Positions 1-57,767 of a stretch of DNA of 57,767 nucleotides are shown here, one piece after another. Location: positions 1-57,767 of IMG/VR virus record IMGVR_UViG_3300030060_004810; one strand, given 5' to 3'. How positions within the stretch are numbered: position 1 is the stretch's first letter; each line of letters begins with the position of its first letter. The notes beneath the pieces were generated by a model. The model was not told where the DNA came from. It did no database searches and worked only from the letters and a program-made list of their open reading frames with translations. The translations under genes and the position numbers were made by a program. The stretch comes from a virus (taxonomy: Duplodnaviria; Caudoviricetes).

Positions 1-98
1 TTCCTTCTTCACTGCTTTTGATGCACTCATGATTTGCTCCTTGCAATCTTGGCCCGTTGGCCTGTGTACGCGCCGAAAAGGTCCATGGGGAAAGAGTC
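1..98. repeat. Terminal direct repeat (circular assembly overlap), copy 1
   Basis: Bases 1-98 are identical to 57669-57766. Genes 27..602 and 56919..57698 join across it with an ATGA overlap. Confidence 0.95.
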
Positions 99-602
99 CC
101 CATTTTCCACCCGCTCTTTGACCCACGCTTTCAGCGTTTGCGCGTGGACCTCGGTTTTTTGCTCTGGGATGTAACCCATTCGCTGTGCCGCCTCCATGAA
201 GTCCACGGCCTGTTGGTCTTCGCCGCGGGCAAAGTTACAACTGACTGTGTTCTTGATGATGTCCCCGTAATCGTTATCTCGGAGCCATTGGAAGGCGTTT
301 TCACGGTCGGCCACTTTGATGTGGGCACCATAGGTCGCCTGTACGGTCACTTTGGAACCATCGTCGAGTTCGATGGCATTGAGGCCGAGTTCTGCCAGCA
401 TGGCTGGTAGGTCCTCGTCGGTCAGCTTCAGGAGGTCACGTTTGGCCTCTTTTAGCTTGTCATCAAGTTGTGACACCAGATCTTCTTGATTACGGATTGC
501 CCGTGCGATCTCAGCTACACTACTCAAGCCAGTATTGTCCATCTTCTCGATGGCGGAAGCCGTGACTTGGTCGGCTTCCATATCTAAGAGCATCTCGCTC
601 AT
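27..602 (-). CDS. Conserved phage replication-module protein (hypothetical, 191 aa)
   Basis: Start moved to MSEMLL, which follows AAAGGAGA at 607-614. Coiled-coil N-terminus. First gene of the replication operon. Confidence 0.8.
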   Translation of the reverse strand: MSEMLLDMEADQVTASAIEKMDNTGLSSVAEIARAIRNQEDLVSQLDDKLKEAKRDLLKLTDEDLPAMLAELGLNAIELDDGSKVTVQATYGAHIKVADRENAFQWLRDNDYGDIIKNTVSCNFARGEDQQAVDFMEAAQRMGYIPEQKTEVHAQTLKAWVKERVENGDSFPMDLFGAYTGQRAKIARSKS

Positions 603-639
603 TGCATCTCCTTTCGTGGTTAGGCCCTTTTTTGAGGGC

Positions 640-677
640 TGGACAGCCAGCGTACCATCGCATATTATTGCAGTCAA
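640..677. promoter_or_regulatory. Overlapping divergent sigma70-like promoters
   Basis: Plus strand: TGGACA(640-645)-17-TATTAT(663-668). Minus strand: TTGACT(677-672)-17-TACGCT(654-649). A TATGCGAT box lies at the centre. Confidence 0.7.
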
Positions 678-693
678 CACGCAGAGGGCCTAT

Positions 694-2145
694 ATGTACA
701 CTTTCGCGACACAACCTTACGAACATCAACAACAAGTCTTTAATGATTCGTGGCAACGGCCTTACTTTGGGCTTTTTATGGAGATGGGCACAGGAAAGTC
801 CAAGGTCGCCATTGACACGATGGGCGCGCTGTATGAGGCGAAGGAGATTAACACAGCTTTAGTCATTGCGCCCAAAGGTGTCTTTGATAACTGGGTGAAG
901 AAAGAAATACCCGCGCATTTGCCCGAGCGTATCCAGACAAAAATCGTCAAGTGGCAACCCAACTTCACTAAAAAGTTCCGTGAGGCAATACGCGAGATAG
1001 CTGACCCAGAGAAGCGTGAGCCGGGGTTCCTGCACATTCTGGTAATGAACACAGAAGCGTTCAGCACTCCCAAGGGTGCAACAGCCGCGGAACGGTTTGT
1101 GAAGCTTAACCCCAACTGCATCACGATTCTGGATGAAAGCACGACGATCAAGAACAAGGGTGCCCAGCGGACGAAGAACCTGATCAAGATAGGTCAGGCG
1201 TCCAAGTATCGACGCATCCTGACAGGCTCGCCCATCACTAAAAGCCCCATGGATTTGTTCAGCCAATGTGCGTTTCTGGAGCAAGAGGCGTTGGGCTTCA
1301 ACAGCTTCTATGGCTTTCAGGGCCGGTATGCGGTAGTTCAGCGCAGGAACATGGGGCCGCATAGTTTTAACGAGATTGTCGGATATCGTCGCTTAGATGA
1401 GCTTGGCGAGAAGCTGGACCGGTTTAGTAGCAGGGTGCTGAAAGAAGAGTGCCTTGATCTACCGGACAAGGTATACCTGCGGCGCGAGGTCAATCTAAGC
1501 AAAGAGCAGGTGGTGGTGTACAAGCAGATGCAAGATTTGGCGCTGGCACGGCTGGAAAAAGGCGAGTTGGCTACCACAGCCTCTGTCCTGACACAGATCA
1601 TGCGGCTACAGCAAATCTGTTGCGGTCACCTGCAACCAGACGAAGGACCGCTACAACCTATAAAAAACAATAGGTTACCGGAACTTCTTGATGTAGTTGA
1701 AGAAGTACAAGGCAAGGCAATTATCTGGGCGACTTGGACTCACGACATCCACGCCATCGAAGAGGCGTTGGCCAAGAAATATGGTCCGGGGTCCGTGGCC
1801 AGTTATTTCGGAGAGACGGCGCAGGAAGACCGGCAGGACATTATTGAACGCTTTCAAGACCCGGATTCGGAGCTACGGTTCTTTGTAGGTCAGCCCCGCA
1901 CCGGAGGCTACGGCATTACCCTGACAGAAGCGAACACCGTCATCTACTTCAGCAACAGCTACGATCTGGAGATTCGGTTGCAGTCCGAGGACCGCGCCCA
2001 CCGTATCGGCCAGAAAGACACGGTAACCTATGTTGATCTGGTGAGTCCGGGCACTATAGACGAAAAGATCCTGTCCGCGTTACGGGACAAGATCAATATC
2101 GCTGGTGATGTACTGGGCGAAAGCGCCAAGGATTGGCTGATTTAA
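694..2145 (+). CDS. SNF2-family (SF2) helicase/ATPase
   Basis: MEMGTGKS Walker A, ILDES Walker B, LTGSP, GGYGITLT and QSEDRAHRIGQ motifs. Start taken at MYTF, downstream of the promoter. Only plus-strand gene. Confidence 0.92.
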   Translation: MYTFATQPYEHQQQVFNDSWQRPYFGLFMEMGTGKSKVAIDTMGALYEAKEINTALVIAPKGVFDNWVKKEIPAHLPERIQTKIVKWQPNFTKKFREAIREIADPEKREPGFLHILVMNTEAFSTPKGATAAERFVKLNPNCITILDESTTIKNKGAQRTKNLIKIGQASKYRRILTGSPITKSPMDLFSQCAFLEQEALGFNSFYGFQGRYAVVQRRNMGPHSFNEIVGYRRLDELGEKLDRFSSRVLKEECLDLPDKVYLRREVNLSKEQVVVYKQMQDLALARLEKGELATTASVLTQIMRLQQICCGHLQPDEGPLQPIKNNRLPELLDVVEEVQGKAIIWATWTHDIHAIEEALAKKYGPGSVASYFGETAQEDRQDIIERFQDPDSELRFFVGQPRTGGYGITLTEANTVIYFSNSYDLEIRLQSEDRAHRIGQKDTVTYVDLVSPGTIDEKILSALRDKINIAGDVLGESAKDWLI

Positions 2146-5100
2146 ACAGGCTTATCTCGCATCATCATTTCAGCGGCAAGCATTCCTATGTCGTCTTGAG
2201 GACCTAAGACTCTTGCGGCCCGCTGAATGGACTGCGGTGTTGCTCTTGCCGCCACTGGCGGTGGTGTGGGCGGTGGTGTGGGCGCTTGTGCGACAGGAGG
2301 TGGTGTAACTTCTTCTCTTTCGGCCCGCATCTCATCACCAAAGAAATAACGTAGGGCTAACTTACCGCCCTCAAATTCCACGATCGCACGGGCTATGTCG
2401 CGAACTAAAAATTCGGGCACTTTCCTGTTTCTGGGTACACCCGTCCTCTGCTCCATGAACCGGATGTAACCTTCTGTGTCATTTTCTGACGGAGGTGCAT
2501 ACTTGGTTATGAACTCACCCAAGGTCAGACCTCGCGTTTGCGTATCGAGGACAATCTGACGGGTCAAAGCGTTCAGACCCTGACCGGGGGTAGAGAAGGA
2601 TGCAAAGCCCTCTAAGCCTTCTTCCGCTCCGGGCTGTCCCGCCATTCTTAGATTGCCGGGGTTGTTATTCTTAATTGACAACGGTGCATCTAACTGCTGA
2701 TCTATGGTCAGGGCACCTAGTTGCTGTGCAGGAACTCTTCCCGTACCAGCAAGCTGTCCTTCCATCCTTTCAAAATCGCGGCGAGTGTCTAGCGGGATGC
2801 CCCGAGGTTCAGGTGCAGACAAATTAGTTGGGCGCTGTGCAACACGGGCCATGACCGGGTCTGGCGCAGGCTGTGCGGTAGGGCGCATCGCCTCCATTTG
2901 TGCCGCCGCCAACTCAGATTCTAAGTTAGGTTCCGCTTGTGGCGCAGGCTGTGGTATAGGCTGTGGTGTAGGCTGTGGTGTAGGCTGTGGTGTAGGCTGT
3001 GGCGCAGGTTCCGGTGCGGCTTGTGGCGCAGGTTCCGGTGCGGCTTGCGGCGCAGGCTGTGACGCGGCGGGAACCAATGCTTCTCCCGTTTCGGTTCGTT
3101 CTGCTTGTTCAATGCCACTACGAACACCTGAAGAATAAAAAATCGCCGGAAGTGACCTAAAATATTCAATCGCCTTCTTTTCTGTTTTAGGTGATTTTGC
3201 CAGCAAAAACCTCATTAAATCTGGTTCCGTCATTGCTCGAATGTAAATGTCCTGCACTTTCATAGCAGGGGCATTTAAACCAAGCTCTGCGGTAGCGTTT
3301 GACGTAGTTTGTGCTACAGACATAGAAGCACCCGGAACATTTCCGATTATGCCTTTGAGCCTATTTAAAATTACGTTTCCGCCAACAGCGCCTAGTCCAC
3401 GAATAAGGATGTTTGACAACAGCGCGGCTTTGTCTTGTAACCTTTCTACAGACTGTGGACCGTAATTACGCATGACTTGAGCAATATCGGCAGATTGATT
3501 AATCAATGTTTGGTAATCTTCAAATGCCGCTTGCGTGATAATTCCATTTTTTTGTAACAACTCGGCAACAGAGTCGCCGTCCCGACCATCTAATGGATCA
3601 AATAAATATTGTCGAAATTTCTGAAAATCAAGATCTCTGCTAGGGTTTCGTCCTCCAGCATAAGTATAAGCAGAGTCTAATATTGCATACACCAAAGCTT
3701 TGTTAGTTTTTTCCCTGAGTTCGGCGGCGTCCTTGATGCCAAGTTCCGTCAGTATCTGAGCGAAGACGCCACCATCATCTGCTGGAGGGCCAGACACCGC
3801 GGACCTAATTTCGTCCATCAGTTGTTGAAAATTTTGAGGAGAGTTTACTCTAGGTTCTTGCGGCGTACCCAAAATGTCTCTGATTCGTTTTCCCGGATTG
3901 TCAAAAACACCGCGGAATCTTGATAGCAATTTTTGATCTTGTAAATCCGTCTCAATTCTCTGTTGTTCTGCGATCAAAGCTTCAAAGTCAAGCCGACCGC
4001 TCATCGCTCTTTTTAAGTCTTGAAACACATCTGGAAATATCGGCCCCAAAGCTTCTTCGTTTTTTTCTATAAATGTTTGCGCTCTTTTAGGATCAACCGT
4101 GTTAAATGTAGGTGACTCAGGGTTACGATCTAAAGTGGACCTGAAAAATATTTTAAGGAAATCGTTTTTACCGGCTTGGTATGTTCCTAGACGAGCGATT
4201 CCCGATTCAGAAAAACGGGCAATTTCATCTTCCGTTAAACTTCCACGCACGGCATCAAAACCACCCGTGTCTATCCAATTAATGGCGTCTTCAATCTCAT
4301 TAAATCTTACAGAAACCTCATCGGCGCTTCCCGCAAACAATTTTTGGAAAGCAAGCTTTGGATTAATACGTAAACGACCTTTTGGGTCTTTTTGCCGTAA
4401 ATCACCGATAAATGTACGAGTGAAAACATCATGCTTTGCTACGTTAAAAGCATTAGCTTTTCGCAATAAAATTAATCCCGCTTGAACGCCTTCTCGACCT
4501 TGCTCCTCTAAGCTTTGTAAAAGAGCCTCAAAAGATTGATACCCTTCCGGACCTCCATCAAGTAAAGAGCTACCGCCAGATAAAGCTTCTAAATCACGAA
4601 TGATGCCATCTTCTACCACGCTCATGTGGTAACTCTCAGCGGCGCGATTTTGATTTACGTTGGACCTGTTTGCTCGGCTTAGGCGTCTTCTATAATCCAG
4701 AAAATTAGCTAAAGACAAACCTGTTGCGTCTTGGCCCGTGAGTCGTGCGCGAGCATCCGCAACCCGAAGGCCAATCGCATCAAACTCTCCCTGCGCTGTA
4801 GCCGCGGCGATTAATCTACGGATATACGCGGCCTCACCTTTTACGTCCCGTGTTTGCGTTGTGCTAGGACGAGTCACTTCGCCCAACTCGTCCCTTAATA
4901 TTGTAATTTGTTCTTGTGGAGGAAGACCTTCTATACGAGTTAAAAGGGGCTGTAATCCGTCTTCTACTCGAGGCGGAAGAGTATTCAAGTATGATCTAGC
5001 CTCTCTTCGGAGCCCTTCTAAAGTCTTGAAGGCGTCATCTTCGATACCGCGAAGTCGGTTCAAATTAGCTTCCAAGTTAGAAGCGTCCGGACTAATTTCT

Positions 5101-6827
5101 TTAAGTATTTCAGAGACGATAGGGGGTAATGACGTTACGCCGTCATCTTGAAGCTGTCTAATAGCTTCCAAAGTAAAAGTTGGCTGAATGTCTTGGCCCG
5201 CTAATCGCTCCTTTGCGCGGTCATATAGCATATCTGTGGCTTCGGTTACGTCGTCCAAAGCCTCATTAACGTAAGTAATCATTAATTCGCTTTGAGTTTT
5301 TTTACGCCTCGGTGTTTGAACTTTTTCAGATTGCGTAATCGCCGCCTCTTTTGCGGATTCTAATCGGTGAAGAATGGCGGTAGAAAAAATAGCCTCTTGT
5401 ATTTGCGCGGCTTCTGCCAATGCTCTTGGATCGCCTTGAGCTTGAACCAACAATTCGTCTAATAGACGAGCCGAAAACAATTTAAAGTCTTCATAAAGCT
5501 GGTTAGAAAGCTCCCCGTAACTGCCCGTTCCTTGGTTTGTTTTTCGCAAGCCTCTGTCAAGAGCCTCAAGGCCAATTAAAGGGTTTATCTCTTTTGTGGT
5601 GCCCTCTGCCGTTGCAACTTGTTTTCTTGCGCCAGCGGTTCTCTGAGCAAGTGTTAAGGGAGGAACAATTAATTGCTGACGGCCTTCAGGTAATTGAGCG
5701 TTTACCCGTGCCACTAAATCTTCTAAAGGAGAATTTTCTAATACTTTGTCAAGATCGGCTAAAAAAGTTTCTCTATCAAATTCAACGTCAGCATATTTGG
5801 CATCAAGAGCTTCCAATGACGCTACAAGTTGTCTGCTGGCGGAGTCTTCTCGGCCTGTCTTTGAGAAAATGTTTCTAAGAGTTCGTAACAAAGTACCTAC
5901 GGTTTTGTCGCCTACAAAAGTAAGAATTCTTTGTGTAGGGATGGCACTAACGCCAACTTCGGCGGCAACGCGAGTAAGAGGATTGTAAGGGTCCGCCGTT
6001 TCAGCAAGATATGCTCCTCCCGCCGGTGCGGCAGATAAAAGGCCCGCTTTCGCAATAGCCCCCGCAGTTTCGGCCTTTGTAGTAGGGGCGGCAAAAGGCC
6101 TTGCTATTGATTCAGCAAGGCGTTCAGTTCCACGAACGACCCTTTGGCCAAGCCGACTAAAGCTACGCTTTAGTCCGGGAGCCATGTTTTCAATGTTACG
6201 CGCCATAAAATCCGAGCCAAGATCAACAACGCCTTGTTTAACAAGCGCCCCTGCCGTTATTAAAGACAAGGTCGTCCCTGCGCCGGTTCTTATCGCCTCT
6301 ATTCCTGCTCTTTGCGACGGCAAAGGCTCAGATGGATAAATACCTTCGTAACCAGTAAGTCCAGTGGGGTCGCCACGAAGAAATATTTCTCCGGGAGTGT
6401 AGGCCGCAGTACCAAGGCCTACGGCCCCAAGACCGGCTCCCCCTAATTTTACGGGGATTGGGCCGGGGGTTCTTTTAAAACCTGCTACGGCACCTTTGAT
6501 GATACCGGCCCCAGTGGGCGCATCTACATAGAGCGCCTGCGCCAAGGCGCGTTGTGTGGGTTCCGCTTCGCGGGCATATGCCCCATCACTTAACTTTTCA
6601 AGCAGTATTTCGTCTGCAAAAAGGGCCAAATCTCCGTCAAGAATGTTTTGCTCAGAAAGGCCGCCTTGAAGCAACTCGTTTTTGCGAAATTCAGTCAAGT
6701 CCCTAAATGCCGCGTCATAATCAAAGTTTTTACGCTTGGCTAATTCTTTGTTAATGACGCCTAAAGGCACTTGGTCCCGCAACGCCTCTCCGATATCAAA
6801 CACCTGCATGGGCTGTGGATCTGCCAT
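2142..6827 (-). CDS. Large internal virion/ejection protein with C-terminal lysozyme-like domain
   Basis: 1561 aa and predicted largely helical. A Pro/Gln linker precedes the NNNPGNLR...ITKYAPPSENDT motif typical of virion lytic domains. Last gene of the structural operon. Confidence 0.7.
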   Translation of the reverse strand: MADPQPMQVFDIGEALRDQVPLGVINKELAKRKNFDYDAAFRDLTEFRKNELLQGGLSEQNILDGDLALFADEILLEKLSDGAYAREAEPTQRALAQALYVDAPTGAGIIKGAVAGFKRTPGPIPVKLGGAGLGAVGLGTAAYTPGEIFLRGDPTGLTGYEGIYPSEPLPSQRAGIEAIRTGAGTTLSLITAGALVKQGVVDLGSDFMARNIENMAPGLKRSFSRLGQRVVRGTERLAESIARPFAAPTTKAETAGAIAKAGLLSAAPAGGAYLAETADPYNPLTRVAAEVGVSAIPTQRILTFVGDKTVGTLLRTLRNIFSKTGREDSASRQLVASLEALDAKYADVEFDRETFLADLDKVLENSPLEDLVARVNAQLPEGRQQLIVPPLTLAQRTAGARKQVATAEGTTKEINPLIGLEALDRGLRKTNQGTGSYGELSNQLYEDFKLFSARLLDELLVQAQGDPRALAEAAQIQEAIFSTAILHRLESAKEAAITQSEKVQTPRRKKTQSELMITYVNEALDDVTEATDMLYDRAKERLAGQDIQPTFTLEAIRQLQDDGVTSLPPIVSEILKEISPDASNLEANLNRLRGIEDDAFKTLEGLRREARSYLNTLPPRVEDGLQPLLTRIEGLPPQEQITILRDELGEVTRPSTTQTRDVKGEAAYIRRLIAAATAQGEFDAIGLRVADARARLTGQDATGLSLANFLDYRRRLSRANRSNVNQNRAAESYHMSVVEDGIIRDLEALSGGSSLLDGGPEGYQSFEALLQSLEEQGREGVQAGLILLRKANAFNVAKHDVFTRTFIGDLRQKDPKGRLRINPKLAFQKLFAGSADEVSVRFNEIEDAINWIDTGGFDAVRGSLTEDEIARFSESGIARLGTYQAGKNDFLKIFFRSTLDRNPESPTFNTVDPKRAQTFIEKNEEALGPIFPDVFQDLKRAMSGRLDFEALIAEQQRIETDLQDQKLLSRFRGVFDNPGKRIRDILGTPQEPRVNSPQNFQQLMDEIRSAVSGPPADDGGVFAQILTELGIKDAAELREKTNKALVYAILDSAYTYAGGRNPSRDLDFQKFRQYLFDPLDGRDGDSVAELLQKNGIITQAAFEDYQTLINQSADIAQVMRNYGPQSVERLQDKAALLSNILIRGLGAVGGNVILNRLKGIIGNVPGASMSVAQTTSNATAELGLNAPAMKVQDIYIRAMTEPDLMRFLLAKSPKTEKKAIEYFRSLPAIFYSSGVRSGIEQAERTETGEALVPAASQPAPQAAPEPAPQAAPEPAPQPTPQPTPQPTPQPIPQPAPQAEPNLESELAAAQMEAMRPTAQPAPDPVMARVAQRPTNLSAPEPRGIPLDTRRDFERMEGQLAGTGRVPAQQLGALTIDQQLDAPLSIKNNNPGNLRMAGQPGAEEGLEGFASFSTPGQGLNALTRQIVLDTQTRGLTLGEFITKYAPPSENDTEGYIRFMEQRTGVPRNRKVPEFLVRDIARAIVEFEGGKLALRYFFGDEMRAEREEVTPPPVAQAPTPPPTPPPVAARATPQSIQRAARVLGPQDDIGMLAAEMMMRDKPV
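2935..3062. repeat. 12-bp/24-bp coding tandem repeats (PQPT/PQAAPEPA linker)
   Basis: Tandem copies of aggctgtggtgt and ggcgcaggttccggtgcggcttg are visible and in frame. Confidence 0.85.
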
Positions 6828-6829
6828 AA

Positions 6830-9004
6830 TTAGCTCTCTCCGCCGGGGGTTCGGGAATAAAAATATTTATCAAGATCCGGTAAAGATGAAATTGGAGGCG
6901 GTTGCGTAATTGCCGTCCCCGGTAAATCTTGGGTTAACGGCAAGTCACCTAGATATTCCTCTAAGTTTTCCTTAGTTATAAGTGCGCTGGGTATGTCTCT
7001 TCCACCGGGTCCGGATTTGTAGTTAACAGCCAACGCATTTAACAACTCTCTAAGGTTGTATGCTTGCATCAACCTATATCTAAATCGTCCTAAATCACTG
7101 GGCTTCTGTAACTGCGCGTCTTTAATAAGTATTCGCAGTTGCTCTAAATCAGTGTTTATCAAATCCCTATAATTTTGTAATGCGCCTTGTGCCGAGGCAT
7201 CTGTTTCAAACATAGAAGCTTTTGGGAGTTGCTCTTTAAGGTTTTCATATTGTTGCTGAAGCAGACGGCTTTCATTTGGTGCCCCCGCTACATAACGGTC
7301 TACCGATTGCAAAACTGAATCCATTATTCGTCGTGCTTGATCAACGTCGCTTATGCCGTCACCCACAAAATCCCTGACAGAAGAGCCAAAAACATCCCCC
7401 AGTTGTTGAGCGCCCGCTTCTACAAAATTCAAAAGCCCGGAGGGTAAGCCGGTTGCCGATTCCATGTCTAAACCAGCAATTGTAGCTATGCGAGCATCTA
7501 CGTATTTGTACAATTCAGACGGATCTTTCTGTCTATTTGCAATGTCGCTTGCTAACTGCTCATACTCTTTATTAAAAGTAGCAATTTGATCTGCGGATTC
7601 CTCTTGGAAGTTTCTTAATGCAACCTCATCATTTATCAGTCTGACAAAAGGCTGTAAGTGAACAGGCACGGTGTTGAGCGCCCGACCTGTCTGCGGGTCA
7701 AATTCTTGTATTTGAGCCAAATCGTTTAGAGCGGTCAAAGAGGCCTCAGATCTGTCTCCCTGTATGCCTTTTACCAAATGCACCAAGTTATCTGGCCTAC
7801 TAAGCCGGTTTAACGCTTGTCCTGTTACACCACTGCCGTATCTACTACTTTCTTCAGGCTCAACAACTAATGCGCCTTTGTTATCAATAGCATCTCGATA
7901 TTCAGCGAACTGAGTTCTCAGATCAAGGGTTTTAGGTGTTCCGTCAGGAAACCTAACAGTTACTTCATCTACCGCAGTTTGTGGCCCAAGCAAAGCATCC
8001 AGTGTGGCTATGCTTCTTTTTAAATCAAGAGTTTGTTGCGCTCCGGCTTGGCTAATACCCGCCTGAAGCGCACCTAAACGCAGTTGTTGATCTTGCGCTC
8101 GCAATGCATCTCTACGGTCTTGGGACTGTGCCGCAATAGCTGAAATTTCTGCGGCGGTGGGCTCAAATGCAGAGCCTATTTGCGATACAAGTGAGCCGCT
8201 TGTGCCACGGTCACCTGCCGCTAATCTGAGGCCACCACGCGCTAGAGAAAGTAAAACTTGCGCTTCATCCATCTCCTTGCGTTCTTGTTCTTGTTGCGCC
8301 CGATCTTCTAGACCAATTTGTCTAAAAAGAGGCAACAAAGACTCATATTGAGTTTCAACCTCTGTGCCAAAATTAAAGTCACCGCTAAGAAGTTTTGCAA
8401 TCTCGGAACTACGTAATTGTCTAAAAGAGTCTGACGGTGCCGTGGCTGTAGGAGTACTAGCGTCCTGCAAAAAAGCTACTTCACCGCCTTGTCTAAAATT
8501 TTGTGGAGCAGGGGCCTCCGGTGCCCCTGCCATCATCAAGCTTCCTACCCCCTGACCCATGTCAGTTGGTTGCCCACCCTCCGTTATCATGTCGATGTCG
8601 CCGGTAAGTTGTTGCATCAGGTTGCCAATCCCGCTGTTCATGGCACCCTCTTCCGTCATCATGATGACCGGCTGAACCATGGCCAGTACAGACTCTGGCG
8701 TCTGGTCCGCGTCCCCTTGTCCGACATAATCGGCCAGTTCATCACGGCGGGCGTCCAGTGGCATCTCATTGCCTCTGAACGCGTTAATTAATTCTTCGGT
8801 GGACTGCGCGGCGTCAATGCCCTGCATCATTTGCTCGGCATATGCCTTGCCCAACTCTTGCCCTTGTGCCGCAGATGCCTGCTCCACCTGTTGCAACATA
8901 GCCGCCTCTGGCGGCAACTGCTGTGCGGGAGAAGCCATATCCTGCGGCATGGGCTGTGCAGGACCGCCCATCTGCCGAAATAATGGTCTGTTATATACAC
9001 TCAT
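6830..9004 (-). CDS. Putative internal virion (ejection) protein
   Basis: 724-aa ORF, Gln/Ala/Met-rich N-terminus, located among internal-protein genes. Confidence 0.65.
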   Translation of the reverse strand: MSVYNRPLFRQMGGPAQPMPQDMASPAQQLPPEAAMLQQVEQASAAQGQELGKAYAEQMMQGIDAAQSTEELINAFRGNEMPLDARRDELADYVGQGDADQTPESVLAMVQPVIMMTEEGAMNSGIGNLMQQLTGDIDMITEGGQPTDMGQGVGSLMMAGAPEAPAPQNFRQGGEVAFLQDASTPTATAPSDSFRQLRSSEIAKLLSGDFNFGTEVETQYESLLPLFRQIGLEDRAQQEQERKEMDEAQVLLSLARGGLRLAAGDRGTSGSLVSQIGSAFEPTAAEISAIAAQSQDRRDALRAQDQQLRLGALQAGISQAGAQQTLDLKRSIATLDALLGPQTAVDEVTVRFPDGTPKTLDLRTQFAEYRDAIDNKGALVVEPEESSRYGSGVTGQALNRLSRPDNLVHLVKGIQGDRSEASLTALNDLAQIQEFDPQTGRALNTVPVHLQPFVRLINDEVALRNFQEESADQIATFNKEYEQLASDIANRQKDPSELYKYVDARIATIAGLDMESATGLPSGLLNFVEAGAQQLGDVFGSSVRDFVGDGISDVDQARRIMDSVLQSVDRYVAGAPNESRLLQQQYENLKEQLPKASMFETDASAQGALQNYRDLINTDLEQLRILIKDAQLQKPSDLGRFRYRLMQAYNLRELLNALAVNYKSGPGGRDIPSALITKENLEEYLGDLPLTQDLPGTAITQPPPISSLPDLDKYFYSRTPGGES

Positions 9005-9016
9005 AGTTTTTAAGCC

Positions 9017-10234
9017 CTAACTATCAAAGAGTCCTATTTTCTTGGCACCAGCGGCGGCGCTCAACCCAGCGATACCCAGACCCGCAACCTGCTGGAACAT
9101 AGAGGGGTCTTGTGTCTGAGACATTTGTGTTACTTGTTGCGAGGACGGTGTGCCTTTGTACACGTCACTCAAGAAAGCATACTGTTGATAGGGGAACTGT
9201 TGCAGTTGCAGGTTGCTCTGCCGTTGTGCGTCCAATATGGCTTGTTGCAGAGCCTGATCCCGCGCACCAAGAGCTTCCAGAGTCTTAACATCTCCAAGGT
9301 TTAGCTGTTGTTGCAACTGACCCAGACCAGCCTGCTGAAGGCCCCTGTTAGCCAACTCATTACTCAACTGACCGCCTGTCTGGGCCAATGTGCCAAAGCC
9401 TTGACCCATCTGGGCACTAGCTTGCCCCAGTGACGCAAGCTGACCAACGTCTGCCTGACCCAGTTGACCAAACTGAAGGCCCAAGTTACCCACCTGCTGG
9501 GCTTGTTGCAAACGTCTGGCCTGTGCGGCTTCAAAGGATCTCGATGCGTCTTGGCTCGCCTGCTGGAACCCAGCCAAACGAAGTTGTGCCGCGGTCCGTG
9601 CTTTCTGTTCCTCTAACGCACGGTTTAATTCACCCTCGGCCACGGCTTGTCGGGAGCCACCAAAGGCCCCCGTAGCGGCGGCTTGAGCGCCTAATTGTTG
9701 TCGTTGTTGCTGACTACCGCGATCAATGTCGGCCAAGGCTTGCTGAACCACTTGATCTTCAAACGGGTTCATAAACGCGCCAATGCCGCGTGGGTCAAAG
9801 GCCGCGTCGGTCCCAATCAGAGCGTCTGTAGCGGCTTGCTGGTACGCAAACGGCTGTGCCCTTTGTGCCGCCGCAAGCTGTGCGGCCTGTGACAGGGCCT
9901 GTTGCCCCTCACGGGTAGCGCCTAGACCTTCACTAAGACCGCCAAAACCATATGTTTCTGCGTAATCTTCGCTCCTTCGCAACGCATCCAGTGTGTTGTC
10001 TACGAAAGGCTGGAAAGCCCCTACGCCCTGTGCCGCACGGGCCGCGGCTTGTTGCTGTAAAGGCGTTAGACCTGCTACCTGAAAGGAGGGTGGTAAAACG
10101 GGTGGCGGGGCTTCTTGGCCTACCGCAAATAGGTTTTGATCTACAAAGTTTCGGACAGCGTTTAAAAGTTCGAGGCGTTTTGCCTCAATCGCAGGATCTT
10201 CCTGAATAATCTGACGAGTAGTTTCAGTAGCCAC
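9017..10234 (-). CDS. Putative internal virion/DNA-transfer protein
   Basis: GTG start after GAGGGG. Very Gln/Ala/Gly-rich, with a GAFGGSRQ motif and hydrophobic C-terminus typical of podovirus ejection proteins. Confidence 0.65.
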   Translation of the reverse strand: MATETTRQIIQEDPAIEAKRLELLNAVRNFVDQNLFAVGQEAPPPVLPPSFQVAGLTPLQQQAAARAAQGVGAFQPFVDNTLDALRRSEDYAETYGFGGLSEGLGATREGQQALSQAAQLAAAQRAQPFAYQQAATDALIGTDAAFDPRGIGAFMNPFEDQVVQQALADIDRGSQQQRQQLGAQAAATGAFGGSRQAVAEGELNRALEEQKARTAAQLRLAGFQQASQDASRSFEAAQARRLQQAQQVGNLGLQFGQLGQADVGQLASLGQASAQMGQGFGTLAQTGGQLSNELANRGLQQAGLGQLQQQLNLGDVKTLEALGARDQALQQAILDAQRQSNLQLQQFPYQQYAFLSDVYKGTPSSQQVTQMSQTQDPSMFQQVAGLGIAGLSAAAGAKKIGLFDS

Positions 10235-10235
10235 G

Positions 10236-12203
10236 TTACGCGTTCCCCTCAAAGCGGCTCATCATGTTGTACATGTTCCGCATTCCTGCCTCACGGCTAC
10301 CGTTCCCTGCGCCACGCACTGCTTTGGCTGTCATGACAAACTCGCCATCAGACAGCATGGCGGGGATGTCGTCGGAAGTTTCGGTGCCGGGGCCGCTTAT
10401 CTTGCCGTTGCGGCGAGGGAAGTTGCTTGTGTCGATACCACCCCCGTCAGCCGCCGCCATGGAAGGCGCTACGTATGCGCCGGGGGCCGACAACGTATAT
10501 TGTGAGGGGTACATGTCAATCAGCTTTTGACCCGTCATGCCGCCAAAGGCATCGGGTAACGGCTCCATTTCGGGCTGGTCAAAAAACCCTGCCGCCGCGC
10601 CAATGCCGGTTAAAGCCAGCGCACTGGGGCCAAATTTTGCCATAAGACCCGGACCCGCTTTTGCGGCGGCGGCTTCAACAGCTTTTGCAATAACCGTACC
10701 CGCTTCACCTGCTTGAGTAATATTAGTAATATTATACTCTTTAAGCATTTTTGCTAATGTCTCCGAGCGAGCCGCAGATATAGCGGCGTCCACTTCCGCA
10801 GGAGTTTGCCCTGCACGGAACATATAATCGGTAACTTTCTCCATAAATGTTCTATCTGCGTTTTGTTGTATCCCGCTAGAGGCCACCTCGCCAAAGTTAA
10901 TGCCGCCGGGATCAGAAGAGCCCGTGCCTTGCAAATCGGTAATACCGCCGGGATCAAAAGAGCCTGTGCCTTGCATTAATGATTCTTTGGAAACAATATT
11001 GCCGCTTGCGTCAGTGGTAAATTGACCGGACTGCAATTGCTCCAGCACGGTGGGTTGAGCCGCTACAGAAGATTTTGGAACAATGGCACCGCTTGCGTCT
11101 GTAGTAAATTGACCGGCCTGTAATTGCTCCAGCACGGTAGGTTGAGCCGCTACAGAGGACTTTGGAACAATGGCACCGCTTGCGTCTGTAGTAAATTGAC
11201 CGGCCTGTAATTGCTCCAATATGCTGGGTTGAGCCGCTTTTCTGACAATGGCACCGCTTGCGTCTGTAGTAAATTGACCGGATTGCAGTTGACTTAGAAT
11301 GTCCGGTTGAGTTGTCGCCGCCGCTTTTCTGACAATGGCACCGCTTGCGTCTGTAGTAAATTGACCGGATTGCAGTTGATTTAAAATGTCCGGTTGAGTT
11401 GTCCCTGTGGCACCTTGTTGCACAGCTTCAGCCGCAGTAAGCGCCGTGGGGTCTGCCACTTCAGATGCTACAAAGTCTGGCGTGGCCTCAGAAATTTTGC
11501 TGATATCAGGACCGGGCAATGTTGGGTTAATTCCGCCCCCAAAACCAGTAGGCAAGCCACTCTTAACACCGGCCAAGAATTCACCGCCCTGCATCACGCT
11601 CCCAACACCCGACGCAAGGCCACCAACAGCGCCACCAAGAGCCGCCGCTTTAAACGCGTCTTTAAGACTTCCGCCTTGAACCAGTGTTCCAATACCTGAT
11701 CCCAAAGCACCTGCGGCTATGGTCCCCAAGCCGGGGAACATGAAGTTCAAACCGACCGATAGAATAACGGGAGCAAGCTTCTTAAATACTTTGACCACAC
11801 CCTTAACGGCTTTTTTGACACCCTTGAATATCTTCTTCAAGAAGAACTCAGGCTGGCCTGTGACAGGGTTGATGCTATTTAAATCGCTACCCACGATGTA
11901 ACGCTCTGGGTCAATGCCCATGTCTCGCATACGTGCAAATAGAGCTTCTTTTAGTTCGGGGTCTTCTTCAAAGACCGCCATAGGGATAATGGTTTCGCCA
12001 GTGGCAACGTGGGCTATGCGATCATCTTCTTCTCGCCCAAACTCAGCCAATTGATCTGCTGTCGGCTTGACGATGTCATAGTAGTTGTCGGCGTTCAGCG
12101 CCTCGTCTGACCAATCTCCAACCGTTGCAGTTAGAAACGACGCAAGGCCCCCTTCTGGGACCTCATATGGCTCTGGATTTCGTGATACGGCGGCGGCTGT
12201 CAT
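10236..12203 (-). CDS. Putative internal virion protein with membrane-like segment and internal repeats
   Basis: 655 aa. A basic amphipathic stretch is followed by a Gly/Ala hydrophobic region. C-terminal GPGTETSDDIPAMLSDGEFV motif. Confidence 0.65.
   Translation of the reverse strand: MTAAAVSRNPEPYEVPEGGLASFLTATVGDWSDEALNADNYYDIVKPTADQLAEFGREEDDRIAHVATGETIIPMAVFEEDPELKEALFARMRDMGIDPERYIVGSDLNSINPVTGQPEFFLKKIFKGVKKAVKGVVKVFKKLAPVILSVGLNFMFPGLGTIAAGALGSGIGTLVQGGSLKDAFKAAALGGAVGGLASGVGSVMQGGEFLAGVKSGLPTGFGGGINPTLPGPDISKISEATPDFVASEVADPTALTAAEAVQQGATGTTQPDILNQLQSGQFTTDASGAIVRKAAATTQPDILSQLQSGQFTTDASGAIVRKAAQPSILEQLQAGQFTTDASGAIVPKSSVAAQPTVLEQLQAGQFTTDASGAIVPKSSVAAQPTVLEQLQSGQFTTDASGNIVSKESLMQGTGSFDPGGITDLQGTGSSDPGGINFGEVASSGIQQNADRTFMEKVTDYMFRAGQTPAEVDAAISAARSETLAKMLKEYNITNITQAGEAGTVIAKAVEAAAAKAGPGLMAKFGPSALALTGIGAAAGFFDQPEMEPLPDAFGGMTGQKLIDMYPSQYTLSAPGAYVAPSMAAADGGGIDTSNFPRRNGKISGPGTETSDDIPAMLSDGEFVMTAKAVRGAGNGSREAGMRNMYNMMSRFEGNA
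10995..11402. repeat. Five in-frame 78-87-bp tandem repeats (QLQ[SA]GQFTTDASG)
   Basis: The core ccgcttgcgtc..gtaaattgaccgg starts at 11002, 11089, 11176, 11254 and 11341. Confidence 0.9.
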
Positions 12204-12242
12204 ATAACTATCCCATGATTATCAGCGATTGTATCAAAGCCC

Positions 12243-12542
12243 TCATGGGGTTGATACCGTCACAGAACCTACCAAACCTGTACCCGCTAATCCGGCAGGA
12301 TGCGGCTTATTGGCAATCACTATTTTCAACGTGCCATCTTGCTGAAACACTGCGCCAGTTTCTAGGTTGTAGTCATTCTGCTGTAAATTAGTTAAAGTAA
12401 GCTCCGTGTGCCGTGCATCGCCGGGATTGTTAAATAGCTCAAGAAATACAGAAAATGAGCGTACAACCTCCGACATATACGTGGCATCGTATTGTTCCGG
12501 TGCCCGTGGAAACTGAGGTAATACTAAGCGGCGTCCGCTCAT
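12243..12542 (-). CDS. Hypothetical tail-associated protein (99 aa)
   Basis: Start MSGRR overlaps the upstream stop (ATGA). C-terminal GLVGSVTV resembles neighbouring structural proteins. Confidence 0.7.
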   Translation of the reverse strand: MSGRRLVLPQFPRAPEQYDATYMSEVVRSFSVFLELFNNPGDARHTELTLTNLQQNDYNLETGAVFQQDGTLKIVIANKPHPAGLAGTGLVGSVTVSTP

Positions 12543-14422
12543 CTGCGGCCATCCGGGCGCACGTCTAGTCGGGCAGAGCCCAACCGCCATTGCGTTTCTG
12601 TGTTAGAGGAGGCTATACGAAGCGCAAAGCTACGGCCTCTCAGACGTAAATGTACCTGATTTGTAAACTGTTCTACAGGGGTAGTTGCAGATCGTGTGAC
12701 AGTCGCCGCATCCTCTGAATCGTAGTTACCGCCGGGGAAATCACGGACTTTGGTGGTAAAGACGACATTTGGCGAAGCCGCAGTAGAGTTTTCAAAGGTT
12801 ATGTCGGGGATAAGGCGACGTATAAAGGCAAACTGCTCACCGTCCGCAAGGTCAATCTGGCTAGATTCTATGTGGGCGTTAATAGCCACAGCAGGACTAG
12901 CAGTAGCGTCATCCAGACCCAGCTCTTGAAAATATTGCCTGCCATCAGTGAACGTAGCAACCGGGAAGTCGTTGATGCCACGGTCAACCCAAGCTGTACG
13001 CACCAGAGTACCGTAATACCAAGCATTTTCCTGATAATTAAATACAACGTAGCGATCAATTTCATTAGCTGTTGACGACGGGTAGAACCACCAGATTTCG
13101 CTGTACGCCGAGTTCGACGCCGCAAAGACCTTCTCTTTCTGTTCACGGTTAAAATCATCAAAAACGTATGACCTTACCGTACAGGGAATACGCTGTACTT
13201 GGCCACTAAACACGTAGAACTCTTCAAAGCCCATCCAGTACACGACATCATCGTGTGCGATAGCCGCGAGAGGCGACATGATGGTGGTGTTTTCTGATAC
13301 AAGATTGATGCCAAACGTGAACGGCGGCCCCAAAAACTGCATGGCGTGGAGCGAAACGTCGGTATACACGAGAATTTGCTGACGTGTTTCTACCGCCGCC
13401 ACAATCTCGGAACCCGAGCCAATACGCAGGTCACCGGCTGTATTGGACGGCAAAGACTGCCACGTAGTGGGGTCTTCTTGATCACTGAATCGGATCAACA
13501 AGGGGTCTTGAGTGCCAATAGATGTCTCTGAATCGCAACCAAAGGCAATAATGTGTCTATCTCTGTCGGATACTAACACCTGTTTGGCTATCGTCGGGGT
13601 GGTTGAATCAGCGTTGGTGCGGTCTGAAATTGCCACGGCCCGTGAAGACAGCCCCAAGGTCTTGTCCCAGTAAAAAATGCCGGCATCTCGGACATTTATG
13701 ATCAAGTCTTCACCGAAGTTGTCATGTGTCCAGATACGTAAAATGGCGGTCGTGCCGGTTGCGGCGGCGGCGTCACCCCAGCCTTCTCTACCCCACGTTC
13801 CCACGCCCCAGCCTGTGCCACTTACGGAGGTATCCAGACCCGTATTGATCTGATATGCGCCAACCGTAGAGCCACCACCATTACCACTGTCACTGGAGTT
13901 AGCTGTGACGGTGGCGTCAGAGGTGTCCTTGGCTATGATGGTAAAGCTGTTGTCGTTAACAACCGTGTCTATGCGATATTCTTGGTTTAGAACTGCCGCC
14001 GTAATATTGCCACCCAAGGATGCCGCGCCTGAAAAGGTGACATAGTCCCCTGCCACAGCCCCGTGAGCCGTGTCTGCTACCGTGATAGTTGAGGAACCGT
14101 TGGTGGCGCTAAACGTCACATCCCCTGCGCCTGTTATAGAGCGGATAGGGGTGATGTCGTTATAGATGCCGCCTTCTTCAATATAGTATTTGAGGTGTGT
14201 TCCGAGGCCCATGAACCGTGAGCCGTCGAGAGCGACAAACGGTTTCAGGGCACGACAGGTGCCAAGAAAAGTGCTTTCTGTAGCGCGTTCCCAACCGCCT
14301 ATTTTTTCTGGTACACCAAACCGAAACCGTACTTTATCGCCATCAAACCACCCGCCCTCGTTTGTGTACGAGGTCGTTTCACGATTTATTCCGGGCCTAA
14401 ATTGTAATTTTGTTAGGGGCAT
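12539..14422 (-). CDS. Tail tubular/nozzle protein (P22 gp10/T7 gp12-like)
   Basis: 627 aa, beta-rich, with an LLIRFSDQEDP motif. Lies immediately before the ejection proteins. Confidence 0.65.
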   Translation of the reverse strand: MPLTKLQFRPGINRETTSYTNEGGWFDGDKVRFRFGVPEKIGGWERATESTFLGTCRALKPFVALDGSRFMGLGTHLKYYIEEGGIYNDITPIRSITGAGDVTFSATNGSSTITVADTAHGAVAGDYVTFSGAASLGGNITAAVLNQEYRIDTVVNDNSFTIIAKDTSDATVTANSSDSGNGGGSTVGAYQINTGLDTSVSGTGWGVGTWGREGWGDAAAATGTTAILRIWTHDNFGEDLIINVRDAGIFYWDKTLGLSSRAVAISDRTNADSTTPTIAKQVLVSDRDRHIIAFGCDSETSIGTQDPLLIRFSDQEDPTTWQSLPSNTAGDLRIGSGSEIVAAVETRQQILVYTDVSLHAMQFLGPPFTFGINLVSENTTIMSPLAAIAHDDVVYWMGFEEFYVFSGQVQRIPCTVRSYVFDDFNREQKEKVFAASNSAYSEIWWFYPSSTANEIDRYVVFNYQENAWYYGTLVRTAWVDRGINDFPVATFTDGRQYFQELGLDDATASPAVAINAHIESSQIDLADGEQFAFIRRLIPDITFENSTAASPNVVFTTKVRDFPGGNYDSEDAATVTRSATTPVEQFTNQVHLRLRGRSFALRIASSNTETQWRLGSARLDVRPDGRR

Positions 14423-14428
14423 GTTTAA

Positions 14429-15400
14429 TTAAAACGTTGATACTGCTACACGTTTCCACGTATTTGTAGCCACACAAATGTACAAATATTCCGTGTCATA
14501 GGCTAATTCACCTTTTGTCCCTGACGCAGAAGAACTTGCAGGGGTCTGTGATGTTTGTATCGTAATGCTGTCTCCGGTAGTGGCTAAGGCGTTAAAAGTT
14601 CCTGCACCGGGCGTCGATGCGCCGATATTTGTACCGTCAATCTCACCCCCCGCCACGTCTATTGAAGGAATTGTCGCCGTGCCCGTGGTGCTTAAAGTAG
14701 TAAACGCACCCGTAGCAGGAGAATTAGCCCCGACAGGAGTGCCGTCCACCGCTCCACCATTGATGTCAACGGCGGCAAAAGTAGAAGTTCCGCTAGAAGC
14801 AATGTTACCCGTGACGTTCCCTGTGACGTTGCCAGTAACATTACCAGTGACGTTCCCTGTCAAATTACCGGTAACATTACCCGTGATCGCGCCTGTCACG
14901 TTACCGGTAACATTACCCGTCAAATTACCGGTAACATTTGTAGCTACAAGATCAACAAACACCTGCGTGACGGTAGCGCCCGTGCCGCCACCATTAAACT
15001 TCAATATAACGTCTTTTCCGTTGGCAATCTCAAAATCATTAGAGGCGTTGTAAGTGCCTTGAAAAACAATGATTGATCGACTGCCACTTAAAGAATTACG
15101 AATATGAACGATTTTTTCGGCATTGTTAGGGGTTAACTGCACGTATGCGGTAGCGCCAAGATCACCCCCATCCGTAAATTCAATGAACTTGTTCCGCCCG
15201 TTAGACGTGGACCCGTCCGTTATAGGAAGATCGGTAGGGCTACCTGAACTACCGGCAGAAGACAAGTTGACCGAAGCAATGCCGTCTATGGCGCTATCAA
15301 TTAGATCAAAGTTTGTGTTCGTGGTTGTTCCCCACGTACCCGACTGCTCGCCAGTAGCAATCTTTTCAATACCAAGGTTTGTCGTATATGTACTAGGCAT
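14429..15400 (-). CDS. Tail fibre/spike-like structural protein
   Basis: MPSTYT...GEQSGTWG N-terminus, (GN[VL]T)n repeats and a YLYICVATNTWKR C-terminus. Confidence 0.7.
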   Translation of the reverse strand: MPSTYTTNLGIEKIATGEQSGTWGTTTNTNFDLIDSAIDGIASVNLSSAGSSGSPTDLPITDGSTSNGRNKFIEFTDGGDLGATAYVQLTPNNAEKIVHIRNSLSGSRSIIVFQGTYNASNDFEIANGKDVILKFNGGGTGATVTQVFVDLVATNVTGNLTGNVTGNVTGAITGNVTGNLTGNVTGNVTGNVTGNVTGNIASSGTSTFAAVDINGGAVDGTPVGANSPATGAFTTLSTTGTATIPSIDVAGGEIDGTNIGASTPGAGTFNALATTGDSITIQTSQTPASSSASGTKGELAYDTEYLYICVATNTWKRVAVSTF

Positions 15401-15410
15401 AATGTCCTCG

Positions 15411-16190
15411 CTACGCCGCTATTTCTACCCAATTGGCAGTCTGATCCGGAACTATGGGGTTCCAAGCAAACGGGGTCACCTGACCCACTTCCCCTGTCGC
15501 CGCCACGCCCGTGACTTGAATTTGTATTTCCCCTGTTGCACTGGCTACTCCGACCCGGCCCACGGCAAAAGATCCCGTGAGGGCCACATTTACGCCGGTG
15601 CCCTGCGTAACAGTGACAGCGCCAACGCCGCCCGTGGCCGCTATTCCCGTAACGTCTACCTGTCCTGCGGCATCTACGGTGACAGAACCAACGCCACCCG
15701 TGCCTGCTATACCGGTTACGGATACATTGGCAGGACCAACGACAGTGACGGAGCCCACCGCAGATGTAGCGGCAAGGCCCGTGACAGACGCCCCAACGCC
15801 AAGCTGGAAGCTAATCTGGAGGCTGTCATCAGACAGAGTGGCAAACGGCTCCTCACTAAACGCCAAGCCCCCTAGCAGGGAACCTCCCGCTTCCAATGAG
15901 GTCATCGGCATGGAGGCCGAAACGCCTGTTACAGAAACCCCCGTGGGCAGAGATACCGTCGTACTGCCAAATCCGCTTGTAGCGGCAATGCCTGTTACAG
16001 ATACAGATTCGTTAAAAACTAAAACGCCGCCAGAGGCGGTAGCCTGAAGGCCGGTGACAACCGCATCGGCGTCCCCGTTGATAGATACGCTACCAACGCC
16101 ACCGGTAGCCGCAACACCCGTGACACCCACTGGACCAAAAGCGGAAGGAGTGCTAAACGGTGTGGCTGAAAATCCGGTTAAACCAAACAT
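15411..16190 (-). CDS. Minor structural protein with VTG.AATG.VG repeats
   Basis: 259 aa with a V/T/G/S-rich repeated motif. Confidence 0.65.
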   Translation of the reverse strand: MFGLTGFSATPFSTPSAFGPVGVTGVAATGGVGSVSINGDADAVVTGLQATASGGVLVFNESVSVTGIAATSGFGSTTVSLPTGVSVTGVSASMPMTSLEAGGSLLGGLAFSEEPFATLSDDSLQISFQLGVGASVTGLAATSAVGSVTVVGPANVSVTGIAGTGGVGSVTVDAAGQVDVTGIAATGGVGAVTVTQGTGVNVALTGSFAVGRVGVASATGEIQIQVTGVAATGEVGQVTPFAWNPIVPDQTANWVEIAA

Positions 16191-16234
16191 AGGCGTTAGT
16201 TAGGCCCGCTTTGAGTGTGCGCTACCACAGTATA

Positions 16235-16711
16235 CTACCCCTTACCTGACACCGCTTCAAAAATAAAGGCTATGATGCCACCTGCTATTGCCACCAACAC
16301 GATAATCCAGAAAGACTTGATTATTGTGTCTTTGGCCTCTTGTTGAGCATAGACCTCCCGCTGGCGCTGGGCCTGAACCTCTTTCATACAGTTGCGATAC
16401 TCTTCCAAACCTTCGTTACCGTATGCATATTGCAACAGCGTCACTATCTCTTTGCGTTGGTTTTCTATTCTTTTTTTAGCCGCAAACATCTGCGCGGCTT
16501 CTGCTTCAATAGACTGAGAAAACACCACTTGCTTGAGGGGGTTCGTGCGTTTTTTTTGACGCTGATTGGCATACATAATGTCACTGGCGTGACCCTGCCA
16601 TCGTGCTACAACAGAAAAGGTATCTTCTATGCTTTTACCGGCTTCGATAAAAGCTTTGACCCCCGCATATGCTTTGGTCGCCGCCGCCGCCGCTGTGATC
16701 GGGTCAATCAT
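16235..16711 (-). CDS. Hypothetical protein with C-terminal transmembrane helix
   Basis: 158-aa ORF ending in FWIIVLVAIAGGIIAFIF. Confidence 0.7.
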   Translation of the reverse strand: MIDPITAAAAATKAYAGVKAFIEAGKSIEDTFSVVARWQGHASDIMYANQRQKKRTNPLKQVVFSQSIEAEAAQMFAAKKRIENQRKEIVTLLQYAYGNEGLEEYRNCMKEVQAQRQREVYAQQEAKDTIIKSFWIIVLVAIAGGIIAFIFEAVSGKG

Positions 16712-16904
16712 CAGGAACCTCGTAAACTACGTAGGGATCACAGTACGAATTGAAATAGGGCAAATACCAAGTGTACGTTTGATCCGATGTGCTATTTAGC
16801 TCCTTGTACCGACATATCCGATAATGTTCTAACCGTGTTCTACTGCCTATCGCCCATGTATAAGTGTAGGTTTCCAACACCAAATACAGGACGATGGTTT
16901 CCAC
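16704..16904 (-). CDS. Hypothetical protein
   Basis: 66-aa ORF that fills the gap in a tightly packed operon. Confidence 0.55.
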   Translation of the reverse strand: METIVLYLVLETYTYTWAIGSRTRLEHYRICRYKELNSTSDQTYTWYLPYFNSYCDPYVVYEVPDD

Positions 16905-16907
16905 ATA

Positions 16908-17405
16908 TCACGGCTTTGTGGGCCAGTTGATTGTGCCGGGAAAGTCTGTCTGCTGTGGCACATCACGCAATGCCTGCCTATACGTCTTCATGGCGTCAGA
17001 CATTGTGACATCTGCCAAGGCGTAGTGATCTGTCTCCATCAATAGGGCAGTACGCTTGGCTCTTTCAGTTGCCGCCAAAGCCGCAGTATTTGCTGTGTCG
17101 TAAGCAGTCTTTTGCGCCGCCACAGTCTGAACATCACCATTACCATCGGTGTATTCAGTAAACATTTCCTGCTCTTTCCACGCGTATACCCAGTTGCCTT
17201 TGCCATCCTCTACAGCGCCGTTACGCACAACAGACTTGTAGGTTGCGCTAGGCTCAGGAGCAGGAGCTTCTAATACAGGGTCAACGCCCAACGCATCATG
17301 CACAGAGCTATTCCACGCCTTGGGTAGGCTCATGTTTTTGTTTTCAGCGCGGAGTTGAGTGTCCGTTTTTATGTCGCCGCTTGACTTGTTTCTATACTCT
17401 GCCAT
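16908..17405 (-). CDS. Tail fibre assembly chaperone-like protein
   Basis: C-terminal R..LL.ETD...YRQALRDVPQQ..FP..I.WP.KP motif. Confidence 0.75.
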   Translation of the reverse strand: MAEYRNKSSGDIKTDTQLRAENKNMSLPKAWNSSVHDALGVDPVLEAPAPEPSATYKSVVRNGAVEDGKGNWVYAWKEQEMFTEYTDGNGDVQTVAAQKTAYDTANTAALAATERAKRTALLMETDHYALADVTMSDAMKTYRQALRDVPQQTDFPGTINWPTKP

Positions 17406-17413
17406 GTCAATTC

Positions 17414-19330
17414 CTATGCGATTGCTAAAAATATGTAAGTGCCGCTAGAAGCATTAAGTCCTGCTGGCGCTGATGATGTCACTGTAAATCCAGAGCTAAG
17501 GGGGTCTATGTAATCTGTGTTGGTTACTTGAGTGTCAGTGGTGTTTAAAAGCAAATACGGATCGTTACCCGCCACAATGCCTCTAACAGAATCGTAAAGA
17601 TACCAATCTCCAGTAGAATCTGTGCGTTTAATTAATACAAACCTAGCACCAGCACTAAATCCACAGTCAACATTTAAGTCACTACCTGTTCCGGTGTAGC
17701 TACCTATTTTTGATATGCCATCTACACTCGCAAACAAATAAGCTATAAAAGTTTGACTGCTGGTATTTGTAAATGCGCTGTAGGTTGAAAACACGCTAGA
17801 TGTTGGTGCTGTGTCATTCCAAAATCCCACAGATGTTGCTGTAGCTGACGCTCCATTTAGGTACGTTGCTTTAGTAGCCCCCGATGCTGAGTGATAAACA
17901 AACCAGTTGTCTGCGGCAGTACGCGATTTAACAATCATTATTTCAGGGGTTACCCCTAAATTATGAGACACTGTTCTCCCGTTTGTTCCATCGCCGGTAT
18001 AAGTTACAACATCAAAGTAACCTTTAGCCCTGCGCCACATCCATGCATACTCATCAGCATTTGCTGAAGCGCCTTCTCTGTGACCGTTCATGTAGTCAAA
18101 AGTTACGCTACTAATCGTTGACTCAGAAGAAGTATCATTTGTAAACAGAACGTTACTGCCAGTAAGGCGAGAAGCTATTTGGCGACTTCCAGTTTCGTCT
18201 ACCGTTCTATGAATAGCCATATCAACAGGGAAACCGCTAATAAAAGCAGGAGAAGTTGTTGTTGTTCGATTGTCTACAGCAAACAAATCAGTAGCCGCAA
18301 ACTCTGATGCTGGCTTATTGGGTCTGCGGATGGCTACATAAATCAAGGTTCCATCATAATATGTAATCGGTTTAAAGCCTCTAGACGTAAATTCAAAGAC
18401 ATCATTGGCAACTTCTGCGTTGGAGTTGTTCGTTCTAAGATATGCATTACGCATATTGTCAATTATCAACCACGCACCCAGCCCAGAATCAGAACTTGCA
18501 CCCTTAATTAACAACCATTGCGGCTCAAAACCTAAATTTACTTCAACGCCTACGGATGCAGAATTGTTAACAAACGAATCACAATAAATAATAGCTTCGT
18601 CAGAATTTTGGCCATAATCTGCTTCGTTATGGCCGAACAGGTAGGCCACATAGGTGTAGCCACTTTGATTACACTCTGCATTATTATCAACATAGAAGTG
18701 TGTTGATGTAGGGTTTTGATCGCCCCACCTGTCCTGCGTGTACTCTGCATTAGTCATGTTTAAACGCAACAGCTTTGTGTATCCAAGCGAGCGATGGTAA
18801 ACAATCCAATTATCAGCATGAGATGTTACTTTCACAATAATCATGCCCGGAACAGAGCCAAGGTTATGAGCTATAGCCCTATTGTCTGTTCCATCGCCCG
18901 TATAAGTTACAACGTCAAAAAATTTTTTTTGCTCGCGGAATGCCCAAGAAACGTAAGGAACATTACTTTCATTACCCCGCTTTGCTTGACCTAAGGCAAA
19001 CCCTGTAGATGTAAACCCTCCCACAATCCCCGGATACATAGGTGATTCACCAGCGGTGGCGGCGTCAGTGCTATTGCTTTCCAGAGCTGTCATAGCGCCA
19101 CCATCAAGAGGCCGTTCACTGTCATAAAGCGCGTGATCGTCTTCAGTGCCAGAATTGTCTCGACTTTTAATCCACAGCAATCCCCCCTCACCATCAAGAT
19201 CAAGTCCGTTGGTAACAGTCTGGTTAGAAAAATTGCCGGTGTATAAGGTCGTTGAAAACACATCATCAACGTAAACAGGGTCACCAGCGTTGCCAGCGGC
19301 GGCCTGTAATAGTTTAGTGCCTACGCTCAT
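17414..19330 (-). CDS. Tail fibre/receptor-binding protein
   Basis: 638 aa with repeated FDVVTYTGDG..R...HNLG..P.MIIVK modules. Followed by a chaperone gene. Confidence 0.7.
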   Translation of the reverse strand: MSVGTKLLQAAAGNAGDPVYVDDVFSTTLYTGNFSNQTVTNGLDLDGEGGLLWIKSRDNSGTEDDHALYDSERPLDGGAMTALESNSTDAATAGESPMYPGIVGGFTSTGFALGQAKRGNESNVPYVSWAFREQKKFFDVVTYTGDGTDNRAIAHNLGSVPGMIIVKVTSHADNWIVYHRSLGYTKLLRLNMTNAEYTQDRWGDQNPTSTHFYVDNNAECNQSGYTYVAYLFGHNEADYGQNSDEAIIYCDSFVNNSASVGVEVNLGFEPQWLLIKGASSDSGLGAWLIIDNMRNAYLRTNNSNAEVANDVFEFTSRGFKPITYYDGTLIYVAIRRPNKPASEFAATDLFAVDNRTTTTSPAFISGFPVDMAIHRTVDETGSRQIASRLTGSNVLFTNDTSSESTISSVTFDYMNGHREGASANADEYAWMWRRAKGYFDVVTYTGDGTNGRTVSHNLGVTPEIMIVKSRTAADNWFVYHSASGATKATYLNGASATATSVGFWNDTAPTSSVFSTYSAFTNTSSQTFIAYLFASVDGISKIGSYTGTGSDLNVDCGFSAGARFVLIKRTDSTGDWYLYDSVRGIVAGNDPYLLLNTTDTQVTNTDYIDPLSSGFTVTSSAPAGLNASSGTYIFLAIA

Positions 19331-20472
19331 CCCATTGCCTGCCCAGCAACAAAGCCGTAATAGGTTGTGCCGCCATCAATAGTGAAAAACACAAATACAT
19401 CTACACCATTGTTTGTTGCAGTCAGGGTTGGCGCTGTCGCCGCAGGCCAATCAACACTTGACGGCCATGTAATGGTTCTAGCACTACTGTCTTGAATTAC
19501 CTTTAAAACAAACGATGAAGCTCTGCCTGACGCGGCTGGGTTGCTAAAGGTATAGGTGACGTTTTCTGTCAGATCATGCTCAAATAAATTGCCGTCACGC
19601 AGGTTGATGGTGGCGGCGTTGGAGCTAGATGTGACGGTTGTGACTTCTTCGATTGTGCCGTTATCAAAGCTAACCACACCGTTTGCATCTGCTGTCACAG
19701 CCTTGCTTGCCTGCGTCAGACCCAAGGTAGTAATGTCGAGATAGTTGATCTCTGTGGTGGTTGCAGTCACCCCATCCAAAATGTTGATTTCTGAGGCTGT
19801 TGCAGTAACACCATCAAGGATGTTGATTTCAGAAGCTGTTGCAGTGATTCCGGGCAAAGAGCTTGTAAACGCCAGCTTGCCACTGCCGTCTGTCTTGAGA
19901 AGCTGTCCTGCTGATCCGTCAGCATTAGGAAGCTCTAGGCTGTAGGTGGCAGAGGCGCTGTGAGGTGGCCCTTTTAGAGTCACGCCGTGGCTGTTTGACT
20001 CACAATTAAACCGGATAGCGCCAGCGTTGGTATTGCCGTATAGCTCTGTGAAGCCCGTCCCCGCTGGAAATAACTGTATGTTGCCATTGCTGTTTGTGGA
20101 CTTAATCGCGTTGGTGTCAATCTGTAGGTTCTCAATAGACACTGCGCCGTTGGCATCCTCAACCACTGCTTTGTCGGCTGGGAAAGCACAGAAAATAGTT
20201 TTGCTTCCTGATGACAAGCTAACAGCAGAACCGCTGTTGGAGCTTGCAAGTACCGTAGTTCTGGCGATTGTATTGCCACTACTGACGTATGTTCCCAGCC
20301 CCACCTCAAAGTCAGAGTTGTTGCTGTCTACAATCGCGTAATACGTCGTATCACTGTCTGACAGAACAGAGGCAAACGTGACGAAGTTGCTAACCGCGCC
20401 ACCCAAGGCCACGTTGCCCGTGCCGGTAGTCGTTGTTGTCTCTTTTACTCTGTCCTTAATTATCAAGGCCAT
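19327..20472 (-). CDS. Tail fibre protein
   Basis: N-terminal DRVKETTTTTGTG anchor, LP.ADG..GQLL.TDGSG motif and TATASEINILDGV repeats. Confidence 0.72.
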   Translation of the reverse strand: MALIIKDRVKETTTTTGTGNVALGGAVSNFVTFASVLSDSDTTYYAIVDSNNSDFEVGLGTYVSSGNTIARTTVLASSNSGSAVSLSSGSKTIFCAFPADKAVVEDANGAVSIENLQIDTNAIKSTNSNGNIQLFPAGTGFTELYGNTNAGAIRFNCESNSHGVTLKGPPHSASATYSLELPNADGSAGQLLKTDGSGKLAFTSSLPGITATASEINILDGVTATASEINILDGVTATTTEINYLDITTLGLTQASKAVTADANGVVSFDNGTIEEVTTVTSSSNAATINLRDGNLFEHDLTENVTYTFSNPAASGRASSFVLKVIQDSSARTITWPSSVDWPAATAPTLTATNNGVDVFVFFTIDGGTTYYGFVAGQAMG

Positions 20473-20482
20473 GCTTCAACAC

Positions 20483-20773
20483 CTATGGTTTTGTGGGCCA
20501 GCTAATTGACGTAGGGAAGTCCGTCTGCTGAGGGACATCTCTAAGCGCCTGACGATACGCAGTCATATCGGAAGACATAGTGACATCTGACGCACCAAAG
20601 TAGTCTGTCTCAGCAAGCAAAGCGTTACGTTTTTCTCGCTCTTCTGCGGCAAGTCTGTCATTGGCTCCTGCGGCCCATGCCGCCTCTTCTGCATCACGGG
20701 CAACCTCTTCTTCCTCTGTAAAGTAAACCTTTCCTTGAGGAGTCATCCTGTGTCGTGGGTTTTCTCTGCTCAT
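20483..20773 (-). CDS. Tail fibre assembly chaperone-like protein
   Basis: C-terminus YRQALRDVPQQTDFPTSISWPTKP; paralogue of 16908..17405. Confidence 0.75.
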   Translation of the reverse strand: MSRENPRHRMTPQGKVYFTEEEEVARDAEEAAWAAGANDRLAAEEREKRNALLAETDYFGASDVTMSSDMTAYRQALRDVPQQTDFPTSISWPTKP

Positions 20774-23316
20774 CCTTTGACCCCAAACAAATAAAATTCA
20801 CCCGTAGAAAAATTCCCACTACTAGGATACAAGCGTATTCCGGTGATTTGGCTAGTTCCGCTGTTATGAACCATTGTCATAGGAGAGTTGCGCAAGCCAC
20901 CTGTGTTGAATAAAGCGGCAAGGTTACCAGTTGCAATAACGCCGCCATAAGAGCTATCGCGACTAGCATTGATTGTAAGCTCGCCTACAAATTGATCGTT
21001 CCAATTAGAGCTTCCGTCCCACTTAATTTTATCGTTGGTGTAAGGAGAGTCATAAACAGATGATGCATTGTTGGCTGAAGTCGAAAATATCCCTAAATAA
21101 GCATAAGTATTGCTGGAAGTACCAATTACACCATTTGTAAAAAAGCGTATCTGAAGGGCCATACTCGTAGAAGGAAACCCCTTAAAATAAACCTTGTAAA
21201 TTTGATAGGCGCTACTCATGCCTGTTAAATCTATCTCTGTACTGCCAGACGCCGTGACCTGAGAGATTAATTCCAAGGTTGGAATTGGATATTTTACAGC
21301 AAGCTCTGTCGCAGATATGGCTTTGCCTGCAAAAGCCGAGCCGGTTGTAGCAATGGTGCCACCGGTAGTTACAAAATAGTTTTGCCCAATAGTTAAACTA
21401 GACTGAGCGTCATCAATAGCCCCAGCAATCTGTATTGTTGCAGTGTTACCGTCTGAATACGCCGCATCAGATATACCAACAAAATTGTTTCCAGTGAGGT
21501 TGGTAAAACTTATCTTGTTTACAATCCCCTTGCCTTTGTCGCTATCTGCACCCGACCTCAAGGCCGTAAGAAACGCACCGGAACTTGGATCAATAGCACT
21601 TGCGGTAATCGACCCTGTGCCATTGTTGTCGTGTACAGCCACATCTTCATAAGTCACTGTTGTGCCAGATATGGTGCCAGCAACAATAGTCAGCTTGTTT
21701 GAATTTCCTGCGTCTGGGTAAGCAACGATCATCTTTCCCGCGGCAGAGTCAAACGCCATAGAGTTTTGACCGCCATTAGACGCGCCAGCAAGACCATCGC
21801 TGTCTATGGTTACTTGATCGCCAAAAGATATAGAGGTGCCACTAACCGTTCCCACGGCAGACTTGAACTGGACATTACCTCCTGAAGTACCACCAGCGGC
21901 ATACGTTACCAACACCTTGCCGTTAGTTGAGTCAAACGCCACACCCCTTTGCAACGAGTTGGTGTTGTTTTCTGTGGATATTTCAACCGCCGTGCCAAAG
22001 CTGATATCCGTCCCCGATACCGTGCCAACAATCGCTGTTGGGCGAGTGCTATTACCGCCGTCAGCGTAGACAATAACTACCTTGTTGTTGGTGCTGTCAA
22101 ATGTTGACCCTATAAACTGTGTATCCGCAGTCTCAAAAACCACCGCCGTGCCAAAACTTATACTAGTCCCCGATACCGTGCCGACCCGTGCGGTTCCGTA
22201 TTGGCTGTTTCCTGCGTCTCTGCCAGCTACAACCACTTTATTACTGTTGCTGTCAAAGGTGGTCGCAGTGTACGACGTGGCACCTGCCTCCCACTCAACC
22301 GGCGTACCAAAACTAATACTCGTCCCCGAAACCGTGCCTACAACGGCATATCCCTTGTTGGACTGCCCCACGTTTTGGTAACTTACAACCGCCTTGTTGT
22401 TGCTACTGTCAAAGGCGGCAGAAATATCGTTGGCGTGAACAGAGTCAAATGTGACGGGAGTTCCATAAGATATAGATGTCCCGCTTACAGTGGCGACAAC
22501 AGCAGTTCCGTAATTGCTATTTCCTGCATCAGAATAAAAAATAACAAATTTGCTATTACTGGAATCAAATACAGCGGCTATACCACCTTGCAAATAAATA
22601 GTGTCCGAGCCGGGAAAGTCCGTGTTTGAGCCACTAGCGGCGTCTCTTCCGGCAACAGCACTGACTGTGCCTGCTGTGTTCAGTATTACTGGATCACCGT
22701 TAGCTATCGCACCAGAGGCTGTTGCCGTAAAGCTGGGAGATGCGTTGATGGAAGTAAAGCTGAGATTGCCAGAACCATCAGTCTGAAGAAGCTGGCTGGC
22801 TGAACCGTCTGCTGATGGCAAGGTAAAGGTAAAGCTAGACCCCACGGTAGCGGGAGCCTGCAATGCAACGTACTGACCGCCAGAAGAATCCTGTAGCCGC
22901 AGGTCACCTTGCGCCGTCAGGTCTACCTGAGTGGCTGTGACAGGGCCGGTGAAAGATGTTGCAGTTACACCGCCGCTAACCGAGACATTGCCCGAGGCAT
23001 CCCTGTTTACAGATTTATCCGCAGGGTAGGTTAGGAACACATCTTTGGTTCCCGCACTAAAGTTCACGGCATTGTTACTGTTGGAGCTGGCAAGAACCGT
23101 GGTGCGGGTTATCGTGTTGCCGCTACTTGCATAGGTGCCTAGACCAACCTCAAAGGCGAGGTTGTTGTCATCAATGATGGCGTAGTAAGTGGTGTCCGCA
23201 TCCGACAGGACAGACGCAAAGGTGCGGAAGTTGGGTTCTGCACCCGCAAGCGAAATCGCGCCTGTACCTGTAGATGTGGTGGTTTCTTTTACGCGATCAG
23301 CAACAACCAAGGCCAT
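20770..23316 (-). CDS. Tail fibre/spike with repeated beta-propeller-like blades
   Basis: Same N-terminal anchor as 19327..20472. Multiple FDS.N.K...GTVSGTSISFGT repeats. Confidence 0.72.
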   Translation of the reverse strand: MALVVADRVKETTTSTGTGAISLAGAEPNFRTFASVLSDADTTYYAIIDDNNLAFEVGLGTYASSGNTITRTTVLASSNSNNAVNFSAGTKDVFLTYPADKSVNRDASGNVSVSGGVTATSFTGPVTATQVDLTAQGDLRLQDSSGGQYVALQAPATVGSSFTFTLPSADGSASQLLQTDGSGNLSFTSINASPSFTATASGAIANGDPVILNTAGTVSAVAGRDAASGSNTDFPGSDTIYLQGGIAAVFDSSNSKFVIFYSDAGNSNYGTAVVATVSGTSISYGTPVTFDSVHANDISAAFDSSNNKAVVSYQNVGQSNKGYAVVGTVSGTSISFGTPVEWEAGATSYTATTFDSNSNKVVVAGRDAGNSQYGTARVGTVSGTSISFGTAVVFETADTQFIGSTFDSTNNKVVIVYADGGNSTRPTAIVGTVSGTDISFGTAVEISTENNTNSLQRGVAFDSTNGKVLVTYAAGGTSGGNVQFKSAVGTVSGTSISFGDQVTIDSDGLAGASNGGQNSMAFDSAAGKMIVAYPDAGNSNKLTIVAGTISGTTVTYEDVAVHDNNGTGSITASAIDPSSGAFLTALRSGADSDKGKGIVNKISFTNLTGNNFVGISDAAYSDGNTATIQIAGAIDDAQSSLTIGQNYFVTTGGTIATTGSAFAGKAISATELAVKYPIPTLELISQVTASGSTEIDLTGMSSAYQIYKVYFKGFPSTSMALQIRFFTNGVIGTSSNTYAYLGIFSTSANNASSVYDSPYTNDKIKWDGSSNWNDQFVGELTINASRDSSYGGVIATGNLAALFNTGGLRNSPMTMVHNSGTSQITGIRLYPSSGNFSTGEFYLFGVKG

Positions 23317-23318
23317 GA

Positions 23319-23765
23319 TTATGCGATCCTGATAATAGCGTTAGATGCGTCAGCCGTTGGGAACACAATCGTAAAGTCACCAGAGCTTGATGACTTGTCA
23401 GCGCCAAAGTCCAAAACAAGAACGGTGTTTGTAGTTCCGCTCCCGCTACCTGCCGTGGTGTTGTAAATTAATGCTCCACGCGCCGTCAATGTACTGCTGG
23501 AGAACGTGAGGTCGGCAAAGTCAGTCAGCGCCGTGGTTCCCGAGGTGGTCGGAGTCACATTAGTCAGTGTTCCGCCGCCTGCCGAGTAACCTGTGCCGCT
23601 GATCTCATTACTGGTTGTATACGCCGTAGTTGCCGCATTGAAGCTGGCAGAGTTGGTGTACATTGCCAGCTTGTACGTATCGCCAGAGCTATTTGTAAAA
23701 TCGTGTTTTGCCTGAAGCACTTCTTGCTTAAAGCTGGTACACATAAAATTTCCTGAGAAGGCCAT
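23319..23765 (-). CDS. Conserved structural protein (148 aa)
   Basis: Start MAFSGNFMCTSFK. Y..G.TL and ARGALIYN motifs seen in marine phage virion proteins. Confidence 0.7.
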   Translation of the reverse strand: MAFSGNFMCTSFKQEVLQAKHDFTNSSGDTYKLAMYTNSASFNAATTAYTTSNEISGTGYSAGGGTLTNVTPTTSGTTALTDFADLTFSSSTLTARGALIYNTTAGSGSGTTNTVLVLDFGADKSSSSGDFTIVFPTADASNAIIRIA

Positions 23766-23766
23766 G

Positions 23767-24057
23767 TCATAATCTCCCGATAAGTTCAGCCAAGTCTTTG
23801 TGCCCTGCATCAAGCAAAGCGTTGTTAACAGTAGTCCTGTCGCTTTGAACGGCTTCCTTCATATAGAAAACAAGAACCGCTCTCATATGCTCCTTATAAG
23901 CTATCGCTTGATCTCTGATAGCGGGCGGTGCCGTATCAGAAACGCTAAGAAGTTTAGTTAGGCATCGGTCAGCCACCTCTTCAGGAGTGAAGCCACGATG
24001 TTGGGTAGTCTGAACTTCGACTATACCCGGTGATAGTGTAACTCCTTCAAAGTTCAT
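23767..24057 (-). CDS. Hypothetical protein
   Basis: 96-aa ORF coupled to its neighbours. Confidence 0.7.
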   Translation of the reverse strand: MNFEGVTLSPGIVEVQTTQHRGFTPEEVADRCLTKLLSVSDTAPPAIRDQAIAYKEHMRAVLVFYMKEAVQSDRTTVNNALLDAGHKDLAELIGRL

Positions 24058-24701
24058 TGTTTAGGCCTTATAACCATGCCGGTCATGTATTGATCCGTCA
24101 CCTCTTTCGATTCTCCAAACTGCTTCATACCAATAAGAGCATTTTGCAATTGAGCAGTGTACAGAGCTAGAACATCCTGCTCACCTTTCATAAAGGTGTA
24201 CGCCTCTAGCAAACTGCCGTATAACAGCGCCAAGGGCGCGTTTTCACTAAGCCACGACTGACTTGTATCGCTCAAACTGGTCAAACTGGCGGGTCGGTAG
24301 TAATAATGTAGCTCTGCCGTCAAAGCGGCATCTGGCGTAGGCGCTAAAATAAAATTACTGCTATCAAACATCGCGTAGTATTTAGGCGTACCTGTGGTGC
24401 TACTGTTGGGGTTAAACGTCTGCAAGAAGTTAACGTCCTTGTATTCAACAAAGATTTTGGACGAGGAAACCTCAAAAGAAAGCGAAAAAGGGGCCAAAAA
24501 ATCAGACGGGCAATCTAAAAATTGATTAGATGCCGTAGAAGTCCCAACCACATTTTTACGAAATACTGAAAGCTGTACATTCTTAAGAATGCGCTCTTCC
24601 GCATTACGGATAAACACGGGAAGATTATTGGTAAACGTCGTTTCGTCGTTTTCCGTGTAATCTTTTATGGCCTGTTTTAGTTCAGCGTAAGTAAAGCTCA
24701 T
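24054..24701 (-). CDS. Head-tail adaptor-like protein
   Basis: GTPKYYA, LAPTPD, HYYYRP and LLYGSL.EA motifs. Confidence 0.65.
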   Translation of the reverse strand: MSFTYAELKQAIKDYTENDETTFTNNLPVFIRNAEERILKNVQLSVFRKNVVGTSTASNQFLDCPSDFLAPFSLSFEVSSSKIFVEYKDVNFLQTFNPNSSTTGTPKYYAMFDSSNFILAPTPDAALTAELHYYYRPASLTSLSDTSQSWLSENAPLALLYGSLLEAYTFMKGEQDVLALYTAQLQNALIGMKQFGESKEVTDQYMTGMVIRPKQ

Positions 24702-25057
24702 GAGATTGTCACCGTAACTGAGCCTACCGAGCCTGTCAGAGCGTCCGTCGCATCAAGCTCTGAGGGCAACTGAGCTACACCAGAGGTAGACCAATTTCCA
24801 TTTCCTAAATAGCTGATACCGTTTGTAGTCTTAACCAAAAAAGCACTGGTTGGATTATTCGGCTGTGGTCTAGGATTTAACAAGGCTTGTGGGTCCACAG
24901 CTTTCCTACGAGGCTCTAGCTGGGGTTGTTTTGGCTCATATTCATCAGGACCCACCAACATGCCCGTCCACTCTCGCTTCATTTCGTTTAGCTTGTAACG
25001 AAAGCCAGAGCGGTCTGATATGCCGTATGCGAACTTGCCGTTAGCAAACCTAGCCAT
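24698..25057 (-). CDS. Hypothetical structural-region protein
   Basis: GISDRSGFRY...EW.G..V...E.EPKQPQ ORF with overlapping start/stop. Confidence 0.7.
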   Translation of the reverse strand: MARFANGKFAYGISDRSGFRYKLNEMKREWTGMLVGPDEYEPKQPQLEPRRKAVDPQALLNPRPQPNNPTSAFLVKTTNGISYLGNGNWSTSGVAQLPSELDATDALTGSVGSVTVTIS

Positions 25058-25725
25058 CACAGAATCCTTGAGTAAGCCATTGAGGGTTGAATGTTAAAGG
25101 AAGACCTGTCTCTATCCTCAGATGCGGCCCTGTCAAACTCTTCTTCATAGACCGCCTTGAGAAGCTGTACGCGTTCAGGGGCACGTTTCATTGAAAGGTA
25201 ATACGCCAAACCTGCGGCCAAACAAGGGTAAAACCGAAACGGCAAATCCATGGTGTTTGTAAAGGTATCTGCGTCATCCATACGTACAAGCTTGTCAATA
25301 ATGACTGTGTCTGTGCTGTTTTCAGGTACAGGCCACAGCTTCAAAACAGGATTGATCTGCCGGTCTACAAAGAACTGAGAAGGACGTGCTTTGGTCGTTT
25401 TAGTGGGTATATTGATGTAATCACCCCTACTAATCCTTTCCAGCGCAAAATCCGTGCCACTTCTTCGTATGACGGCGTCCAGAACATCGATGGTAGATGC
25501 TCCAAGCGTGTACTCAGCAGTGCCCTCAGTAAGCGAAACCGTTGTTTGATCAATTGTCCATTGATTCAAACCCCGGTTTGCCCAATCGGCCAACATCAAG
25601 TTCAAGGACCTTTTTGCAGTTTTAAGGTCATAACCGGTGCGGACTTCTAGCCCACAGCGTTCATAAGCCTCTTCGATGTAGTCACTTACATCTAACTCAA
25701 AGTCTGTTGAACCTGACGTAGTCAT
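25057..25725 (-). CDS. Tail tubular protein A / adaptor-like
   Basis: IEEAYERCG, RSLNLMLADWANRG, LWPVP and GLAYYL motifs. Confidence 0.65.
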   Translation of the reverse strand: MTTSGSTDFELDVSDYIEEAYERCGLEVRTGYDLKTAKRSLNLMLADWANRGLNQWTIDQTTVSLTEGTAEYTLGASTIDVLDAVIRRSGTDFALERISRGDYINIPTKTTKARPSQFFVDRQINPVLKLWPVPENSTDTVIIDKLVRMDDADTFTNTMDLPFRFYPCLAAGLAYYLSMKRAPERVQLLKAVYEEEFDRAASEDRDRSSFNIQPSMAYSRIL

Positions 25726-26138
25726 TCTTTAGCCTTTTTTCTAATTTTTTCTAACAATCGCTCGTCGTCAGTTTTTCGTTTAGGCTTTTTTTTCGGGAGA
25801 ACAGGCTTACCTTTACTTAAACCAGAACCAATACCTCCTACCGCTCCAACTCCTGCCGACCCCGCTTTTTCAGCAGAGCTAAGGTAATCATAATAATCAC
25901 TGTCCTTTCTAGGACCTTCGTGATCAGGGATAATGGTTGTTTCTGACCTAGGCAGAGTCACACCACCACCTTTTTCATAACCTCGGACCCGTGGCTTTGG
26001 ACAAGGGCTCATAGCTTCCTGCTTGTGTGCGTTTACCGGACCACCGTGCCTCATGAAGCCCATTTTGTTTCGGACTTTAGTTGGTAGTTTTGGCAAACCT
26101 TTGTTCCCCTTTGGAACTGGCTTTAAGTTCTTAGCCAT
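25722..26138 (-). CDS. Small basic protein
   Basis: K/P-rich 138-aa ORF with two xxxGGxV motifs. Confidence 0.65.
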   Translation of the reverse strand: MAKNLKPVPKGNKGLPKLPTKVRNKMGFMRHGGPVNAHKQEAMSPCPKPRVRGYEKGGGVTLPRSETTIIPDHEGPRKDSDYYDYLSSAEKAGSAGVGAVGGIGSGLSKGKPVLPKKKPKRKTDDERLLEKIRKKAKE

Positions 26139-26140
26139 GG

Positions 26141-26443
26141 CTATAACGGCTTCTTTGAGCTACTACGGACTACGGCACCGCCATTTGCTCTCTTAATCGG
26201 CTTGGCTTTCATCGCCATACCACCGCCACGCATACCCGGAGGCTTGGCTTTCATCGCCATACCACCGCCACGCATTTTCTTAGGCAGTGCTTTTGCTTTA
26301 GGCGGGGGGTCCATCATAGCCTCGCCACCCTTTTTCATGCCCGGAGGCTTGGGTTTCGCTGACATACCACCGCCACGCATTTTCTTAACAGGCTTGGCTT
26401 TTTTCTTGGCCATACCATTCCTCATTCCCTTTGGTCCCGGCAT
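26141..26443 (-). CDS. Small highly basic repetitive protein (100 aa)
   Basis: Start MPGPKG after AGGAGA. Repeats of MRGGGM and KAKP. Confidence 0.65.
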   Translation of the reverse strand: MPGPKGMRNGMAKKKAKPVKKMRGGGMSAKPKPPGMKKGGEAMMDPPPKAKALPKKMRGGGMAMKAKPPGMRGGGMAMKAKPIKRANGGAVVRSSSKKPL

Positions 26444-26987
26444 CACAAAGTCTCCTGTATAGTTCCTGACGCTCGTCCCACAAACCGGCGGTTTGCGGGT
26501 CATTTAGGTACTGATCATAGTACCCCTTTTCTCTCAGCATTTCTGCTGATTTTTCAATGGTAGATAGCCGTTGCACAAACAACATTGTGTATGGCTCCTC
26601 TACCAAATAATCAAATTCTTGGTCAAACGCTTCTTCGCTTTCGTCAAACGGGTGAAAGCCCATGACCCACAGGTCTTTTTGTGTAAAAATACCGGCAGAT
26701 ATGGCGTCGTTCAAAGCCCCGATATAATCGTGAAACTCTTGTGATTCCTCAACAAAATCAAACTGCACAAACAAAATTACGTCATAGGTGTCATCAAACT
26801 GTGACAAAACTGTGTATAAGCTTTGCATAGATTTGTCGTGACTAAACGAAAAACCTACCTTGTCAGATAAAAAAGCTTTTTTGGCGTAGGGACACGCCGG
26901 GATGTCGTTAAAAAAAGGGTTAGGCTTATCTAGAACTTGATTTGCCCATTCTTTTATTTCTTCAATAACTCTTTGTTCTAGGTCCAT
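26385..26987 (-). CDS. DUF1415-like protein
   Basis: PACPYAKK and VMGFHP motifs. Confidence 0.5.
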   Translation of the reverse strand: MDLEQRVIEEIKEWANQVLDKPNPFFNDIPACPYAKKAFLSDKVGFSFSHDKSMQSLYTVLSQFDDTYDVILFVQFDFVEESQEFHDYIGALNDAISAGIFTQKDLWVMGFHPFDESEEAFDQEFDYLVEEPYTMLFVQRLSTIEKSAEMLREKGYYDQYLNDPQTAGLWDERQELYRRLCDAGTKGNEEWYGQEKSQAC

Positions 26988-26989
26988 GA

Positions 26990-27313
26990 CTAGTCATACC
27001 TAGTCTTCTTTCTGCGCTCGGGCATCACCGCGCCACAACCCCGGTGATTCTTGCGTATTTCTCCACCGTTAGCGGCTTTACGGACTTTAGCGGCCTTGGT
27101 ATTAGATACGACTTGCTTACCTTTAGCGCCCTCACGCTTCTTTTTACGCGCCGTAGCGGCACGTTCTGATTTGCTCAAGCTGTTGGCTTTAGAACGAGGC
27201 AAACAACGGTCAGGCCGTTTTTTGTTCTTAGACGTTCCGCACTCTCCAACAATGTTTCCACTGCTGTCGATGCGGACCCAATCTTGATCCAGCCAATTTT
27301 TAAGCTCACCCAT
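26990..27313 (-). CDS. Small basic conserved phage protein
   Basis: L..W..QDWV, ECG and RCLP motifs; K/R-rich. Confidence 0.7.
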   Translation of the reverse strand: MGELKNWLDQDWVRIDSSGNIVGECGTSKNKKRPDRCLPRSKANSLSKSERAATARKKKREGAKGKQVVSNTKAAKVRKAANGGEIRKNHRGCGAVMPERRKKTRYD

Positions 27314-27567
27314 TAGCGACCTTTCCTTTTGCCGCCTTTGGATTTTTTAGCGTAATTAGGGTCTTTGCAATATTTACTAGCGGCTAAATTAGCGTAGGCA
27401 GAGGGATATGTGTCAAAAGTACGCTTTGCCCACGCCTTACCTTCAGGGCAAATTTTACTGCCTTTACTCTTACTGGACGCCGCACCACCTTTACGCATGT
27501 AGGTGACTTGAACTTTTGCTTTTTTTGGCCCTGTTCTTACCCTTGAGCCGGAAACTTCCATACCCAT
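27313..27567 (-). CDS. Small basic conserved phage protein
   Basis: AKRTFDTYPSAYAN motif; K-rich. Confidence 0.7.
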   Translation of the reverse strand: MGMEVSGSRVRTGPKKAKVQVTYMRKGGAASSKSKGSKICPEGKAWAKRTFDTYPSAYANLAASKYCKDPNYAKKSKGGKRKGR

Positions 27568-27571
27568 AACA

Positions 27572-27754
27572 TCATCCTATCATCTTACTAAAAATAGGGG
27601 CGCTTATAATTAAAACAGCTAAACCCCAAATTTTTATATCTAATCGACGTAAAGAGTGTTTTTGATCATCCAGCCTTTCTTCAATACGGGCATAACGAAG
27701 CGCACACTCCGCTTCATGCTGGTTTAGCTTCGCTAAAACATCCTCTAACTTCAT
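27572..27754 (-). CDS. Small coiled-coil plus transmembrane protein
   Basis: HEAECA.RY motif followed by a hydrophobic C-terminus. Confidence 0.6.
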   Translation of the reverse strand: MKLEDVLAKLNQHEAECALRYARIEERLDDQKHSLRRLDIKIWGLAVLIISAPIFSKMIG

Positions 27755-27759
27755 GACTA

Positions 27760-28044
27760 TCACCAAGCTTTACAGGACCAGTACCTAGCGGAAAATTTAT
27801 CCTTTGCCGTATCACAGTTGTGACGCGCTCTAAAGTTACTTCTACGACCCGGCTGTGACTTTTTGATTGACATGTTTGGATCGCCAAAACGAACGAGCTT
27901 TACTTCCTTGCCTTTTTTAGCCAAAACAGCACTTTTTTTGGACTTTCCGGGGGTTTTCTTGGGCTTGTTATAGCCCGAAAAAGTTTCTCCCCGATAACTC
28001 AAACGACCTGAAGGTAAACGCTTCACATCTTTAGTTGTCGCCAT
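27760..28044 (-). CDS. Small basic conserved phage protein
   Basis: KLVRFGD...FRARHNC...ARYWSCKAW motif. Confidence 0.75.
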   Translation of the reverse strand: MATTKDVKRLPSGRLSYRGETFSGYNKPKKTPGKSKKSAVLAKKGKEVKLVRFGDPNMSIKKSQPGRRSNFRARHNCDTAKDKFSARYWSCKAW

Positions 28045-28316
28045 CAGCTAAAAAACACCGTGATTGCCGTAATGTTAGTTAAGACACTGACAAAAATATC
28101 AGACACTTTAATCCCCTCATCGGGAATGTTGACCGAGTGCGTTTCGCTCGCAGAAAAATCCAAATCCAATACTGTGCTACCGCCACTAGCATCGGTGATG
28201 GTTAGTCTTGGAGTACCAGAAGTTGAAAAAACTTGAATCTGACGAATACGAGCAGGCCCTACACCAGCAGAGCCTGTTCCGGTCAGACGTTTTGATCTTA
28301 CGTCTGAGTTAGCCAT
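28044..28316 (-). CDS. Hypothetical structural protein
   Basis: 90-aa beta-rich ORF with GGGAGA ribosome-binding site. Confidence 0.7.
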   Translation of the reverse strand: MANSDVRSKRLTGTGSAGVGPARIRQIQVFSTSGTPRLTITDASGGSTVLDLDFSASETHSVNIPDEGIKVSDIFVSVLTNITAITVFFS

Positions 28317-28328
28317 GGCTTTCTCCCG

Positions 28329-28811
28329 TTAAGATGCGTCAGAAGTGCTGGATATTCCAAAAAACTTCAGGACAATAACCGTGTCACCGCCGGGATCTCC
28401 CGAGAGAACAATCTCAACTTCATCTGCCGTGCCCGTAGCCGCAGTGGTTGTTCCACCGGACATCCCAAGAACACCGTTACATGGAAAATACCCTTTAAAG
28501 CCGGTTGAATTTACAGCCGCAGAAATACCGTCAACAAAACCGTCAGTATCGGCATCTGTGCCGATATCGTTAAGCGTGACAGAGTTTGAAGATGCAGTGG
28601 TAACAGCAATTGTAACCGCCATAGGAATAAAGTTGTCTGGAATGCCAATCGCAGACTCTTTGCCCGTGGTAGCACCATCCGCCACCGTGATGGTCGCTTC
28701 GTAAGTAGAAAGCGTCATAGTGCTGGTTACAGCGCCGGTAGTAGAGTTTTTGGTAATGTCTGAGAAACCGTTTTCAGAACGGACGGGACCGTTAAACGTA
28801 GTATTAGCCAT
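28329..28811 (-). CDS. Putative minor capsid/decoration protein
   Basis: MANTTFNGPVRSENGF N-terminus, T/S/G-rich, first gene after the MCP terminator. Confidence 0.6.
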   Translation of the reverse strand: MANTTFNGPVRSENGFSDITKNSTTGAVTSTMTLSTYEATITVADGATTGKESAIGIPDNFIPMAVTIAVTTASSNSVTLNDIGTDADTDGFVDGISAAVNSTGFKGYFPCNGVLGMSGGTTTAATGTADEVEIVLSGDPGGDTVIVLKFFGISSTSDAS

Positions 28812-28881
28812 GAGGTTCTCCTGTCGTGGCCAGTGTCAGCCTCAGTATGGGGCTGTCAGGAAAAATTTATATTAACATAAA

Positions 28882-28897
28882 TGTTCCACGTGGAACA
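28882..28897. promoter_or_regulatory. parS: parS-like palindrome TGTTCCACGTGGAACA
   Basis: Perfect 16-bp palindrome matching the bacterial chromosomal parS consensus. Confidence 0.8.
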
Positions 28898-28920
28898 AAA
28901 AAAGCCGCCCGAAGGCGGCT
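28897..28920 (-). terminator. Intrinsic terminator after major capsid gene
   Basis: AGCCGCC-UUCG-GGCGGC-U7. Confidence 0.9.
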
Positions 28921-28926
28921 CTGTTT

Positions 28927-29832
28927 TTAGGCACCCGGTGTGCCAAAGACACAACGCCAATCGGAAACACCGAAACTGTAACGCTCACGCGCCTTGAAGC
29001 GCATGTTGCCAGTATCAAAGTCACCTTCCATTGCAGTCTTGATGGGGCTTCGGTTAAACATCTTGAAGCCGTTAGGTGCGTCAGTCTTAATGAAGAACGC
29101 ATCTGTGTCGGTCAAGAAATGGTTAACTACCGCGCCATCTGGGAGCATTCCCATAGACTTGGTTGCGTTGAGGTCATTGTCCGCAGTTCCCGGACGCAGG
29201 TTGGAGTTGATTACCCGCTCTGCAATAAATTGCAGTTCTTTCGGAATAATCATCTTCATACCACGTACCGCGATCTTCAGACCACGCTCATCGGTTAAAC
29301 CAGCAATATCAATCAGCATCTGCTCAAGAGAAGTCTCGTTGAGGTCAGCGGCGGTTGATAACAAGTTACGCTGGTTCCCTGAAAGGGACGGGTGAGCGGA
29401 AGAGCAGAGAGCGGCACCATCTCCAACAGGAGAACCGGTGCTAAAGGCGTTATTCAGAATTGAAGCGGCCTTAATCTGCTTGGTCTGGGACATGGATCGT
29501 GCCAAAGCACGGGTGTAACGAGAAGCAAGGCGGTCATACAGGTTGTCTTCAATCGCCTCTTCGGTGATTGAAAACGCTAGTGCAATCGTTTCGTGAGTAT
29601 AACGTGCAGTAAATGTCTCTTGCGCGTCATCAAACGAGATGGCACCACCCTCTGACTTAACCGGCGCAGTGCCGAAGCCAGACAGCATTACTTCTTCTTC
29701 AAAAGCACGATCAGAAGTTTCTTCTTCAAAAACTTCCGCGTGTTCCTGTTCGTAGCGATCATACTCAAGGCCAAAAAGAGCGTTAAGCCCCGGCTCAAGT
29801 TCCTTCGCCAACTGTGCGCGAGAAATAGCCAT
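28927..29832 (-). CDS. Major capsid protein
   Basis: MAISRAQLAKELEPGLNALFGLEY N-terminus, typical of vSAG 37-F6/HTVC023P-type capsids. Followed by a strong terminator. Confidence 0.9.
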   Translation of the reverse strand: MAISRAQLAKELEPGLNALFGLEYDRYEQEHAEVFEEETSDRAFEEEVMLSGFGTAPVKSEGGAISFDDAQETFTARYTHETIALAFSITEEAIEDNLYDRLASRYTRALARSMSQTKQIKAASILNNAFSTGSPVGDGAALCSSAHPSLSGNQRNLLSTAADLNETSLEQMLIDIAGLTDERGLKIAVRGMKMIIPKELQFIAERVINSNLRPGTADNDLNATKSMGMLPDGAVVNHFLTDTDAFFIKTDAPNGFKMFNRSPIKTAMEGDFDTGNMRFKARERYSFGVSDWRCVFGTPGA

Positions 29833-29845
29833 TACTTAATCCCCC

Positions 29846-30496
29846 TTAAATGCCGGTTGAGTCGGCAGTGGTTTGTGAAGCAAAACCACGTGTGCCAGCG
29901 TTGAAATGAGCGTTCAATCGAACAAGCAGATGTGCCCCTGTAGACGAATAATCATTGTTAGCATCATCGTCAACCAAGCCTACGATACGCAATGGTAGCG
30001 TTGCAGTAACAGCAATACTGCTTACGGAAAGCTGGGAATTTGACTTGCCTGTGTCGGTAGAACCGGTACGAGCAGAAGTTCCCAAGCTTGCGTTAGCAAA
30101 AACAGCCGTTAATGCAGTAGCTCGGTCAGTGAGGGTAGCATCCGCCGCTACGACGAACAGTTGGTCGGGGTTATCTGCCACAAGAGCCTTTACCGGGAAG
30201 TTGGTATCGACAGATACGCTTCCTGATCCGGGCCAATAATTAAGAAACACAGGTTTCTTTTGTGTGGCATCTTGATATTCAACCCCTACTAGAACGCCAA
30301 GGGCTTGCGTAGTGCCGCCACTTGTAGCTCCAGCTTGGTCAATAACGCCTGCGGCAGTGGGAACACAAATGCTTCCATTAAAAATAGCATTAGAGTTGTT
30401 ACTAGCAATTTCATACTGAGTAACGCCGGTGGTGTTAGCACCGCTTCCTACAAGACCAACAGGACGAAGACCAAAGGCAGTTTCTTGATTTGCCAT
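29846..30496 (-). CDS. Putative capsid cement/decoration protein
   Basis: MAN...FGLRP N-terminus; adjacent to the MCP gene. Confidence 0.6.
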   Translation of the reverse strand: MANQETAFGLRPVGLVGSGANTTGVTQYEIASNNSNAIFNGSICVPTAAGVIDQAGATSGGTTQALGVLVGVEYQDATQKKPVFLNYWPGSGSVSVDTNFPVKALVADNPDQLFVVAADATLTDRATALTAVFANASLGTSARTGSTDTGKSNSQLSVSSIAVTATLPLRIVGLVDDDANNDYSSTGAHLLVRLNAHFNAGTRGFASQTTADSTGI

Positions 30497-30522
30497 AATT
30501 TAGTTCCTCATGCTGTGCGGCC

Positions 30523-31005
30523 CTATTTCTTGGGGCCGCCAAAAGTTACACGACTCTGACGCTCGGGTTTGCCGATTGTCATCGTTGGATGAGCGTTTTC
30601 TCGCATCATATCGCTTTCAACAGCTTCGATTTGGTCCGCGTTACGTTGAGAAAAGTACTCAGCGCGTTCCTCTACTGTTTCCAACGGTATACGAGCGAGC
30701 ATCAATCCGCCAACACCAAACACACCCTCATATTTACCCGAATCAATTACCGGAGACTCAAAATCTGGATACTCGTCTTGGCGAACAAGCTCATAGCCTT
30801 CTCGCAACCTTGCCGAAATATTTTTGGTGTCGTCAAAACCCCTTACTTCGGCGCGTATCCAACGATGTTTAAAGCCCTCTGGTGCGGGCGGGGCGTCTAA
30901 CATAGACGGGGGAGTCCAAGGCTTACGCCGTCCCTGTTTCTCCCTTGACGCTGTTTCACGTGAGGAGCGATCAATACCCTCAAAGCCTTTCTTCTCTGCG
31001 GTCAT
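30523..31005 (-). CDS. Conserved head-module hypothetical protein
   Basis: W.PPS.LDAP.APEGF.HRWIR and REGYE.VR motifs. Confidence 0.75.
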   Translation of the reverse strand: MTAEKKGFEGIDRSSRETASREKQGRRKPWTPPSMLDAPPAPEGFKHRWIRAEVRGFDDTKNISARLREGYELVRQDEYPDFESPVIDSGKYEGVFGVGGLMLARIPLETVEERAEYFSQRNADQIEAVESDMMRENAHPTMTIGKPERQSRVTFGGPKK

Positions 31006-31009
31006 CTTC

Positions 31010-31930
31010 TTACTCCTTTACGTATTTCGCGTATTCTTCAAGCGGCACTCCCAATTTTTTAGCAATTGCTACTTGGGTCGGGGAGAGTTTGACCCTTTTA
31101 CCACTGCGCCCAGTTTTGGTGGAGCGTGAGACACCGGCAACATTCTGAGCGGGCTTGCGGCCAGTGGATTGCTCCTCTCCAAATTTATGCGGGAACTCCC
31201 GCTTAATTCTAGAGTCCAATTCATTGTAGTAGTCATCCCCTTGCGGGTCAAACCCTTCTTCTTCTATTAACTTTTTGTGAATTCCAAAGGCGGCAAAGGT
31301 CATCGCCTCATCGTTTCCAAACCAAGAGTTCTTTTCGGCCCACTGTTCGGCTTTAGGGTCAGGCCTTTGGGCCTGTTGCGGAGCCTGCTGTTGCGGCGCG
31401 GCTTGCGGAGCCTGTTGTTGCGGAACCTGCTGGTTAGCTTCAGCACGTCTCTGAGCCTGAGCATATTGATTAGCCGCAATACTAATATCCGTCAGTTCTT
31501 TCTGAGCAACTACGGTTCCTTCCGCATCACCTAGCTCAACAGCGCGTTTAAGAGCCGCTTCAGCCTGCTGTTGTTGAAGTTGAATGCGCTGACCGTATTC
31601 GGTCATAAAACCTTGGTCTAGGTTCTGCATTCTCTGTTTAATCTGTTCTGATTCGGCCTGCACATTTTGTGCAAACTTTACAGCCTCTTCTTCACGACGC
31701 TCGGCTTCACGCATTTTTTTAGTCAGACGATTAATACGCTTCTGTACAGATTCGCTGTATTCTGCGATCTCATCGTCAGACGAAGCCTCTTGCTCTATTT
31801 CAATCTCAGGTTGTTCCGAAGCAATTGTTTCACGTGGAACATCTTCTTCAGGTTGCTCAATCTCCACCTCTGTGGCTTCAGCATCTCCCACATCTAATTC
31901 AAACTGAGGTTCTTCGGCAGGTTCTCCCAT
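31010..31930 (-). CDS. Capsid scaffolding protein
   Basis: Acidic N-terminus, long coiled coil and LS..QVAIAKKLGVPLEEYAK C-terminus upstream of the MCP. Confidence 0.7.
   Translation of the reverse strand: MGEPAEEPQFELDVGDAEATEVEIEQPEEDVPRETIASEQPEIEIEQEASSDDEIAEYSESVQKRINRLTKKMREAERREEEAVKFAQNVQAESEQIKQRMQNLDQGFMTEYGQRIQLQQQQAEAALKRAVELGDAEGTVVAQKELTDISIAANQYAQAQRRAEANQQVPQQQAPQAAPQQQAPQQAQRPDPKAEQWAEKNSWFGNDEAMTFAAFGIHKKLIEEEGFDPQGDDYYNELDSRIKREFPHKFGEEQSTGRKPAQNVAGVSRSTKTGRSGKRVKLSPTQVAIAKKLGVPLEEYAKYVKE
31826..31841. promoter_or_regulatory. parS: parS-like site TGTTTCACGTGGAACA (inside scaffold gene)
   Basis: 16/16 match to TGTT[TC]CACGTG[AG]AACA; encodes VPRET. Confidence 0.75.
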
Positions 31931-31942
31931 GGTGCTTCTCCT

Positions 31943-32389
31943 TTACAAACTAAGAATGTCTTCTGGATCGTCAATAGTCGCTAAGATTTCGTCATCATTC
32001 AAAATCCTGCACTCCCCACCGTCTATACGGAACCGAGAACCAGCATAACGAGCAAAGATTACCCACTGTTTTTCGGTGCACCACGGGCCGTCAGGGAACT
32101 TTTCAGCGTCTTTATAGCAAAGAGGGCCTTGCTTAACGACATATCCCACAACAGTCTGAAGCTGAGTGTCGTTCAGAACTTGATTTGGGATGTAAATACC
32201 GCCTTCAGTAGTTTCTCTACCGCGATATGGGAGGATTAACATGCGCCAACCGGTAGGCTGTGGCATCCGCTCCAAAAGACTTTTGTCCATGGCCTCGGGG
32301 TCGAGTACCTTGGGCTGTGGAGCTTTGTAAAGGGATTTGACGCCCTCTGCGGCGGCGTCTAGGTCAATTTCTTCAGCTAGATCAGTCAT
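31943..32389 (-). CDS. groES: GroES-like co-chaperonin
   Basis: PTGWRMLI, TEGGIYIP, VIFARYAG and ILNDDEILA motifs. Confidence 0.85.
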   Translation of the reverse strand: MTDLAEEIDLDAAAEGVKSLYKAPQPKVLDPEAMDKSLLERMPQPTGWRMLILPYRGRETTEGGIYIPNQVLNDTQLQTVVGYVVKQGPLCYKDAEKFPDGPWCTEKQWVIFARYAGSRFRIDGGECRILNDDEILATIDDPEDILSL

Positions 32390-32579
32390 TTAGTTGCTCC
32401 TGTTTTTCTAGCAGGCCCGAGAGTTCCTGTGCTACATAATTCAAAGCCGATAGCTCACCCATAAGGTTTTGGTACTGCTCCATCGACTTTACACTGTTGT
32501 TTTCTAACAATTCCAAGACTTGTGTGCGGCGCTCTTTTATAACCTTTTGTATAAATTGAGCTAGGTATAATGAGTCCAC
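32382..32579 (-). CDS. Hypothetical protein
   Basis: 65-aa helical ORF (MEQYQ...GE) typical upstream of phage GroES. Confidence 0.7.
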   Translation of the reverse strand: MDSLYLAQFIQKVIKERRTQVLELLENNSVKSMEQYQNLMGELSALNYVAQELSGLLEKQEQLND

Positions 32580-32606
32580 ATGCGCTCCATCTCAGAAAGT
32601 CTTATC

Positions 32607-32635
32607 TATATACCACGACAGTCTAAGAGGAGCAA
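32607..32635 (-). promoter_or_regulatory. Putative sigma70-like promoter for head operon
   Basis: TTGCTC-17-TATATA with extended TG, in the intergenic gap. Confidence 0.5.
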
Positions 32636-32983
32636 CTAATATGTCCACATGACGGGTCCAGTGGTGCGAATATCGACGTGAATAAACGTCTTTGCAACAC
32701 CTATGCCGCCAAACCCTAACTTTAACGCTTCTTCTACGATTTTCCTGCGCTCAATCCCGTTATCTGCGTGAATATCCGCCGCAATGCCCTGTGCATGAGT
32801 GCCGGGTTTTACTTTGGCTTTTTCAATGGAATGTTCTGGGGAACGGTAACCAGAGGTAATGTGAAAAGGAAAATTACACGCCTCGCGAAGCTCATCCAAA
32901 CGTGCAATAAAATCTGGGACAATTTTGTTTTCGCCAGTTTCCTGACAAACAAATTCTTCTTCTTTGAAGTATTTGTAGGTCAC
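32636..32983 (-). CDS. Peptidase M15 family endolysin
   Basis: ITSGYR, H..GIAADI and FIHVD zinc-binding motifs. GTG start coupled to the upstream stop. Confidence 0.85.
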   Translation of the reverse strand: MTYKYFKEEEFVCQETGENKIVPDFIARLDELREACNFPFHITSGYRSPEHSIEKAKVKPGTHAQGIAADIHADNGIERRKIVEEALKLGFGGIGVAKTFIHVDIRTTGPVMWTY

Positions 32984-33174
32984 TCTTTTTTGCCCAAAAA
33001 TAGCCCAAACGCGCCTGTTAACGCACCGGTCATGACACTGACCAATGCCGCTTGCTCTGGGTTTGGATCGGGTAACGACATAAACCACTCAACCGTCCGG
33101 TATGTCATCCCAATCATGGCAAACATGAGTACCCGTGGAATAATTCGCCACGCGTTAAGCTGTTCTGGCGTCAA
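32980..33174 (-). CDS. Small two-TM membrane protein (holin-like)
   Basis: WRIIPR motif and two hydrophobic helices next to the endolysin. Confidence 0.6.
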   Translation of the reverse strand: MTPEQLNAWRIIPRVLMFAMIGMTYRTVEWFMSLPDPNPEQAALVSVMTGALTGAFGLFLGKKE

Positions 33175-33325
33175 GGTTTTCGTCCTCTTTCTTTCCCCAC
33201 CAAACCACTACAAACGCACCGCATTCGGGACAAGAAAGATTAGTTTCAATTAAATGCTCATCGTCACGATCATTATCATGATCGCCGCCCCAGATCAGTT
33301 CAGTTTGGCAGTCATAACACTTCAT
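33155..33325 (-). CDS. Small zinc-ribbon protein (56 aa, not in ORF track)
   Basis: Hand translation: MKCYDCQTELIWGGDHD...NLSCPECGAFVVVWW. ATGA-coupled to the holin gene. Confidence 0.75.
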   Translation of the reverse strand: MKCYDCQTELIWGGDHDNDRDDEHLIETNLSCPECGAFVVVWWGKKEDENLDARTA

Positions 33326-33723
33326 TTTTCGCGAGCTACCTGTTTGGTCTTCTCAAAGGTCCGTAGACCACCGAGGCCCAACATCCCAAGCAAAACTGTA
33401 AGAAGGCTCTCCATTTCAAACACAGGTAACGGAGGGGCTTCCACACCAGCAAATGTGATGACAAAAACAGCAATAGGCTGGCCGACAAAGTGCCAAGCCA
33501 GAGCAACACCGCAAGTCCACCCAACAAATGGTCGCCAGCCCGCGACAAACATAGATTTATGTGCCGCTTCAGCTTTATTAATTTCAATCTGACCTTGTGC
33601 AAGCTCTTGAGCATGACGCTCTGACATTGTTGCAATTTCATGTGCAAGCTTCGCCTTTTCGTCAGCATCCGGTATGAACTTATCCAGTAAACCGGTAACG
33701 GGACCTATCAGTGCCTGTAGCAT
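33322..33723 (-). CDS. Holin of 3TMs (GTA-type) family
   Basis: LLDKFIPD, FVAGWRPFVGW and GMLGLGGLRTFEK motifs. Confidence 0.8.
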   Translation of the reverse strand: MLQALIGPVTGLLDKFIPDADEKAKLAHEIATMSERHAQELAQGQIEINKAEAAHKSMFVAGWRPFVGWTCGVALAWHFVGQPIAVFVITFAGVEAPPLPVFEMESLLTVLLGMLGLGGLRTFEKTKQVAREK

Positions 33724-33737
33724 CAAAACCCCCTAAA

Positions 33738-33938
33738 TTAAGCGTTAGTGAAGCGTGAGCCACGTAAAGCCGCCCCCATACCACGCTTTTTGCCTGTAGT
33801 TACCTTGGCAAACGTAATATCCGGAGTCTTTTCTTCCTTTGCTACAGCGTAAGGAATAGAGCCTTGACCTTGAATATCGGCCTTGGCTACAGGGTTTGGG
33901 GGGTTCTTAGGCGGTGCGCCGTCTACTTTAACTCTCAT
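33738..33938 (-). CDS. Small basic hypothetical protein
   Basis: 66 aa with a RGMGAALRG..F C-terminus; GAGG ribosome-binding site. Confidence 0.7.
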   Translation of the reverse strand: MRVKVDGAPPKNPPNPVAKADIQGQGSIPYAVAKEEKTPDITFAKVTTGKKRGMGAALRGSRFTNA

Positions 33939-33939
33939 A

Positions 33940-36375
33940 TCAATTACCTCGTTTTAACAATTCACGTTGTAAAGCCGCATCAATCCTAGCCTGCGTCTGT
34001 CTTTCCTGACTAGCAAGCCGTTGCTGGAACTCAGTCTGCTTGTTAGCCATACGCTGTTGATCCATCTGCAACTCTGCCTGATCTATCTGCAAATCGGCCT
34101 GTTGCTTCTGAGCATCCAACTGAAGCTCCTGTTGCTTGAGTTGCACCAGCGGGTCACCTTGGTTCTGGCCCGTGATCTGTGCCGTAAGCTGTTTCAGTTT
34201 GGCAAACTCTTGTGCGTTGATCTGAGCAACCATGGCTTCTAGCTCAAGCTCCATGTCGGCATTCAAAGGCTGACCGCCTGTTTGCTGTAAAAGTTGTGCC
34301 GTAGCAAGCTCTTGGCTCTTAACCTTAACGTGTTCCATCACGTGCTTTTGCAACGAAATAGCAGACTGTGGCAACGCCTGTAGCGTCCCAGAAGTGCCAA
34401 ATGTCAGGTGCGTCATAATGTGAGCATCGTGATCCTGACCCTCAAACACCTTTAGTTGTACGCTATCCAAGGCGTCAATGTTCTCTTGAGCAGGGTCTTT
34501 CGGTATCGGATCGTCTGAAGACGGCGCTATCAATATCTTGTCTACGTCATTGACCCCCAAAGCCTCGTACATACGACGATACGCTTCATGCAAATCATGT
34601 ATTTGCGGGGCTTGCATGGCCATCTGTAGCTGGGCTTGTGCCAGTGAAATGCGCTGTGCCTGCGAGAAAGAGTTGGGGTTTGATACCGGAACCACGTCTA
34701 TCCGGTCGTCAAAGTCCCGTTGCATAATCGCACGATCACCGCCCATCACCGCATAGGGATACTCCTGCGGTAAATACTCGGACATCACCCGCGCAAGAAG
34801 CTTGAACTCCTGACGCATCCCATAATGCAGACGTTTATGCACCGCGCTCATGACCCGTGAGCCCTGTTCCAACAACGCTACCGTCGTGCCGACAGCCGCC
34901 TGCTGGTTACCATCGCCCACCTTCATGTCAGTAATCGTCGCAAACCGACGACCCGCATCCACCACAAAGCCCAAAAGCTGGAACAAGGTCGTGTCCGGAC
35001 CCTTGAACGGCAACGGCATCAAAGAGTCCCTGATAGCCCCACCGGGCGCATCTACGTCCCTGAACTCACCGGGCTGTAGCGGTTCCTCATCGTCCCTGAC
35101 CCGTAGGCCACGGGCCTTGAAGCCTGCCGGCAGGTTCGACAGCGTACCCGCATCAATCAACTGACGTAAGGCCGCAGTGGCTGTGCGAGACAGGCCACCA
35201 ATAGTATGGATCAAACCAAGGCCGTAAAATCCAAAACCGGGCAAAAACTTGTAGTGCACGAAATACTGGATCTTTTTCTTTACGTCGCTTTCTTCTTTAA
35301 AATTGCGTCGAATAGACAGCACTTGGCCGCTATCTTCGCTTATCGTGACGATATACGGAACTTTGATGCCCGTTGGCTCGCCATCTTCCCCCGTGTCTTC
35401 AAAACCTTCTAGGTCCAGATTGACGTGGCACTCAAGCAAAGTGCAGTCATAATCCAGATTGCTGGGCTCTACTCCGTCCAGCTTATTAATTTCACCCGTA
35501 ATCTCGTCCTCTGCGCCTTGCGCCGGAATAACGGGAATGTCCCTGTAAAAACCCATGACCTGCCGAATACGCAGATCATTTAGAGTCATCTTTACGACCT
35601 GAGTAATGTTTTCACAAGAATCTAAATCACTGGCACCATAGGGCACCACAATGTCCTCTGCGGGGACAAACTTGCTGACAGCGCGGTCTATCGCCTCGTC
35701 ATAGTAAACTTTCTTGAAAGTAGAACCGGCCAGCGGCAGATAAAACAACATTTGATCAAACTCAGGCGTGTACTCCTCCATCACATTGGTGATGTAGTAG
35801 TTCATAAACTCTTTTACACGAAACGCCTGCGCCTCGTTTTCTCGCGTCTTCTCACCAATAATCTGAGTGCGGACAGGACCTGAAGGCGGCAAAAGCTCGT
35901 TAAAAGCCTGTGCCTGAAACTGTGTGGCCGCTTCTGCAAGCAAAGGGTGCGTTACGCCGGTAGCCCCTCTGAAGGGCATTGTGCGCTCTTCATAGTTGTA
36001 TCCCAAAAGCTCCAAGCCCTTGGAATACGCGTCTTCCCACTCGGAACGAGATGATTTGTTAGCGTCGAACTCGCCTAGAAGCTCTGAAGATAAGCGGCCA
36101 AGCTCTCTATCGTCCAACTCCTCTGCCAAGTTGCGATAGAAATCGCCGTCATCAAGGCCAACCATCGCCATGGGATCAAAATCGACAATGACGCCACCGT
36201 CTTCTTCTGCCTCAATCTCTATTCCTTCCGGCAAAACTTCGTTGACTTTACCTACAAAAGTACCCGGTGCGGCTATCTCAATATCTAATTCAAGATCGGC
36301 GTCTTCTAATTCAGAACGAGGGGCCGTGCTATCCATCAACGAAGATAGCTGTGCTTTATCGTCACCATTGGCCAT
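33940..36375 (-). CDS. Portal protein
   Basis: 811 aa with HPLLAEA..QFQA, LPLAGSTFKKVYYD and GFYGLGL motifs and a C-terminal coiled-coil barrel. Confidence 0.88.
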   Translation of the reverse strand: MANGDDKAQLSSLMDSTAPRSELEDADLELDIEIAAPGTFVGKVNEVLPEGIEIEAEEDGGVIVDFDPMAMVGLDDGDFYRNLAEELDDRELGRLSSELLGEFDANKSSRSEWEDAYSKGLELLGYNYEERTMPFRGATGVTHPLLAEAATQFQAQAFNELLPPSGPVRTQIIGEKTRENEAQAFRVKEFMNYYITNVMEEYTPEFDQMLFYLPLAGSTFKKVYYDEAIDRAVSKFVPAEDIVVPYGASDLDSCENITQVVKMTLNDLRIRQVMGFYRDIPVIPAQGAEDEITGEINKLDGVEPSNLDYDCTLLECHVNLDLEGFEDTGEDGEPTGIKVPYIVTISEDSGQVLSIRRNFKEESDVKKKIQYFVHYKFLPGFGFYGLGLIHTIGGLSRTATAALRQLIDAGTLSNLPAGFKARGLRVRDDEEPLQPGEFRDVDAPGGAIRDSLMPLPFKGPDTTLFQLLGFVVDAGRRFATITDMKVGDGNQQAAVGTTVALLEQGSRVMSAVHKRLHYGMRQEFKLLARVMSEYLPQEYPYAVMGGDRAIMQRDFDDRIDVVPVSNPNSFSQAQRISLAQAQLQMAMQAPQIHDLHEAYRRMYEALGVNDVDKILIAPSSDDPIPKDPAQENIDALDSVQLKVFEGQDHDAHIMTHLTFGTSGTLQALPQSAISLQKHVMEHVKVKSQELATAQLLQQTGGQPLNADMELELEAMVAQINAQEFAKLKQLTAQITGQNQGDPLVQLKQQELQLDAQKQQADLQIDQAELQMDQQRMANKQTEFQQRLASQERQTQARIDAALQRELLKRGN

Positions 36376-37298
36376 CAGGCTCTCCTAGTGTATGGGGCAA
36401 ATGCGCCTACGCCGCGTCTTATATCATACCCTCGGAACATGTTCCGTGCCACGGGAGCCATGGAACCCACACCGCCGCCCATGGCGTAATTTTTAACAGC
36501 GGCCTCTGCTTCGCGTTCCTGCCGCTCTTCTAACCGTTCTTGGTTCTGTTCAGAAAGCTCTTCGTTATACTCTTCTAATTCTTCGTACTGATTTAAAAGT
36601 TTGATTGCCGGGGATTCTTCGATACGGGCGCGGATGTAGTCATCCCTGTCTTCCTGCATTCCCTGTCGCGTGGACCGTGCGCCACGGTCCCATTCATCTC
36701 CAAATATTACTGAGCCGACCCCTCTTGTCGGATAGTCTCTTTCACGACGAAGAGCATTACTAAAATAATCAAGAGTTTCAGAGCCGGTTTTCCTTTTATA
36801 CGAACTATTAAGCATCTCAAATAGTTGGCGGTCATCCAGAGCAGTCAAAAAATCCGCAATTCTTACGGCTCTTTCACTTAATCCGGGAAAATTTTTATGC
36901 CGGTATTCGTGTGCATAAATTTCAGGCTTGGCAAATCTATCAACGACGTTCACAGTTCCCGATTCTGGGATTACTCTATGCCTTGTAAGACCACGATAAT
37001 TTTTTCTGTTGTAAAGAAAATCTATAGGATATTTGTCTAAAAAAGTGCCTTCCGGATATTCTTCGTCTGGAGGAGGATAAAAACCTCTTAACACCTTGTT
37101 TGGACCAGACTCGGGAGTACTATATGAAGCAATGTTGGGCAATCCCTGATACCGAGCAATAGACGGGTCTATGTCCGCCGCATAGTTGCTTTGAGCGGCA
37201 ACCTCGATAGCAAACTCATTGTCAAACGCCTGCTTTCGCAGTCGTTGACGCTCCAAAGCCGCTAAGAATTCAGGGTCTTGTTCTACAAGCTTGTCCAT
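36375..37298 (-). CDS. Hypothetical virion-associated protein
   Basis: 307 aa with an HEYRH (HExxH) motif and C-terminal YAMGGGV. Confidence 0.65.
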   Translation of the reverse strand: MDKLVEQDPEFLAALERQRLRKQAFDNEFAIEVAAQSNYAADIDPSIARYQGLPNIASYSTPESGPNKVLRGFYPPPDEEYPEGTFLDKYPIDFLYNRKNYRGLTRHRVIPESGTVNVVDRFAKPEIYAHEYRHKNFPGLSERAVRIADFLTALDDRQLFEMLNSSYKRKTGSETLDYFSNALRRERDYPTRGVGSVIFGDEWDRGARSTRQGMQEDRDDYIRARIEESPAIKLLNQYEELEEYNEELSEQNQERLEERQEREAEAAVKNYAMGGGVGSMAPVARNMFRGYDIRRGVGAFAPYTRRA

Positions 37299-38887
37299 TA
37301 TCGGGCCATGGGCATAATGCCCGTCTGCATCGTGGGCCGTGGTGAGGTTTTCGCGAGGTTACGGCGAAGGGTCGCCTTAGATCGTTGCGGGTTTAAGAGA
37401 GTCTCCAACCCTTGGCCGGTCATGGACATGTCCATACCGCCGGTCAAATCCACAATACCGCCCATGGCAAACTGACCAGTATTTGCCGCCGCCGCCGCTT
37501 CTGCCGCCCGACGTTCTTCCAAAGCTTGAAAGGCGGCTTGTGAGGAGGTTAATCCTGTCGGACCGGTGGGTACGAGATTCATGCCGCGTGAAGATACCGG
37601 AGTCCCTTGCTGATAAGCCACGTCGCCGGGGTCTACATCTTTATTGCCCTTTCCGCTGACATCTCCAGCAATCAGACTTTGAAACACTGAAGAATCTCGT
37701 CCTGCCGCGTCAAAAGCCTTTAAAACTTGGTTGGCTTCTTTGTTTGTTAAAACATTTGCGGGCATGACAGTGGAGGGCAAAAAACCCGTTCCTGTCCGAC
37801 CCTCTCTCCCCGTCTCAGCGTCACCTACGGCTCCTTCAACAATAAATTTAAGAACTTCATAAGCGGATTTTAGCTCGTCATCCATCTCCATAAGCTCTTC
37901 GTCAACAAAGGGCGTAGGTGGCGGAGCCGTAGTTGTAGTAACGGGAGTAGTAGTTTGCGTTGCGGGAGCAGGCGTGGAAGTAGACGTAAAGATATTTCCA
38001 CGACCCTGTGTATCCTCCAAGTTGACCGGCTGTGCATCCGCCGTCGTAGCAGTCAATGTGGGCGTTGGGCCAGAGGGTGGAACATACGGGTAGGCCAGAT
38101 CAGACGCCGGAGTCAGGTATGGATTTACCGGGTCCGGTTGATTCATGGGATCAAACTGACCTTCGTTGTAGGTGTAAAGGTTAGGTTGTTCCGAAGAATC
38201 GACCAGCACATCACTTGTTGTGAAAAACGGCTGTCTTGGCGTACCGCCCGTAGGACGAACCGCGCCAAAGGTAGAACGAAGGCCTTGATCGGTATACTGC
38301 ATCAAGAAATTATCGTCTGTCGCAAAGCCGCCCGTTTTGCTGGCAGAATCTATCGAATCAAATATCCGGCTCCATCTTGCTTCCGTCTCAGCATCAAAGT
38401 CTGTTCGTTCAAAAAAACTTTCTCTATTAAAAGTTTGATCTGGACGATTAAAATAAGCTTCTAGCCATACCGAATCTGCCGCCTTTGGTGAACGAGCAAA
38501 ATAATTGCTAAACCACGCGTAATCTTCATCGGTGACTAGACCCAAAAGACGTAGCGTGTCCACCATCTGACTATTAGTGGTTTCGCGGTAAGGTACGACC
38601 ATGTTTTCGTCAAAATACAAATAGGACGGTAAAGGTGTTTTACCCTGTCCTTTTGCACCGGCTGTTGCACCAGCTATCGCGGGTAAACCCACGGCGGCAC
38701 CCGTATCAACGGTAGTGCCACTTGCCGCCGCCTCTGCGGCCCGCGCTACCGCGTCTGCGTCATGCGGGATATCAAAATTTCCGGTAACTGGATTACGCAT
38801 CATCCCCATTTTATTAACGCTACCGCCATGAAACATAGACCGAGGAGCATATGAACCAATGCCGGACATCAACATTTTATTTCCCAT
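37298..38887 (-). CDS. Hypothetical virion-associated protein
   Basis: 529 aa with a T/P-rich linker, MFHGGSV and FAMGGIV motifs. Confidence 0.65.
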   Translation of the reverse strand: MGNKMLMSGIGSYAPRSMFHGGSVNKMGMMRNPVTGNFDIPHDADAVARAAEAAASGTTVDTGAAVGLPAIAGATAGAKGQGKTPLPSYLYFDENMVVPYRETTNSQMVDTLRLLGLVTDEDYAWFSNYFARSPKAADSVWLEAYFNRPDQTFNRESFFERTDFDAETEARWSRIFDSIDSASKTGGFATDDNFLMQYTDQGLRSTFGAVRPTGGTPRQPFFTTSDVLVDSSEQPNLYTYNEGQFDPMNQPDPVNPYLTPASDLAYPYVPPSGPTPTLTATTADAQPVNLEDTQGRGNIFTSTSTPAPATQTTTPVTTTTAPPPTPFVDEELMEMDDELKSAYEVLKFIVEGAVGDAETGREGRTGTGFLPSTVMPANVLTNKEANQVLKAFDAAGRDSSVFQSLIAGDVSGKGNKDVDPGDVAYQQGTPVSSRGMNLVPTGPTGLTSSQAAFQALEERRAAEAAAAANTGQFAMGGIVDLTGGMDMSMTGQGLETLLNPQRSKATLRRNLAKTSPRPTMQTGIMPMAR

Positions 38888-38892
38888 AAGAT

Positions 38893-40377
38893 TTACCCGT
38901 AATATTGCATTGGCCGAAGATTTGCACTCTCATCTTCCCAATAATCTGATGGCAACTGCACAAAGTTACCCTGTCGGTATCGCATCAACGCCTGTGTCGT
39001 GCTGTCTACCAAGTCATCATACTCCCCATTAGGGAACGCCGCACACTCTTCTATCACATCGTGCGCCCAAGACTCATCCGGTGCCCAAATCATACCGCTT
39101 TCAAAAAGCGGAGAGACACTGTGTACCCGCGATACCTTATCGTTACCGCGACTCGGCGTAAAGTTTACCACAGGAATGCCCATGTTCCGTAGTTCGTGGG
39201 TCAAAGGCATACCACTCGCCTTTGCCTCAATAATTACCGTCTCAGGCTCCCAAAATTTGTAGGATTCCATCGCAACTTGCTTCAATTCAGGGAAATCCCA
39301 GCGCCCTTTCTTCGCATCCAGCAAAATCAGACCCGCAACCGTCCCTTCTTCAGGATAAAACACGCCCCAAGTCGTAATCGCACTGTAATCCGCCCGCGTA
39401 TTCTTGGAAAAAGCCGTGTCATAGCTCTGAATCACGTATTGCAACTGCGGAATCTGCTGTTTATCCCACACATTCCACCACTCACGCTTGATAATCGCGT
39501 TTTCATCACCCGTAGGGTTCTGCTGGTACTGGGCATTCCACTTCGGCAGAGGAATTGACGCTTTTACCGCTTGCATCTCCTCAAAAGACCAGAACTCAGG
39601 CCACAAAGGACCGCCCGAAGGCATCTCCATAGGGAACTCAATGACCTCCCAGTTGTCCGCCAAGGCGTCCCGACCCTGTGCCCGGATCAATTGACCCGTC
39701 AAATCCTTCTCTGACCACCTAGTCATCACCACAATGATGGCCCCGCCCGGTTGCAAACGCTGTCGAGGACCACCCGTGTACCAATCCCATGCATCATCAA
39801 AGCCACTCAGCGACATCGCGGTCTGCTCAGAGTGCGGATCGTCAATAATGATCAAGTCACCACCACGTCCCGCCAAGTTTGACCCCACACCCACGCCGTA
39901 ATACATACCACCACGGGCCGTGTCCCACCTGCCGGACGCCTTCGAGTCAGCAGAAAGCGCCGCATCGGGGAAAATTTCCAGATAATCATCCCTCTCCAGC
40001 AGATTCTTGATCTTCCGGCCAAAGTTGACCGCAAGCTCCGTGGTGTGCGTAGCCTGAATAATCTTCATCGCGGGGTTTTTACCAATCATCCAAGCCGGAA
40101 ACAGGAAACTCGCAAACTCAGACTTTGTGTGACGCGGCGGCATGTTGATGATCAACCGCTTCAACTCCCCACTGGCCACCCGCTCAAGCTTTTCCGCCAT
40201 GATCTTGTGGTGACGACCCGCAATAAACTCGGGCCACATCGTCCGGACAAAGCTCAAATAGTCCGTCTGACACGACTCAACCTGCTCAATCTGCGCCAGC
40301 CGGTATTCAAGCTTCAGAATCTTCTCTTCCGCTTCCTCTAAGGACTCAAAACTAGAACCATCACTCCGCATAAACAC
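38893..40377 (-). CDS. terL: Terminase large subunit
   Basis: INMPPRHTKS Walker A, IIIDDP Walker B, VMTRW, SYDTA and DDLVDS nuclease motifs. Confidence 0.93.
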   Translation of the reverse strand: MFMRSDGSSFESLEEAEEKILKLEYRLAQIEQVESCQTDYLSFVRTMWPEFIAGRHHKIMAEKLERVASGELKRLIINMPPRHTKSEFASFLFPAWMIGKNPAMKIIQATHTTELAVNFGRKIKNLLERDDYLEIFPDAALSADSKASGRWDTARGGMYYGVGVGSNLAGRGGDLIIIDDPHSEQTAMSLSGFDDAWDWYTGGPRQRLQPGGAIIVVMTRWSEKDLTGQLIRAQGRDALADNWEVIEFPMEMPSGGPLWPEFWSFEEMQAVKASIPLPKWNAQYQQNPTGDENAIIKREWWNVWDKQQIPQLQYVIQSYDTAFSKNTRADYSAITTWGVFYPEEGTVAGLILLDAKKGRWDFPELKQVAMESYKFWEPETVIIEAKASGMPLTHELRNMGIPVVNFTPSRGNDKVSRVHSVSPLFESGMIWAPDESWAHDVIEECAAFPNGEYDDLVDSTTQALMRYRQGNFVQLPSDYWEDESANLRPMQYYG

Positions 40378-40550
40378 TAGCTCTCGGGGTTAGTAAGTAC
40401 TCACTTCAATTATAAACATATATGCGATCCGGTAGCTCTCAATTTTTTGCAAATTTTTTGAGGCTCTGGGACTCCTATGCGCGTTTTTTTTGAACCGTAG
40501 CACGTTTTACGGACCACGGCTCGGGGCTTACGGGTTTTTTCCGAAAAAAT

Positions 40551-40566
40551 TGTTCCACGTGGAACA
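40551..40566. promoter_or_regulatory. parS: parS-like palindrome TGTTCCACGTGGAACA
   Basis: Perfect 16-bp palindrome in non-coding DNA upstream of terL. Confidence 0.8.
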
Positions 40567-40665
40567 TCGATATCGTTTTTCTGTTCTGTTGTTCGTGAGA
40601 AACATGGCATTTGTTGCCGCTTGCTTAGGCGCGGGCGCGTTTCGCGGAAAATTCGCCAAAAATCG

Positions 40666-40823
40666 CGGCCCACGGCCCGCTGACGCGCTCGGCTGGCGGG
40701 CCCCGCGGACCGCGGCCCACGGGGCGCGGACCGGATACGCGGCGGGACGATTACCGGACACGCGGCGGCGGCCCACGGCCCACGGCTGGCGGTACGTTTC
40801 GATGGGATCTCGGGGCGCGGACC
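40666..40823. repeat. GC-rich non-coding short repeats
   Basis: CGGCCCACGG at 40666, 40713, 40769 and 40776; GGGGCGCGGACC at 40721 and 40812. Confidence 0.7.
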
Positions 40824-40947
40824 CCGCGCCAGTTGTTACGGATCGGTTGCGGCGGAGTGCTCAGAAATTACTTGAACGGCTAGCCCGCGCGGTTGTGCGG
40901 ATTCGTATGCTGCCAGGCGCATACAACTTTTGGCGCTAGCGGCAGGC

Positions 40948-40974
40948 AAAAAAACCCCGCCTCGAGGGCGGGGT
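40948..40974 (-). terminator. Intrinsic terminator ending the early array
   Basis: ACCCCGCC-loop-GGCGGGG-U7; hairpin identical to the one in 41558-41585. Confidence 0.88.
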
Positions 40975-40994
40975 CCAATGGTGGCCGCTACTGG

Positions 40995-41252
40995 TCAGCG
41001 GCGGGCGGGTATGCGGATCAGATCGCGCTCGAGATCGTCAGAGATCCCCCAGCGGACGAACGTGTCCCCCGTGGGCTTCAGCCTGCCATTCACCGCTCGA
41101 TAGATCAGCGGCTCCGCGTTGGCGGTTTTGCAGACCAGATACTCGGACCCATCGGTGAGCCCTTTCGATTGATCATAGTCTCGCAGGCGCTTCACGCAGA
41201 ACCAGACCATCATGCTTCCGTAAACCTGTTCGATCGGTGCAATCCGGATCAT
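40995..41252 (-). CDS. Small early hypothetical protein (85 aa)
   Basis: ATGA-coupled to the upstream ORF; ends before the terminator. Confidence 0.65.
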   Translation of the reverse strand: MIRIAPIEQVYGSMMVWFCVKRLRDYDQSKGLTDGSEYLVCKTANAEPLIYRAVNGRLKPTGDTFVRWGISDDLERDLIRIPARR

Positions 41253-41494
41253 GATTTGCCACCCTTGGCGCGCTTAAATTTTACGCCCATCTCAGCGAGT
41301 AGAGTGTCATCAAACTTTGCGAATTCTTCCGCGACTTGAAGGAAAGCGGGGTAGTGCTTTGCCAGTACCTTTCGGTTCTGCATATCCAGCGCACACACCG
41401 CGGTGTGGATTCGATCGGCGGCGGTAGCCAGTTCCCAAACGCGGGTCTTGGCTACGCCAACAGTCTCTAGTTCGTTTTGAAAGTTGTTAGACAT
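41249..41494 (-). CDS. Small early hypothetical protein (81 aa)
   Basis: Start MSNNFQ after TTTGGAGA. Confidence 0.75.
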   Translation of the reverse strand: MSNNFQNELETVGVAKTRVWELATAADRIHTAVCALDMQNRKVLAKHYPAFLQVAEEFAKFDDTLLAEMGVKFKRAKGGKS

Positions 41495-41501
41495 ATGTCT
41501 G

Positions 41502-41585
41502 TCTCCAAAGTGACGCCGCGACATTGCGGCAAGCGCAGTATGCGATAAAAGCCAGACAAAAAAAACCCCGCCTCGAGGGCGGGGT
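41502..41585 (-). promoter_or_regulatory. Repeated expression cassette 1 (terminator/promoter/5' hairpin/RBS)
   Basis: Terminator 41558-41585, -10 CATACT, hairpin GCCGC-AATGTC-GCGGC, TTTGGAGA. Confidence 0.85.
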
Positions 41586-41604
41586 CTGGATCGGATCGCT
41601 TGCG

Positions 41605-41793
41605 CTATCTATCTCTCTTCGAGAATGACTCGGTCCACGCTATGAACACCGCCTTGGCTGTACTGCGATCCAAGTCGAAATTCTCTTCGAGCCATTGGGG
41701 CGCGCCGAACATGTTGATGGCGCCAGAATCCCGTAGGCTATCGAGTGTCTCAAAGTACTCAGAGTGTAAAGGCTGATCTGCTGAAATTTCCAT
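41605..41793 (-). CDS. Small early protein (62 aa, LD.LR.SG..NMFGA family)
   Basis: Start MEISAD after TTTGGAGA. Motif is common in small phage proteins. Confidence 0.75.
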   Translation of the reverse strand: MEISADQPLHSEYFETLDSLRDSGAINMFGAPQWLEENFDLDRSTAKAVFIAWTESFSKRDR

Positions 41794-41801
41794 AATTGTA
41801 T

Positions 41802-41883
41802 TCTCCAAAGATTCGCCGCGACATTGCGACCGTGAAACTATCGCATATCTCACGGGCAAAAAAAACCCCGCTCGAGGCGGGGT
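41802..41883 (-). promoter_or_regulatory. Repeated expression cassette 2
   Basis: Terminator 41858-41883, TATGC-GATAGT, hairpin GTCGC-AATGTC-GCGGC, TTTGGAGA. Confidence 0.85.
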
Positions 41884-41902
41884 AGGTAAAAGCCGGAATT
41901 GC

Positions 41903-42289
41903 TTAGGCGATTTTCTGATCAGCCGCGGACATGGTGTCGATTGTGTCGCGCATTTGAATATTGGCCCGCTCAATGTATTGGATATGAGCGGTTAAGCCGT
42001 CTATTAACGATCGGATCAGCGTAATAAATTCGGCCCCAGTGTCAGGACCCCCGCTCTCTAAAAACGTCTTCACCTTGTCATAGTCAACAGCATGCGCTTC
42101 GGGCATATCAACCCCATTTAACACGGCGGCCTCGATAACTTCGGCCATAGATATATTGCTGTTATCCATTAACTCGAGAATGTCTTCGGCATCATCCGCC
42201 GATACGCCATCGGGCACTTCGTCGCATACTTCGAAAGTCGCTGTGACTTCCACGTCTTGGTCTTGGCTCAAATCAATTCGTATCGCCAT
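41903..42289 (-). CDS. Small strongly acidic early protein (128 aa)
   Basis: Start MAIRID after TTTGGAGA; D/E-rich. Confidence 0.75.
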   Translation of the reverse strand: MAIRIDLSQDQDVEVTATFEVCDEVPDGVSADDAEDILELMDNSNISMAEVIEAAVLNGVDMPEAHAVDYDKVKTFLESGGPDTGAEFITLIRSLIDGLTAHIQYIERANIQMRDTIDTMSAADQKIA

Positions 42290-42297
42290 GGTTCTAA

Positions 42298-42380
42298 TCT
42301 CCAAAATGAAAGCCGCAAAATTACGGCACGGCTAGTGTCGCATATGCGGCGGGCAAAAAAAACCCCGCCGAGGCGGGGTT
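42298..42380 (-). promoter_or_regulatory. Repeated expression cassette 3
   Basis: Terminator 42355-42380, TATGC-GACACT, hairpin GCCGTA-ATTT-TGCGGC, TTTGGAGA. Confidence 0.85.
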
Positions 42381-42406
42381 AGGCGGCACTTTGTTTTCGC
42401 ACCGCA

Positions 42407-42544
42407 TCATGCAACGCCGAGACACTTTTTCAGGTTGGCAATATCCACCGCGTCCCGTCCCGTATGAGTGGGCTTCGCTAACAATCGAGCGAGGGCGCGC
42501 TCCTGCCGCACCCGCTTCCCTTTTTTCCTCCAAGCTTTTGCCAT
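42407..42544 (-). CDS. Small basic early protein (45 aa, not in ORF track)
   Basis: Hand translation: MAKAWRKKGKRVRQERALARLLAKPTHTGRDAVDIANLKKCLGVA, after TTTGGAGG. Confidence 0.7.
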   Translation of the reverse strand: MAKAWRKKGKRVRQERALARLLAKPTHTGRDAVDIANLKKCLGVA

Positions 42545-42552
42545 GGTCTTAT

Positions 42553-42632
42553 CCTCCAAAGTCGCCGCAACATTACGGCAACGCATACTCTCGCATATAT
42601 GGCGGATAAAAAAAACCCCGCCGAGGCGGGGT
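42553..42632 (-). promoter_or_regulatory. Repeated expression cassette 4
   Basis: Terminator 42608-42632, TATGC-GAGAGT, hairpin GCCGTA-ATGT-TGCGGC, TTTGGAGG. Confidence 0.85.
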
Positions 42633-42638
42633 CAAATG

Positions 42639-42830
42639 TCACTTAGGGTGATACCAACTGGGGGCGCGGGCTTGCTCCCCGTGGCGTTGCCAATAGTCGG
42701 CATAGTGTCGCGCCTCCTGATACATTCGGAACCAATCCGGATTGCTCTGGGGAAATCGTGAGCGCATCGCCGCCCGATGCCAGCGCAAATACCGCGCCGC
42801 CTTTGCCCGCCAACATTCTCGCTTATTCAT
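42639..42830 (-). CDS. Small R/W-rich early protein (63 aa)
   Basis: ATGA-coupled; ends at the terminator. Confidence 0.65.
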   Translation of the reverse strand: MNKRECWRAKAARYLRWHRAAMRSRFPQSNPDWFRMYQEARHYADYWQRHGEQARAPSWYHPK

Positions 42831-43522
42831 GACGCGGCCCCTATCAAATCGGGGTTATCCACCACAAAGCCGGACCGATCCCGCCGCGCTGATCCTTTCG
42901 GGGTTAGCCCGACGATTTGACCAGTGGCAAATGCGTTAGCGATATCGTCTCGATCCCCATCGATAACGGGGCGCCCGCGAAACATCCGCGGAAACCCGCC
43001 GCGGAAAACTACCGCCACGGGGGCGTCGGTTTGGAAAGCCCGCCGGTTTTGGTTTCGGTACTGGGGCCGCCCGCTATAGCTAAAAATTAGCTTGTAGTTA
43101 TCGGGGGTTTTTCCAAGTCTCGCCGCAACCTTTGAATAGTCCACAAACAAAAGCTCGGGGTGCGCTTGCGGTATCCCGTACCGCTCCCATTTAACGTCCG
43201 AGAGAACATTAAGACGGACCGCGCCACGCTCGCCAGTGCGCTCACAAAGCTTTGTGAAGTTTGTTAGCTCTCGGTGCAATTGCTCGAGAAACCCCGCCCG
43301 ATCATTATGCAAGTATGCCGCCTTACGCTGGCGCGCCTCCCGCACGTTATCAAACCGCCCGCGGCCTTGCTCAGAAAGGCACTCCGCCATACACCCCGCC
43401 GCCTTAGCTCCCGCGCAAAGTATGTTATCCGGATAAAGCGATAACCCCGCATAACGAAAGGGGGCCGCCTTGCCCGTTTTTTTCAGTTTGGGGTTCGCGC
43501 CCCGAGTATCTAATAATTGCAT
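42827..43522 (-). CDS. Gene product 88-like protein
   Basis: N.KL.K, C......GC...CL..GRG, RLNVLSD, DYSK and DGD..D motifs. Confidence 0.65.
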   Translation of the reverse strand: MQLLDTRGANPKLKKTGKAAPFRYAGLSLYPDNILCAGAKAAGCMAECLSEQGRGRFDNVREARQRKAAYLHNDRAGFLEQLHRELTNFTKLCERTGERGAVRLNVLSDVKWERYGIPQAHPELLFVDYSKVAARLGKTPDNYKLIFSYSGRPQYRNQNRRAFQTDAPVAVVFRGGFPRMFRGRPVIDGDRDDIANAFATGQIVGLTPKGSARRDRSGFVVDNPDLIGAAS

Positions 43523-43641
43523 TAGTTCACCCCCATCAAAAGCTTTTTAAGATCCGCTACAGAACGGCCAGACCTTGCGGATAGCTCGGCAAGGGTGATG
43601 TTAGTTCTATCGAATAAGTTAATAATTTGCTGATCACTCAT
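43522..43641 (-). CDS. Small HTH-like protein (39 aa)
   Basis: MSDQQIINLFDRTNITLAELSARSGRSVADLKKLL after TTTGGAGA. Confidence 0.65.
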   Translation of the reverse strand: MSDQQIINLFDRTNITLAELSARSGRSVADLKKLLMGVN

Positions 43642-43649
43642 TTTTGTAT

Positions 43650-43728
43650 TCTCCAAAGTCGCCGCCCATCGCGGCCCGCTTAGGCTATCGCATACAGCAG
43701 ACAAAAAAAAGCCCCGCCGGAGCGGGGC
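43650..43728 (-). promoter_or_regulatory. Repeated expression cassette 5
   Basis: Terminator 43703-43728, TATGCGA-TAGCCT, hairpin GCCGC-GATGG-GCGGC, TTTGGAGA. Confidence 0.85.
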
Positions 43729-43746
43729 AAACTTTGGAGTGTTAAA

Positions 43747-43914
43747 TCAGTCTTCTATTTCAAAAATGTTGAAGTGGACGCCGTAGCTGTTAGGGGCCTC
43801 CTGATCCTCATCCCAGATAAAATCTTCGGTAGCGATCTGGCGCGCCTGCTCGGGATTATCTGCATCAAAATAGAAAACACTGGTTTGCACTACTTCCACG
43901 CGATAGGCGGCCAC
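43747..43914 (-). CDS. Small acidic early protein (55 aa)
   Basis: GTG start just after the DUF932 stop; Y.VEV...DADNPEQA pattern. Confidence 0.6.
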   Translation of the reverse strand: MAAYRVEVVQTSVFYFDADNPEQARQIATEDFIWDEDQEAPNSYGVHFNIFEIED

Positions 43915-43915
43915 T

Positions 43916-45049
43916 TTAAGCCGCCATCGCCACGCGTTGCCAATCGGAGCGGGGCAGATCCAACACGCGCCCGCCAAGCTTTTGCCAATCGTCCACACTG
44001 TCAGCGTCGGCGGTATGCGCTACCGCCGTGACTGCGTTTACCATAGTGGCACGGGTAACCGGCTGACCGGCATAGCCCGACTGACCGATAGTGGCCAACA
44101 GGCCATCCATCAAACTGGCGGTATCCTTTTTAGTAAGCGCCAGCACTTTGCCCATGGCCTCGACTGCCGACTGTGGCGAGCCTTCGACTTTGTCATCGTG
44201 CGCGGTTTTCATCTTTTCCAGCACTTCGTCAAATGACTCACGGCTGGCATATGCCGCGGTAACGTCCCGCATTTGAAGCGCCAATGCGTGATTGTCCGCG
44301 TCTTTTGCTTCATCCGTCAGCAAGCCCCACGTATCAGCATCGCCTCGAGCGCCAGTGATGTGAGACTTGCGGGTACGCTTTTCGGTTTGCATACCGTTTA
44401 GGCAGGCCAGCGTCCAAAACATTTGGTACACGTTAACGCTACCGCACCCGACTTCGCTGTTAGACATACCAATACCAAGCGCCATGATGTCACCCACCGC
44501 CGCGCCCTCGCCAGTAATAACCGCTGATTTCAGTCGGAGGTACAGGCGCTTATCAGTCACCGTCCCATTTACCACTTGCCATTGGGCGTCACTTTCCATT
44601 AGCTCGGGCAGGGCCGAATTCAACAGGTGAACATTGTCGAAAGTCTTAAACTTATCGCTGACAAACGCTCGAGCCGTGCCCGCGTTATCAGTGTGCTGGA
44701 ATGAACGAATCATTCGCACCGCCGGTTCCTTCTGCCAAATAGCGTTAATCAGGCCATCGAATTCGCGGGAGTAATCCTGCTGAAGGCGGCGGGCAGTCCG
44801 GACATCAATACCGGCCCGCTGGCTGATTTGGTCAAACGCCACATCATTAGCGGACAGAATTTGGGTGGGTGCACCCCCCGTCTGCTCCATAATGATCTGA
44901 CTGACTTTACTACCGTCACCCATATCGCCGGTCACAAGCTGAAGCTGATTAGTCGGGGCCAGAAAGTCTTGCGATCTGGCGGCTTGGTCCTGTACCTGTT
45001 GAAGCAAACGGGTCAGGGTTTGATCTGAGTTTTCAATTGAATTTTGCAT
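43916..45049 (-). CDS. DUF932-like protein
   Basis: RAFVSDKF..FDN, NSEVG.GS and CLNGM motifs. Confidence 0.7.
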   Translation of the reverse strand: MQNSIENSDQTLTRLLQQVQDQAARSQDFLAPTNQLQLVTGDMGDGSKVSQIIMEQTGGAPTQILSANDVAFDQISQRAGIDVRTARRLQQDYSREFDGLINAIWQKEPAVRMIRSFQHTDNAGTARAFVSDKFKTFDNVHLLNSALPELMESDAQWQVVNGTVTDKRLYLRLKSAVITGEGAAVGDIMALGIGMSNSEVGCGSVNVYQMFWTLACLNGMQTEKRTRKSHITGARGDADTWGLLTDEAKDADNHALALQMRDVTAAYASRESFDEVLEKMKTAHDDKVEGSPQSAVEAMGKVLALTKKDTASLMDGLLATIGQSGYAGQPVTRATMVNAVTAVAHTADADSVDDWQKLGGRVLDLPRSDWQRVAMAA

Positions 45050-45055
45050 AGTTGT

Positions 45056-45170
45056 TCTCCAAAAGAGCGCGGCAGAATTGCCGCACAGCCACTATCGCAT
45101 ACGGGGCCGTGCAGGACAACAGTTTTTTTAAAAATTTCTACAGGCATGAAAAACCCCGCTGGGGCGGGGT
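45056..45170 (-). promoter_or_regulatory. Repeated expression cassette 6
   Basis: Terminator 45149-45170, TTGTCC-17-GATAGT with TATGC, hairpin GCGGCA-ATTC-TGCCGC, TTTGGAGA. Confidence 0.82.
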
Positions 45171-45182
45171 TGAGAGACATAT

Positions 45183-45371
45183 TTAAGGGTCCGAGTCTGG
45201 CTCCGGAATTTCTTCCTCCGGCTCTGTCGCACCGTCTACGCCTGTCCGATTTTTGGTTTCAAAGAACCCGTGATACGGGTCCGGCATGGGGTAACGAAAA
45301 TACGGCTGTTGTTTTGGCTCTACGTCCGGCACTTTCAACCTTTTCTCGAGCCAGCCCAAAAGAAAAATCAT
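45183..45371 (-). CDS. Small hypothetical protein
   Basis: 62 aa, ATGA-coupled, ends before the terminator. Confidence 0.6.
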   Translation of the reverse strand: MIFLLGWLEKRLKVPDVEPKQQPYFRYPMPDPYHGFFETKNRTGVDGATEPEEEIPEPDSDP

Positions 45372-45619
45372 ACGAGCCGCTTGAAATCAATAGGTGGGTA
45401 CGCCCCCAACTGCGACTCGCCCACTTCGGTGAAGCCCTCGATGTGATTCAGAATCTCACACAACTCGAGATCGTCCCAAATGACCTTGTGGCTAACAAAA
45501 GGCACACCATCATCTTCCTTCTGCCACGTGTCATGGGCATAGAGCCTCGCGGCTTTCTCGGTAACAAACCACCGGCACTTCTCTCCGGACTCGACAGTCC
45601 ACAATGTGATCAGACTCAT
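45368..45619 (-). CDS. Small hypothetical protein
   Basis: 83 aa with TTTGGAGG ribosome-binding site. Confidence 0.7.
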   Translation of the reverse strand: MSLITLWTVESGEKCRWFVTEKAARLYAHDTWQKEDDGVPFVSHKVIWDDLELCEILNHIEGFTEVGESQLGAYPPIDFKRLV

Positions 45620-45795
45620 GACTTATCCTCCAAACGTAAAAGCATGGCTTCACAGTCCTTCAAAGATACGCTGTCGCCCACTTCATCATCGTAAGCATTT
45701 TCATTGCCCGTCAGATTTTTGATGTTCTTCAACAGACACCGAAACATTTTTGTCAGCAATTCTTCGTTCGTTTTTGTCAGCAATTCTGCGTTCAT
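45616..45795 (-). CDS. Small hypothetical protein (59 aa, not in ORF track)
   Basis: Hand translation: MNAELLTKTNEELLTKMFRC... ATGA-coupled on both sides; internal 24-nt duplication. Confidence 0.7.
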   Translation of the reverse strand: MNAELLTKTNEELLTKMFRCLLKNIKNLTGNENAYDDEVGDSVSLKDCEAMLLRLEDKS

Positions 45796-46013
45796 GACTC
45801 GATCTCCCGCAGTGCCGCCTTAATTTGCTTGGTGGCTATGAGGCGTTGAAGAATCTGTACCTTTTCCTCAAGGTCTTCAACTAAATCCTCTGAAATATCA
45901 ATTTTAGTGATCTTCTCAAAAGAGACATCGGATAGATGCTCCTCAAGGTGGTCTATGGCCACTTGAAGCGCGTTGAATTGGAGAGGCGTCAGCCCCGTAA
46001 ATGACATGTTCAT
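45792..46013 (-). CDS. Small hypothetical protein (73 aa)
   Basis: Start MNMSFT after TTTGGAGA. Confidence 0.7.
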   Translation of the reverse strand: MNMSFTGLTPLQFNALQVAIDHLEEHLSDVSFEKITKIDISEDLVEDLEEKVQILQRLIATKQIKAALREIES

Positions 46014-46018
46014 TGTTT

Positions 46019-46079
46019 TCTCCAAATGACAGGCAACATTGCCCACCGACAGTATATGCGGGTCAGCGCATACTTGCAA
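46019..46079 (-). promoter_or_regulatory. Lead cassette 7: canonical promoter with palindromic box
   Basis: TTGCAA-17-TATACT, TATGCG-N6-CGCATA palindrome (46055-46072), hairpin GGCA-ATGT-TGCC, TTTGGAGA. Confidence 0.8.
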
Positions 46080-46497
46080 TACTTGTAAGGACCTCTCTGT
46101 AGGAAACAGGGAAACTGAAATGCTTATCCGGTGTAGCCCGCAATCCGTCCTGCCATACGTCCACTGCTCGATTGCCTCGATAAAGGAACACCTCATGTCC
46201 TGTGGCGCTGGTCAGCTTAACGGCTATCCAGACACTGCCCTTGGCATGTTGGGTCATAAACGCAACTTGGTGGGGAGACATCTTCACGCTCATGTTTGCC
46301 GTGGTCTTCAGTTCCACCATGTGCCAATTACCCTGACTGTCCATGATCAGGACATCCGGCACACCCAAGGTGGCTCTGGATTCTAAGCGTGTGGCTGACC
46401 AATCAGGAAAGTTGTCCCTCATCGCTTTCTTCAGAGACTGCCAGAAGCTCGCCTCCCTCTGTTTCTTCGTCTTCGGCTTCCCGTCCAGTATGTCCAT
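46063..46497 (-). CDS. VRR-NUC / PD-(D/E)xK nuclease (resolvase-like)
   Basis: E...W, GVPDV, VELK and SPHQ motifs. Confidence 0.8.
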   Translation of the reverse strand: MDILDGKPKTKKQREASFWQSLKKAMRDNFPDWSATRLESRATLGVPDVLIMDSQGNWHMVELKTTANMSVKMSPHQVAFMTQHAKGSVWIAVKLTSATGHEVFLYRGNRAVDVWQDGLRATPDKHFSFPVSYREVLTSIASMR

Positions 46498-47092
46498 CTG
46501 TTTCCTCCGCTAAACGCTCTCGAGCGCGTTTTCGATTACCAGCGTCCTCTGCCCCCGCGTCATGGGTCAAAGGGGCGTAGGTCTGCTTCAGTTCGTTCAA
46601 AGCTTTCATGACCTCTTCTTTGCTCATCTGCTCAATCGTGCCGTGGCGAATCTCTGTCTTGTTAACGTAGATGTCGCCCTGCGCCTGACCCCTGCGGTAC
46701 TCAGCCTGCACTGCCGCACTGAACGCCCCCTGCTCAAGGGCGGCATCTCGAATAAGTTGCAGATCTCTCAGGTGGCGCTGGTATTCCACGCCGTACTTCT
46801 GATCAAGCTCCTGCCGATACTCTCGAATGGCTCTGCACACATGGGGGGAGATGCGGGGATTGGTTAGCTCAGAAGCGCGGACATGAGCAGACTTCTCAGG
46901 GTAGCCAGCATTGATGGCCGCTTCCCGCATGGTGATCTGCCCGTCCTTTGCTACAAGCTCACGTACAAACAATTCCTGCCTGCGGGTCAAACGCTTCTCT
47001 GCCAAAGGGGGTCGGTTCGTCTGCTGGCGCTTTGCTTCCGGCAAAGCCGCCGCTTTGGTGTCCAAAACATTGGCGTATCTGTTCTTGGCCAT
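46403..47092 (-). CDS. terS: Terminase small subunit
   Basis: LTRRQELFV...EAAINAGY..KSA...ASEL HTH signature. Confidence 0.8.
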   Translation of the reverse strand: MAKNRYANVLDTKAAALPEAKRQQTNRPPLAEKRLTRRQELFVRELVAKDGQITMREAAINAGYPEKSAHVRASELTNPRISPHVCRAIREYRQELDQKYGVEYQRHLRDLQLIRDAALEQGAFSAAVQAEYRRGQAQGDIYVNKTEIRHGTIEQMSKEEVMKALNELKQTYAPLTHDAGAEDAGNRKRARERLAEETDGHTGREAEDEETEGGELLAVSEESDEGQLS

Positions 47093-47128
47093 GGGGCCTC
47101 CGTATCCGAGTAAGTTGCGATAACCTAG

Positions 47129-47394
47129 CTTAAAAAGCCCGATCTATATAGTATTTCTACAGAAAAACAAAAATATTTTTTTCAAAACTCAGAAGCCCTT
47201 ATAGACATAGCTTGATTAAGCGCTCTCGAAATCAAAAATGTGACCAACGGGACCTTGACGGGACCTCAAAAACCTAGTGTTCATGCGGCCTCCAGAGCCG
47301 CGTCCCGCCGGTCCCGCCGGTCCCGCCATTTTTCAATTTTATTTTTCATTTTTTTATTTCTCTGGGAAAACTCTATATACAAAGGCGTTTTAAG
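47129..47394. other. Candidate replication origin or packaging locus
   Basis: Imperfect AT-rich inverted arms enclose ACGGGACCT x2 and GTCCCGCC x3 in opposite orientation. Confidence 0.5.
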
Positions 47395-47397
47395 GAA

Positions 47398-47775
47398 TCA
47401 GCCATAACCGACATACTCCGTCAGGATCACATGACATCCGTCACGTATTCCGTCTTCGGCACAATCCCATAAGAGGTAACCGTCATAACCTTGGCTGAGT
47501 AGGATTTTCCAAGCAAGTAGAGCATCTGCCTCGCCCCCTCCACTGCCATTACCTACCCAGTACATGTACCAGCCATCCTTACCTTCTTGGGGTATTTTTG
47601 CGTCGTGAGTTACCTCACCTTCGGAGGACCGCAGGACTTCAAAACGACCCTCTTGCTCCCAGAAAAAAGCGGCCATGCTGGTATGCGCCAGAAACTTAAA
47701 ATCATCCATGTCAAATGACAGGGTACACCTGTCGGTTTCTTCAAGGACTTTGAGCAGTACGGTAGCTTCCATCAC
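47398..47775 (-). CDS. Hypothetical protein
   Basis: 125-aa acidic/aromatic ORF coupled to the upstream gene. Confidence 0.7.
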   Translation of the reverse strand: MMEATVLLKVLEETDRCTLSFDMDDFKFLAHTSMAAFFWEQEGRFEVLRSSEGEVTHDAKIPQEGKDGWYMYWVGNGSGGGEADALLAWKILLSQGYDGYLLWDCAEDGIRDGCHVILTEYVGYG

Positions 47776-48914
47776 GATAGTCTCTCTTCTAATGGCTGTA
47801 CGAGCCGGTAGATATTACCTTCATAGGTCGTTTGACGGGGTCCTACAAAGCTGGGTTTGACGTAAATCTTTTGTTGGTACTGGGGGTGGTGCCTGTACCG
47901 TGGGTGACTCAGCGTCCTCCAGTAGCCTCTGCGGCGGTGTGGTTTAGGTGAAGCGTGAGTCCCGGTCCCTTCTTTCTGCGTGGCGGGCATTCGGTCCAAC
48001 AAAAGCACGTGAGGGCCGCTGGCCGTGTTCCATGGTCGGTCACGGTTTGCCAGATTGCTCTTGGATTTAGCAAGCTTTTTAGGGTTGGGTAGCACTTCGA
48101 CGGCGTGTCGATTTCCGTATTTTAAATATCGGTGCATACTCCCAACTTCCGTTAATGTTTTAGCAGTACAGTCTCCCCCCTCTTTTTGAGAACTGTCAGG
48201 AATTGAATTGTGTATATAAAAATCATCAGTTGACTTTGTTGGAAAGTAATACCACCGAGGCCTTAAATCACCCAAATCGCCTTGGAAAGCAATAATTTCT
48301 TTTTTTTCGCTAGGGGTATAAATTGGATGGTCTAAGTCAGGTATCCAAAAACAATACGTTCCTAGAATAGCGGGGTCTGTCCACTCGCCTTTATCCCAAA
48401 AAGACACGGCGCACAAACCATAATAAAAATCATGGCTGTCGAGATCAAACATCCGGTCCTCTGGTGTATCCGAATCTGCAAGCATTCTTTGTACAAAATT
48501 GCATGAAAATGCGTCTTCTTCTAATTCTTTACTAAGCGGGTGGTCTTCGTTATCTCCCTTTATAAAATACACCCACTTTCTGACGGGACCTTTTTTTACG
48601 TTGGCAAGATCTTTCCAATAATCTTCTGCCAAAAAAACAAAATCGTCATAAAGCCATTTAGTTTTTGACTCAAACCATTCTTCGTAAGGAAGATCTCCGC
48701 GTTCTTTCCAACCAAATTCGGCGTTCATAACGCGTTCAAAAAGTCCGGGTTCGGTTTGCTCAAAATGCTTTCCCCAAAGACTAATTATTGGTGCATGTAA
48801 AGACTTCAAAATCATTTTTTTGATCAAGGGGCTTTGCCACCCGGTGTCAGGTCTGTCTAAGCCACGCAGAGTTTTTCTCACAAAATCGTAATCTGGGCGA
48901 CGCATGGTCATCAC
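47772..48914 (-). CDS. Hypothetical protein with C-terminal H.RRG.WR motif
   Basis: 380 aa with an AT-richer variable core and HASPKPHRRRGYWR...IYVKPSFVG tail. Confidence 0.75.
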   Translation of the reverse strand: MMTMRRPDYDFVRKTLRGLDRPDTGWQSPLIKKMILKSLHAPIISLWGKHFEQTEPGLFERVMNAEFGWKERGDLPYEEWFESKTKWLYDDFVFLAEDYWKDLANVKKGPVRKWVYFIKGDNEDHPLSKELEEDAFSCNFVQRMLADSDTPEDRMFDLDSHDFYYGLCAVSFWDKGEWTDPAILGTYCFWIPDLDHPIYTPSEKKEIIAFQGDLGDLRPRWYYFPTKSTDDFYIHNSIPDSSQKEGGDCTAKTLTEVGSMHRYLKYGNRHAVEVLPNPKKLAKSKSNLANRDRPWNTASGPHVLLLDRMPATQKEGTGTHASPKPHRRRGYWRTLSHPRYRHHPQYQQKIYVKPSFVGPRQTTYEGNIYRLVQPLEERLS

Positions 48915-49108
48915 CCCCGCTTACTGGTCATGGGGCGCATGTATCGTTCTTCGGCAAGTTGCACACGTTTCTTGGACCCGTCTGCCCACATGATCTCCAT
49001 CCACTTACGGCCCCGCTTCAAGATAGCCGCGGCCCGTGTTCCGTTATCCGTGTGGTATAGCACGGGTTCCCAGCCCCTGTTGAGGGCTTTTCGATAAGTC
49101 AGTTTCAT
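48911..49108 (-). CDS. Small basic hypothetical protein
   Basis: 65 aa after TAGGAGA. Confidence 0.75.
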   Translation of the reverse strand: MKLTYRKALNRGWEPVLYHTDNGTRAAAILKRGRKWMEIMWADGSKKRVQLAEERYMRPMTSKRG

Positions 49109-49133
49109 AGTTTTCTCCTAGTAGCCATAAAAC

Positions 49134-49163
49134 ATTTTACCACGCTTTACTCTCATACGTCAA
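49134..49163 (-). promoter_or_regulatory. Sigma70-like promoter
   Basis: TTGACG-18-TAAAAT with extended TG. Confidence 0.65.
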
Positions 49164-49214
49164 ATGGTAAAAAAGCTGTGTCCTAGTCTTTACGAGCATT
49201 CTTTATGAAATACT

Positions 49215-49411
49215 AGGCTCCCGCGCCTCGTATTAATACATTTTTTGTAGTCACCACCAACAACAAAAAACGCACAGACTAGGTATTGCAACCGACTACA
49301 GCCAAAACCGGCTGGGCGTGGGACAAAAGGTAAAAACCCACTCGAACAAAACTCTTAGAGGAGGTGCGGCAACACCTAGTTTTGCTCTACCCAAGAGGAG
49401 TGCGAGAGCCC
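49215..49411 (-). ncRNA. Candidate structured non-coding RNA (~197 nt)
   Basis: Own promoter, 10-bp closing stem, 12-bp internal helix and a long 3' hairpin. G-U pairs work only on the minus strand. No credible ORF. Confidence 0.65.
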
Positions 49412-49417
49412 ATTCAC

Positions 49418-49446
49418 ACCTTACAGAGGATTACTCTCATAGTCAA
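49418..49446 (-). promoter_or_regulatory. Sigma70-like promoter for candidate ncRNA
   Basis: TTGACT-17-TAAGGT; predicted +1 at 49411. Confidence 0.7.
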
Positions 49447-49482
49447 ATGATAGAAAAACGGAAAGGGTTGTGTTTTGGTTTT

Positions 49483-49743
49483 CTATCGAAACTTGCGTTG
49501 GATGTATTTGAAGACGCTGTAGATGGTCAGCACGTAGAAGGCTATGACGGTCATGGGTATGGAGATGTAGGCCAGTTCCCATGGGGACAGGAACAGAAGC
49601 TCCCACGTGAAGTGGATGGCGGACTCCACGTCTCCCATGGGACCTATGTCATAGGCTATGTCGTTTTCTTCGAGCAGGAACTGGAGGTCGTCCCATTCTT
49701 CGGGCGTGTAGCACCGGACGTAATCTTCCGGACAGGGTTGCAT
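49483..49743 (-). CDS. Small membrane protein
   Basis: 86 aa with a C-terminal TM helix and basic tail. Confidence 0.65.
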   Translation of the reverse strand: MQPCPEDYVRCYTPEEWDDLQFLLEENDIAYDIGPMGDVESAIHFTWELLFLSPWELAYISIPMTVIAFYVLTIYSVFKYIQRKFR

Positions 49744-50021
49744 CAGTGGAGCATGGACCCGTGGGCCGAGTTCACATAATCCTCATGCTTCTCGAGGAGA
49801 TAGTCGGTGTAGATTTCAAAGCCCATGTGGCATAGCCCTGCAAAGAACTCCTGCTCGCTTTCGGCGGACAGAATTTTCATCATGCTTTGGCAGGTTTCAT
49901 CCCCGAGCCATGAGTCGTTTGTGGTTTCATTAAGAACAAAGTCGAGAAAAGCCTGATCGTCTTCCAACAATTGGGCAATCTCTCGACGTTGGTTAGTGGT
50001 CACTAACTTTTTATCGCTCAT
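49743..50021 (-). CDS. Small acidic hypothetical protein
   Basis: 92 aa, coupled to its neighbours. Confidence 0.7.
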   Translation of the reverse strand: MSDKKLVTTNQRREIAQLLEDDQAFLDFVLNETTNDSWLGDETCQSMMKILSAESEQEFFAGLCHMGFEIYTDYLLEKHEDYVNSAHGSMLH

Positions 50022-50356
50022 CTAAACCTGTTGCCTAGCAAGGCTTTGGACCTCTCGAGGCAACGATTGTAAGACTTACAGCAGTAATTGTCTGCCCGCG
50101 GCGTCAATAGCGTATCGAGGATTCTACGGACGGTTCTCCAAAAGCAACTTTCAGTGGTTCTGAAAGCACGGCTGGATATTGTTTCCGCAGGGTTTCCGCC
50201 AAATAAAATGTTTAGCGCAATAGATAGACCGTCAATCAAGTCAACCACATAGACTTTTGCTCGTTTTAGCTTTGGGTTTTTCAACATTTTTTTCATCCGA
50301 GGGTAATGGTCAAGGTGTAAAGCTGAAACGTCTATGATAATTGTGGTTTCTCTCAT
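50018..50356 (-). CDS. Hypothetical protein (G.P.ETISSR family)
   Basis: Start MRETT is ATGA-coupled. LN..FGGNPAETISSRA motif. Confidence 0.65.
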   Translation of the reverse strand: MRETTIIIDVSALHLDHYPRMKKMLKNPKLKRAKVYVVDLIDGLSIALNILFGGNPAETISSRAFRTTESCFWRTVRRILDTLLTPRADNYCCKSYNRCLERSKALLGNRFR

Positions 50357-50574
50357 CCAACTATGCCTACCAAGCTCATAATCAAAAGGATACCACCAAG
50401 GATGGCGTACTCTTTCCATGTCATCGGCTTGAATTTCTCGGGCTCTGCTTCGTTGTCCGTGGTCCCTGACGCTTCGACGCCGCCCACTGTGACCCACGCC
50501 TCATTCTCTGGTGTGTTCGGGTCATCTGCCACAAACCGCCCGCTCTCTGTTCTCGCTCGCTTTTTAGCCATCAC
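50353..50574 (-). CDS. Small membrane protein
   Basis: RAR...GRFVADDPNTPENEAW motif and C-terminal TM helix; TAGGAGA RBS. Confidence 0.7.
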   Translation of the reverse strand: MMAKKRARTESGRFVADDPNTPENEAWVTVGGVEASGTTDNEAEPEKFKPMTWKEYAILGGILLIMSLVGIVG

Positions 50575-50606
50575 GTTCTCCTATATCGGTGTACGATGGT
50601 TCCCAT

Positions 50607-50635
50607 AAACTAACATATATGCAGACGCCGCGCAA
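50607..50635 (-). promoter_or_regulatory. Sigma70-like promoter fused to terminator U-tract
   Basis: TTGCGC-17-TAGTTT with extended TG. Confidence 0.55.
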
Positions 50636-50660
50636 AAAAAACCCGGCTCTGGGGCCGGGT
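50634..50660 (-). terminator. Intrinsic terminator
   Basis: ACCCGGC-loop-GCCGGG-U8. Confidence 0.85.
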
Positions 50661-50763
50661 CGGGATCATCATTTCGCAGTCACTTTGGAGAAAACTATGG
50701 TTGATCCCTAATAGCTCTTAGGAGTTCTGCGATAACCCCCATGAGAAGTCATCGCAGGACCCC
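50634..50763 (-). ncRNA. Candidate 3'-UTR-derived sRNA antisense to the early-gene RBS
   Basis: A ~19-bp hairpin, then a stem-loop presenting UUUUCUCCAAAGUGAC, then a terminator. Confidence 0.55.
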
Positions 50764-50769
50764 AATCTA

Positions 50770-50943
50770 TCACTCAGGTCGGATAATTTCAAGAACCTCC
50801 ATGGTCGCCTCTGACAGGGGCGTAATGGACAAATCTTTTTGAATAGCTACGGGCTGTTTGAGCCGATTAGCAGTTTGCTGTCCGGCTTGTATGGAAATCA
50901 GCACGTCTTCAATTTCTTCTTGGGTTATTAACATCTTTCGCAT
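50770..50943 (-). CDS. Small hypothetical protein (57 aa)
   Basis: Start MRKMLI; last gene of the replication operon. Confidence 0.6.
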   Translation of the reverse strand: MRKMLITQEEIEDVLISIQAGQQTANRLKQPVAIQKDLSITPLSEATMEVLEIIRPE

Positions 50944-51088
50944 CGTGTTCTCGCACCGCTTCACTTTTAGCTTGGAGCAACTGTTGCCAGACTTCCAGCT
51001 TATCGAACTGATCCTTGGACACCGTGCCGTTTGCAAAGTCCTCTTCAAACTTTTTCAAAGCTTTATCAAACTCTTGCTGGATGGTCAT
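50909..51088 (-). CDS. Small helical protein (59 aa, not in ORF track)
   Basis: Hand translation: MTIQQEFDKALKKFEEDF... ATGA-coupled. Confidence 0.65.
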   Translation of the reverse strand: MTIQQEFDKALKKFEEDFANGTVSKDQFDKLEVWQQLLQAKSEAVREHDAKDVNNPRRN

Positions 51089-51315
51089 ATGCTAAAGCTC
51101 TTGGAACTCAGAGGGGCATCGTTCTCTTTCTTGAACGTGTCCACCTGCTCAGAGATGTACTCCTGATCACGATTGGACAGATTCTGCATCTTCCATTGCT
51201 CAATGATGTAGCGCAGTTGTCCGCTGATAGTGCGGCCTTCGACGCGGGCAATGACCACCACTTCCTCGTACACGTCTCGAGGTAACAAAGTGGATTTCCA
51301 TTTGGTTGTATCCAT
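51085..51315 (-). CDS. Ribbon-helix-helix-like DNA-binding protein
   Basis: WKSTLLP strand, DVYEEV...A..EGRTISGQLR.II helices; TAGGAGA RBS. Confidence 0.65.
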   Translation of the reverse strand: MDTTKWKSTLLPRDVYEEVVVIARVEGRTISGQLRYIIEQWKMQNLSNRDQEYISEQVDTFKKENDAPLSSKSFSI

Positions 51316-51324
51316 TTGATTCTC

Positions 51325-51753
51325 CTAGATATTACCAAGTTTTCTGTGGTGAGCTACACACATTTTGTGTTGCTCGAGGGTAAGTTTCTTGTTCTGTCCG
51401 TAGTACGGGATAGCTAGTCGTTGCGCTACCATGAAGTCGTTTAACGAGTCTTCGTCGCCGTCAATCATGACGGTGGCCAACACCCTGCCAAATTTACCTT
51501 TGGAATCTAATGTGGTCTTGATGGTCACCTCTGTGCCAACAGGCAACAGATTGTTCACAAACTGTTTGGCAAACCGGCCCAGTGCTTTGAGGTCCTCAGT
51601 GCCCCCGCTCACCCTGCGCGTTTCCGCAGTATCGATGCCGTACAGGCGGACGCTCATTTTGAGGGACACGTCAAATCCCAACCGGACGTTCAAAGACAGG
51701 CTGTCCCCGTCAATGACGCGTAGCACTTCGGCGCGGTAGCAGTACAGTTCCAT
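51325..51753 (-). CDS. Thermonuclease (SNase-like)
   Basis: RVIDGD, VRLYGIDTAE and GKFGRVL motifs. Confidence 0.88.
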   Translation of the reverse strand: MELYCYRAEVLRVIDGDSLSLNVRLGFDVSLKMSVRLYGIDTAETRRVSGGTEDLKALGRFAKQFVNNLLPVGTEVTIKTTLDSKGKFGRVLATVMIDGDEDSLNDFMVAQRLAIPYYGQNKKLTLEQHKMCVAHHRKLGNI

Positions 51754-51782
51754 GTTATACGATTCTACGCATAGTTATGAGA

Positions 51783-53684
51783 TTAATCAAGCTCTTCACC
51801 CTCACCCCAACTTGGCCCGTAGTCCACGTCACATTTGTTGGGAACCTGCAATGGCACGGCGTTTTGCATGATTTCTGAAAGCTCACGAGCGTGGTCCTCG
51901 CTCTCGACTGAGAAGGCCAGTTCGTCATGCACCTGTAGCATGGGCACGTGCCCTGCTTCACACACGTCCACCATGGCCTGCTTGGTCATGTCCGCGGCAG
52001 ACGCTTGGATCAGGCGGTTCAGAGCTTTATAGGTGTAAGCTCGACGTAGTCTGGTCGTTGGTCCGTGAGCCGCGATGGCTTCTTCTCGAGGCAGGGCTTT
52101 GTGCATTTCAAACGCGTCAGGCTCCCAGAGGTCAAAGCGGCATTTTCTACCGCGCAGGGACCGCACACTACCGGATGACCGCGGGTCCTCCAGTTTCTTC
52201 TGTACGCCTTTCATGAGTCCTTTTACGAAGGGGACGCGCTTGTGATATTGCTGGGTCAGGGCTTTGGCTTCGTCCACGCTGACATCCAGTTGATCTGACA
52301 ATTTATTAACACCCATCCCATACATCATTCCGAGGTTGATGACCTTGGCTTGCTTGCGGGGAATGCGGGCCATCTCGCTGACCATCGTGTGAAAATCCAT
52401 GTTGGGATCATTTCGGTACGCATCCACAAAAGCCTCGACGCCCTCTAACGGCATACCCTTGTAATCACCGTAGTTCTTCGCGAAATGCACCAAGATCCGC
52501 GGCTCTTGTTGCGAGAAGTCGATAGCCGCCCACTGCTGGCCCTCTTCTGGTAGAAACAACGAGCGGATCATAGGGCCTAGCTCTGGGTCGCGGGCCGGTA
52601 TCTGTTGCAGGTTGGGCGAGTTCATGGAGATGCGGCCTGAGACGGTGCCTCCGTCGTCTGACCGTAGCTGGTTGATATGGCTATGAATCCTGCCGTCATG
52701 CACGTATTTCAGGATACCATCGATAAACGAGCCGCTGGTCTTGTTGAGGTTGCGGGCTTTGACGATCCACTTGGCGAGGTCGTGGTTATGTTCCGACAGA
52801 AACGATTTGGTAAAGCTGGGTGCCCCTTTCTCTGTACTGGGGTAAGGGATGCTCAGTTTGTCGAAAGCCTTGGAGATAGATTGCGCCGCCCAAATTTCTA
52901 CATCTGTGCCTGCCAATGCTTTGATTTGTTTAAGAGCTTCTTTCTCCTGCTTGATCAGGACTTGCTTGGTCCGTTCAGCGCGGTCCAAGTCTACCCGTAT
53001 GCCGCGCTTCGTCATCTCGACAAGGTGCGGTAGCAGGCGAATCTCTAGGTTCCACACGTCCCACAGGTCTTCACGGTTCAGCAGGGTCTTGAAGTGATTC
53101 CATAGCTCCAGCGTAATCTCTGCGTCTGTCTCCGCGTAGGGGCCGACATACATAGCAGGGAGCTTCCACATCTCGCCCTTGGGGTCCACGCCAAACTCCT
53201 TTGCGGCCTCTACCAGTGTCTTTTCGGACTTGGTCTTGCCGAGGTAGTCGTAGCACAGGGCATTTAGGCTGTAGCTGAAGCGGTTTTCGTCAATCAAGCT
53301 GGCGGTAATCATGGTATCGATCACGCGGCCTTTGACTTCAAAGCCCTCTGCACGTAGCCAGCCAAGATCGTACTGGGCGTTGTGCATGATCTTGTCGGCA
53401 GGGCACTCAAAGACCTTTTTGAGCCATTTGCTGACAATACGCTTGTCTAAGTTGCCGCCGCCTGCGTGACCCACAGGGACATAGCATTTCCAGCCGCCTA
53501 CCGCTATTGCATAGCCCACCACCTCGCCGTCCTTCGTTGGCCAGCCCGGTCCTTTCTGCTTGAGGTTCGGGTCGCGTGTTTCAACGTCTATGGCTATTTC
53601 GTCGGCGTCAAAGATGTCCGGCAACTCCATCGGGGGCACCCAATCGGATTTGGGCGGGAACATCGCCATCTGTAGCTTTGTCAT
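51783..53684 (-). CDS. polA: DNA polymerase family A with 3'-5' exonuclease
   Basis: DVET and HNAQYD exonuclease motifs; DFSQQEPR, KVINLGMMYG and VHDEL polymerase motifs. Confidence 0.95.
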   Translation of the reverse strand: MTKLQMAMFPPKSDWVPPMELPDIFDADEIAIDVETRDPNLKQKGPGWPTKDGEVVGYAIAVGGWKCYVPVGHAGGGNLDKRIVSKWLKKVFECPADKIMHNAQYDLGWLRAEGFEVKGRVIDTMITASLIDENRFSYSLNALCYDYLGKTKSEKTLVEAAKEFGVDPKGEMWKLPAMYVGPYAETDAEITLELWNHFKTLLNREDLWDVWNLEIRLLPHLVEMTKRGIRVDLDRAERTKQVLIKQEKEALKQIKALAGTDVEIWAAQSISKAFDKLSIPYPSTEKGAPSFTKSFLSEHNHDLAKWIVKARNLNKTSGSFIDGILKYVHDGRIHSHINQLRSDDGGTVSGRISMNSPNLQQIPARDPELGPMIRSLFLPEEGQQWAAIDFSQQEPRILVHFAKNYGDYKGMPLEGVEAFVDAYRNDPNMDFHTMVSEMARIPRKQAKVINLGMMYGMGVNKLSDQLDVSVDEAKALTQQYHKRVPFVKGLMKGVQKKLEDPRSSGSVRSLRGRKCRFDLWEPDAFEMHKALPREEAIAAHGPTTRLRRAYTYKALNRLIQASAADMTKQAMVDVCEAGHVPMLQVHDELAFSVESEDHARELSEIMQNAVPLQVPNKCDVDYGPSWGEGEELD

Positions 53685-53839
53685 GCTACTTTCCTCTCTC
53701 GCAGAATGGCTTTTTCAAAGTGGTTGCAAGCTCTACACCACCACCCCACACGCTTGTTCTCTGAAGCAAGAATGATCTCTTCAGCTTTGTTCTTACACTT
53801 GGGACACGGGGTGTGACTCATTTCGGTTTCTTCTTTCAT
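53681..53839 (-). CDS. Small zinc-ribbon protein (52 aa, not in ORF track)
   Basis: Hand translation with CPKC...WWCRACNH. ATGA-coupled to both helicase and polymerase. Confidence 0.72.
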   Translation of the reverse strand: MKEETEMSHTPCPKCKNKAEEIILASENKRVGWWCRACNHFEKAILRERKVA

Positions 53840-55338
53840 AACGCATAGGCCCTTAAATAGTCGTCCGGTTCGAGGATGTAGAGGTTTTTTAATGTGCGAG
53901 TGACCCCCACATAGAAAACGCGGTGTAGATCATCGCCGCCTTCTTCTATGGCCGCGGCAGTAAGATCAGGCAGGATCACCACGTTCTCTGCTTCGCCGCC
54001 CTTTGTGCCGTGAATCGTGGACAGTCGGATGCGCGGCTTGGCGTTGAACTTCTCGCCGCTCCGCAAGAGAGCCGTTATGTAGGCCCTGTCGGCATCTGGG
54101 ATGCGATCCATAGCCTCATGCCAGATCATTTGGTCAGTGGCCAGTAAGCCGTAATGATCTTGCAGTTGCTTGAGGTCGAACATGTCTTCGTCGTCTGCGG
54201 CTATGTTTTTGTGGCCACGTTTTATCCGTGCACCATTTCCGGTCATGTACCCGTAGATTGCTTGCACTGCACCAAAAGGGATCGCCTTACCTTTCCGCAT
54301 GGTTTCCCAGCCGTTGATGGCCAGTGACATCTTTTCGGGAATAGAGCGTCTGCCTGCCTGTGTTTCAAACAAATAGCCGCCATTTTTAAGCTCTTGCTGG
54401 ATGTCATAAAGCATGTAGCGAGCTTGGGCCATGATGAGCCAACTACCCTCGGACATGTCTATTGTCCTGATATCAGGAACACGAAATATCTGTCCCTGCT
54501 CTTTTTTGGGGCGGTAGACCTTTGGGAAACGATTTTGTATGCGAGAAGCGATTTTCTCTGCTAAAACGTGAATTACTTCGGGAACGCGGTAACTTTGCTC
54601 TAAAACTTCGGCATCACCGGACAAGTTGATGAAATGGTCAACGTCCGCCCCAGCCCAGCGATAAATAGCCTGATCGTCGTCGCCTGCCACGTACATCCGC
54701 TCAGACTTTTCATCCAGCTTATGAGCAATGTCCCACTGCAAGGGCGACAGGTCTTGCGCTTCATCCAGAAAGCATATCTTCAGCGGGGGCATCAAATGAT
54801 CAGCTTCCTTGGCAAAACGCATGATCAAGTCTGTAAAGTCCATTAGGCCAAAGGTGCTTTTGTAGTTGGCGTAAGAGTCCGCAACATACTTCACTTCCAT
54901 CCACGTGAAGTTGACGTTGGAGTGGTTGTACTCATGCTCCAGCGCGGTTTTCTTGGTCTTTGACAGGTTGATGAGTTGCAAGATGGGGTGATCTGTAGCC
55001 TTAAACGACACATCTTCGTCATCGCTGGCCGAGCTATTTAGGTTAAAACCTATGGCTTGGGACAACTCTTTGTAATTCTGCGAACCCATCAACTCAGTCT
55101 CTTTGACGCCCATCAGCCGATATGCGAGAGAATGGATGGTGCGAAAATACGGCAGGTCCTTGTCAGGGTCCAAGTCAAACCGCTTGGCGGCGCGTTCTTT
55201 GGCCTCTGTCGCCGCCTTACGGGTAAACGCAAAGAAGCCTACCTGTGAGGGCGGGATGCCTTTGTCGAGGGTTTGTTCCACCATGTTCAGCAACGTAGTG
55301 GTCTTGCCGGTGCCGGGCGGCCCGAATATCCGGAACAT
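53836..55338 (-). CDS. UvrD/Rep-like SF1 helicase
   Basis: GPPGTGKT, DEAQD, GDDDQAIY, QSYR, STIHGTKGGE and YVGVTR motifs. Confidence 0.92.
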   Translation of the reverse strand: MFRIFGPPGTGKTTTLLNMVEQTLDKGIPPSQVGFFAFTRKAATEAKERAAKRFDLDPDKDLPYFRTIHSLAYRLMGVKETELMGSQNYKELSQAIGFNLNSSASDDEDVSFKATDHPILQLINLSKTKKTALEHEYNHSNVNFTWMEVKYVADSYANYKSTFGLMDFTDLIMRFAKEADHLMPPLKICFLDEAQDLSPLQWDIAHKLDEKSERMYVAGDDDQAIYRWAGADVDHFINLSGDAEVLEQSYRVPEVIHVLAEKIASRIQNRFPKVYRPKKEQGQIFRVPDIRTIDMSEGSWLIMAQARYMLYDIQQELKNGGYLFETQAGRRSIPEKMSLAINGWETMRKGKAIPFGAVQAIYGYMTGNGARIKRGHKNIAADDEDMFDLKQLQDHYGLLATDQMIWHEAMDRIPDADRAYITALLRSGEKFNAKPRIRLSTIHGTKGGEAENVVILPDLTAAAIEEGGDDLHRVFYVGVTRTLKNLYILEPDDYLRAYAL

Positions 55339-56876
55339 TAGAACGGGTCCGGGGTCCGTGGTTCAAAGCTTTTGGACTCTGGTCCTCCGGTAGGAGTCTC
55401 CGGTAAAGGTACGCGCCACACACGTATGGCTTTGCCCTTAATTTTTAACTGCACAGCCTCGCCATTGATGTCCCGTAGACGCTGGGCCACTTTATGGGTC
55501 TTAAACTCACTGAAGCGGTTTTTACGCAGAAATCCCTCAAAGTCTTTGAGCCTGAAATGAACAGCCTCGCCCTCTTCGTCCACCCATGGACGGCGAAGCA
55601 AAATTTCTTCCTTGTCTTCGGCTTTTTGTGTAGAAGTGCAGAACTCGTCCAAAAACTCGTAAAACTGTCCATTAATGCTGGCGTCCTCGCTCACCTCCAT
55701 AATTGCGCCGTCTGTCTCAGCCATTTCTTTCATAAGCTGGTTGATGCGGCCCTCCCACCCGCGGCGGGGCATGGTCTGAGGCATAAAATTAAGCTGTTCG
55801 ATACAGGCTTTCTGAAAGACGGTCTGGTTCTGAAGCGCGTCCGTGTCCAGTTCCAGCGGTACACCGTTCACGTCTAGGAACCATACGGGCGGGATGGAGT
55901 TGTATTTGCGTAAGTTTGCTACGGCCATGTCGCTGATAGCGGCTCCAATGCCAAACTTGCGGGTCTGGCATAGCTCACGGTTGCAGTACGGTTGGATCGG
56001 CGGCTCGTTGCACCGGTAGGCGTAGTCCTTTTTTTCCAACTGTTTGACCACGATATTGACCTCATTCAGAGGCAACGGCGGGTCGATGTAACTCATGTTG
56101 TGGTGGAGGATTTCGTCCTGCCACGTATCTGCGTAGGCTTTACGTAAGTAAACACCTATCGAAAAGAGTCCGTTGTTTCGGCCTCCTTCACTAATTTTCT
56201 GGGAGCATAGGGTTTGGAGACAGGGCGGACCGTCCACAATCGCTGTTCCTTCGACGGTAGCCTGCGTGAGTGCTTGTAGTTGCTCTGGTGTTTGGACGTG
56301 TGCCGCATGAAGCCCGAAAAACTCCTGCAATGTCGCGGCGGACCCATCATCGTTGAAAGCGTAGCGTAGCCCCTCTTCCGCATTGAAATACGGCATATTG
56401 AGGAAGTTACCGATATCGCCTCGGTCTAGGAAAAGTTTGATTTGCTTCGGAAATATTTCGCTACCGCCGTAGCCCAGCCCACTAGCTAGATGCTGAAGTG
56501 TGGACTGCATGATCTTGGCGGCCACCCAATCGGTGCTGAAGATGAAGCAGTGTGCGCCTCCGCTTTTGGACCGACAGACTACCAGAGGAAGCTTGGCGTG
56601 ACGAATCCGCTCCACCAACTTTGCATGGTCTAGTGGGTATTCATCAATATCGATGCAACCCCAAATGCACTTGTCGTCTTCATTAATCGGGATGATCCCG
56701 ATCCCTGCCCCTTCTCCAGCCAGATGTTGCTGGAAATGCTCCGTGGTGCGTGGCTCGCGAATAACTCGCGCTTTACCTTGTGATTTGCCATTAGAGCTTG
56801 TTCTGTCGATTTCAAACGTGCCGTAGGCTTGTTTGAGGCCATCAAATATGACCGAGAAACGATCTGCATCAGACAT
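55338..56876 (-). CDS. AEP-type primase (prim-pol) with PriCT-like domain
   Basis: CIDID, SKSGGAH, PPCL and GGRNN motifs and a Cys cluster. Confidence 0.8.
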   Translation of the reverse strand: MSDADRFSVIFDGLKQAYGTFEIDRTSSNGKSQGKARVIREPRTTEHFQQHLAGEGAGIGIIPINEDDKCIWGCIDIDEYPLDHAKLVERIRHAKLPLVVCRSKSGGAHCFIFSTDWVAAKIMQSTLQHLASGLGYGGSEIFPKQIKLFLDRGDIGNFLNMPYFNAEEGLRYAFNDDGSAATLQEFFGLHAAHVQTPEQLQALTQATVEGTAIVDGPPCLQTLCSQKISEGGRNNGLFSIGVYLRKAYADTWQDEILHHNMSYIDPPLPLNEVNIVVKQLEKKDYAYRCNEPPIQPYCNRELCQTRKFGIGAAISDMAVANLRKYNSIPPVWFLDVNGVPLELDTDALQNQTVFQKACIEQLNFMPQTMPRRGWEGRINQLMKEMAETDGAIMEVSEDASINGQFYEFLDEFCTSTQKAEDKEEILLRRPWVDEEGEAVHFRLKDFEGFLRKNRFSEFKTHKVAQRLRDINGEAVQLKIKGKAIRVWRVPLPETPTGGPESKSFEPRTPDPF

Positions 56877-56888
56877 TTTTTATTCGCC

Positions 56889-56911
56889 AAAGTAAGGGGG
56901 CCGAAGCCCCC
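56889..56911 (-). terminator. Putative terminator/attenuator after SSB-like gene
   Basis: GGGGGC-UUCG-GCCCCC-UUACUUU. Confidence 0.7.
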
Positions 56912-56918
56912 GTTTTCC

Positions 56919-57698
56919 TTAAAAGGGTGCGTCTTCTCCTGCACCCGCGCCATCGTCGGTGTGTTTGACTTCAACCTCACCGCGCAGAATGGATTCGGAA
57001 AACTCTTTGGCTTGCATGTAGTGTGCGCCGTCTTCGACAACACCTTCCAAGCTGATGTCCCAGCCATGCCAGCTACCCTTGCTGTTCTCTTCAGAGACAG
57101 TTTTGAGCAGATAAATGTGGCTGAAACGGGGTGGTGTGAACGGCCCGTTTTTGCCCACTAAAGTGCGTTGGGCAATCGTGGAGTTCCACCTACGGCTTTT
57201 CTTCAACTGCGTAGATTTCATCGGTATCAAGGCAGTCGTAGTCGTGCCGTCCTCTTCAAGAATGACGACGAAGTGCTGGTGCGTCTCCTCGAGGTACGTG
57301 CCGTTACCGCCGACAACATAGTCTTTATTGTCGTTCGGGTCCCGCTCAACTTTCGGCAAAGTGTCCTCCGGCGTATAGATGTTTACAGGAGCGCCACTGC
57401 CAGTGCCCCGAGGAGCCCACTCAATAAAGCGCCGCTGATAAGCTGAAGGTATGACACGAATACCTGTCTTACCAGAATAGACCGTATTCGATACGGTATT
57501 GAGGATATCGCCTGCCTTCGCGTCGTCCAGATCATCCAGCACTGGGTCCTGACGGCTGAGAAGCTTGAGGAAAGGTAACGCCAGATCGTCCTGACCCAAA
57601 TTTTCAAGGCCGAGATTAGCGTCTTGTTCAAAGATGTCCGGGCTAAACGGTACGATTTCATTAGCCTCTTCCTTCTTCACTGCTTTTGATGCACTCAT
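56919..57698 (-). CDS. Putative single-stranded DNA-binding/annealing protein
   Basis: DLALPFLK, MKSTQLKKSR.WN and N.KGSW motifs; acidic C-terminal tail ending PF; upstream of primase. Confidence 0.65.
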   Translation of the reverse strand: MSASKAVKKEEANEIVPFSPDIFEQDANLGLENLGQDDLALPFLKLLSRQDPVLDDLDDAKAGDILNTVSNTVYSGKTGIRVIPSAYQRRFIEWAPRGTGSGAPVNIYTPEDTLPKVERDPNDNKDYVVGGNGTYLEETHQHFVVILEEDGTTTTALIPMKSTQLKKSRRWNSTIAQRTLVGKNGPFTPPRFSHIYLLKTVSEENSKGSWHGWDISLEGVVEDGAHYMQAKEFSESILRGEVEVKHTDDGAGAGEDAPF

Positions 57699-57766
57699 GA
57701 TTTGCTCCTTGCAATCTTGGCCCGTTGGCCTGTGTACGCGCCGAAAAGGTCCATGGGGAAAGAGTC
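57669..57766. repeat. Terminal direct repeat (circular assembly overlap), copy 2
   Basis: Identical to 1-98; only the final base 57767 differs from position 99. Confidence 0.95.
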
Positions 57767-57767
57767 A

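Follow-up and report, generated by a model that had tools for sequence, protein, structure and literature searches.

The DNA analysed here (the window) is a complete 57.8-kb record of an HTVC023P-type podovirus, lytic-looking in character, that encodes a DNA polymerase, a helicase and a primase of its own; judged by gene content only, the phage is virulent. A large terminase gene, terL, opens the head and packaging block, and the small terminase gene, a core gene that is present in site-less genomes as well, is found 6 kb from terL (Table 1). The pattern TGTTNCACGTGNAACA matches the window exactly three times, and the original prediction that three such 16-mers are beyond chance is borne out by shuffled controls, which gave a mean of 0.00 matches and in 0 of 100 cases attained three. 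Rescanning the window with up to three mismatches to the 16-mer revealed no site beyond the three exact ones. A 12-bp partial copy had also been reported at 30952 and is indeed there, inside gene 30523-31005; it was missed by the mismatch scan because it carries four mismatches over 16 nt, and it may be a decayed site. Ten half-sites were observed in the window, seven of them within the full or partial sites, compared with 4.4 +/- 2.1 in simulations, and there is no half-site enrichment in the window outside the full and partial sites. In sequence, the three 16-mers fit the chromosomal-type parS palindrome, whether as TGTTNCACGTGAAACA, which we take to be the chromosomal consensus form, or as TGTTCCACGTGGAACA.

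Table 1. Coordinates of the parS-type words and neighbouring features in the window
Feature	Position	Strand	Remarks
parS site 1	28882..28897	.	perfect palindrome TGTTCCACGTGGAACA
parS site 2	31826..31841	.	TGTTTCACGTGGAACA; within minus-strand gene 31010-31930, codons ~30-35
parS site 3	40551..40566	.	perfect palindrome TGTTCCACGTGGAACA; non-coding gap, 174-189 nt upstream of terL start
Partial copy TGTTTCACGTGA	30952..30963	+	left arm and core, 12 nt; inside gene 30523-31005
Mu-gpT-DE RNA motif	28809..28861	-	Rfam RF03012, 65.4 bits (gathering score 49)
Terminator-like hairpin after major head gene	28901..28922	-	abuts site 1
Major head protein gene	28927..29832	-	phrog_371, E = 4e-20
terL, large terminase	38893..40377	-	phrog_38, E = 3.7e-105; opens head and packaging block
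Promoter-like element ATCGCATATATGTTTATAAT	40409..40428	-	31 nt upstream of terL start
Conserved non-coding block CCATGTTTCTCACGAACAA	40589..40607	-	single occurrence in window
Terminator-like hairpin ending early gene block	40952..40976	-	upstream of the parS-bearing gap
Small terminase gene	46403..47092	-	Terminase_2, 30 bits (cut-off 26.1)

Sites 1 and 3 were originally described as intergenic, and this description stands: site 1 occupies a gap 3' of the major head gene and site 3 a 617-nt gap 5' of terL, and the mechanically called open reading frames that overlap the latter gap have no counterpart in G002, in G003 or among the four named phages (HTVC023P, HTVC027P, 023Pt_psg01 and DSL-LC04). 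Site 1 is flanked by the major head gene and a further minus-strand gene (28329-28811), directly 3' of the T-run of the head-gene terminator, with an AT-rich, -10-like stretch 7 nt further on and, shortly downstream, the Mu-gpT-DE motif that forms the leader of gene 28329-28811. The gene that holds site 2 had been labelled a scaffold gene, a label that we could not confirm, since its sole match is PHROG 28737, annotated as 'unknown function'. Site 3 lies between terL and the ORF at 40995-41252, downstream of the conserved block CCATGTTTCTCACGAACAA, which aligns across clades (it is seen in both G003 and G004); the distance from this block to the terL-proximal parS is 22 nt in the window and ~45-90 nt in aligned relatives. 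The element ATCGCATATATGTTTATAAT, called promoter-like from sequence resemblance only, is the counterpart of the conserved ATCGCATATAAT in the sister clade.

The same word is present in 46 of 80 relatives, amounting to 70 sites in 756,760 bases (0.76 Mb) where 0.003 would be expected, and two control words gave no match in the same sequences. A scan of relatives had been proposed as a check, and its outcome is positive: the word is widespread and in most cases occupies one homologous position in front of terL. A perfect site is absent from all four named relatives, as it is from the near-complete G002 and the 65%-complete G005. The 260 nt preceding terL contain one or two copies in 38 of 76 scoreable rows and none in the other 38, including those of the close relatives L004 and L005 (97-99% TerL identity). 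Alignments in two clades resolve this variation as a clean insert of zero, one or two copies amid otherwise alignable DNA upstream of terL. Within the window's own clade the spot of site 3 is empty in L004, L005, L006 and L009, carries a single copy in the window, L008, L012, L013 and L014, and carries two in L016. In the alignments, one copy, that of L038, has decayed. In L200 and L128, both distant relatives, the ~0.9 kb preceding terL holds five sites. Away from this spot, sites fall within genes in L021, L074 and L076, as does site 2 in the window; the position of site 2 is occupied by TGTTCCACGTGGAACA in G001 and by a one-mismatch copy in G008. Site 1 also occurs in G001, and is not found in G002, G003 or G004 despite a conserved terminator-leader region there, while G004 has two sites in its early region, one of them 46 nt upstream of a gene start. 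The TerL tree calls for no fewer than 10 switches between presence and absence of sites, and the sites are dispensable to the phages.

What the sites have in common is confined to the word itself. Among 63 distinct site contexts, information does not exceed 0.15 bits beyond 2 nt on either side of the 16-bp edges, and positions 5 and 12 hold only C/T and G/A, respectively (Y and R), with other bases in 0 of 126 counts. This is the variation of natural parS, and clusters of up to five sites in the distant phage relatives are a further likeness to chromosomal ParABS systems. Distant viral records contain the identical word with identical Y5/R12 variants as well, and ParB_N is absent from all of them (0 of 17 further site-bearing records). 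Selection acts on the word in this phage lineage. The earlier identification of the sites as chromosomal-type parS also holds at the level of exact sequence: the 16 bp of TGTTCCACGTGGAACA are identical to parS2 and parS3 of Pseudomonas aeruginosa, given as the highest-affinity sites of that species in PMC4368675.

The setting of the sites is unlike that of chromosomal parS, which lies near oriC or parAB; here they reside on a virus record, away from both, in a replicon without ParB or ParA. In agreement with the earlier statement that no phage parA/parB or integrase is seen, a six-frame search of the window detected no ParB_N, HTH_ParB, AAA_31 (ParA-type ATPase) or Phage_integrase, and neither ParB nor HTH_ParB came up when 20 ORFs of the window, early ones and others, were scanned against Pfam. 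The searches for parA and parB returned 0 matches at E <= 1, and control genomes did match; a plasmid- or prophage-type ParABS partition cassette is ruled out, there being no element-borne parA and parB by the centromere. An operator network of the KorB/OB type was likewise rejected, as no element-encoded regulator with a ParB/KorB fold was found. Profile searches of the window identified no lysogeny or plasmid-maintenance genes, and the window contains 0 CtrA-box-type sites (TTAA-N7-TTAA), which could have provided a deferment switch. Nor does any other gene accompany the sites: no early gene is common to the site-bearing G000, G001, G003 and G004 yet missing from G002 and from the four named phages, a pattern followed by just two tiny ORFs of the structural block, and across 10 loci no gene in the 10 kb preceding terL co-occurs with the sites.

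On the host side, five bacterial MAGs (1.6-5.9 Mb) in which relatives were binned contain 0-2 sites each, with ParB_N in all five and perfect sites in four, binning itself being weak evidence of a host. Where both share one contig the sites adjoin parB, at 1.5-3.5 kb from ParB_N: G022 has sites at C160:16351 and 18368 with ParB_N at C160:19881, and G024 has a site at C2:9012 with ParB_N at C2:7223. In the class to which G024 belongs, and which may include some phage hosts, 146 of 151 genomes have ParB_N. Hosts on record for the named relatives are Pelagibacter and 'Gammaproteobacteria', and entrapment in spores is therefore an unlikely payoff.

Because the phage carries copies of parS and lacks partition genes, it probably borrows the ParB of its host, and the failure of any phage gene to co-occur with the sites makes a host factor the likelier binder. 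The 16-mers are likely to be docking sites for host ParB; we give roughly even chances to the fuller proposal that they are selected parS sites which load host ParB onto phage DNA, mainly for the sake of genome inheritance or positioning. We hypothesize that host ParB-CTP would nucleate at the phage sites and spread across the junction of early and late gene blocks, tethering the infecting genome to host ParABS/SMC as phi29 is tethered through Spo0J. The genome might thus be positioned, and inherited by daughter cells, when lysis is delayed in slow-growing marine hosts. The same ParB complex would probably also damp the packaging operon at low phage copy number, since most sites lie on or beside late promoter-like elements; repression of adjacent promoters by ParB bound at intergenic parS is reported from P. 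aeruginosa and S. pneumoniae (PMC5521831; PMC4488948). Against this proposal stand the dispensability of the sites and their repeated switching on the TerL tree, the lack of lysogeny or plasmid-maintenance genes and of CtrA-type boxes in the window, and the fact that a multicopy lytic genome in replication has no obvious need for partition. Perfect sites are also missing from G002, G005 and all four named relatives, although ParB is near-universal in one sampled class, that of G024, which may include some of the hosts.

A purely regulatory role, in which the parS insert is an operator and host ParB gates the late packaging operon, is possible though rather unlikely. It could act as a timer, with replicating genomes diluting the ParB pool until repression lifts, a form of copy-number sensing. 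The one or two sites of the sister clade lie exactly between the -10-like ATCGCATATAAT and the terL ribosome-binding site, site 1 overlaps the -35/spacer of the promoter-like stretch directly 3' of the head-gene terminator, one of the two early-region sites of G004 closely precedes a gene start, and ParB represses promoters beside intergenic parS in the two species named above. However, site 3 of the window is ~120 nt upstream of its promoter-like element rather than on top of it, L200 and L128 scatter their five sites across 0.9 kb, and some sites (site 2 and those of L021, L074 and L076) are intragenic; moreover, the genome is compact, so almost any intergenic DNA adjoins a promoter.

It is improbable that the phage DNA serves as a sink that titrates ParB, and through ParB also ParA and the loading of SMC, in order to disrupt host chromosome segregation or division. 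The words are perfect, of high affinity (according to PMC4368675) and would be multiplied through phage replication, and parS mimics on SGI1 are reported to destabilise the helper plasmid in a dose-dependent manner (PMC10954446), but there are just 1-3 sites per genome, half of the relatives have none, and the strong preference for one position would be left unexplained. We are similarly doubtful of a phage-encoded DNA-binding protein whose operator happens to equal parS. The positions of the sites are operator-like, many small early ORFs are unannotated, and one ORF (51085-51315) scores as borderline RHH-like, at 25.3 bits for a cut-off of 26; against this, the RHH-like ORF is missing from G003, and the original prediction's own alternative of a phage regulator as the true binder is countered by the co-occurrence surveys above, in which neither an early gene nor a gene upstream of terL tracks the sites. 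The recurrence of the identical word and its Y5/R12 variants in ParB_N-less distant viral records, as well as the 16/16 match to a host-type site (PMC4368675), also speak against a private operator.

An action at the RNA level, with a hairpin serving in transcript termination, attenuation or stabilisation, is very improbable. Sites 1 and 3 do scan as weak, terminator-like hairpins with T-rich runs behind them; yet mixed variants that break the 5-12 pair occur (TGTTCCACGTGAAACA in L034, L036 and L051), the stem never covaries in the 63 contexts, the T-run after site 3 is kept in relatives lacking that site, and the fold of the leader is unremarkable (z = -1.35). An intrinsic terminator in particular was rejected, with a stem of 6 pairs, 3 of them G-C, no covariation, and no T-run after the sites in the tandem-site clade. 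Chance, or passive remnants of captured host DNA, can draw on the single matches expected by chance in very large viral collections and on no other support that we found, and is effectively refuted by the shuffles (0/100), by the enrichment in relatives (70 sites against 0.003), by the 16 bp that are all the sites share, and by a homologous position that recurs across clades.

Several known systems bear comparison with the borrowing of host ParB proposed here. KorB-OB and the orphan-ParB systems of phages similarly place palindromic ParB-family sites at promoters and gene-block borders, but encode their own ParB or KorB together with their own site, whereas the window has the host consensus and no ParB-fold gene. 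In the CtrA-box 'lytic deferment' of Alphaproteobacteria phages, the parallel lies in virulent phages that delay or time lysis by means of binding sites for a host cell-cycle protein (PMC9437464); protein and site differ from those considered here, and TTAA-N7-TTAA boxes number 0 in the window. PMC9437464 describes the mechanism by which the phage chromosome survives during deferment as unknown. SGI1 mimics the parS of its IncC helper plasmid and uses the helper's ParB (PMC10954446), and is thus also a mobile element without partition proteins of its own that carries copies of another replicon's parS. It differs in being an integrative mobilisable island that mimics a plasmid parS, where the window is a phage with chromosomal parS, and its stabilisation and incompatibility effects were shown by experiment.

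In kind, host-type parS on a virulent phage without ParB is already known from phi29, which carries five parS sites and makes use of some of its host's segregation machinery, with Spo0J taking part in moving the phi29 genome into the prespore (PMC2731898). New are the phage family, the probably non-sporulating hosts and the placement beside late promoter-like elements. The virulent Bacillus phages phi29 and Nf resemble the window phage in being podoviruses that encode a DNA polymerase of their own, lack parA/parB and carry several host-type parS. The window family is nonetheless unrelated (HTVC023P-type, ~58 kb, no terminal-protein replication identified), and the sites of its lineage are mostly intergenic and clustered at the terL-upstream spot as the insert of zero, one or two copies. 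As companion sites for a master regulator, phi29 has Spo0A boxes, whereas CtrA-type boxes number 0 in the window. Our own scan of the 19.3-kb phi29 genome recovered four perfect TGTTTCACGTGGAACA sites, the same 16-mer as site 2 of the window, one of which lies right after the packaging ATPase gene.

The genome contains exactly three matches to the parS word TGTTNCACGTGNAACA (sites 1 to 3 in the table below), a number reached by none of 100 shuffled versions, so that the three parS 16-mers of the original prediction are present as claimed; allowing up to three mismatches added no further site within the window, and the 12-nt partial copy described along with them is real. Sites 1 and 3 are identical to parS2 and parS3 of Pseudomonas aeruginosa, which are the best bound by its ParB (PMC4368675). 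Site 2 does fall within a gene, as had been noted, but the 'scaffold' label given to that gene is unconfirmed because its sole match is a PHROG of unknown function. Half-sites are not enriched past the full sites, and a role of the parS words as RNA hairpins or terminators was rejected. Six-frame profile searches of the record for ParB_N, HTH_ParB, AAA_31 (ParA type) and tyrosine integrase were empty while control genomes matched, which upholds the earlier statement that the phage has no recognizable parA/parB or integrase and leads us to reject a phage-encoded ParB, ParA or integrase.

The record (57,767 bp, ~50% GC, CheckV completeness of 100%) has its genes on the minus strand nearly throughout, and PHROG and Pfam matches identify DNA polymerase, helicases, primase and a GroES-like gene in addition to the structural and packaging genes in the table. 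By identity of the large terminase (TerL, gene terL), its nearest named phages are 023Pt_psg01 (64%), Pelagibacter phage HTVC027P (62%), DSL-LC04 (59%; host recorded as 'Gammaproteobacteria') and HTVC023P (54%), and the HTVC023P-type placement proposed at the outset is therefore right; size, GC and core genes (terminase, polymerase, helicases, GroES) also fit the description of that type (PMC9599517). The small terminase gene adjoins an Hjc-like ORF, and the layout of small and large terminase is different in relatives such as the loci L095 and L202.

Coordinates of parS words and other features in the window (empty cells, nothing reported)
Feature	Position	Strand	Remark
Large structural-block ORF	2142-6827	-	
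Large structural-block ORF	16908-19330	-	
Mu-gpT-DE RNA (Rfam RF03012)	28809-28861	-	65.4 bits (gathering score 49)
parS site 1	28882		
Major head protein	28927-29832	-	PHROG/Pfam match
Partial parS copy	30952		12 nt
Gene containing site 2	31010-31930		
parS site 2	31826		
Portal	33940-36375		PHROG/Pfam match
Large structural-block ORF	36375-38887	-	
Large terminase (terL)	38893-40377	-	PHROG/Pfam match
parS site 3	40551		
Conserved non-coding block CCATGTTTCTCAC(G/A)AACAA	40589-40607	-	single occurrence in window
GC-rich non-coding repeat stretch	40620-40950		
Early-region unit	about 41546 (-), 41840, 42592, 43687, 45094 (+)		
Small terminase	46403-47092	-	6 kb from large terminase, within early block

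A TerL probe of IMG/VR recovered more than 600 relatives, and among the best 80 of these, kept for analysis, the parS word is present in 46, as the check proposed with the original prediction had anticipated: 70 sites in 756,760 bases where 0.003 are expected, with no match across the same 80 to either of two control words of identical composition. For contrast, five bacterial MAGs of 1.6-5.9 Mb contain zero to two sites each, which adjoin parB wherever both share one contig. Among whole viral records, G001 and G004 have three sites, G003, G006 and G009 two, and G007 one, while G008 has one perfect and one one-mismatch site, G005 (65% complete) none, and G002 (97% complete) only a one-mismatch copy. 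All four named phages lack a perfect site, HTVC027P and HTVC023P having one one-mismatch word each. At least 119 stretches in IMG/VR contain the word. Eleven other records (G010-G020; loci L090, L097, L107, L121, L126, L127, L128, L140, L147, L158 and L166) have two to five copies each and ParB_N in none; they include small records of 11-18 kb and the 77-kb, 97%-complete L126, with three sites inside 260 bp. In L200 (10535-11462) and in L128 (2657-3444), which are distant relatives at 28-30% identity in TerL and ~40% in the head protein, five identical TGTTTCACGTGAAACA sites occupy ~0.9 kb upstream of terL; their contigs, fragments 11-21% complete, contain no ParB_N.

Across 63 distinct 40-nt contexts, each counted in both orientations, information is at most 0.15 bits past the two flanking bases, with a mild bias toward A on the 5' side and T on the 3' side, and the two free positions of the pattern hold only C/T and G/A (any other base in 0 of 126 counts); 144 of 150 IMG/VR sites, among the matches listed, obey the same rule. 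Since information is confined to 16 bp and variation to these alternatives, the constraint matches the known 16-bp ParB site and stops short of any longer operator. At 17 of 18 tandem loci (L033-L061), TGTTCCACGTGGAACA (the CC/GG form) is paired with TGTTTCACGTGAAACA (the TC/GA form) in either order, and only L016 has two identical copies; one possibility is that a perfect direct repeat is avoided.

Of 81 TerL rows including the window, 76 have enough upstream sequence for scoring, and a site lies within 260 nt of terL in 38 of them (20 with one copy, 18 with two) and is absent from the other 38, a trait that undergoes at least ten state changes on a FastTree TerL tree. In the alignment of the window's clade the word is a clean ~17-bp insert at a single spot, with no copy in L004, L005, L006 and L009 (L004 and L005 at 97-99% TerL identity), one copy in the window, L008, L012, L013 and L014, and two in L016. 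Likewise, an aligned clade at ~77% TerL identity has zero, one or two copies between a conserved ATCGCATATAAT and the terL ribosome-binding site, two copies being spaced 23-24 bp apart, and in L038 one of the two has decayed. In both clades the insert is always downstream of the block CCATGTTTCTCAC(G/A)AACAA, by 22 nt in the window and ~45-90 nt in aligned relatives. Site 1 is insert-like too, in that G002, G003 and G004 keep both the terminator of the head gene and the leader that follows it, without parS. Of the 70 sites in relatives, 42 remain intergenic even when ORFs are called in a deliberately greedy manner.

Across clades, no non-coding element upstream of terL is better conserved than the block CCATGTTTCTCAC(G/A)AACAA (L043, L057 and most loci), which may represent a late promoter, an activator site or a pac element. 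The GC-rich non-coding stretch that separates the early-block terminator from site 3 contains several imperfect GCGGCCCACGG-like repeats and may be an origin or a pac site. The recurrent early-region unit, a terminator-like hairpin beside (T)ATCGCATA, takes the form CGCATATA at 42592, has a CGCAATGTCGCGGCG-like word at some copies, and looks like a family of early/middle promoter-terminator junctions.

What binds these words is most economically a host factor. Gene-content tables of nine whole genomes and of 11 loci show no co-occurring phage regulator: no early-region gene is in all site-bearing genomes yet missing from site-lacking ones (the window against four whole relatives and the four named phages), only two tiny structural-block ORFs, neither with a Pfam match, fit site co-occurrence, and in the 10 kb upstream of terL at 11 loci the small terminase alone is common and is present also without sites. 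We rejected a co-occurring regulator on these grounds. The small terminase as binder at a pac site was rejected too: its gene is core and found also in genomes without sites, and the sites are dispensable. Pfam searches of 20 ORFs returned only small terminase, GP88, Pam3 gp33/gp34-like domains, a weak Hjc match and a borderline RHH. ParB_N is in 0 of 17 other word-carrying viral records (11 with at least two sites and 6 family members or more distant relatives) and in all five MAGs with binned relatives; given this and the lack of a co-occurring phage gene, host ParB is the predicted binder. Among 151 sampled genomes of the class to which the bacterial MAG G024 belongs, 146 also have ParB_N (145 of 150 without the unpublished G069), and a lack of ParB in hosts is therefore unlikely to explain siteless pelagiphages.

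The host itself is only weakly hinted at. Megablast of the window against a phage collection gave no match, the window encodes no tRNAs, and relatives are binned in MAGs labelled Maricaulis, Verrucomicrobia, Rhodobiaceae and Geobacteraceae. One of these relatives is L221, a 5.4-kb contig in a Maricaulis sp. MAG with a TerL fragment 100% identical to window residues 165-494; it may have been assigned to that MAG by coverage alone, and the phage GC of ~50% may be low for a Maricaulis host. In that MAG the chromosome carries a pair of parS sites at 1.5-3.5 kb from parB.

The precedent is phi29, which has five parS sites and exploits part of the host segregation machinery, Spo0J being involved in movement of its genome to the prespore (PMC2731898). 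Our scan of the phi29 record found four perfect TGTTTCACGTGGAACA sites, one directly 3' of the packaging ATPase gene, and ten matches at up to three mismatches, a number not reached in 200 shuffles. Since the known hosts of named HTVC023P-type members are, unlike those in the phi29 setting, not spore-formers, the best reading by analogy is that orphan parS would be a general, non-spore version of what phi29 does. Once loaded onto the phage DNA, host ParB would link it to ParABS/SMC, and the genome would be positioned and inherited when lysis is delayed. PMC9437464 describes the survival of a deferred phage chromosome as unexplained; orphan parS would be one answer. Late promoter-like elements coincide with the sites or adjoin them, and an expected further effect of ParB would therefore be lower expression of the packaging operon; ParB acts in this way at the intergenic parS3/parS4 of P. 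aeruginosa (PMC5521831) and at comCDE of Streptococcus pneumoniae (PMC4488948). A purely regulatory role of ParB at the sites is one rival, and a second is that the sites act as a ParB sink. Several observations stand against our best reading. The terL-upstream site is missing from half of the relatives that could be scored, some very close ones among them, and neither near-complete G002 nor any of the four cultured or named relatives contains a perfect site. Partition has no evident use for a lytic replicon present in many copies, and a companion switch of the phi29 kind is absent, CtrA boxes having no match in the window. The promoter-like elements are called by resemblance only; a generic sigma-70 scan found sites no more often than in shuffles.

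A more specific proposal, which we consider rather improbable, is that in this globally abundant family of marine podoviruses a 16-bp host centromere word serves as a swappable control module (0, 1, 2 or 5 copies) at the packaging-operon leader. As long as the phage is at single copy, packaging would be silenced by clamps of host ParB-CTP, which would also hold the genome to the segregating nucleoid, until replication titrates ParB and frees late expression. If true, lysis would be deferred with neither lysogeny genes nor spores, and ParB hijack would be a means of persistence general to 'lytic' phages across phyla, beyond phi29 and sporulation.

Hijack of ParB through host-type sites is already known in kind from phi29 and Nf, and SGI1 is an analogous case (PMC10954446). 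In the literature searched, host-type parS is not described for marine or HTVC023P-type phages, and PMC9599517 mentions neither parS nor ParB. New here are the family concerned, a group of phages abundant in the sea, the probable absence of sporulation in its hosts, and the insert-like gain and loss at a single terL-leader spot, from zero to five copies. A selected, predicted docking site for a host chromosome-segregation protein suggests that the host cell cycle can carry these phages along or set their timing; it extends the phi29/Spo0J idea past spore-formers and is relevant to the persistence of 'lytic' marine phages in hosts that grow slowly (pseudolysogeny, carrier state, lytic deferment). 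Natural variants with zero, one or two sites in near-identical backgrounds are a ready experimental handle, and orphan parS words could be a host-independent marker of such a lifestyle in viral metagenomes.

Some large ORFs of the structural block have no counterpart past G001, or none even there (a 1561-aa ORF has 73% identity in G001 and is found only there, and a 638-aa ORF is missing even in G001), and are probably fast-evolving host-interacting proteins. The leader directly after the major-head-gene terminator, the same one kept in G002-G004, is a Mu-gpT-DE RNA, and the RF03012 match places this motif in an HTVC023P-type podovirus.

Follow-up and report, generated by a model that had tools for sequence, protein, structure and literature searches.

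A compactly folded, covarying RNA between the replication and packaging genes of an uncultured marine phage

The window, by which we mean the whole stretch of DNA analysed here, is the complete 57,767-base virus record of an uncultured marine phage. Judged by sequence comparison, its minus strand from 49413 to ~49172 encodes a member of a compactly folded phage RNA family that is absent from Rfam. We regard the existence and architecture of this RNA as highly probable. It is classed with the orphan structured phage RNAs and is not categorically new. Phage genomes are usually annotated protein by protein and for this reason conserved RNA genes go unseen. The preliminary description had proposed an unannotated phage ncRNA at this position, and this is borne out: the structure covaries, no Rfam family matches it and the element is found in contigs from RNA libraries. 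The roles given there as examples, a translation regulator, a protein sponge or an anti-defence RNA, are possible ones.

An identical 98-nt direct repeat at window positions 1-98 and 57669-57766 points to a circular or circularly permuted genome whose ends overlap in the assembly. The RNA element (minus strand, ~49413 to ~49172, 3' end at 49172-49175, ~240 nt) fills part of a 374-nt gap between an 86-aa ORF (49483-49743) and a 65-aa ORF (48911-49108). The genes around it are on the minus strand. Replication genes (DNA polymerase A, a helicase-like ORF and a nuclease) lie upstream, so that the RNA sits at the junction of replication and packaging genes. Downstream is a variable slot (47772..49108, minus strand), the cargo of which in this phage is the 65-aa ORF and a 380-aa ORF (47772-48914), neither having a family match. 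The slot is followed by a conserved 125-aa ORF (47398-47775) and the gene of the small terminase subunit, terS (46403-47092), both on the minus strand. The 380-aa ORF (minus strand) has a mosaic make-up: relatives share its last ~118 residues at 75-78% identity, whereas other relatives match it over its full length at 36-39% only. The protein has no Pfam or PHROG family. Elsewhere, the minus strand holds eight near-identical GC-rich intrinsic terminators (40942-45170 and 50628-50661), several preceded by a conserved 58-64-nt repeat (families D4, D5, D8, D9) at a spacing of 250-1400 nt. These terminator/repeat units, which lie between the packaging and structural regions, may represent small genes or repeated transcription units of short length. 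Tandem-repeat arrays with a 12-nt period occupy 2917-3061 and 14781-14938 and would give repeated four-residue motifs if coding. ARAGORN identified no tRNA or tmRNA genes in the window.

A promoter on the minus strand precedes the RNA, as the preliminary description had read. This promoter P1 (49418..49446) consists of TTGACT (49446-49441), a 17-nt spacer and TAAGGT (49423-49418), and its position predicts a transcription start at 49411-49413. It does not appear in a generic scan because the -10 hexamer matches TATAAT at 3/6 positions. Promoter P1 is found before the RNA in 17 of 18 homologues, the exception being L097. An inverted repeat, GATAGAAAA-N21-TTTTCTATC (49449..49487, minus strand), can be read from the sequence immediately before the -35 hexamer. 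In relatives, including the divergent L096 (2430-2475), TTTCTATC is present at the same place in two or three direct copies, even where the upstream gene is different. This upstream repeat, which accompanies the promoter, may serve as a regulator site or a UP-like region. On the other side of the RNA, a U-run (49174-49169) and promoter P2 (TTGACG-18-TAAAAT, 49163-49134) for the 65-aa ORF together span 49134..49174 on the minus strand, an arrangement shared by this window and five sister variants. The two promoters are homologous and are the sole two such sites in the genome. Two close relatives, L022 and L023, possess one promoter P1/P2 hybrid and have lost the RNA, as would be expected if the two promoter copies had recombined. 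The more distant relatives L002 and L004 also lack the RNA, and it is therefore dispensable in nature.

Homologues were collected from viral and metagenome collections through neighbouring proteins and DNA patterns. The covariance model, built from 15 sequences and containing helices P1, Pa, P2, P3, P4 and P7, matched 21 of 49 sources (15 distinct sequences) and then 3/3 further loci. A pattern scan of metagenomes gave 20 stretches, seven of which are homologues by blastn; the other 13 were dropped as chance. The resulting set has 18 sequences, 17 of them distinct, all from contigs of uncultured marine phages. The closest carriers are 84-90% identical across the gap, which is unremarkable as raw conservation because the flanks are ~92% identical; on sequence comparison the informative homologues are the divergent members. 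In the phage collection, neither blastn of the element nor megablast of 17.8 kb of the window gave a match, and pattern scans of bacterial and archaeal genomes gave none either. The nearest phage records by DNA polymerase are DSL-LC04 (56%), 023Pt_psg01 (54%) and the pelagiphages HTVC023P and HTVC027P (~50%), and the RNA is present in 0/4 of the nearest complete records. In phage 023Pt_psg01 the model gave a weak match of 9.6 bits; it is antisense to annotated coding genes, within which it lies, and was discarded as chance.

The consensus is branched, with eight helices and two crossing pairings. By comparison of the homologues, its conserved core is formed by the 5'-terminal stem P1, the hairpin P4 and a three-way junction of P5, P7 and P6. 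The 5' strand of helix P1 (GGGCUCUCGC, 49402..49411, minus strand) pairs with 49224-49215, the 10-bp terminal stem that had been described previously. All 18 sequences form 9-12 contiguous pairs here, with changes on both sides at 6/9 positions, among them exchanges of U-A to C-G and of C-G to G-C. Helix P1 was examined apart, as MAFFT and the covariance model put its 3' strand in shifted registers. This 3' strand lies inside the loop of P6 (49231-49227 with 49196-49192; 49192..49231, minus strand). The first pair of P6 is A-U, G-U or G-C, and in L096 two of its pairs are changed on both sides. A P1 3' strand placed in the P6 loop with a 0-2-nt junction is, as read from the sequences, the arrangement of an H-type pseudoknot with stacked stems. 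Helices P1 and P5/P6 may form together or alternately, as both are compatible with the sequence comparison.

The P5 5' strand (CCUAGUCU, 49276..49283, minus strand) pairs with its 3' strand (AGACUAGG, 49182..49189, minus strand), and in L096 and L097 both sides of three pairs have changed. This conserved partnership of 49283-49276 with 49189-49182 displaces a 12-bp helix (49369-49380 with 49278-49289) suggested earlier, which needs a segment that is missing in 6 of 15 aligned rows. P7 (49236..49275, minus strand) is a hairpin of variable length, the short forms having 7 bp and several a GAAA cap; it retains the long hairpin (49275-49236) of the earlier reading. P4 (49313-49306 with 49297-49290; 49290..49313, minus strand) has U-A, C-G or U-G as its innermost pair. 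Its loop, GGCUGU (49303-49298), is the 5' strand of P8 and pairs with ACAGCU (49174..49179, minus strand) in the second pseudoknot, at the 3' end of the conserved element. The first pair of P8 is G-C in nine sequences, G-U in five and A-U in one, and the remaining five pairs are invariant. An outer helix given by RNAalifold (5' GGGCU with the tail AGCUU) was rejected, since it fails in L096 and L097, where P1 and P8 hold.

The peripheral domain (49314..49392, minus strand) is made up of Pa (49392-49389 with 49317-49314), P2 (49387-49378 with 49353-49344) and P3 (49341-49337 with 49322-49318), all on the minus strand. P2 is the helix with the best covariation, three of its pairs being changed on both sides. 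It is identical with the pairing GAGCAAAACU/AGUUUUGUUC that had been taken for the alternative state of a switch; the pairing is a conserved helix rather than an alternative. The variable extension of P2 contains CACCUCCU (49366-49359), an octamer to which attention had been drawn as identical to the 16S rRNA anti-SD. The octamer is indeed there, as the 3' strand of a variable hairpin that caps P2, but in relatives it is replaced or absent. Two small hairpins had also been listed: GUGGG/CCCAC is P3 and is kept, whereas CAGCC/GGCUG gives way to the covarying P4 together with P8. Across the RNA, junction sequences are conserved while the stems covary.

Three size classes can be recognised. The full form, which includes this window, has 201-242 nt. 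The intermediate form is L097 (181 nt), in which one hairpin replaces P2 and P3, so that the peripheral domain is reduced to a single hairpin. The minimal form of 138 nt (L096, L099, L100) consists of P1, P4, P5, P6, P7 and P8 only and lacks the peripheral domain. The earlier estimate of ~197 nt was thus right as to a structured RNA and short as to its length; the element extends ~40 nt further, to ~49172-49175.

The model-derived alignment has 810 pair cells, of which 98.8% are standard pairs; sliding the partners by 1-3 columns lowers this share to 35-48%. There are 12 doubly changed pairs, whereas shuffles give 5.3 +/- 1.1 and 0/500 reach the observed value; homologue covariation is one of the checks that had been suggested beforehand. 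None of the 500 shuffles reaches the observed value on any of five measures, and an earlier alignment behaved similarly. Helices P5, P6 and P8 were left out of the search model and yet hold 3, 2 and 1 doubly changed pairs, respectively. Since most homologues are at least 75% identical, the number of independent covariation events is small, and L096/L100, L097 and the L030 group supply most of them. On the minus strand alone, many pairs are G-U, a point that had been noticed in the single sequence and is also seen in the homologue alignment. This points to a minus-strand RNA rather than a DNA element.

Folding energy is consistent with a structured RNA. The 197-nt stretch folds better than 200 of 200 shuffles (z -3.72), and the 242-nt stretch has a z of -2.79. 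The plus strand folds equally well relative to its shuffles (z -3.90) and folding energy alone therefore does not fix the strand. The absence of a credible ORF had been claimed and is confirmed: the element contains only 32-33-aa TTG frames, and length differences among homologues come as blocks of 19-23 nt.

Searches of catalogued RNAs, which had likewise been put forward as a check, gave no known family for the element. At the gathering threshold, the 4227 models of Rfam 15 run over the whole window had no match on it, and the only catalogued RNA in the window is Mu-gpT-DE (28809-28861, minus strand; 65.4 bits against a gathering score of 49). At E<=10, the region 49000-49600 gave two chance-level snoRNA matches (20.5 and 15.9 bits) and nothing else, and at E<=1 six homologue loci showed no match on the element. 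Among the literature titles searched, none is about this RNA. The RNA may be among the 10,006 candidates of the viral structured-RNA screen of Fremin et al. 2023 (PMC10690425). Five or six sample numbers of carrier contigs, depending on the list, gave no match in those of its supplementary lists that were searched.

A small share of a 901-base query is represented in three seawater RNA libraries, which come from three studies. Their contigs, of 199, 151, 194 and 162 nt, all fall on 49178-49395, and as assembled sequences they carry no strand, true 5' or 3' ends or expression level. Two of these contigs end, without loose ends, at 49178 and 49182, and a DNA contig from another run extends beyond this point. 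Two contig ends within 4 nt of each other, by the predicted 3' end, are a weak hint of a discrete RNA. The flanks (48900-49177 and 49396-49800) are uncovered in the three RNA libraries, which was not counted as evidence.

The genes that accompany the RNA are variable. Slot genes differ among relatives and, in this phage and most relatives, the RNA heads this hypervariable slot upstream of terS. In all contexts examined the RNA is at most ~2.5 kb from terS. Three arrangements are found: (i) in this window and its sisters, the U-run and promoter P2 follow; (ii) in 11 of 17 distinct sequences, a conserved start region follows the tail within ~25-40 nt, nine distinct sequences running from the tail directly into it and L096/L100 having a similar one; (iii) in L097, the RNA comes after the terS stop codon, without a promoter of its own and upstream of a PDDEXK nuclease gene, with a hairpin and a promoter-like site between RNA and nuclease gene. 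The genes behind the conserved start region differ (ORFs of 41, 48, 78 and 120 aa and combinations), and the 125-aa gene and terS then follow. Across relatives, the slot cargo genes gave no informative family or only a PHROG of unknown function. In L038, L043, L050, L065 and L076, the slot just 3' of the RNA often encodes Cys-rich peptides of 41-48 aa, whose first four codons are common (MDMK) and whose remainder is divergent. In L097, two copies of an inverted repeat (GTTAGTGA..ACTAAC) lie 3' of the RNA (840-910, minus strand), the second within a TTGACA promoter-like site, an operator-like layout before the nuclease gene.

Between helix P1 and the peripheral domain lies J1 (49393..49401, minus strand), an unpaired, pyrimidine-rich and anti-SD-like strand (ACUCCUCUU) that adjoins helix P1. 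It is the one conserved unpaired segment that has a compositional signature. All 14 sequences examined have a J1 rich in C and U with a YCUU in it, while the sequence itself varies. Inspection by eye for a partner inside the RNA (P6 loop, AAAG junction, P1 3' strand) found none consistent across variants. Within 110 nt downstream, its best duplex is with the ribosome-binding site in 10/14 sequences (5-7 bp, no covariation), reaching 7 bp in the group of L030, L063, L065 and L076.

We propose, with a probability of roughly one in three, that the RNA is a riboregulatory leader which acts on translation start through its exposed pyrimidine strand. The RNA would be the folded leader of the slot transcript behind a sigma-70-type promoter and would survive as a stable fragment. 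J1, the unpaired pyrimidines beside helix P1, would pair with a purine-rich ribosome-binding site and regulate translation start, in cis where the conserved start region directly follows the RNA and perhaps in trans where the two are set apart by a second promoter, as they are in this window, or by some other context. The pseudoknotted body would serve as a sensor or a protective scaffold. A translation-directed leader is the first choice because of the pyrimidine signature of J1 and the conserved start region, which is kept in 11 of 17 distinct sequences despite the different genes behind it. However, J1 differs among sequences in which this start region stays the same, no covariation links it to the ribosome-binding site, and an SD is complementary to any run of pyrimidines. 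In this window and five sisters, promoter P2 intervenes between RNA and next gene and allows that gene to be expressed on its own, with no leader. A regulator that acts by simple base pairing can usually do with a plainer fold, no function is shared by the downstream genes, and in L097 the promoterless RNA lies 3' of terS with a hairpin and promoter-like site before the next gene. The elaborate fold, the bypass by promoter P2 and the L097 context make a stand-alone RNA nearly as likely. Such an RNA, which we consider possible, would be stable and act in trans through its three-dimensional fold, binding or titrating a host or phage protein as a scaffold, decoy or anti-defence RNA, and would be cut off the transcript where it heads one. 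Over the three contexts (promoter P2 behind, fusion to the start region, after terS), nothing but the RNA module is constant, its junction sequences are conserved while a peripheral domain can be lost, and the RNA libraries give short contigs that stop close to where the element ends, a weak hint. Loss in two close relatives would fit an accessory rather than an essential role. Against this, the loci examined contain no co-occurring partner protein, the next gene's start region is conserved along with the RNA, and 11 of 17 distinct sequences have no terminator 3' of the RNA, so that a processing step must be assumed.

The other explanations are less probable than the leader or the stand-alone RNA. 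A metabolite or ion riboswitch, a pseudoknotted aptamer that gates the slot and packaging genes, is unlikely. It would account for the 5' UTR position behind a promoter in 17/18 homologues, for covarying stems with conserved junctions and for a hairpin loop whose partner, the 3' tail, immediately precedes the start region. Yet no known class matches in Rfam, the downstream genes share no function, neither a conserved terminator nor a clear SD-sequestering alternative fold is found and the L097 context is no 5' UTR; the aptamer-like position directly before a gene is seen in 11 of 17 distinct sequences and not in the group of this window, where promoter P2 intervenes, or in L097. We give equally little credence to a put-like RNA for processive antitermination in cis, by which polymerase would read through strong terminators on the same strand. 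Such terminators are present (45165, 43728, 42633, 42380, 41883, 41587 and 40976) and the RNA lies close to a promoter where the packaging or late region begins, but the first of them is more than 4 kb away, polymerase starting at promoter P2 would do so without the RNA, the same downstream genes persist in relatives that lack it, and the fold is unlike the two adjacent stem-loops of put. A self-cleaving or other catalytic RNA that cuts the transcript at its own edge is a shade less likely again: a double-pseudoknot core, a dispensable peripheral domain and a 3' edge hinted at without a terminator would suit it, whereas no Rfam ribozyme family matches and the architecture cannot be mapped onto a known ribozyme. 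A comparison of helix order by eye with group I introns, HDV-like and glmS-like ribozymes and tRNA-like structures gave no fit. Least probable by some way is a DNA-level element (pac site, origin or operator array) or a chance structure without RNA function. Proximity to terS (within 2.5 kb in every context examined), repeats flanking the promoter and a plus strand that also folds better than shuffles would agree with it, but compensatory changes keep many G-U pairs, which are A-C mismatches on the other strand, the element is present in RNA libraries, and the strand-specific, G-U-tolerant covariation that speaks against a DNA element was largely obtained. That the ~140-nt double-pseudoknot core is a new functional fold, either a ligand-sensing riboswitch or a ribozyme, seems doubtful overall; if so, abundant uncultured ocean phages would gate or process the transcript of their hypervariable and packaging genes with it.

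The carriers form a clade of uncultured marine phages whose nearest cultured relatives (DNA polymerase ~50-56%) include pelagiphages. If the RNA controls the slot or late genes, ocean phages would prove to have a new kind of regulatory device; if it merely stabilises a leader, it is an ordinary addition to the orphan phage RNAs. The natural 138-nt minimal form is a ready construct for probing, structure determination and screens for ligands or partners.

The RNA can be compared with several known systems. 6S RNA is a long, mostly double-stranded rod with a large central bubble, and a mimic of it had been suggested on grounds of size; the present consensus is instead branched with two crossing pairings, no 6S model matches, and the suggestion does not hold. 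In lambda, the 6S transcript of PR' (~194 nt) runs to a terminator and is what the Q antiterminator acts on. Like the present RNA, it is short and starts from a promoter at the head of the late region, but the present RNA has no canonical terminator or identified Q-like context and has an elaborate conserved fold. The pRNA of the phi29 type is essential in phages that package without a small terminase; the phage studied here encodes a small terminase, close relatives with the same flanks do without the RNA and Rfam gives no pRNA match. HK022 putL and putR are ~70 nt, form two adjacent stem-loops and override terminators. They share with this RNA a phage-encoded fold directly behind a promoter, with a long operon and terminators further on, but the present RNA has 138-242 nt, eight helices and two pseudoknots and no similarity to put in sequence or model.

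The C4 RNA of P1 and P7 and the CI RNA of P4 are processed leader RNAs of 70-80 nt with proven complementary target boxes. The likeness lies in a stable small RNA from a promoter-proximal leader that pairs near downstream ribosome-binding sites, the difference in the match, here only 5-7 nt of pyrimidines with purines and no covariation. In riboswitches of the preQ1 and SAM-II type, a hairpin loop pairs with a 3' tail by the start site, much as the P4 loop pairs with the 3' tail ~25 nt before the conserved ribosome-binding site. The present RNA is several times larger, has a second long-range pseudoknot and lies in no ligand-related gene context. GOLLD and ROOL are much larger than the present RNA, and Mu-gpT-DE, at 53 nt, is smaller and less knotted. 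None of the three is homologous to it, and the resemblance is one of kind: all are conserved, covarying phage ncRNAs brought to light by comparative analysis.

Follow-up and report, generated by a model that had tools for sequence, protein, structure and literature searches.

Genomic context of the locus

The window, meaning the whole 57,767-bp stretch of DNA analyzed here, is a complete IMG/VR phage record in which nearly all genes lie on the minus strand. The replication module begins with a Pam3 gp33-like gene (27-680) and a gp34-like gene (56919-57698), indicating that the record is circularly permuted. From there onward, the module encodes an AEP primase, a UvrD-type helicase, a family A DNA polymerase (51783-53684), and an SNase-like nuclease, and it ends with a ribbon-helix-helix (RHH) gene (51085-51315) followed by a gene for a small protein ending at 50770. 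The true start of this last gene is probably an ATG near 50942, because only residues 45-92 of the product are conserved in most relatives. A small-terminase-like gene (46403-47092) and a large terminase gene (38893-40377) were also identified.

On the basis of the polymerase, the nearest named phages were DSL-LC04, 023Pt_psg01, and the Pelagibacter phages HTVC023P and HTVC027P (49-56% identity), and a blastn search with positions 50300-51100 returned no match among 50,697 GenBank phage records. A polymerase search of IMG/VR gave at least 600 matches, and a search with the small terminase found 389 relatives. Searches for an integrase or resolvase found none, and one complete relative carries direct terminal repeats. 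These results suggest that the phage is virulent, and we regard it as probably an uncultivated, virulent marine phage. As a clue to the host, tRNA genes were sought and none was present in the window. A scan of genome contigs with the polymerase found nine loci, all in metagenome-assembled genomes (MAGs), and gave no host assignment: eight had at least 50% identity and were spread across five unrelated groups, and the ninth was a 33% match.

Structure of the small RNA element

A structured element was found on the minus strand at 50763-50634, 3' of the small gene that ends at 50770 and on the same strand, after the polymerase, nuclease, and RHH genes, and it shares the terminator of that operon. 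The RNA of the minus strand from 50775 to 50625 had a minimum free energy of -57.5 kcal/mol, compared with a mean of -44.55 (sd 3.77) for dinucleotide shuffles (z = -3.44), and none of 200 shuffles was as stable. The predicted fold has the three parts described by the sequence-only reading of this DNA: a hairpin of 19 bp, followed by the GGGAUCA/UGAUCCC stem and then by a terminator carrying U8. The 5' hairpin (50721-50763) comprises 5 + 14 = 19 pairs and carries on its 3' side an ACUCC(UAA) motif, which in other lineages lies in the loop of a small hairpin and whose CUCC is at least 90% conserved among 25 variants. The 7-bp stem P2 pairs GGGAUCA (50708-50702) with UGAUCCC (50668-50662) and encloses the CUCCAAAGUG loop. 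Within it lies the anti-leader loop CAUAGUUUUCUCCAAAGUGAC (50679-50699), with the invariant core CCAAAGUG at 50688-50681 and a central UCCAAAG whose predicted unpaired probability is 0.73-0.99. The intrinsic terminator occupies 50634-50661, with its stem at 50661-50640 and U8 at 50641-50634. By its position and this terminator (50661-50634), the element has the layout of a 3'UTR-located sRNA that shares an operon terminator. The plus strand of the same region reads ATG GTT GAT CCC TAA at 50697-50711.

A search of the whole window against Rfam 15 at gathering thresholds gave Mu-gpT-DE (28809-28861) as its sole match. In a permissive scan of 50560-50840, the best score was 19.1 bits for RF02278 against a threshold of 50, and no family, including c4, reached its threshold.

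The conserved motif ACUCCUAA in the 5' half was considered as a second seed for cassette leaders, and pairing with G-U wobbles would be possible in genomes with a CCC loop and GGG leaders (described below). The motif is unchanged in the clade with a CC loop and GG leaders and does not follow the co-variation, so this idea was set aside.

A promoter-like site was identified by a consensus scan on the minus strand at 50764-50792, overlapping the TGA stop codon of the upstream small gene. It consists of a -35 element TTGAAA (50792-50787), a 17-nt spacer, and a -10 element TAGATT (50769-50764), which is extended to TG-A-TAGATT by a TG at 50772-50771 (TGATAGATT, 50772-50764). This arrangement, TTGAnn followed by TAnnnT at a distance of 16-18 nt (nearly always 17) and often with TG upstream of the -10 element, was present in 24 of 25 distinct variants, compared with a background of 0.31 per kb. 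Relative to the upstream stop codon, the position of the promoter shifts from -9 to +27, and its distance to the loop ranges from 49 to 75 nt. The promoter seems to be of the sigma-70 type and belongs to a class different from that of the cassette promoters. By these sequence signals, the element has both a promoter and an intrinsic terminator, as an independent transcription unit would. Transcription would start near 50757, producing an RNA of approximately 124 nt that ends at 50634. Since the motif is kept in 24 of 25 variants, the RNA is probably a stand-alone gene of about 124 nt and not merely the tail of an operon. The sequence-only reading had proposed that the RNA is made together with the replication genes. 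The element does lie at the 3' end of that operon and could also be transcribed by read-through, but co-transcription is not required given the dedicated promoter.

Conservation in related phages

A polymerase search of IMG/VR provided 80 loci of 99-72% identity from among the at least 600 matches listed. The small upstream gene with its flanks was found in the window (L001) and in 35 of these loci, which yielded 25 distinct downstream sequences. All 25 sequences follow a common plan, in which a variable 5' hairpin bearing ACUCC(UAA) is followed by a linker rich in A/U, by a stem around ..CUCC(C)AAAGUGA.., and by a terminator. The plan is kept even though identity in the upstream protein amounts to just 37-64% for most of these variants. 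A covariance model derived from this plan (R1) gave exactly one match, of 50-85 bits, in the window (50634-50710, 62.8 bits) and in each of the loci L003-L036 that reach the site. It gave 36 further matches in 80 loci fetched via the small terminase, of which 389 relatives were available. The covariance model and 30 distinct variants thus point to a discrete, conserved, structured element where the sequence-only reading had placed it.

The distribution of the element has a limit within the wider group. Among the more distant loci L037-L082, R1 found nothing at E <= 0.01, and the region 3' of the RHH gene contained no equivalent element in 11 distant loci. Two complete distant genomes lack the element (best R1 score 24 bits), and their TATGCGATA-type cassettes, where read, have ordinary or different leaders without CACUUUGG. 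Weak R1 matches at G006:348-417 (24 bits) and G008:828-902 (27 bits) comprise a stem and a terminator without the CCAAAGUG loop. The leaders of these two genomes share another motif, UAUGGGAA, with only 6 nt of complementarity, and neither match was counted as support.

Stem P2 was examined in 30 distinct sequences. Both sides have changed in six of the seven pairs and 91.9% of cells are paired, in an alignment that was fitted to the model and so favors the structure, although the arms can also be read directly in the sequences. The covariation score was 0.296, compared with 0.128 for shuffled alignments, of which 0 of 500 reached 0.296, and with at most 0.078 for slid-partner controls. For these analyses we used alignment A3 and the model-based alignments A5 and A7; the MAFFT alignments A1 and A2 were set aside on account of a misaligned 5' arm. 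At four positions P2 contains G-U and U-G pairs, which on the opposite strand would be A-C mismatches. These pairs fit only an RNA transcribed from the minus strand. The loop core U.CCAAAGUG is invariant in the 30 distinct variants, with variable flanks, and the ATG on the plus strand is missing in 19 of the 30.

Cassette genes and complementarity of their leaders to the loop

Between 46.1 and 40.9 kb, in the interval between the small- and large-terminase genes, every small gene forms a separate unit. These cassettes, for which 'early' is an assumed label, have a regular order: an intrinsic terminator, a TATGCGATAG-type extended -10 promoter motif, a GC hairpin (GCCGCAAUGUCGCGGC and variants), a single-stranded leader (C)ACUUUGGAGA, a spacer of approximately 7 nt, and the AUG. 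Their products of 39-377 aa are mostly unannotated, and the only family matches were one GP88-family protein and one phrog_1362 protein. A copy of this promoter motif near 664 also starts the replication operon, whose leader has no ACUUUGG.

Complementarity was assessed by exact matching of the plus-strand sequence 50676-50702 against the gene-sense strand of the window, together with a ranking of short-seed duplex energies. These replaced a sliding RNAduplex scan of the 33-nt loop region over the whole sense strand, which returned 504 clusters at <= -12 kcal/mol arising from large interior loops. The ranking covered 144 sense-strand sites resembling a Shine-Dalgarno (SD) sequence plus start. 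All of the leaders that matched are on the minus strand. The longest matches, each of 13 nt, were found at the 81-aa gene (GUCACUUUGGAGA...AUG, 41494-41514; match 41514-41502), whose duplex of -25.1 kcal/mol ranked first of the 144, and at the 65-aa gene (GGAGAAAACUAUG, 49106-49118; rank 4), where the match (49118-49106) extends over the SD, the spacer, and the AUG. The start of the latter gene is at 49108, and its promoter is of a different type (TTGACG-18-TAAAAT). Matches of 12 and 11 nt were present at the 73-aa gene (46013-46026; match 46026-46015; rank 2) and at the 39-aa gene that precedes the GP88-family gene 42827-43522 (43641-43659; match 43659-43649; rank 3), and the 62-aa gene had a match of 10 nt (41793-41810; match 41810-41801; rank 10). 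Shorter matches were found at the 45-aa gene (42544-42562; 9 nt, 42562-42554; rank 5), the 377-aa phrog_1362 gene (45049-45063; 9 nt, 45063-45055; rank 6), and the 128-aa gene (42289-42305; 8 nt, 42305-42298; rank 7). These lengths agree exactly with those given in the sequence-only reading (13, 13, 12, 11, 10, and 8-9 nt for the named genes), and its observation that the loop is complementary to a leader motif common to the cassette genes beyond the SD core is borne out by the 8-13-nt matches. That reading had put CUCC at the apex. The invariant pairing core is not this apex alone but CCAAAGUG, which faces CACUUUGG, a sequence that lies upstream of the SD and overlaps it.

Seven of the 11 exact sense-strand matches of at least 9 nt are in cassette leaders, some leader matches being short (8-9 nt). 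The remaining four, each of 9 nt, are intragenic (50142), at the gene that starts at 9004 (over its spacer and ATG), or elsewhere (24119 and 1368). The sequence TTTGGAGA occurs 12 times in the window, 10 of these on the minus strand, where 2.3 copies (sd 1.3) are expected, an approximately five-fold enrichment that none of 100 shuffles reached. In terms of duplex energy, the eight cassette starts occupy ranks 1-7 and 10 of 144, which indicates that the complementarity of the loop is specific to the cassette gene set and is not a generic anti-SD property.

Co-variation of the loop with the leaders

The loop reads CUCC-AAAG in the clade of the window and CUCCC-AAAG in the other relatives. The leaders collected had to fit UUUG(2-6)[AG]...AUG no more than 75 nt 3' of the promoter motif; cassettes lacking this UUUGG... 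leader motif, such as those at the replication-operon leader near 600-664 of the window and at L022:7788, fall outside the counts. Matrices from an earlier leader finder based on a crude hairpin test, which missed real cassettes and picked false ones, were excluded. In genomes with the CC loop, all 26 leaders were of the GG type (UUUGGAG; window 7/7, L093 5/5, L095 1/1, L097 8/8, L099 5/5), and in loci with the CCC loop 74 of 75 leaders read UUUGGG, the remaining one being GGGG; leaders and loci are not independent, and the change amounts in essence to a single evolutionary event within one clade. The loci L101 and L107 combine a P2 backbone of the window type with the CCC loop and have GGG leaders (5/5 and 2/2). 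There are two partial exceptions: L033 has a CCC loop and one GGGGG leader, and L034 has the loop UUUUCCAAAGUGG (UUUUCC) with a GGG leader, so that pairing in this locus needs G-U wobble. Leader sub-types ACUUUGGGAGA and GACACUUUGGGAA are present in relatives and together use both halves of the invariant loop.

The telling point is that the loop and up to eight dispersed leaders appear to have changed together. The sequence-only reading had suggested looking for covariation between the seed and the ribosome-binding sites in relatives; it was found both there and in the stem. The element therefore combines a conserved, predictedly accessible seed with a compensatory change, within the single evolutionary event and with L034 and L033 as partial exceptions.

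A second anti-leader element was identified on the minus strand at 43703-43742. It consists of ACACUCCAAAGU (43742-43731) followed by a terminator (43728-43711) and U8, and it lies after a small ORF ending with the TGA at 43750-43748, approximately 95 nt upstream of the leader of the next cassette. The anti-leader sequence is within a small hairpin abutting the terminator. Relatives have ACACU(U/C)CCCAAAGUGU and a terminator at the same place, and the C-run is of 2 in four distinct sequences of the window clade and of at least 3 in 16 others. The phage thus has two anti-leader sequences that adjoin terminators, and both track the leaders.

Interpretation and alternative explanations

We consider that the element most probably encodes a trans-acting antisense sRNA that would pair with the cassette leaders over the SD and repress their translation (probability of approximately 0.6). 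In the proposed gene (50792-50634, minus strand), a sigma-70-type promoter would be followed by a 5' hairpin, then by a covarying stem presenting the loop ..UUUUCUCCAAAGUGA.., and finally by an intrinsic terminator, and read-through from the replication operon could supply the same RNA in addition to the transcript from about 50757 to 50634. The partner of the loop in trans would be the single-stranded leader (C)ACUUUGGAG(A), located 3' of the 5' hairpin of the target transcript. The candidate targets are at least seven promoter-hairpin-RBS cassettes (41.5-46.0 kb, between the terminase genes) and the RBS of the 49108 gene. Because the 8-13-bp duplex would cover the Shine-Dalgarno GGAG, a block of 30S binding is the most likely effect, and the expected outcome is that translation of the cassette genes is repressed in concert and that their mRNAs probably decay faster. 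We infer the production of the RNA, its pairing in the cell, the repressive sign, and, if there is one, a role in an 'early shut-off'. The interpretation given in the sequence-only reading is partly supported. None of the alternatives accounts as well for the invariance of the loop, the covariation of the stem, the dedicated promoter, and the matched change in the leaders taken together.

The RNA may be real and have another main job, such as targeting host mRNAs, working as an activator, sponge, or decoy, or serving in exclusion or heteroimmunity against co-infecting relatives. Complementarity to the leaders would then account for just a part of what it does. This is an unlikely explanation but one that carries some weight, as the leaders do not account for the second conserved CU-rich motif ACUCCUAA and the promoter of the RNA is not of the cassette class. 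In addition, the discrete CC/GG and CCC/GGG types resemble specificity classes such as those of the P1 and P7 c4 RNAs (PMC12197685). The invariant loop core is, however, the exact complement of the leader consensus of the phage itself and co-varies with the leaders. Lysogenic immunity is disfavored by the failure of searches to find an integrase or resolvase, and the host searches gave no candidate in which a target could be named. We judge it improbable that the element acts only in cis, with no diffusible regulator, the 3' end either terminating and protecting the upstream mRNA or pairing on a read-through transcript to silence translation. Its location at the end of the replication operon and its strong terminator would suit such a role, and a read-through RNA from the second anti-leader, situated so close upstream of the next leader, would carry both partners. 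At the main element, the next downstream gene (start near 50571) has another leader, AUAUAGGAGAACGUG, and the relatives also lack the motif there. Moreover, the dedicated promoter is conserved, and stabilization by a hairpin would not call for an invariant loop of 8 nt with complementarity to leaders several kb away.

Two further explanations dispense with a functional antisense RNA. The motif CACTTTGG(G)AG could be recognized as double-stranded DNA, in either orientation, by a protein of the phage or the host, with the inverted copies serving as operators and the co-variation reflecting a change in protein specificity. We find this very improbable: the motif does occur in both orientations, which change together, and an RHH gene (51085-51315) lies just upstream, but the inverted copies are in RNA contexts (one in a loop whose stem covaries and includes G-U pairs, the other in a small hairpin abutting a terminator), and the direct copies are always at an RBS that follows the transcript's 5' hairpin. 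Altering one base of a G-run would also be an improbable route to a new operator specificity. The sequence-only reading had itself named a decayed inverted cassette as the result that would refute it, that is, a functionless remnant of an RBS and ATG GTT GAT CCC TAA beside an ordinary terminator. The plus strand does read as a perfect RBS, a spacer, an ATG, and a 4-codon ORF, and the ATG is kept in 11 of 30 variants. Its absence from the other 19 led us to reject both the mini-ORF and the decayed cassette, to which we attach almost no credence. The plus strand also has no remnant of a cassette promoter or hairpin, conservation of the element persists where identity in the flanking protein falls to 37-64%, and the invariant loop is enclosed by a stem that covaries and includes G-U pairs.

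Comparison with known systems and significance

The c4 antisense RNA of P1/P7, alongside which the CI RNA of P4 is likened to the present case, controls just one operon, that of the antirepressor in a temperate phage, and derives by cleavage from the transcript that also contains its target. PMC12197685 describes c4 as a structured phage sRNA with loops complementary to the ribosome-binding region of a phage mRNA, the translation of which it blocks, and small sequence differences between c4 and its target define specificity types. Of the known systems compared, c4 is the closest in mechanism to the candidate RNA proposed here, with a structured sRNA loop directed at an RBS region and small type-defining differences. 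The candidate RNA differs in having its own promoter and at least 7-8 separate target units that share a leader, in a phage in which no integrase was found. With targets that are separate promoter-terminator units 1.5-9 kb away and no integrase or resolvase found, it does not fall within the c4 type of immunity RNA.

According to PMC12197685, the sar RNA of P22 and the OOP RNA of lambda are small antisense RNAs that reduce the expression of a phage mRNA by pairing with it. Both are cis-encoded and transcribed opposite a single target, whereas the present RNA lies 1.5-9 kb away from the targets presumed here, and a short seed is all that it shares with them. Among proteins, T4 RegA and RegB are known to shut off many phage genes in a coordinated, post-transcriptional manner. 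RegB cleaves the GGAG of the SD in early mRNAs, and RegA, whose gene is in the replication gene cluster, competes with ribosomes on approximately 30 mRNAs (PMC3014915). The candidate RNA would be a functional counterpart of these proteins in the post-transcriptional control of a set of phage mRNAs at their translation-initiation regions, but with recognition by base pairing to an 8-13-nt motif. Specificity based on RNA base pairing is written in the sequence and can be traced by co-variation.

In bacteria, DapZ, CpxQ, RsaE, and RoxS are sRNAs that derive from 3' ends and share a terminator and/or use CU-rich loops against SD sequences. The present element resembles this group in its position at the 3' end of an operon, its common terminator, and a promoter in or at the end of the upstream CDS, as well as in a short, single-stranded, C/U-rich seed directed at several SD regions. 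It differs in being encoded by a phage and in its presumed regulon, which consists of the mosaic cassettes of the phage itself with a dedicated leader motif. A literature search for phage sRNAs acting on several genes of the same phage found nothing comparable in the portions of the articles available, and a search with the motif strings returned only human Alu-related papers. To our knowledge, the known phage antisense RNAs (c4, sar, and OOP) act on one locus each, mostly in temperate model phages.

A broader possibility, which we regard as doubtful, is that the sRNA and the leader form a co-evolving orthogonal pair, an RNA 'address code' that gates every leader-bearing mosaic cassette throughout the phage, with help from the second anti-leader at 43742-43731. 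In that case, a new gene would join the regulon by insertion behind a promoter-hairpin-leader module, and differing types would leave co-infecting relatives mutually insensitive or would selectively silence the cassettes of a competitor. In effect, abundant virulent marine phages would then possess an incompatibility system based on RNA.

For the antisense sRNA itself, the natural CC/GG and CCC/GGG variants are a ready-made compensatory-mutation experiment, and the module could serve as a compact orthogonal part for translational control. If our interpretation is correct, one RNA would control a regulon of at least eight phage genes through a dedicated leader motif across a large clade of uncultivated marine phages, which would explain the promoter-hairpin-leader module common to their independent mosaic cassettes.

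Cassette array and replication operon

An array of moron-like units was found on the minus strand of the window (40900-46100), with the large terminase gene (38893-40377) on one side and a gene resembling small terminases (46403-47092) on the other. In these units, a terminator is followed by the promoter-like motif TATGCGATAG, then by a GC hairpin, the ACUUUGGAGA leader, and a small ORF; the promoter-like motif of one unit (41553 region) is in inverted orientation (TATCGCATA). A motif of the same class, TATGCGATGGT, is located at the head of the replication operon (about 600-664, minus strand), where the leader behind it is of the ordinary AAAGGAG type. The genes similar to Pam3 gp33 (27-680) and gp34 (56919-57698), both on the minus strand, are found at the two extremities of the record. 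The linear record is thus circularly permuted, with the replication operon running across its ends.

Among the four plus-strand ORFs scanned, only the SNF2-family helicase gene (535-2145) matched a Pfam family. Additionally, the Rfam Mu-gpT-DE RNA motif was identified on the minus strand (28809-28861; 65.4 bits vs. a threshold of 49), just downstream of the ORF at 28927-29832.

Further motifs of the small RNA

In its 5' half, the small RNA, the product of a predicted gene with a structured region at 50763-50634 (minus strand), contained a second conserved CU-rich motif, ACUCCUAA (50738-50731, minus strand), which was also found in relatives and, in several lineages, falls within a small hairpin loop. 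This motif does not track the change in C-run length of the anti-leader loop between the window clade (CC) and other relatives (CCC). Complementarity to the anti-leader loop was also identified within the coding region matching phrog_3342, where 9 nt (UUUGGAGAA; 50142-50134, minus strand) are preceded by a hairpin; this match may represent either chance or an internal target of the small RNA. Text searches of the literature with the motif CACTTTGGGAG returned human papers only, because this sequence also occurs within Alu, a repeat common in the human genome.

Distant relatives and a candidate operator

The small RNA was absent from the distant relatives L090 (G006:1-12000), L091, and L092, in which the common leader motif of the TATGCGATA-type cassettes differs, being UAUGGGAA. 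A stem and terminator with a CCCCAUA loop were found at G006:348-417, with only 6 nt of complementarity to the UAUGGGAA leader motif. In the window, a gene encoding a ribbon-helix-helix protein (51085-51315, minus strand) lies just upstream of the small RNA, and the near-palindromic TATGCGATA could be the operator of this protein.
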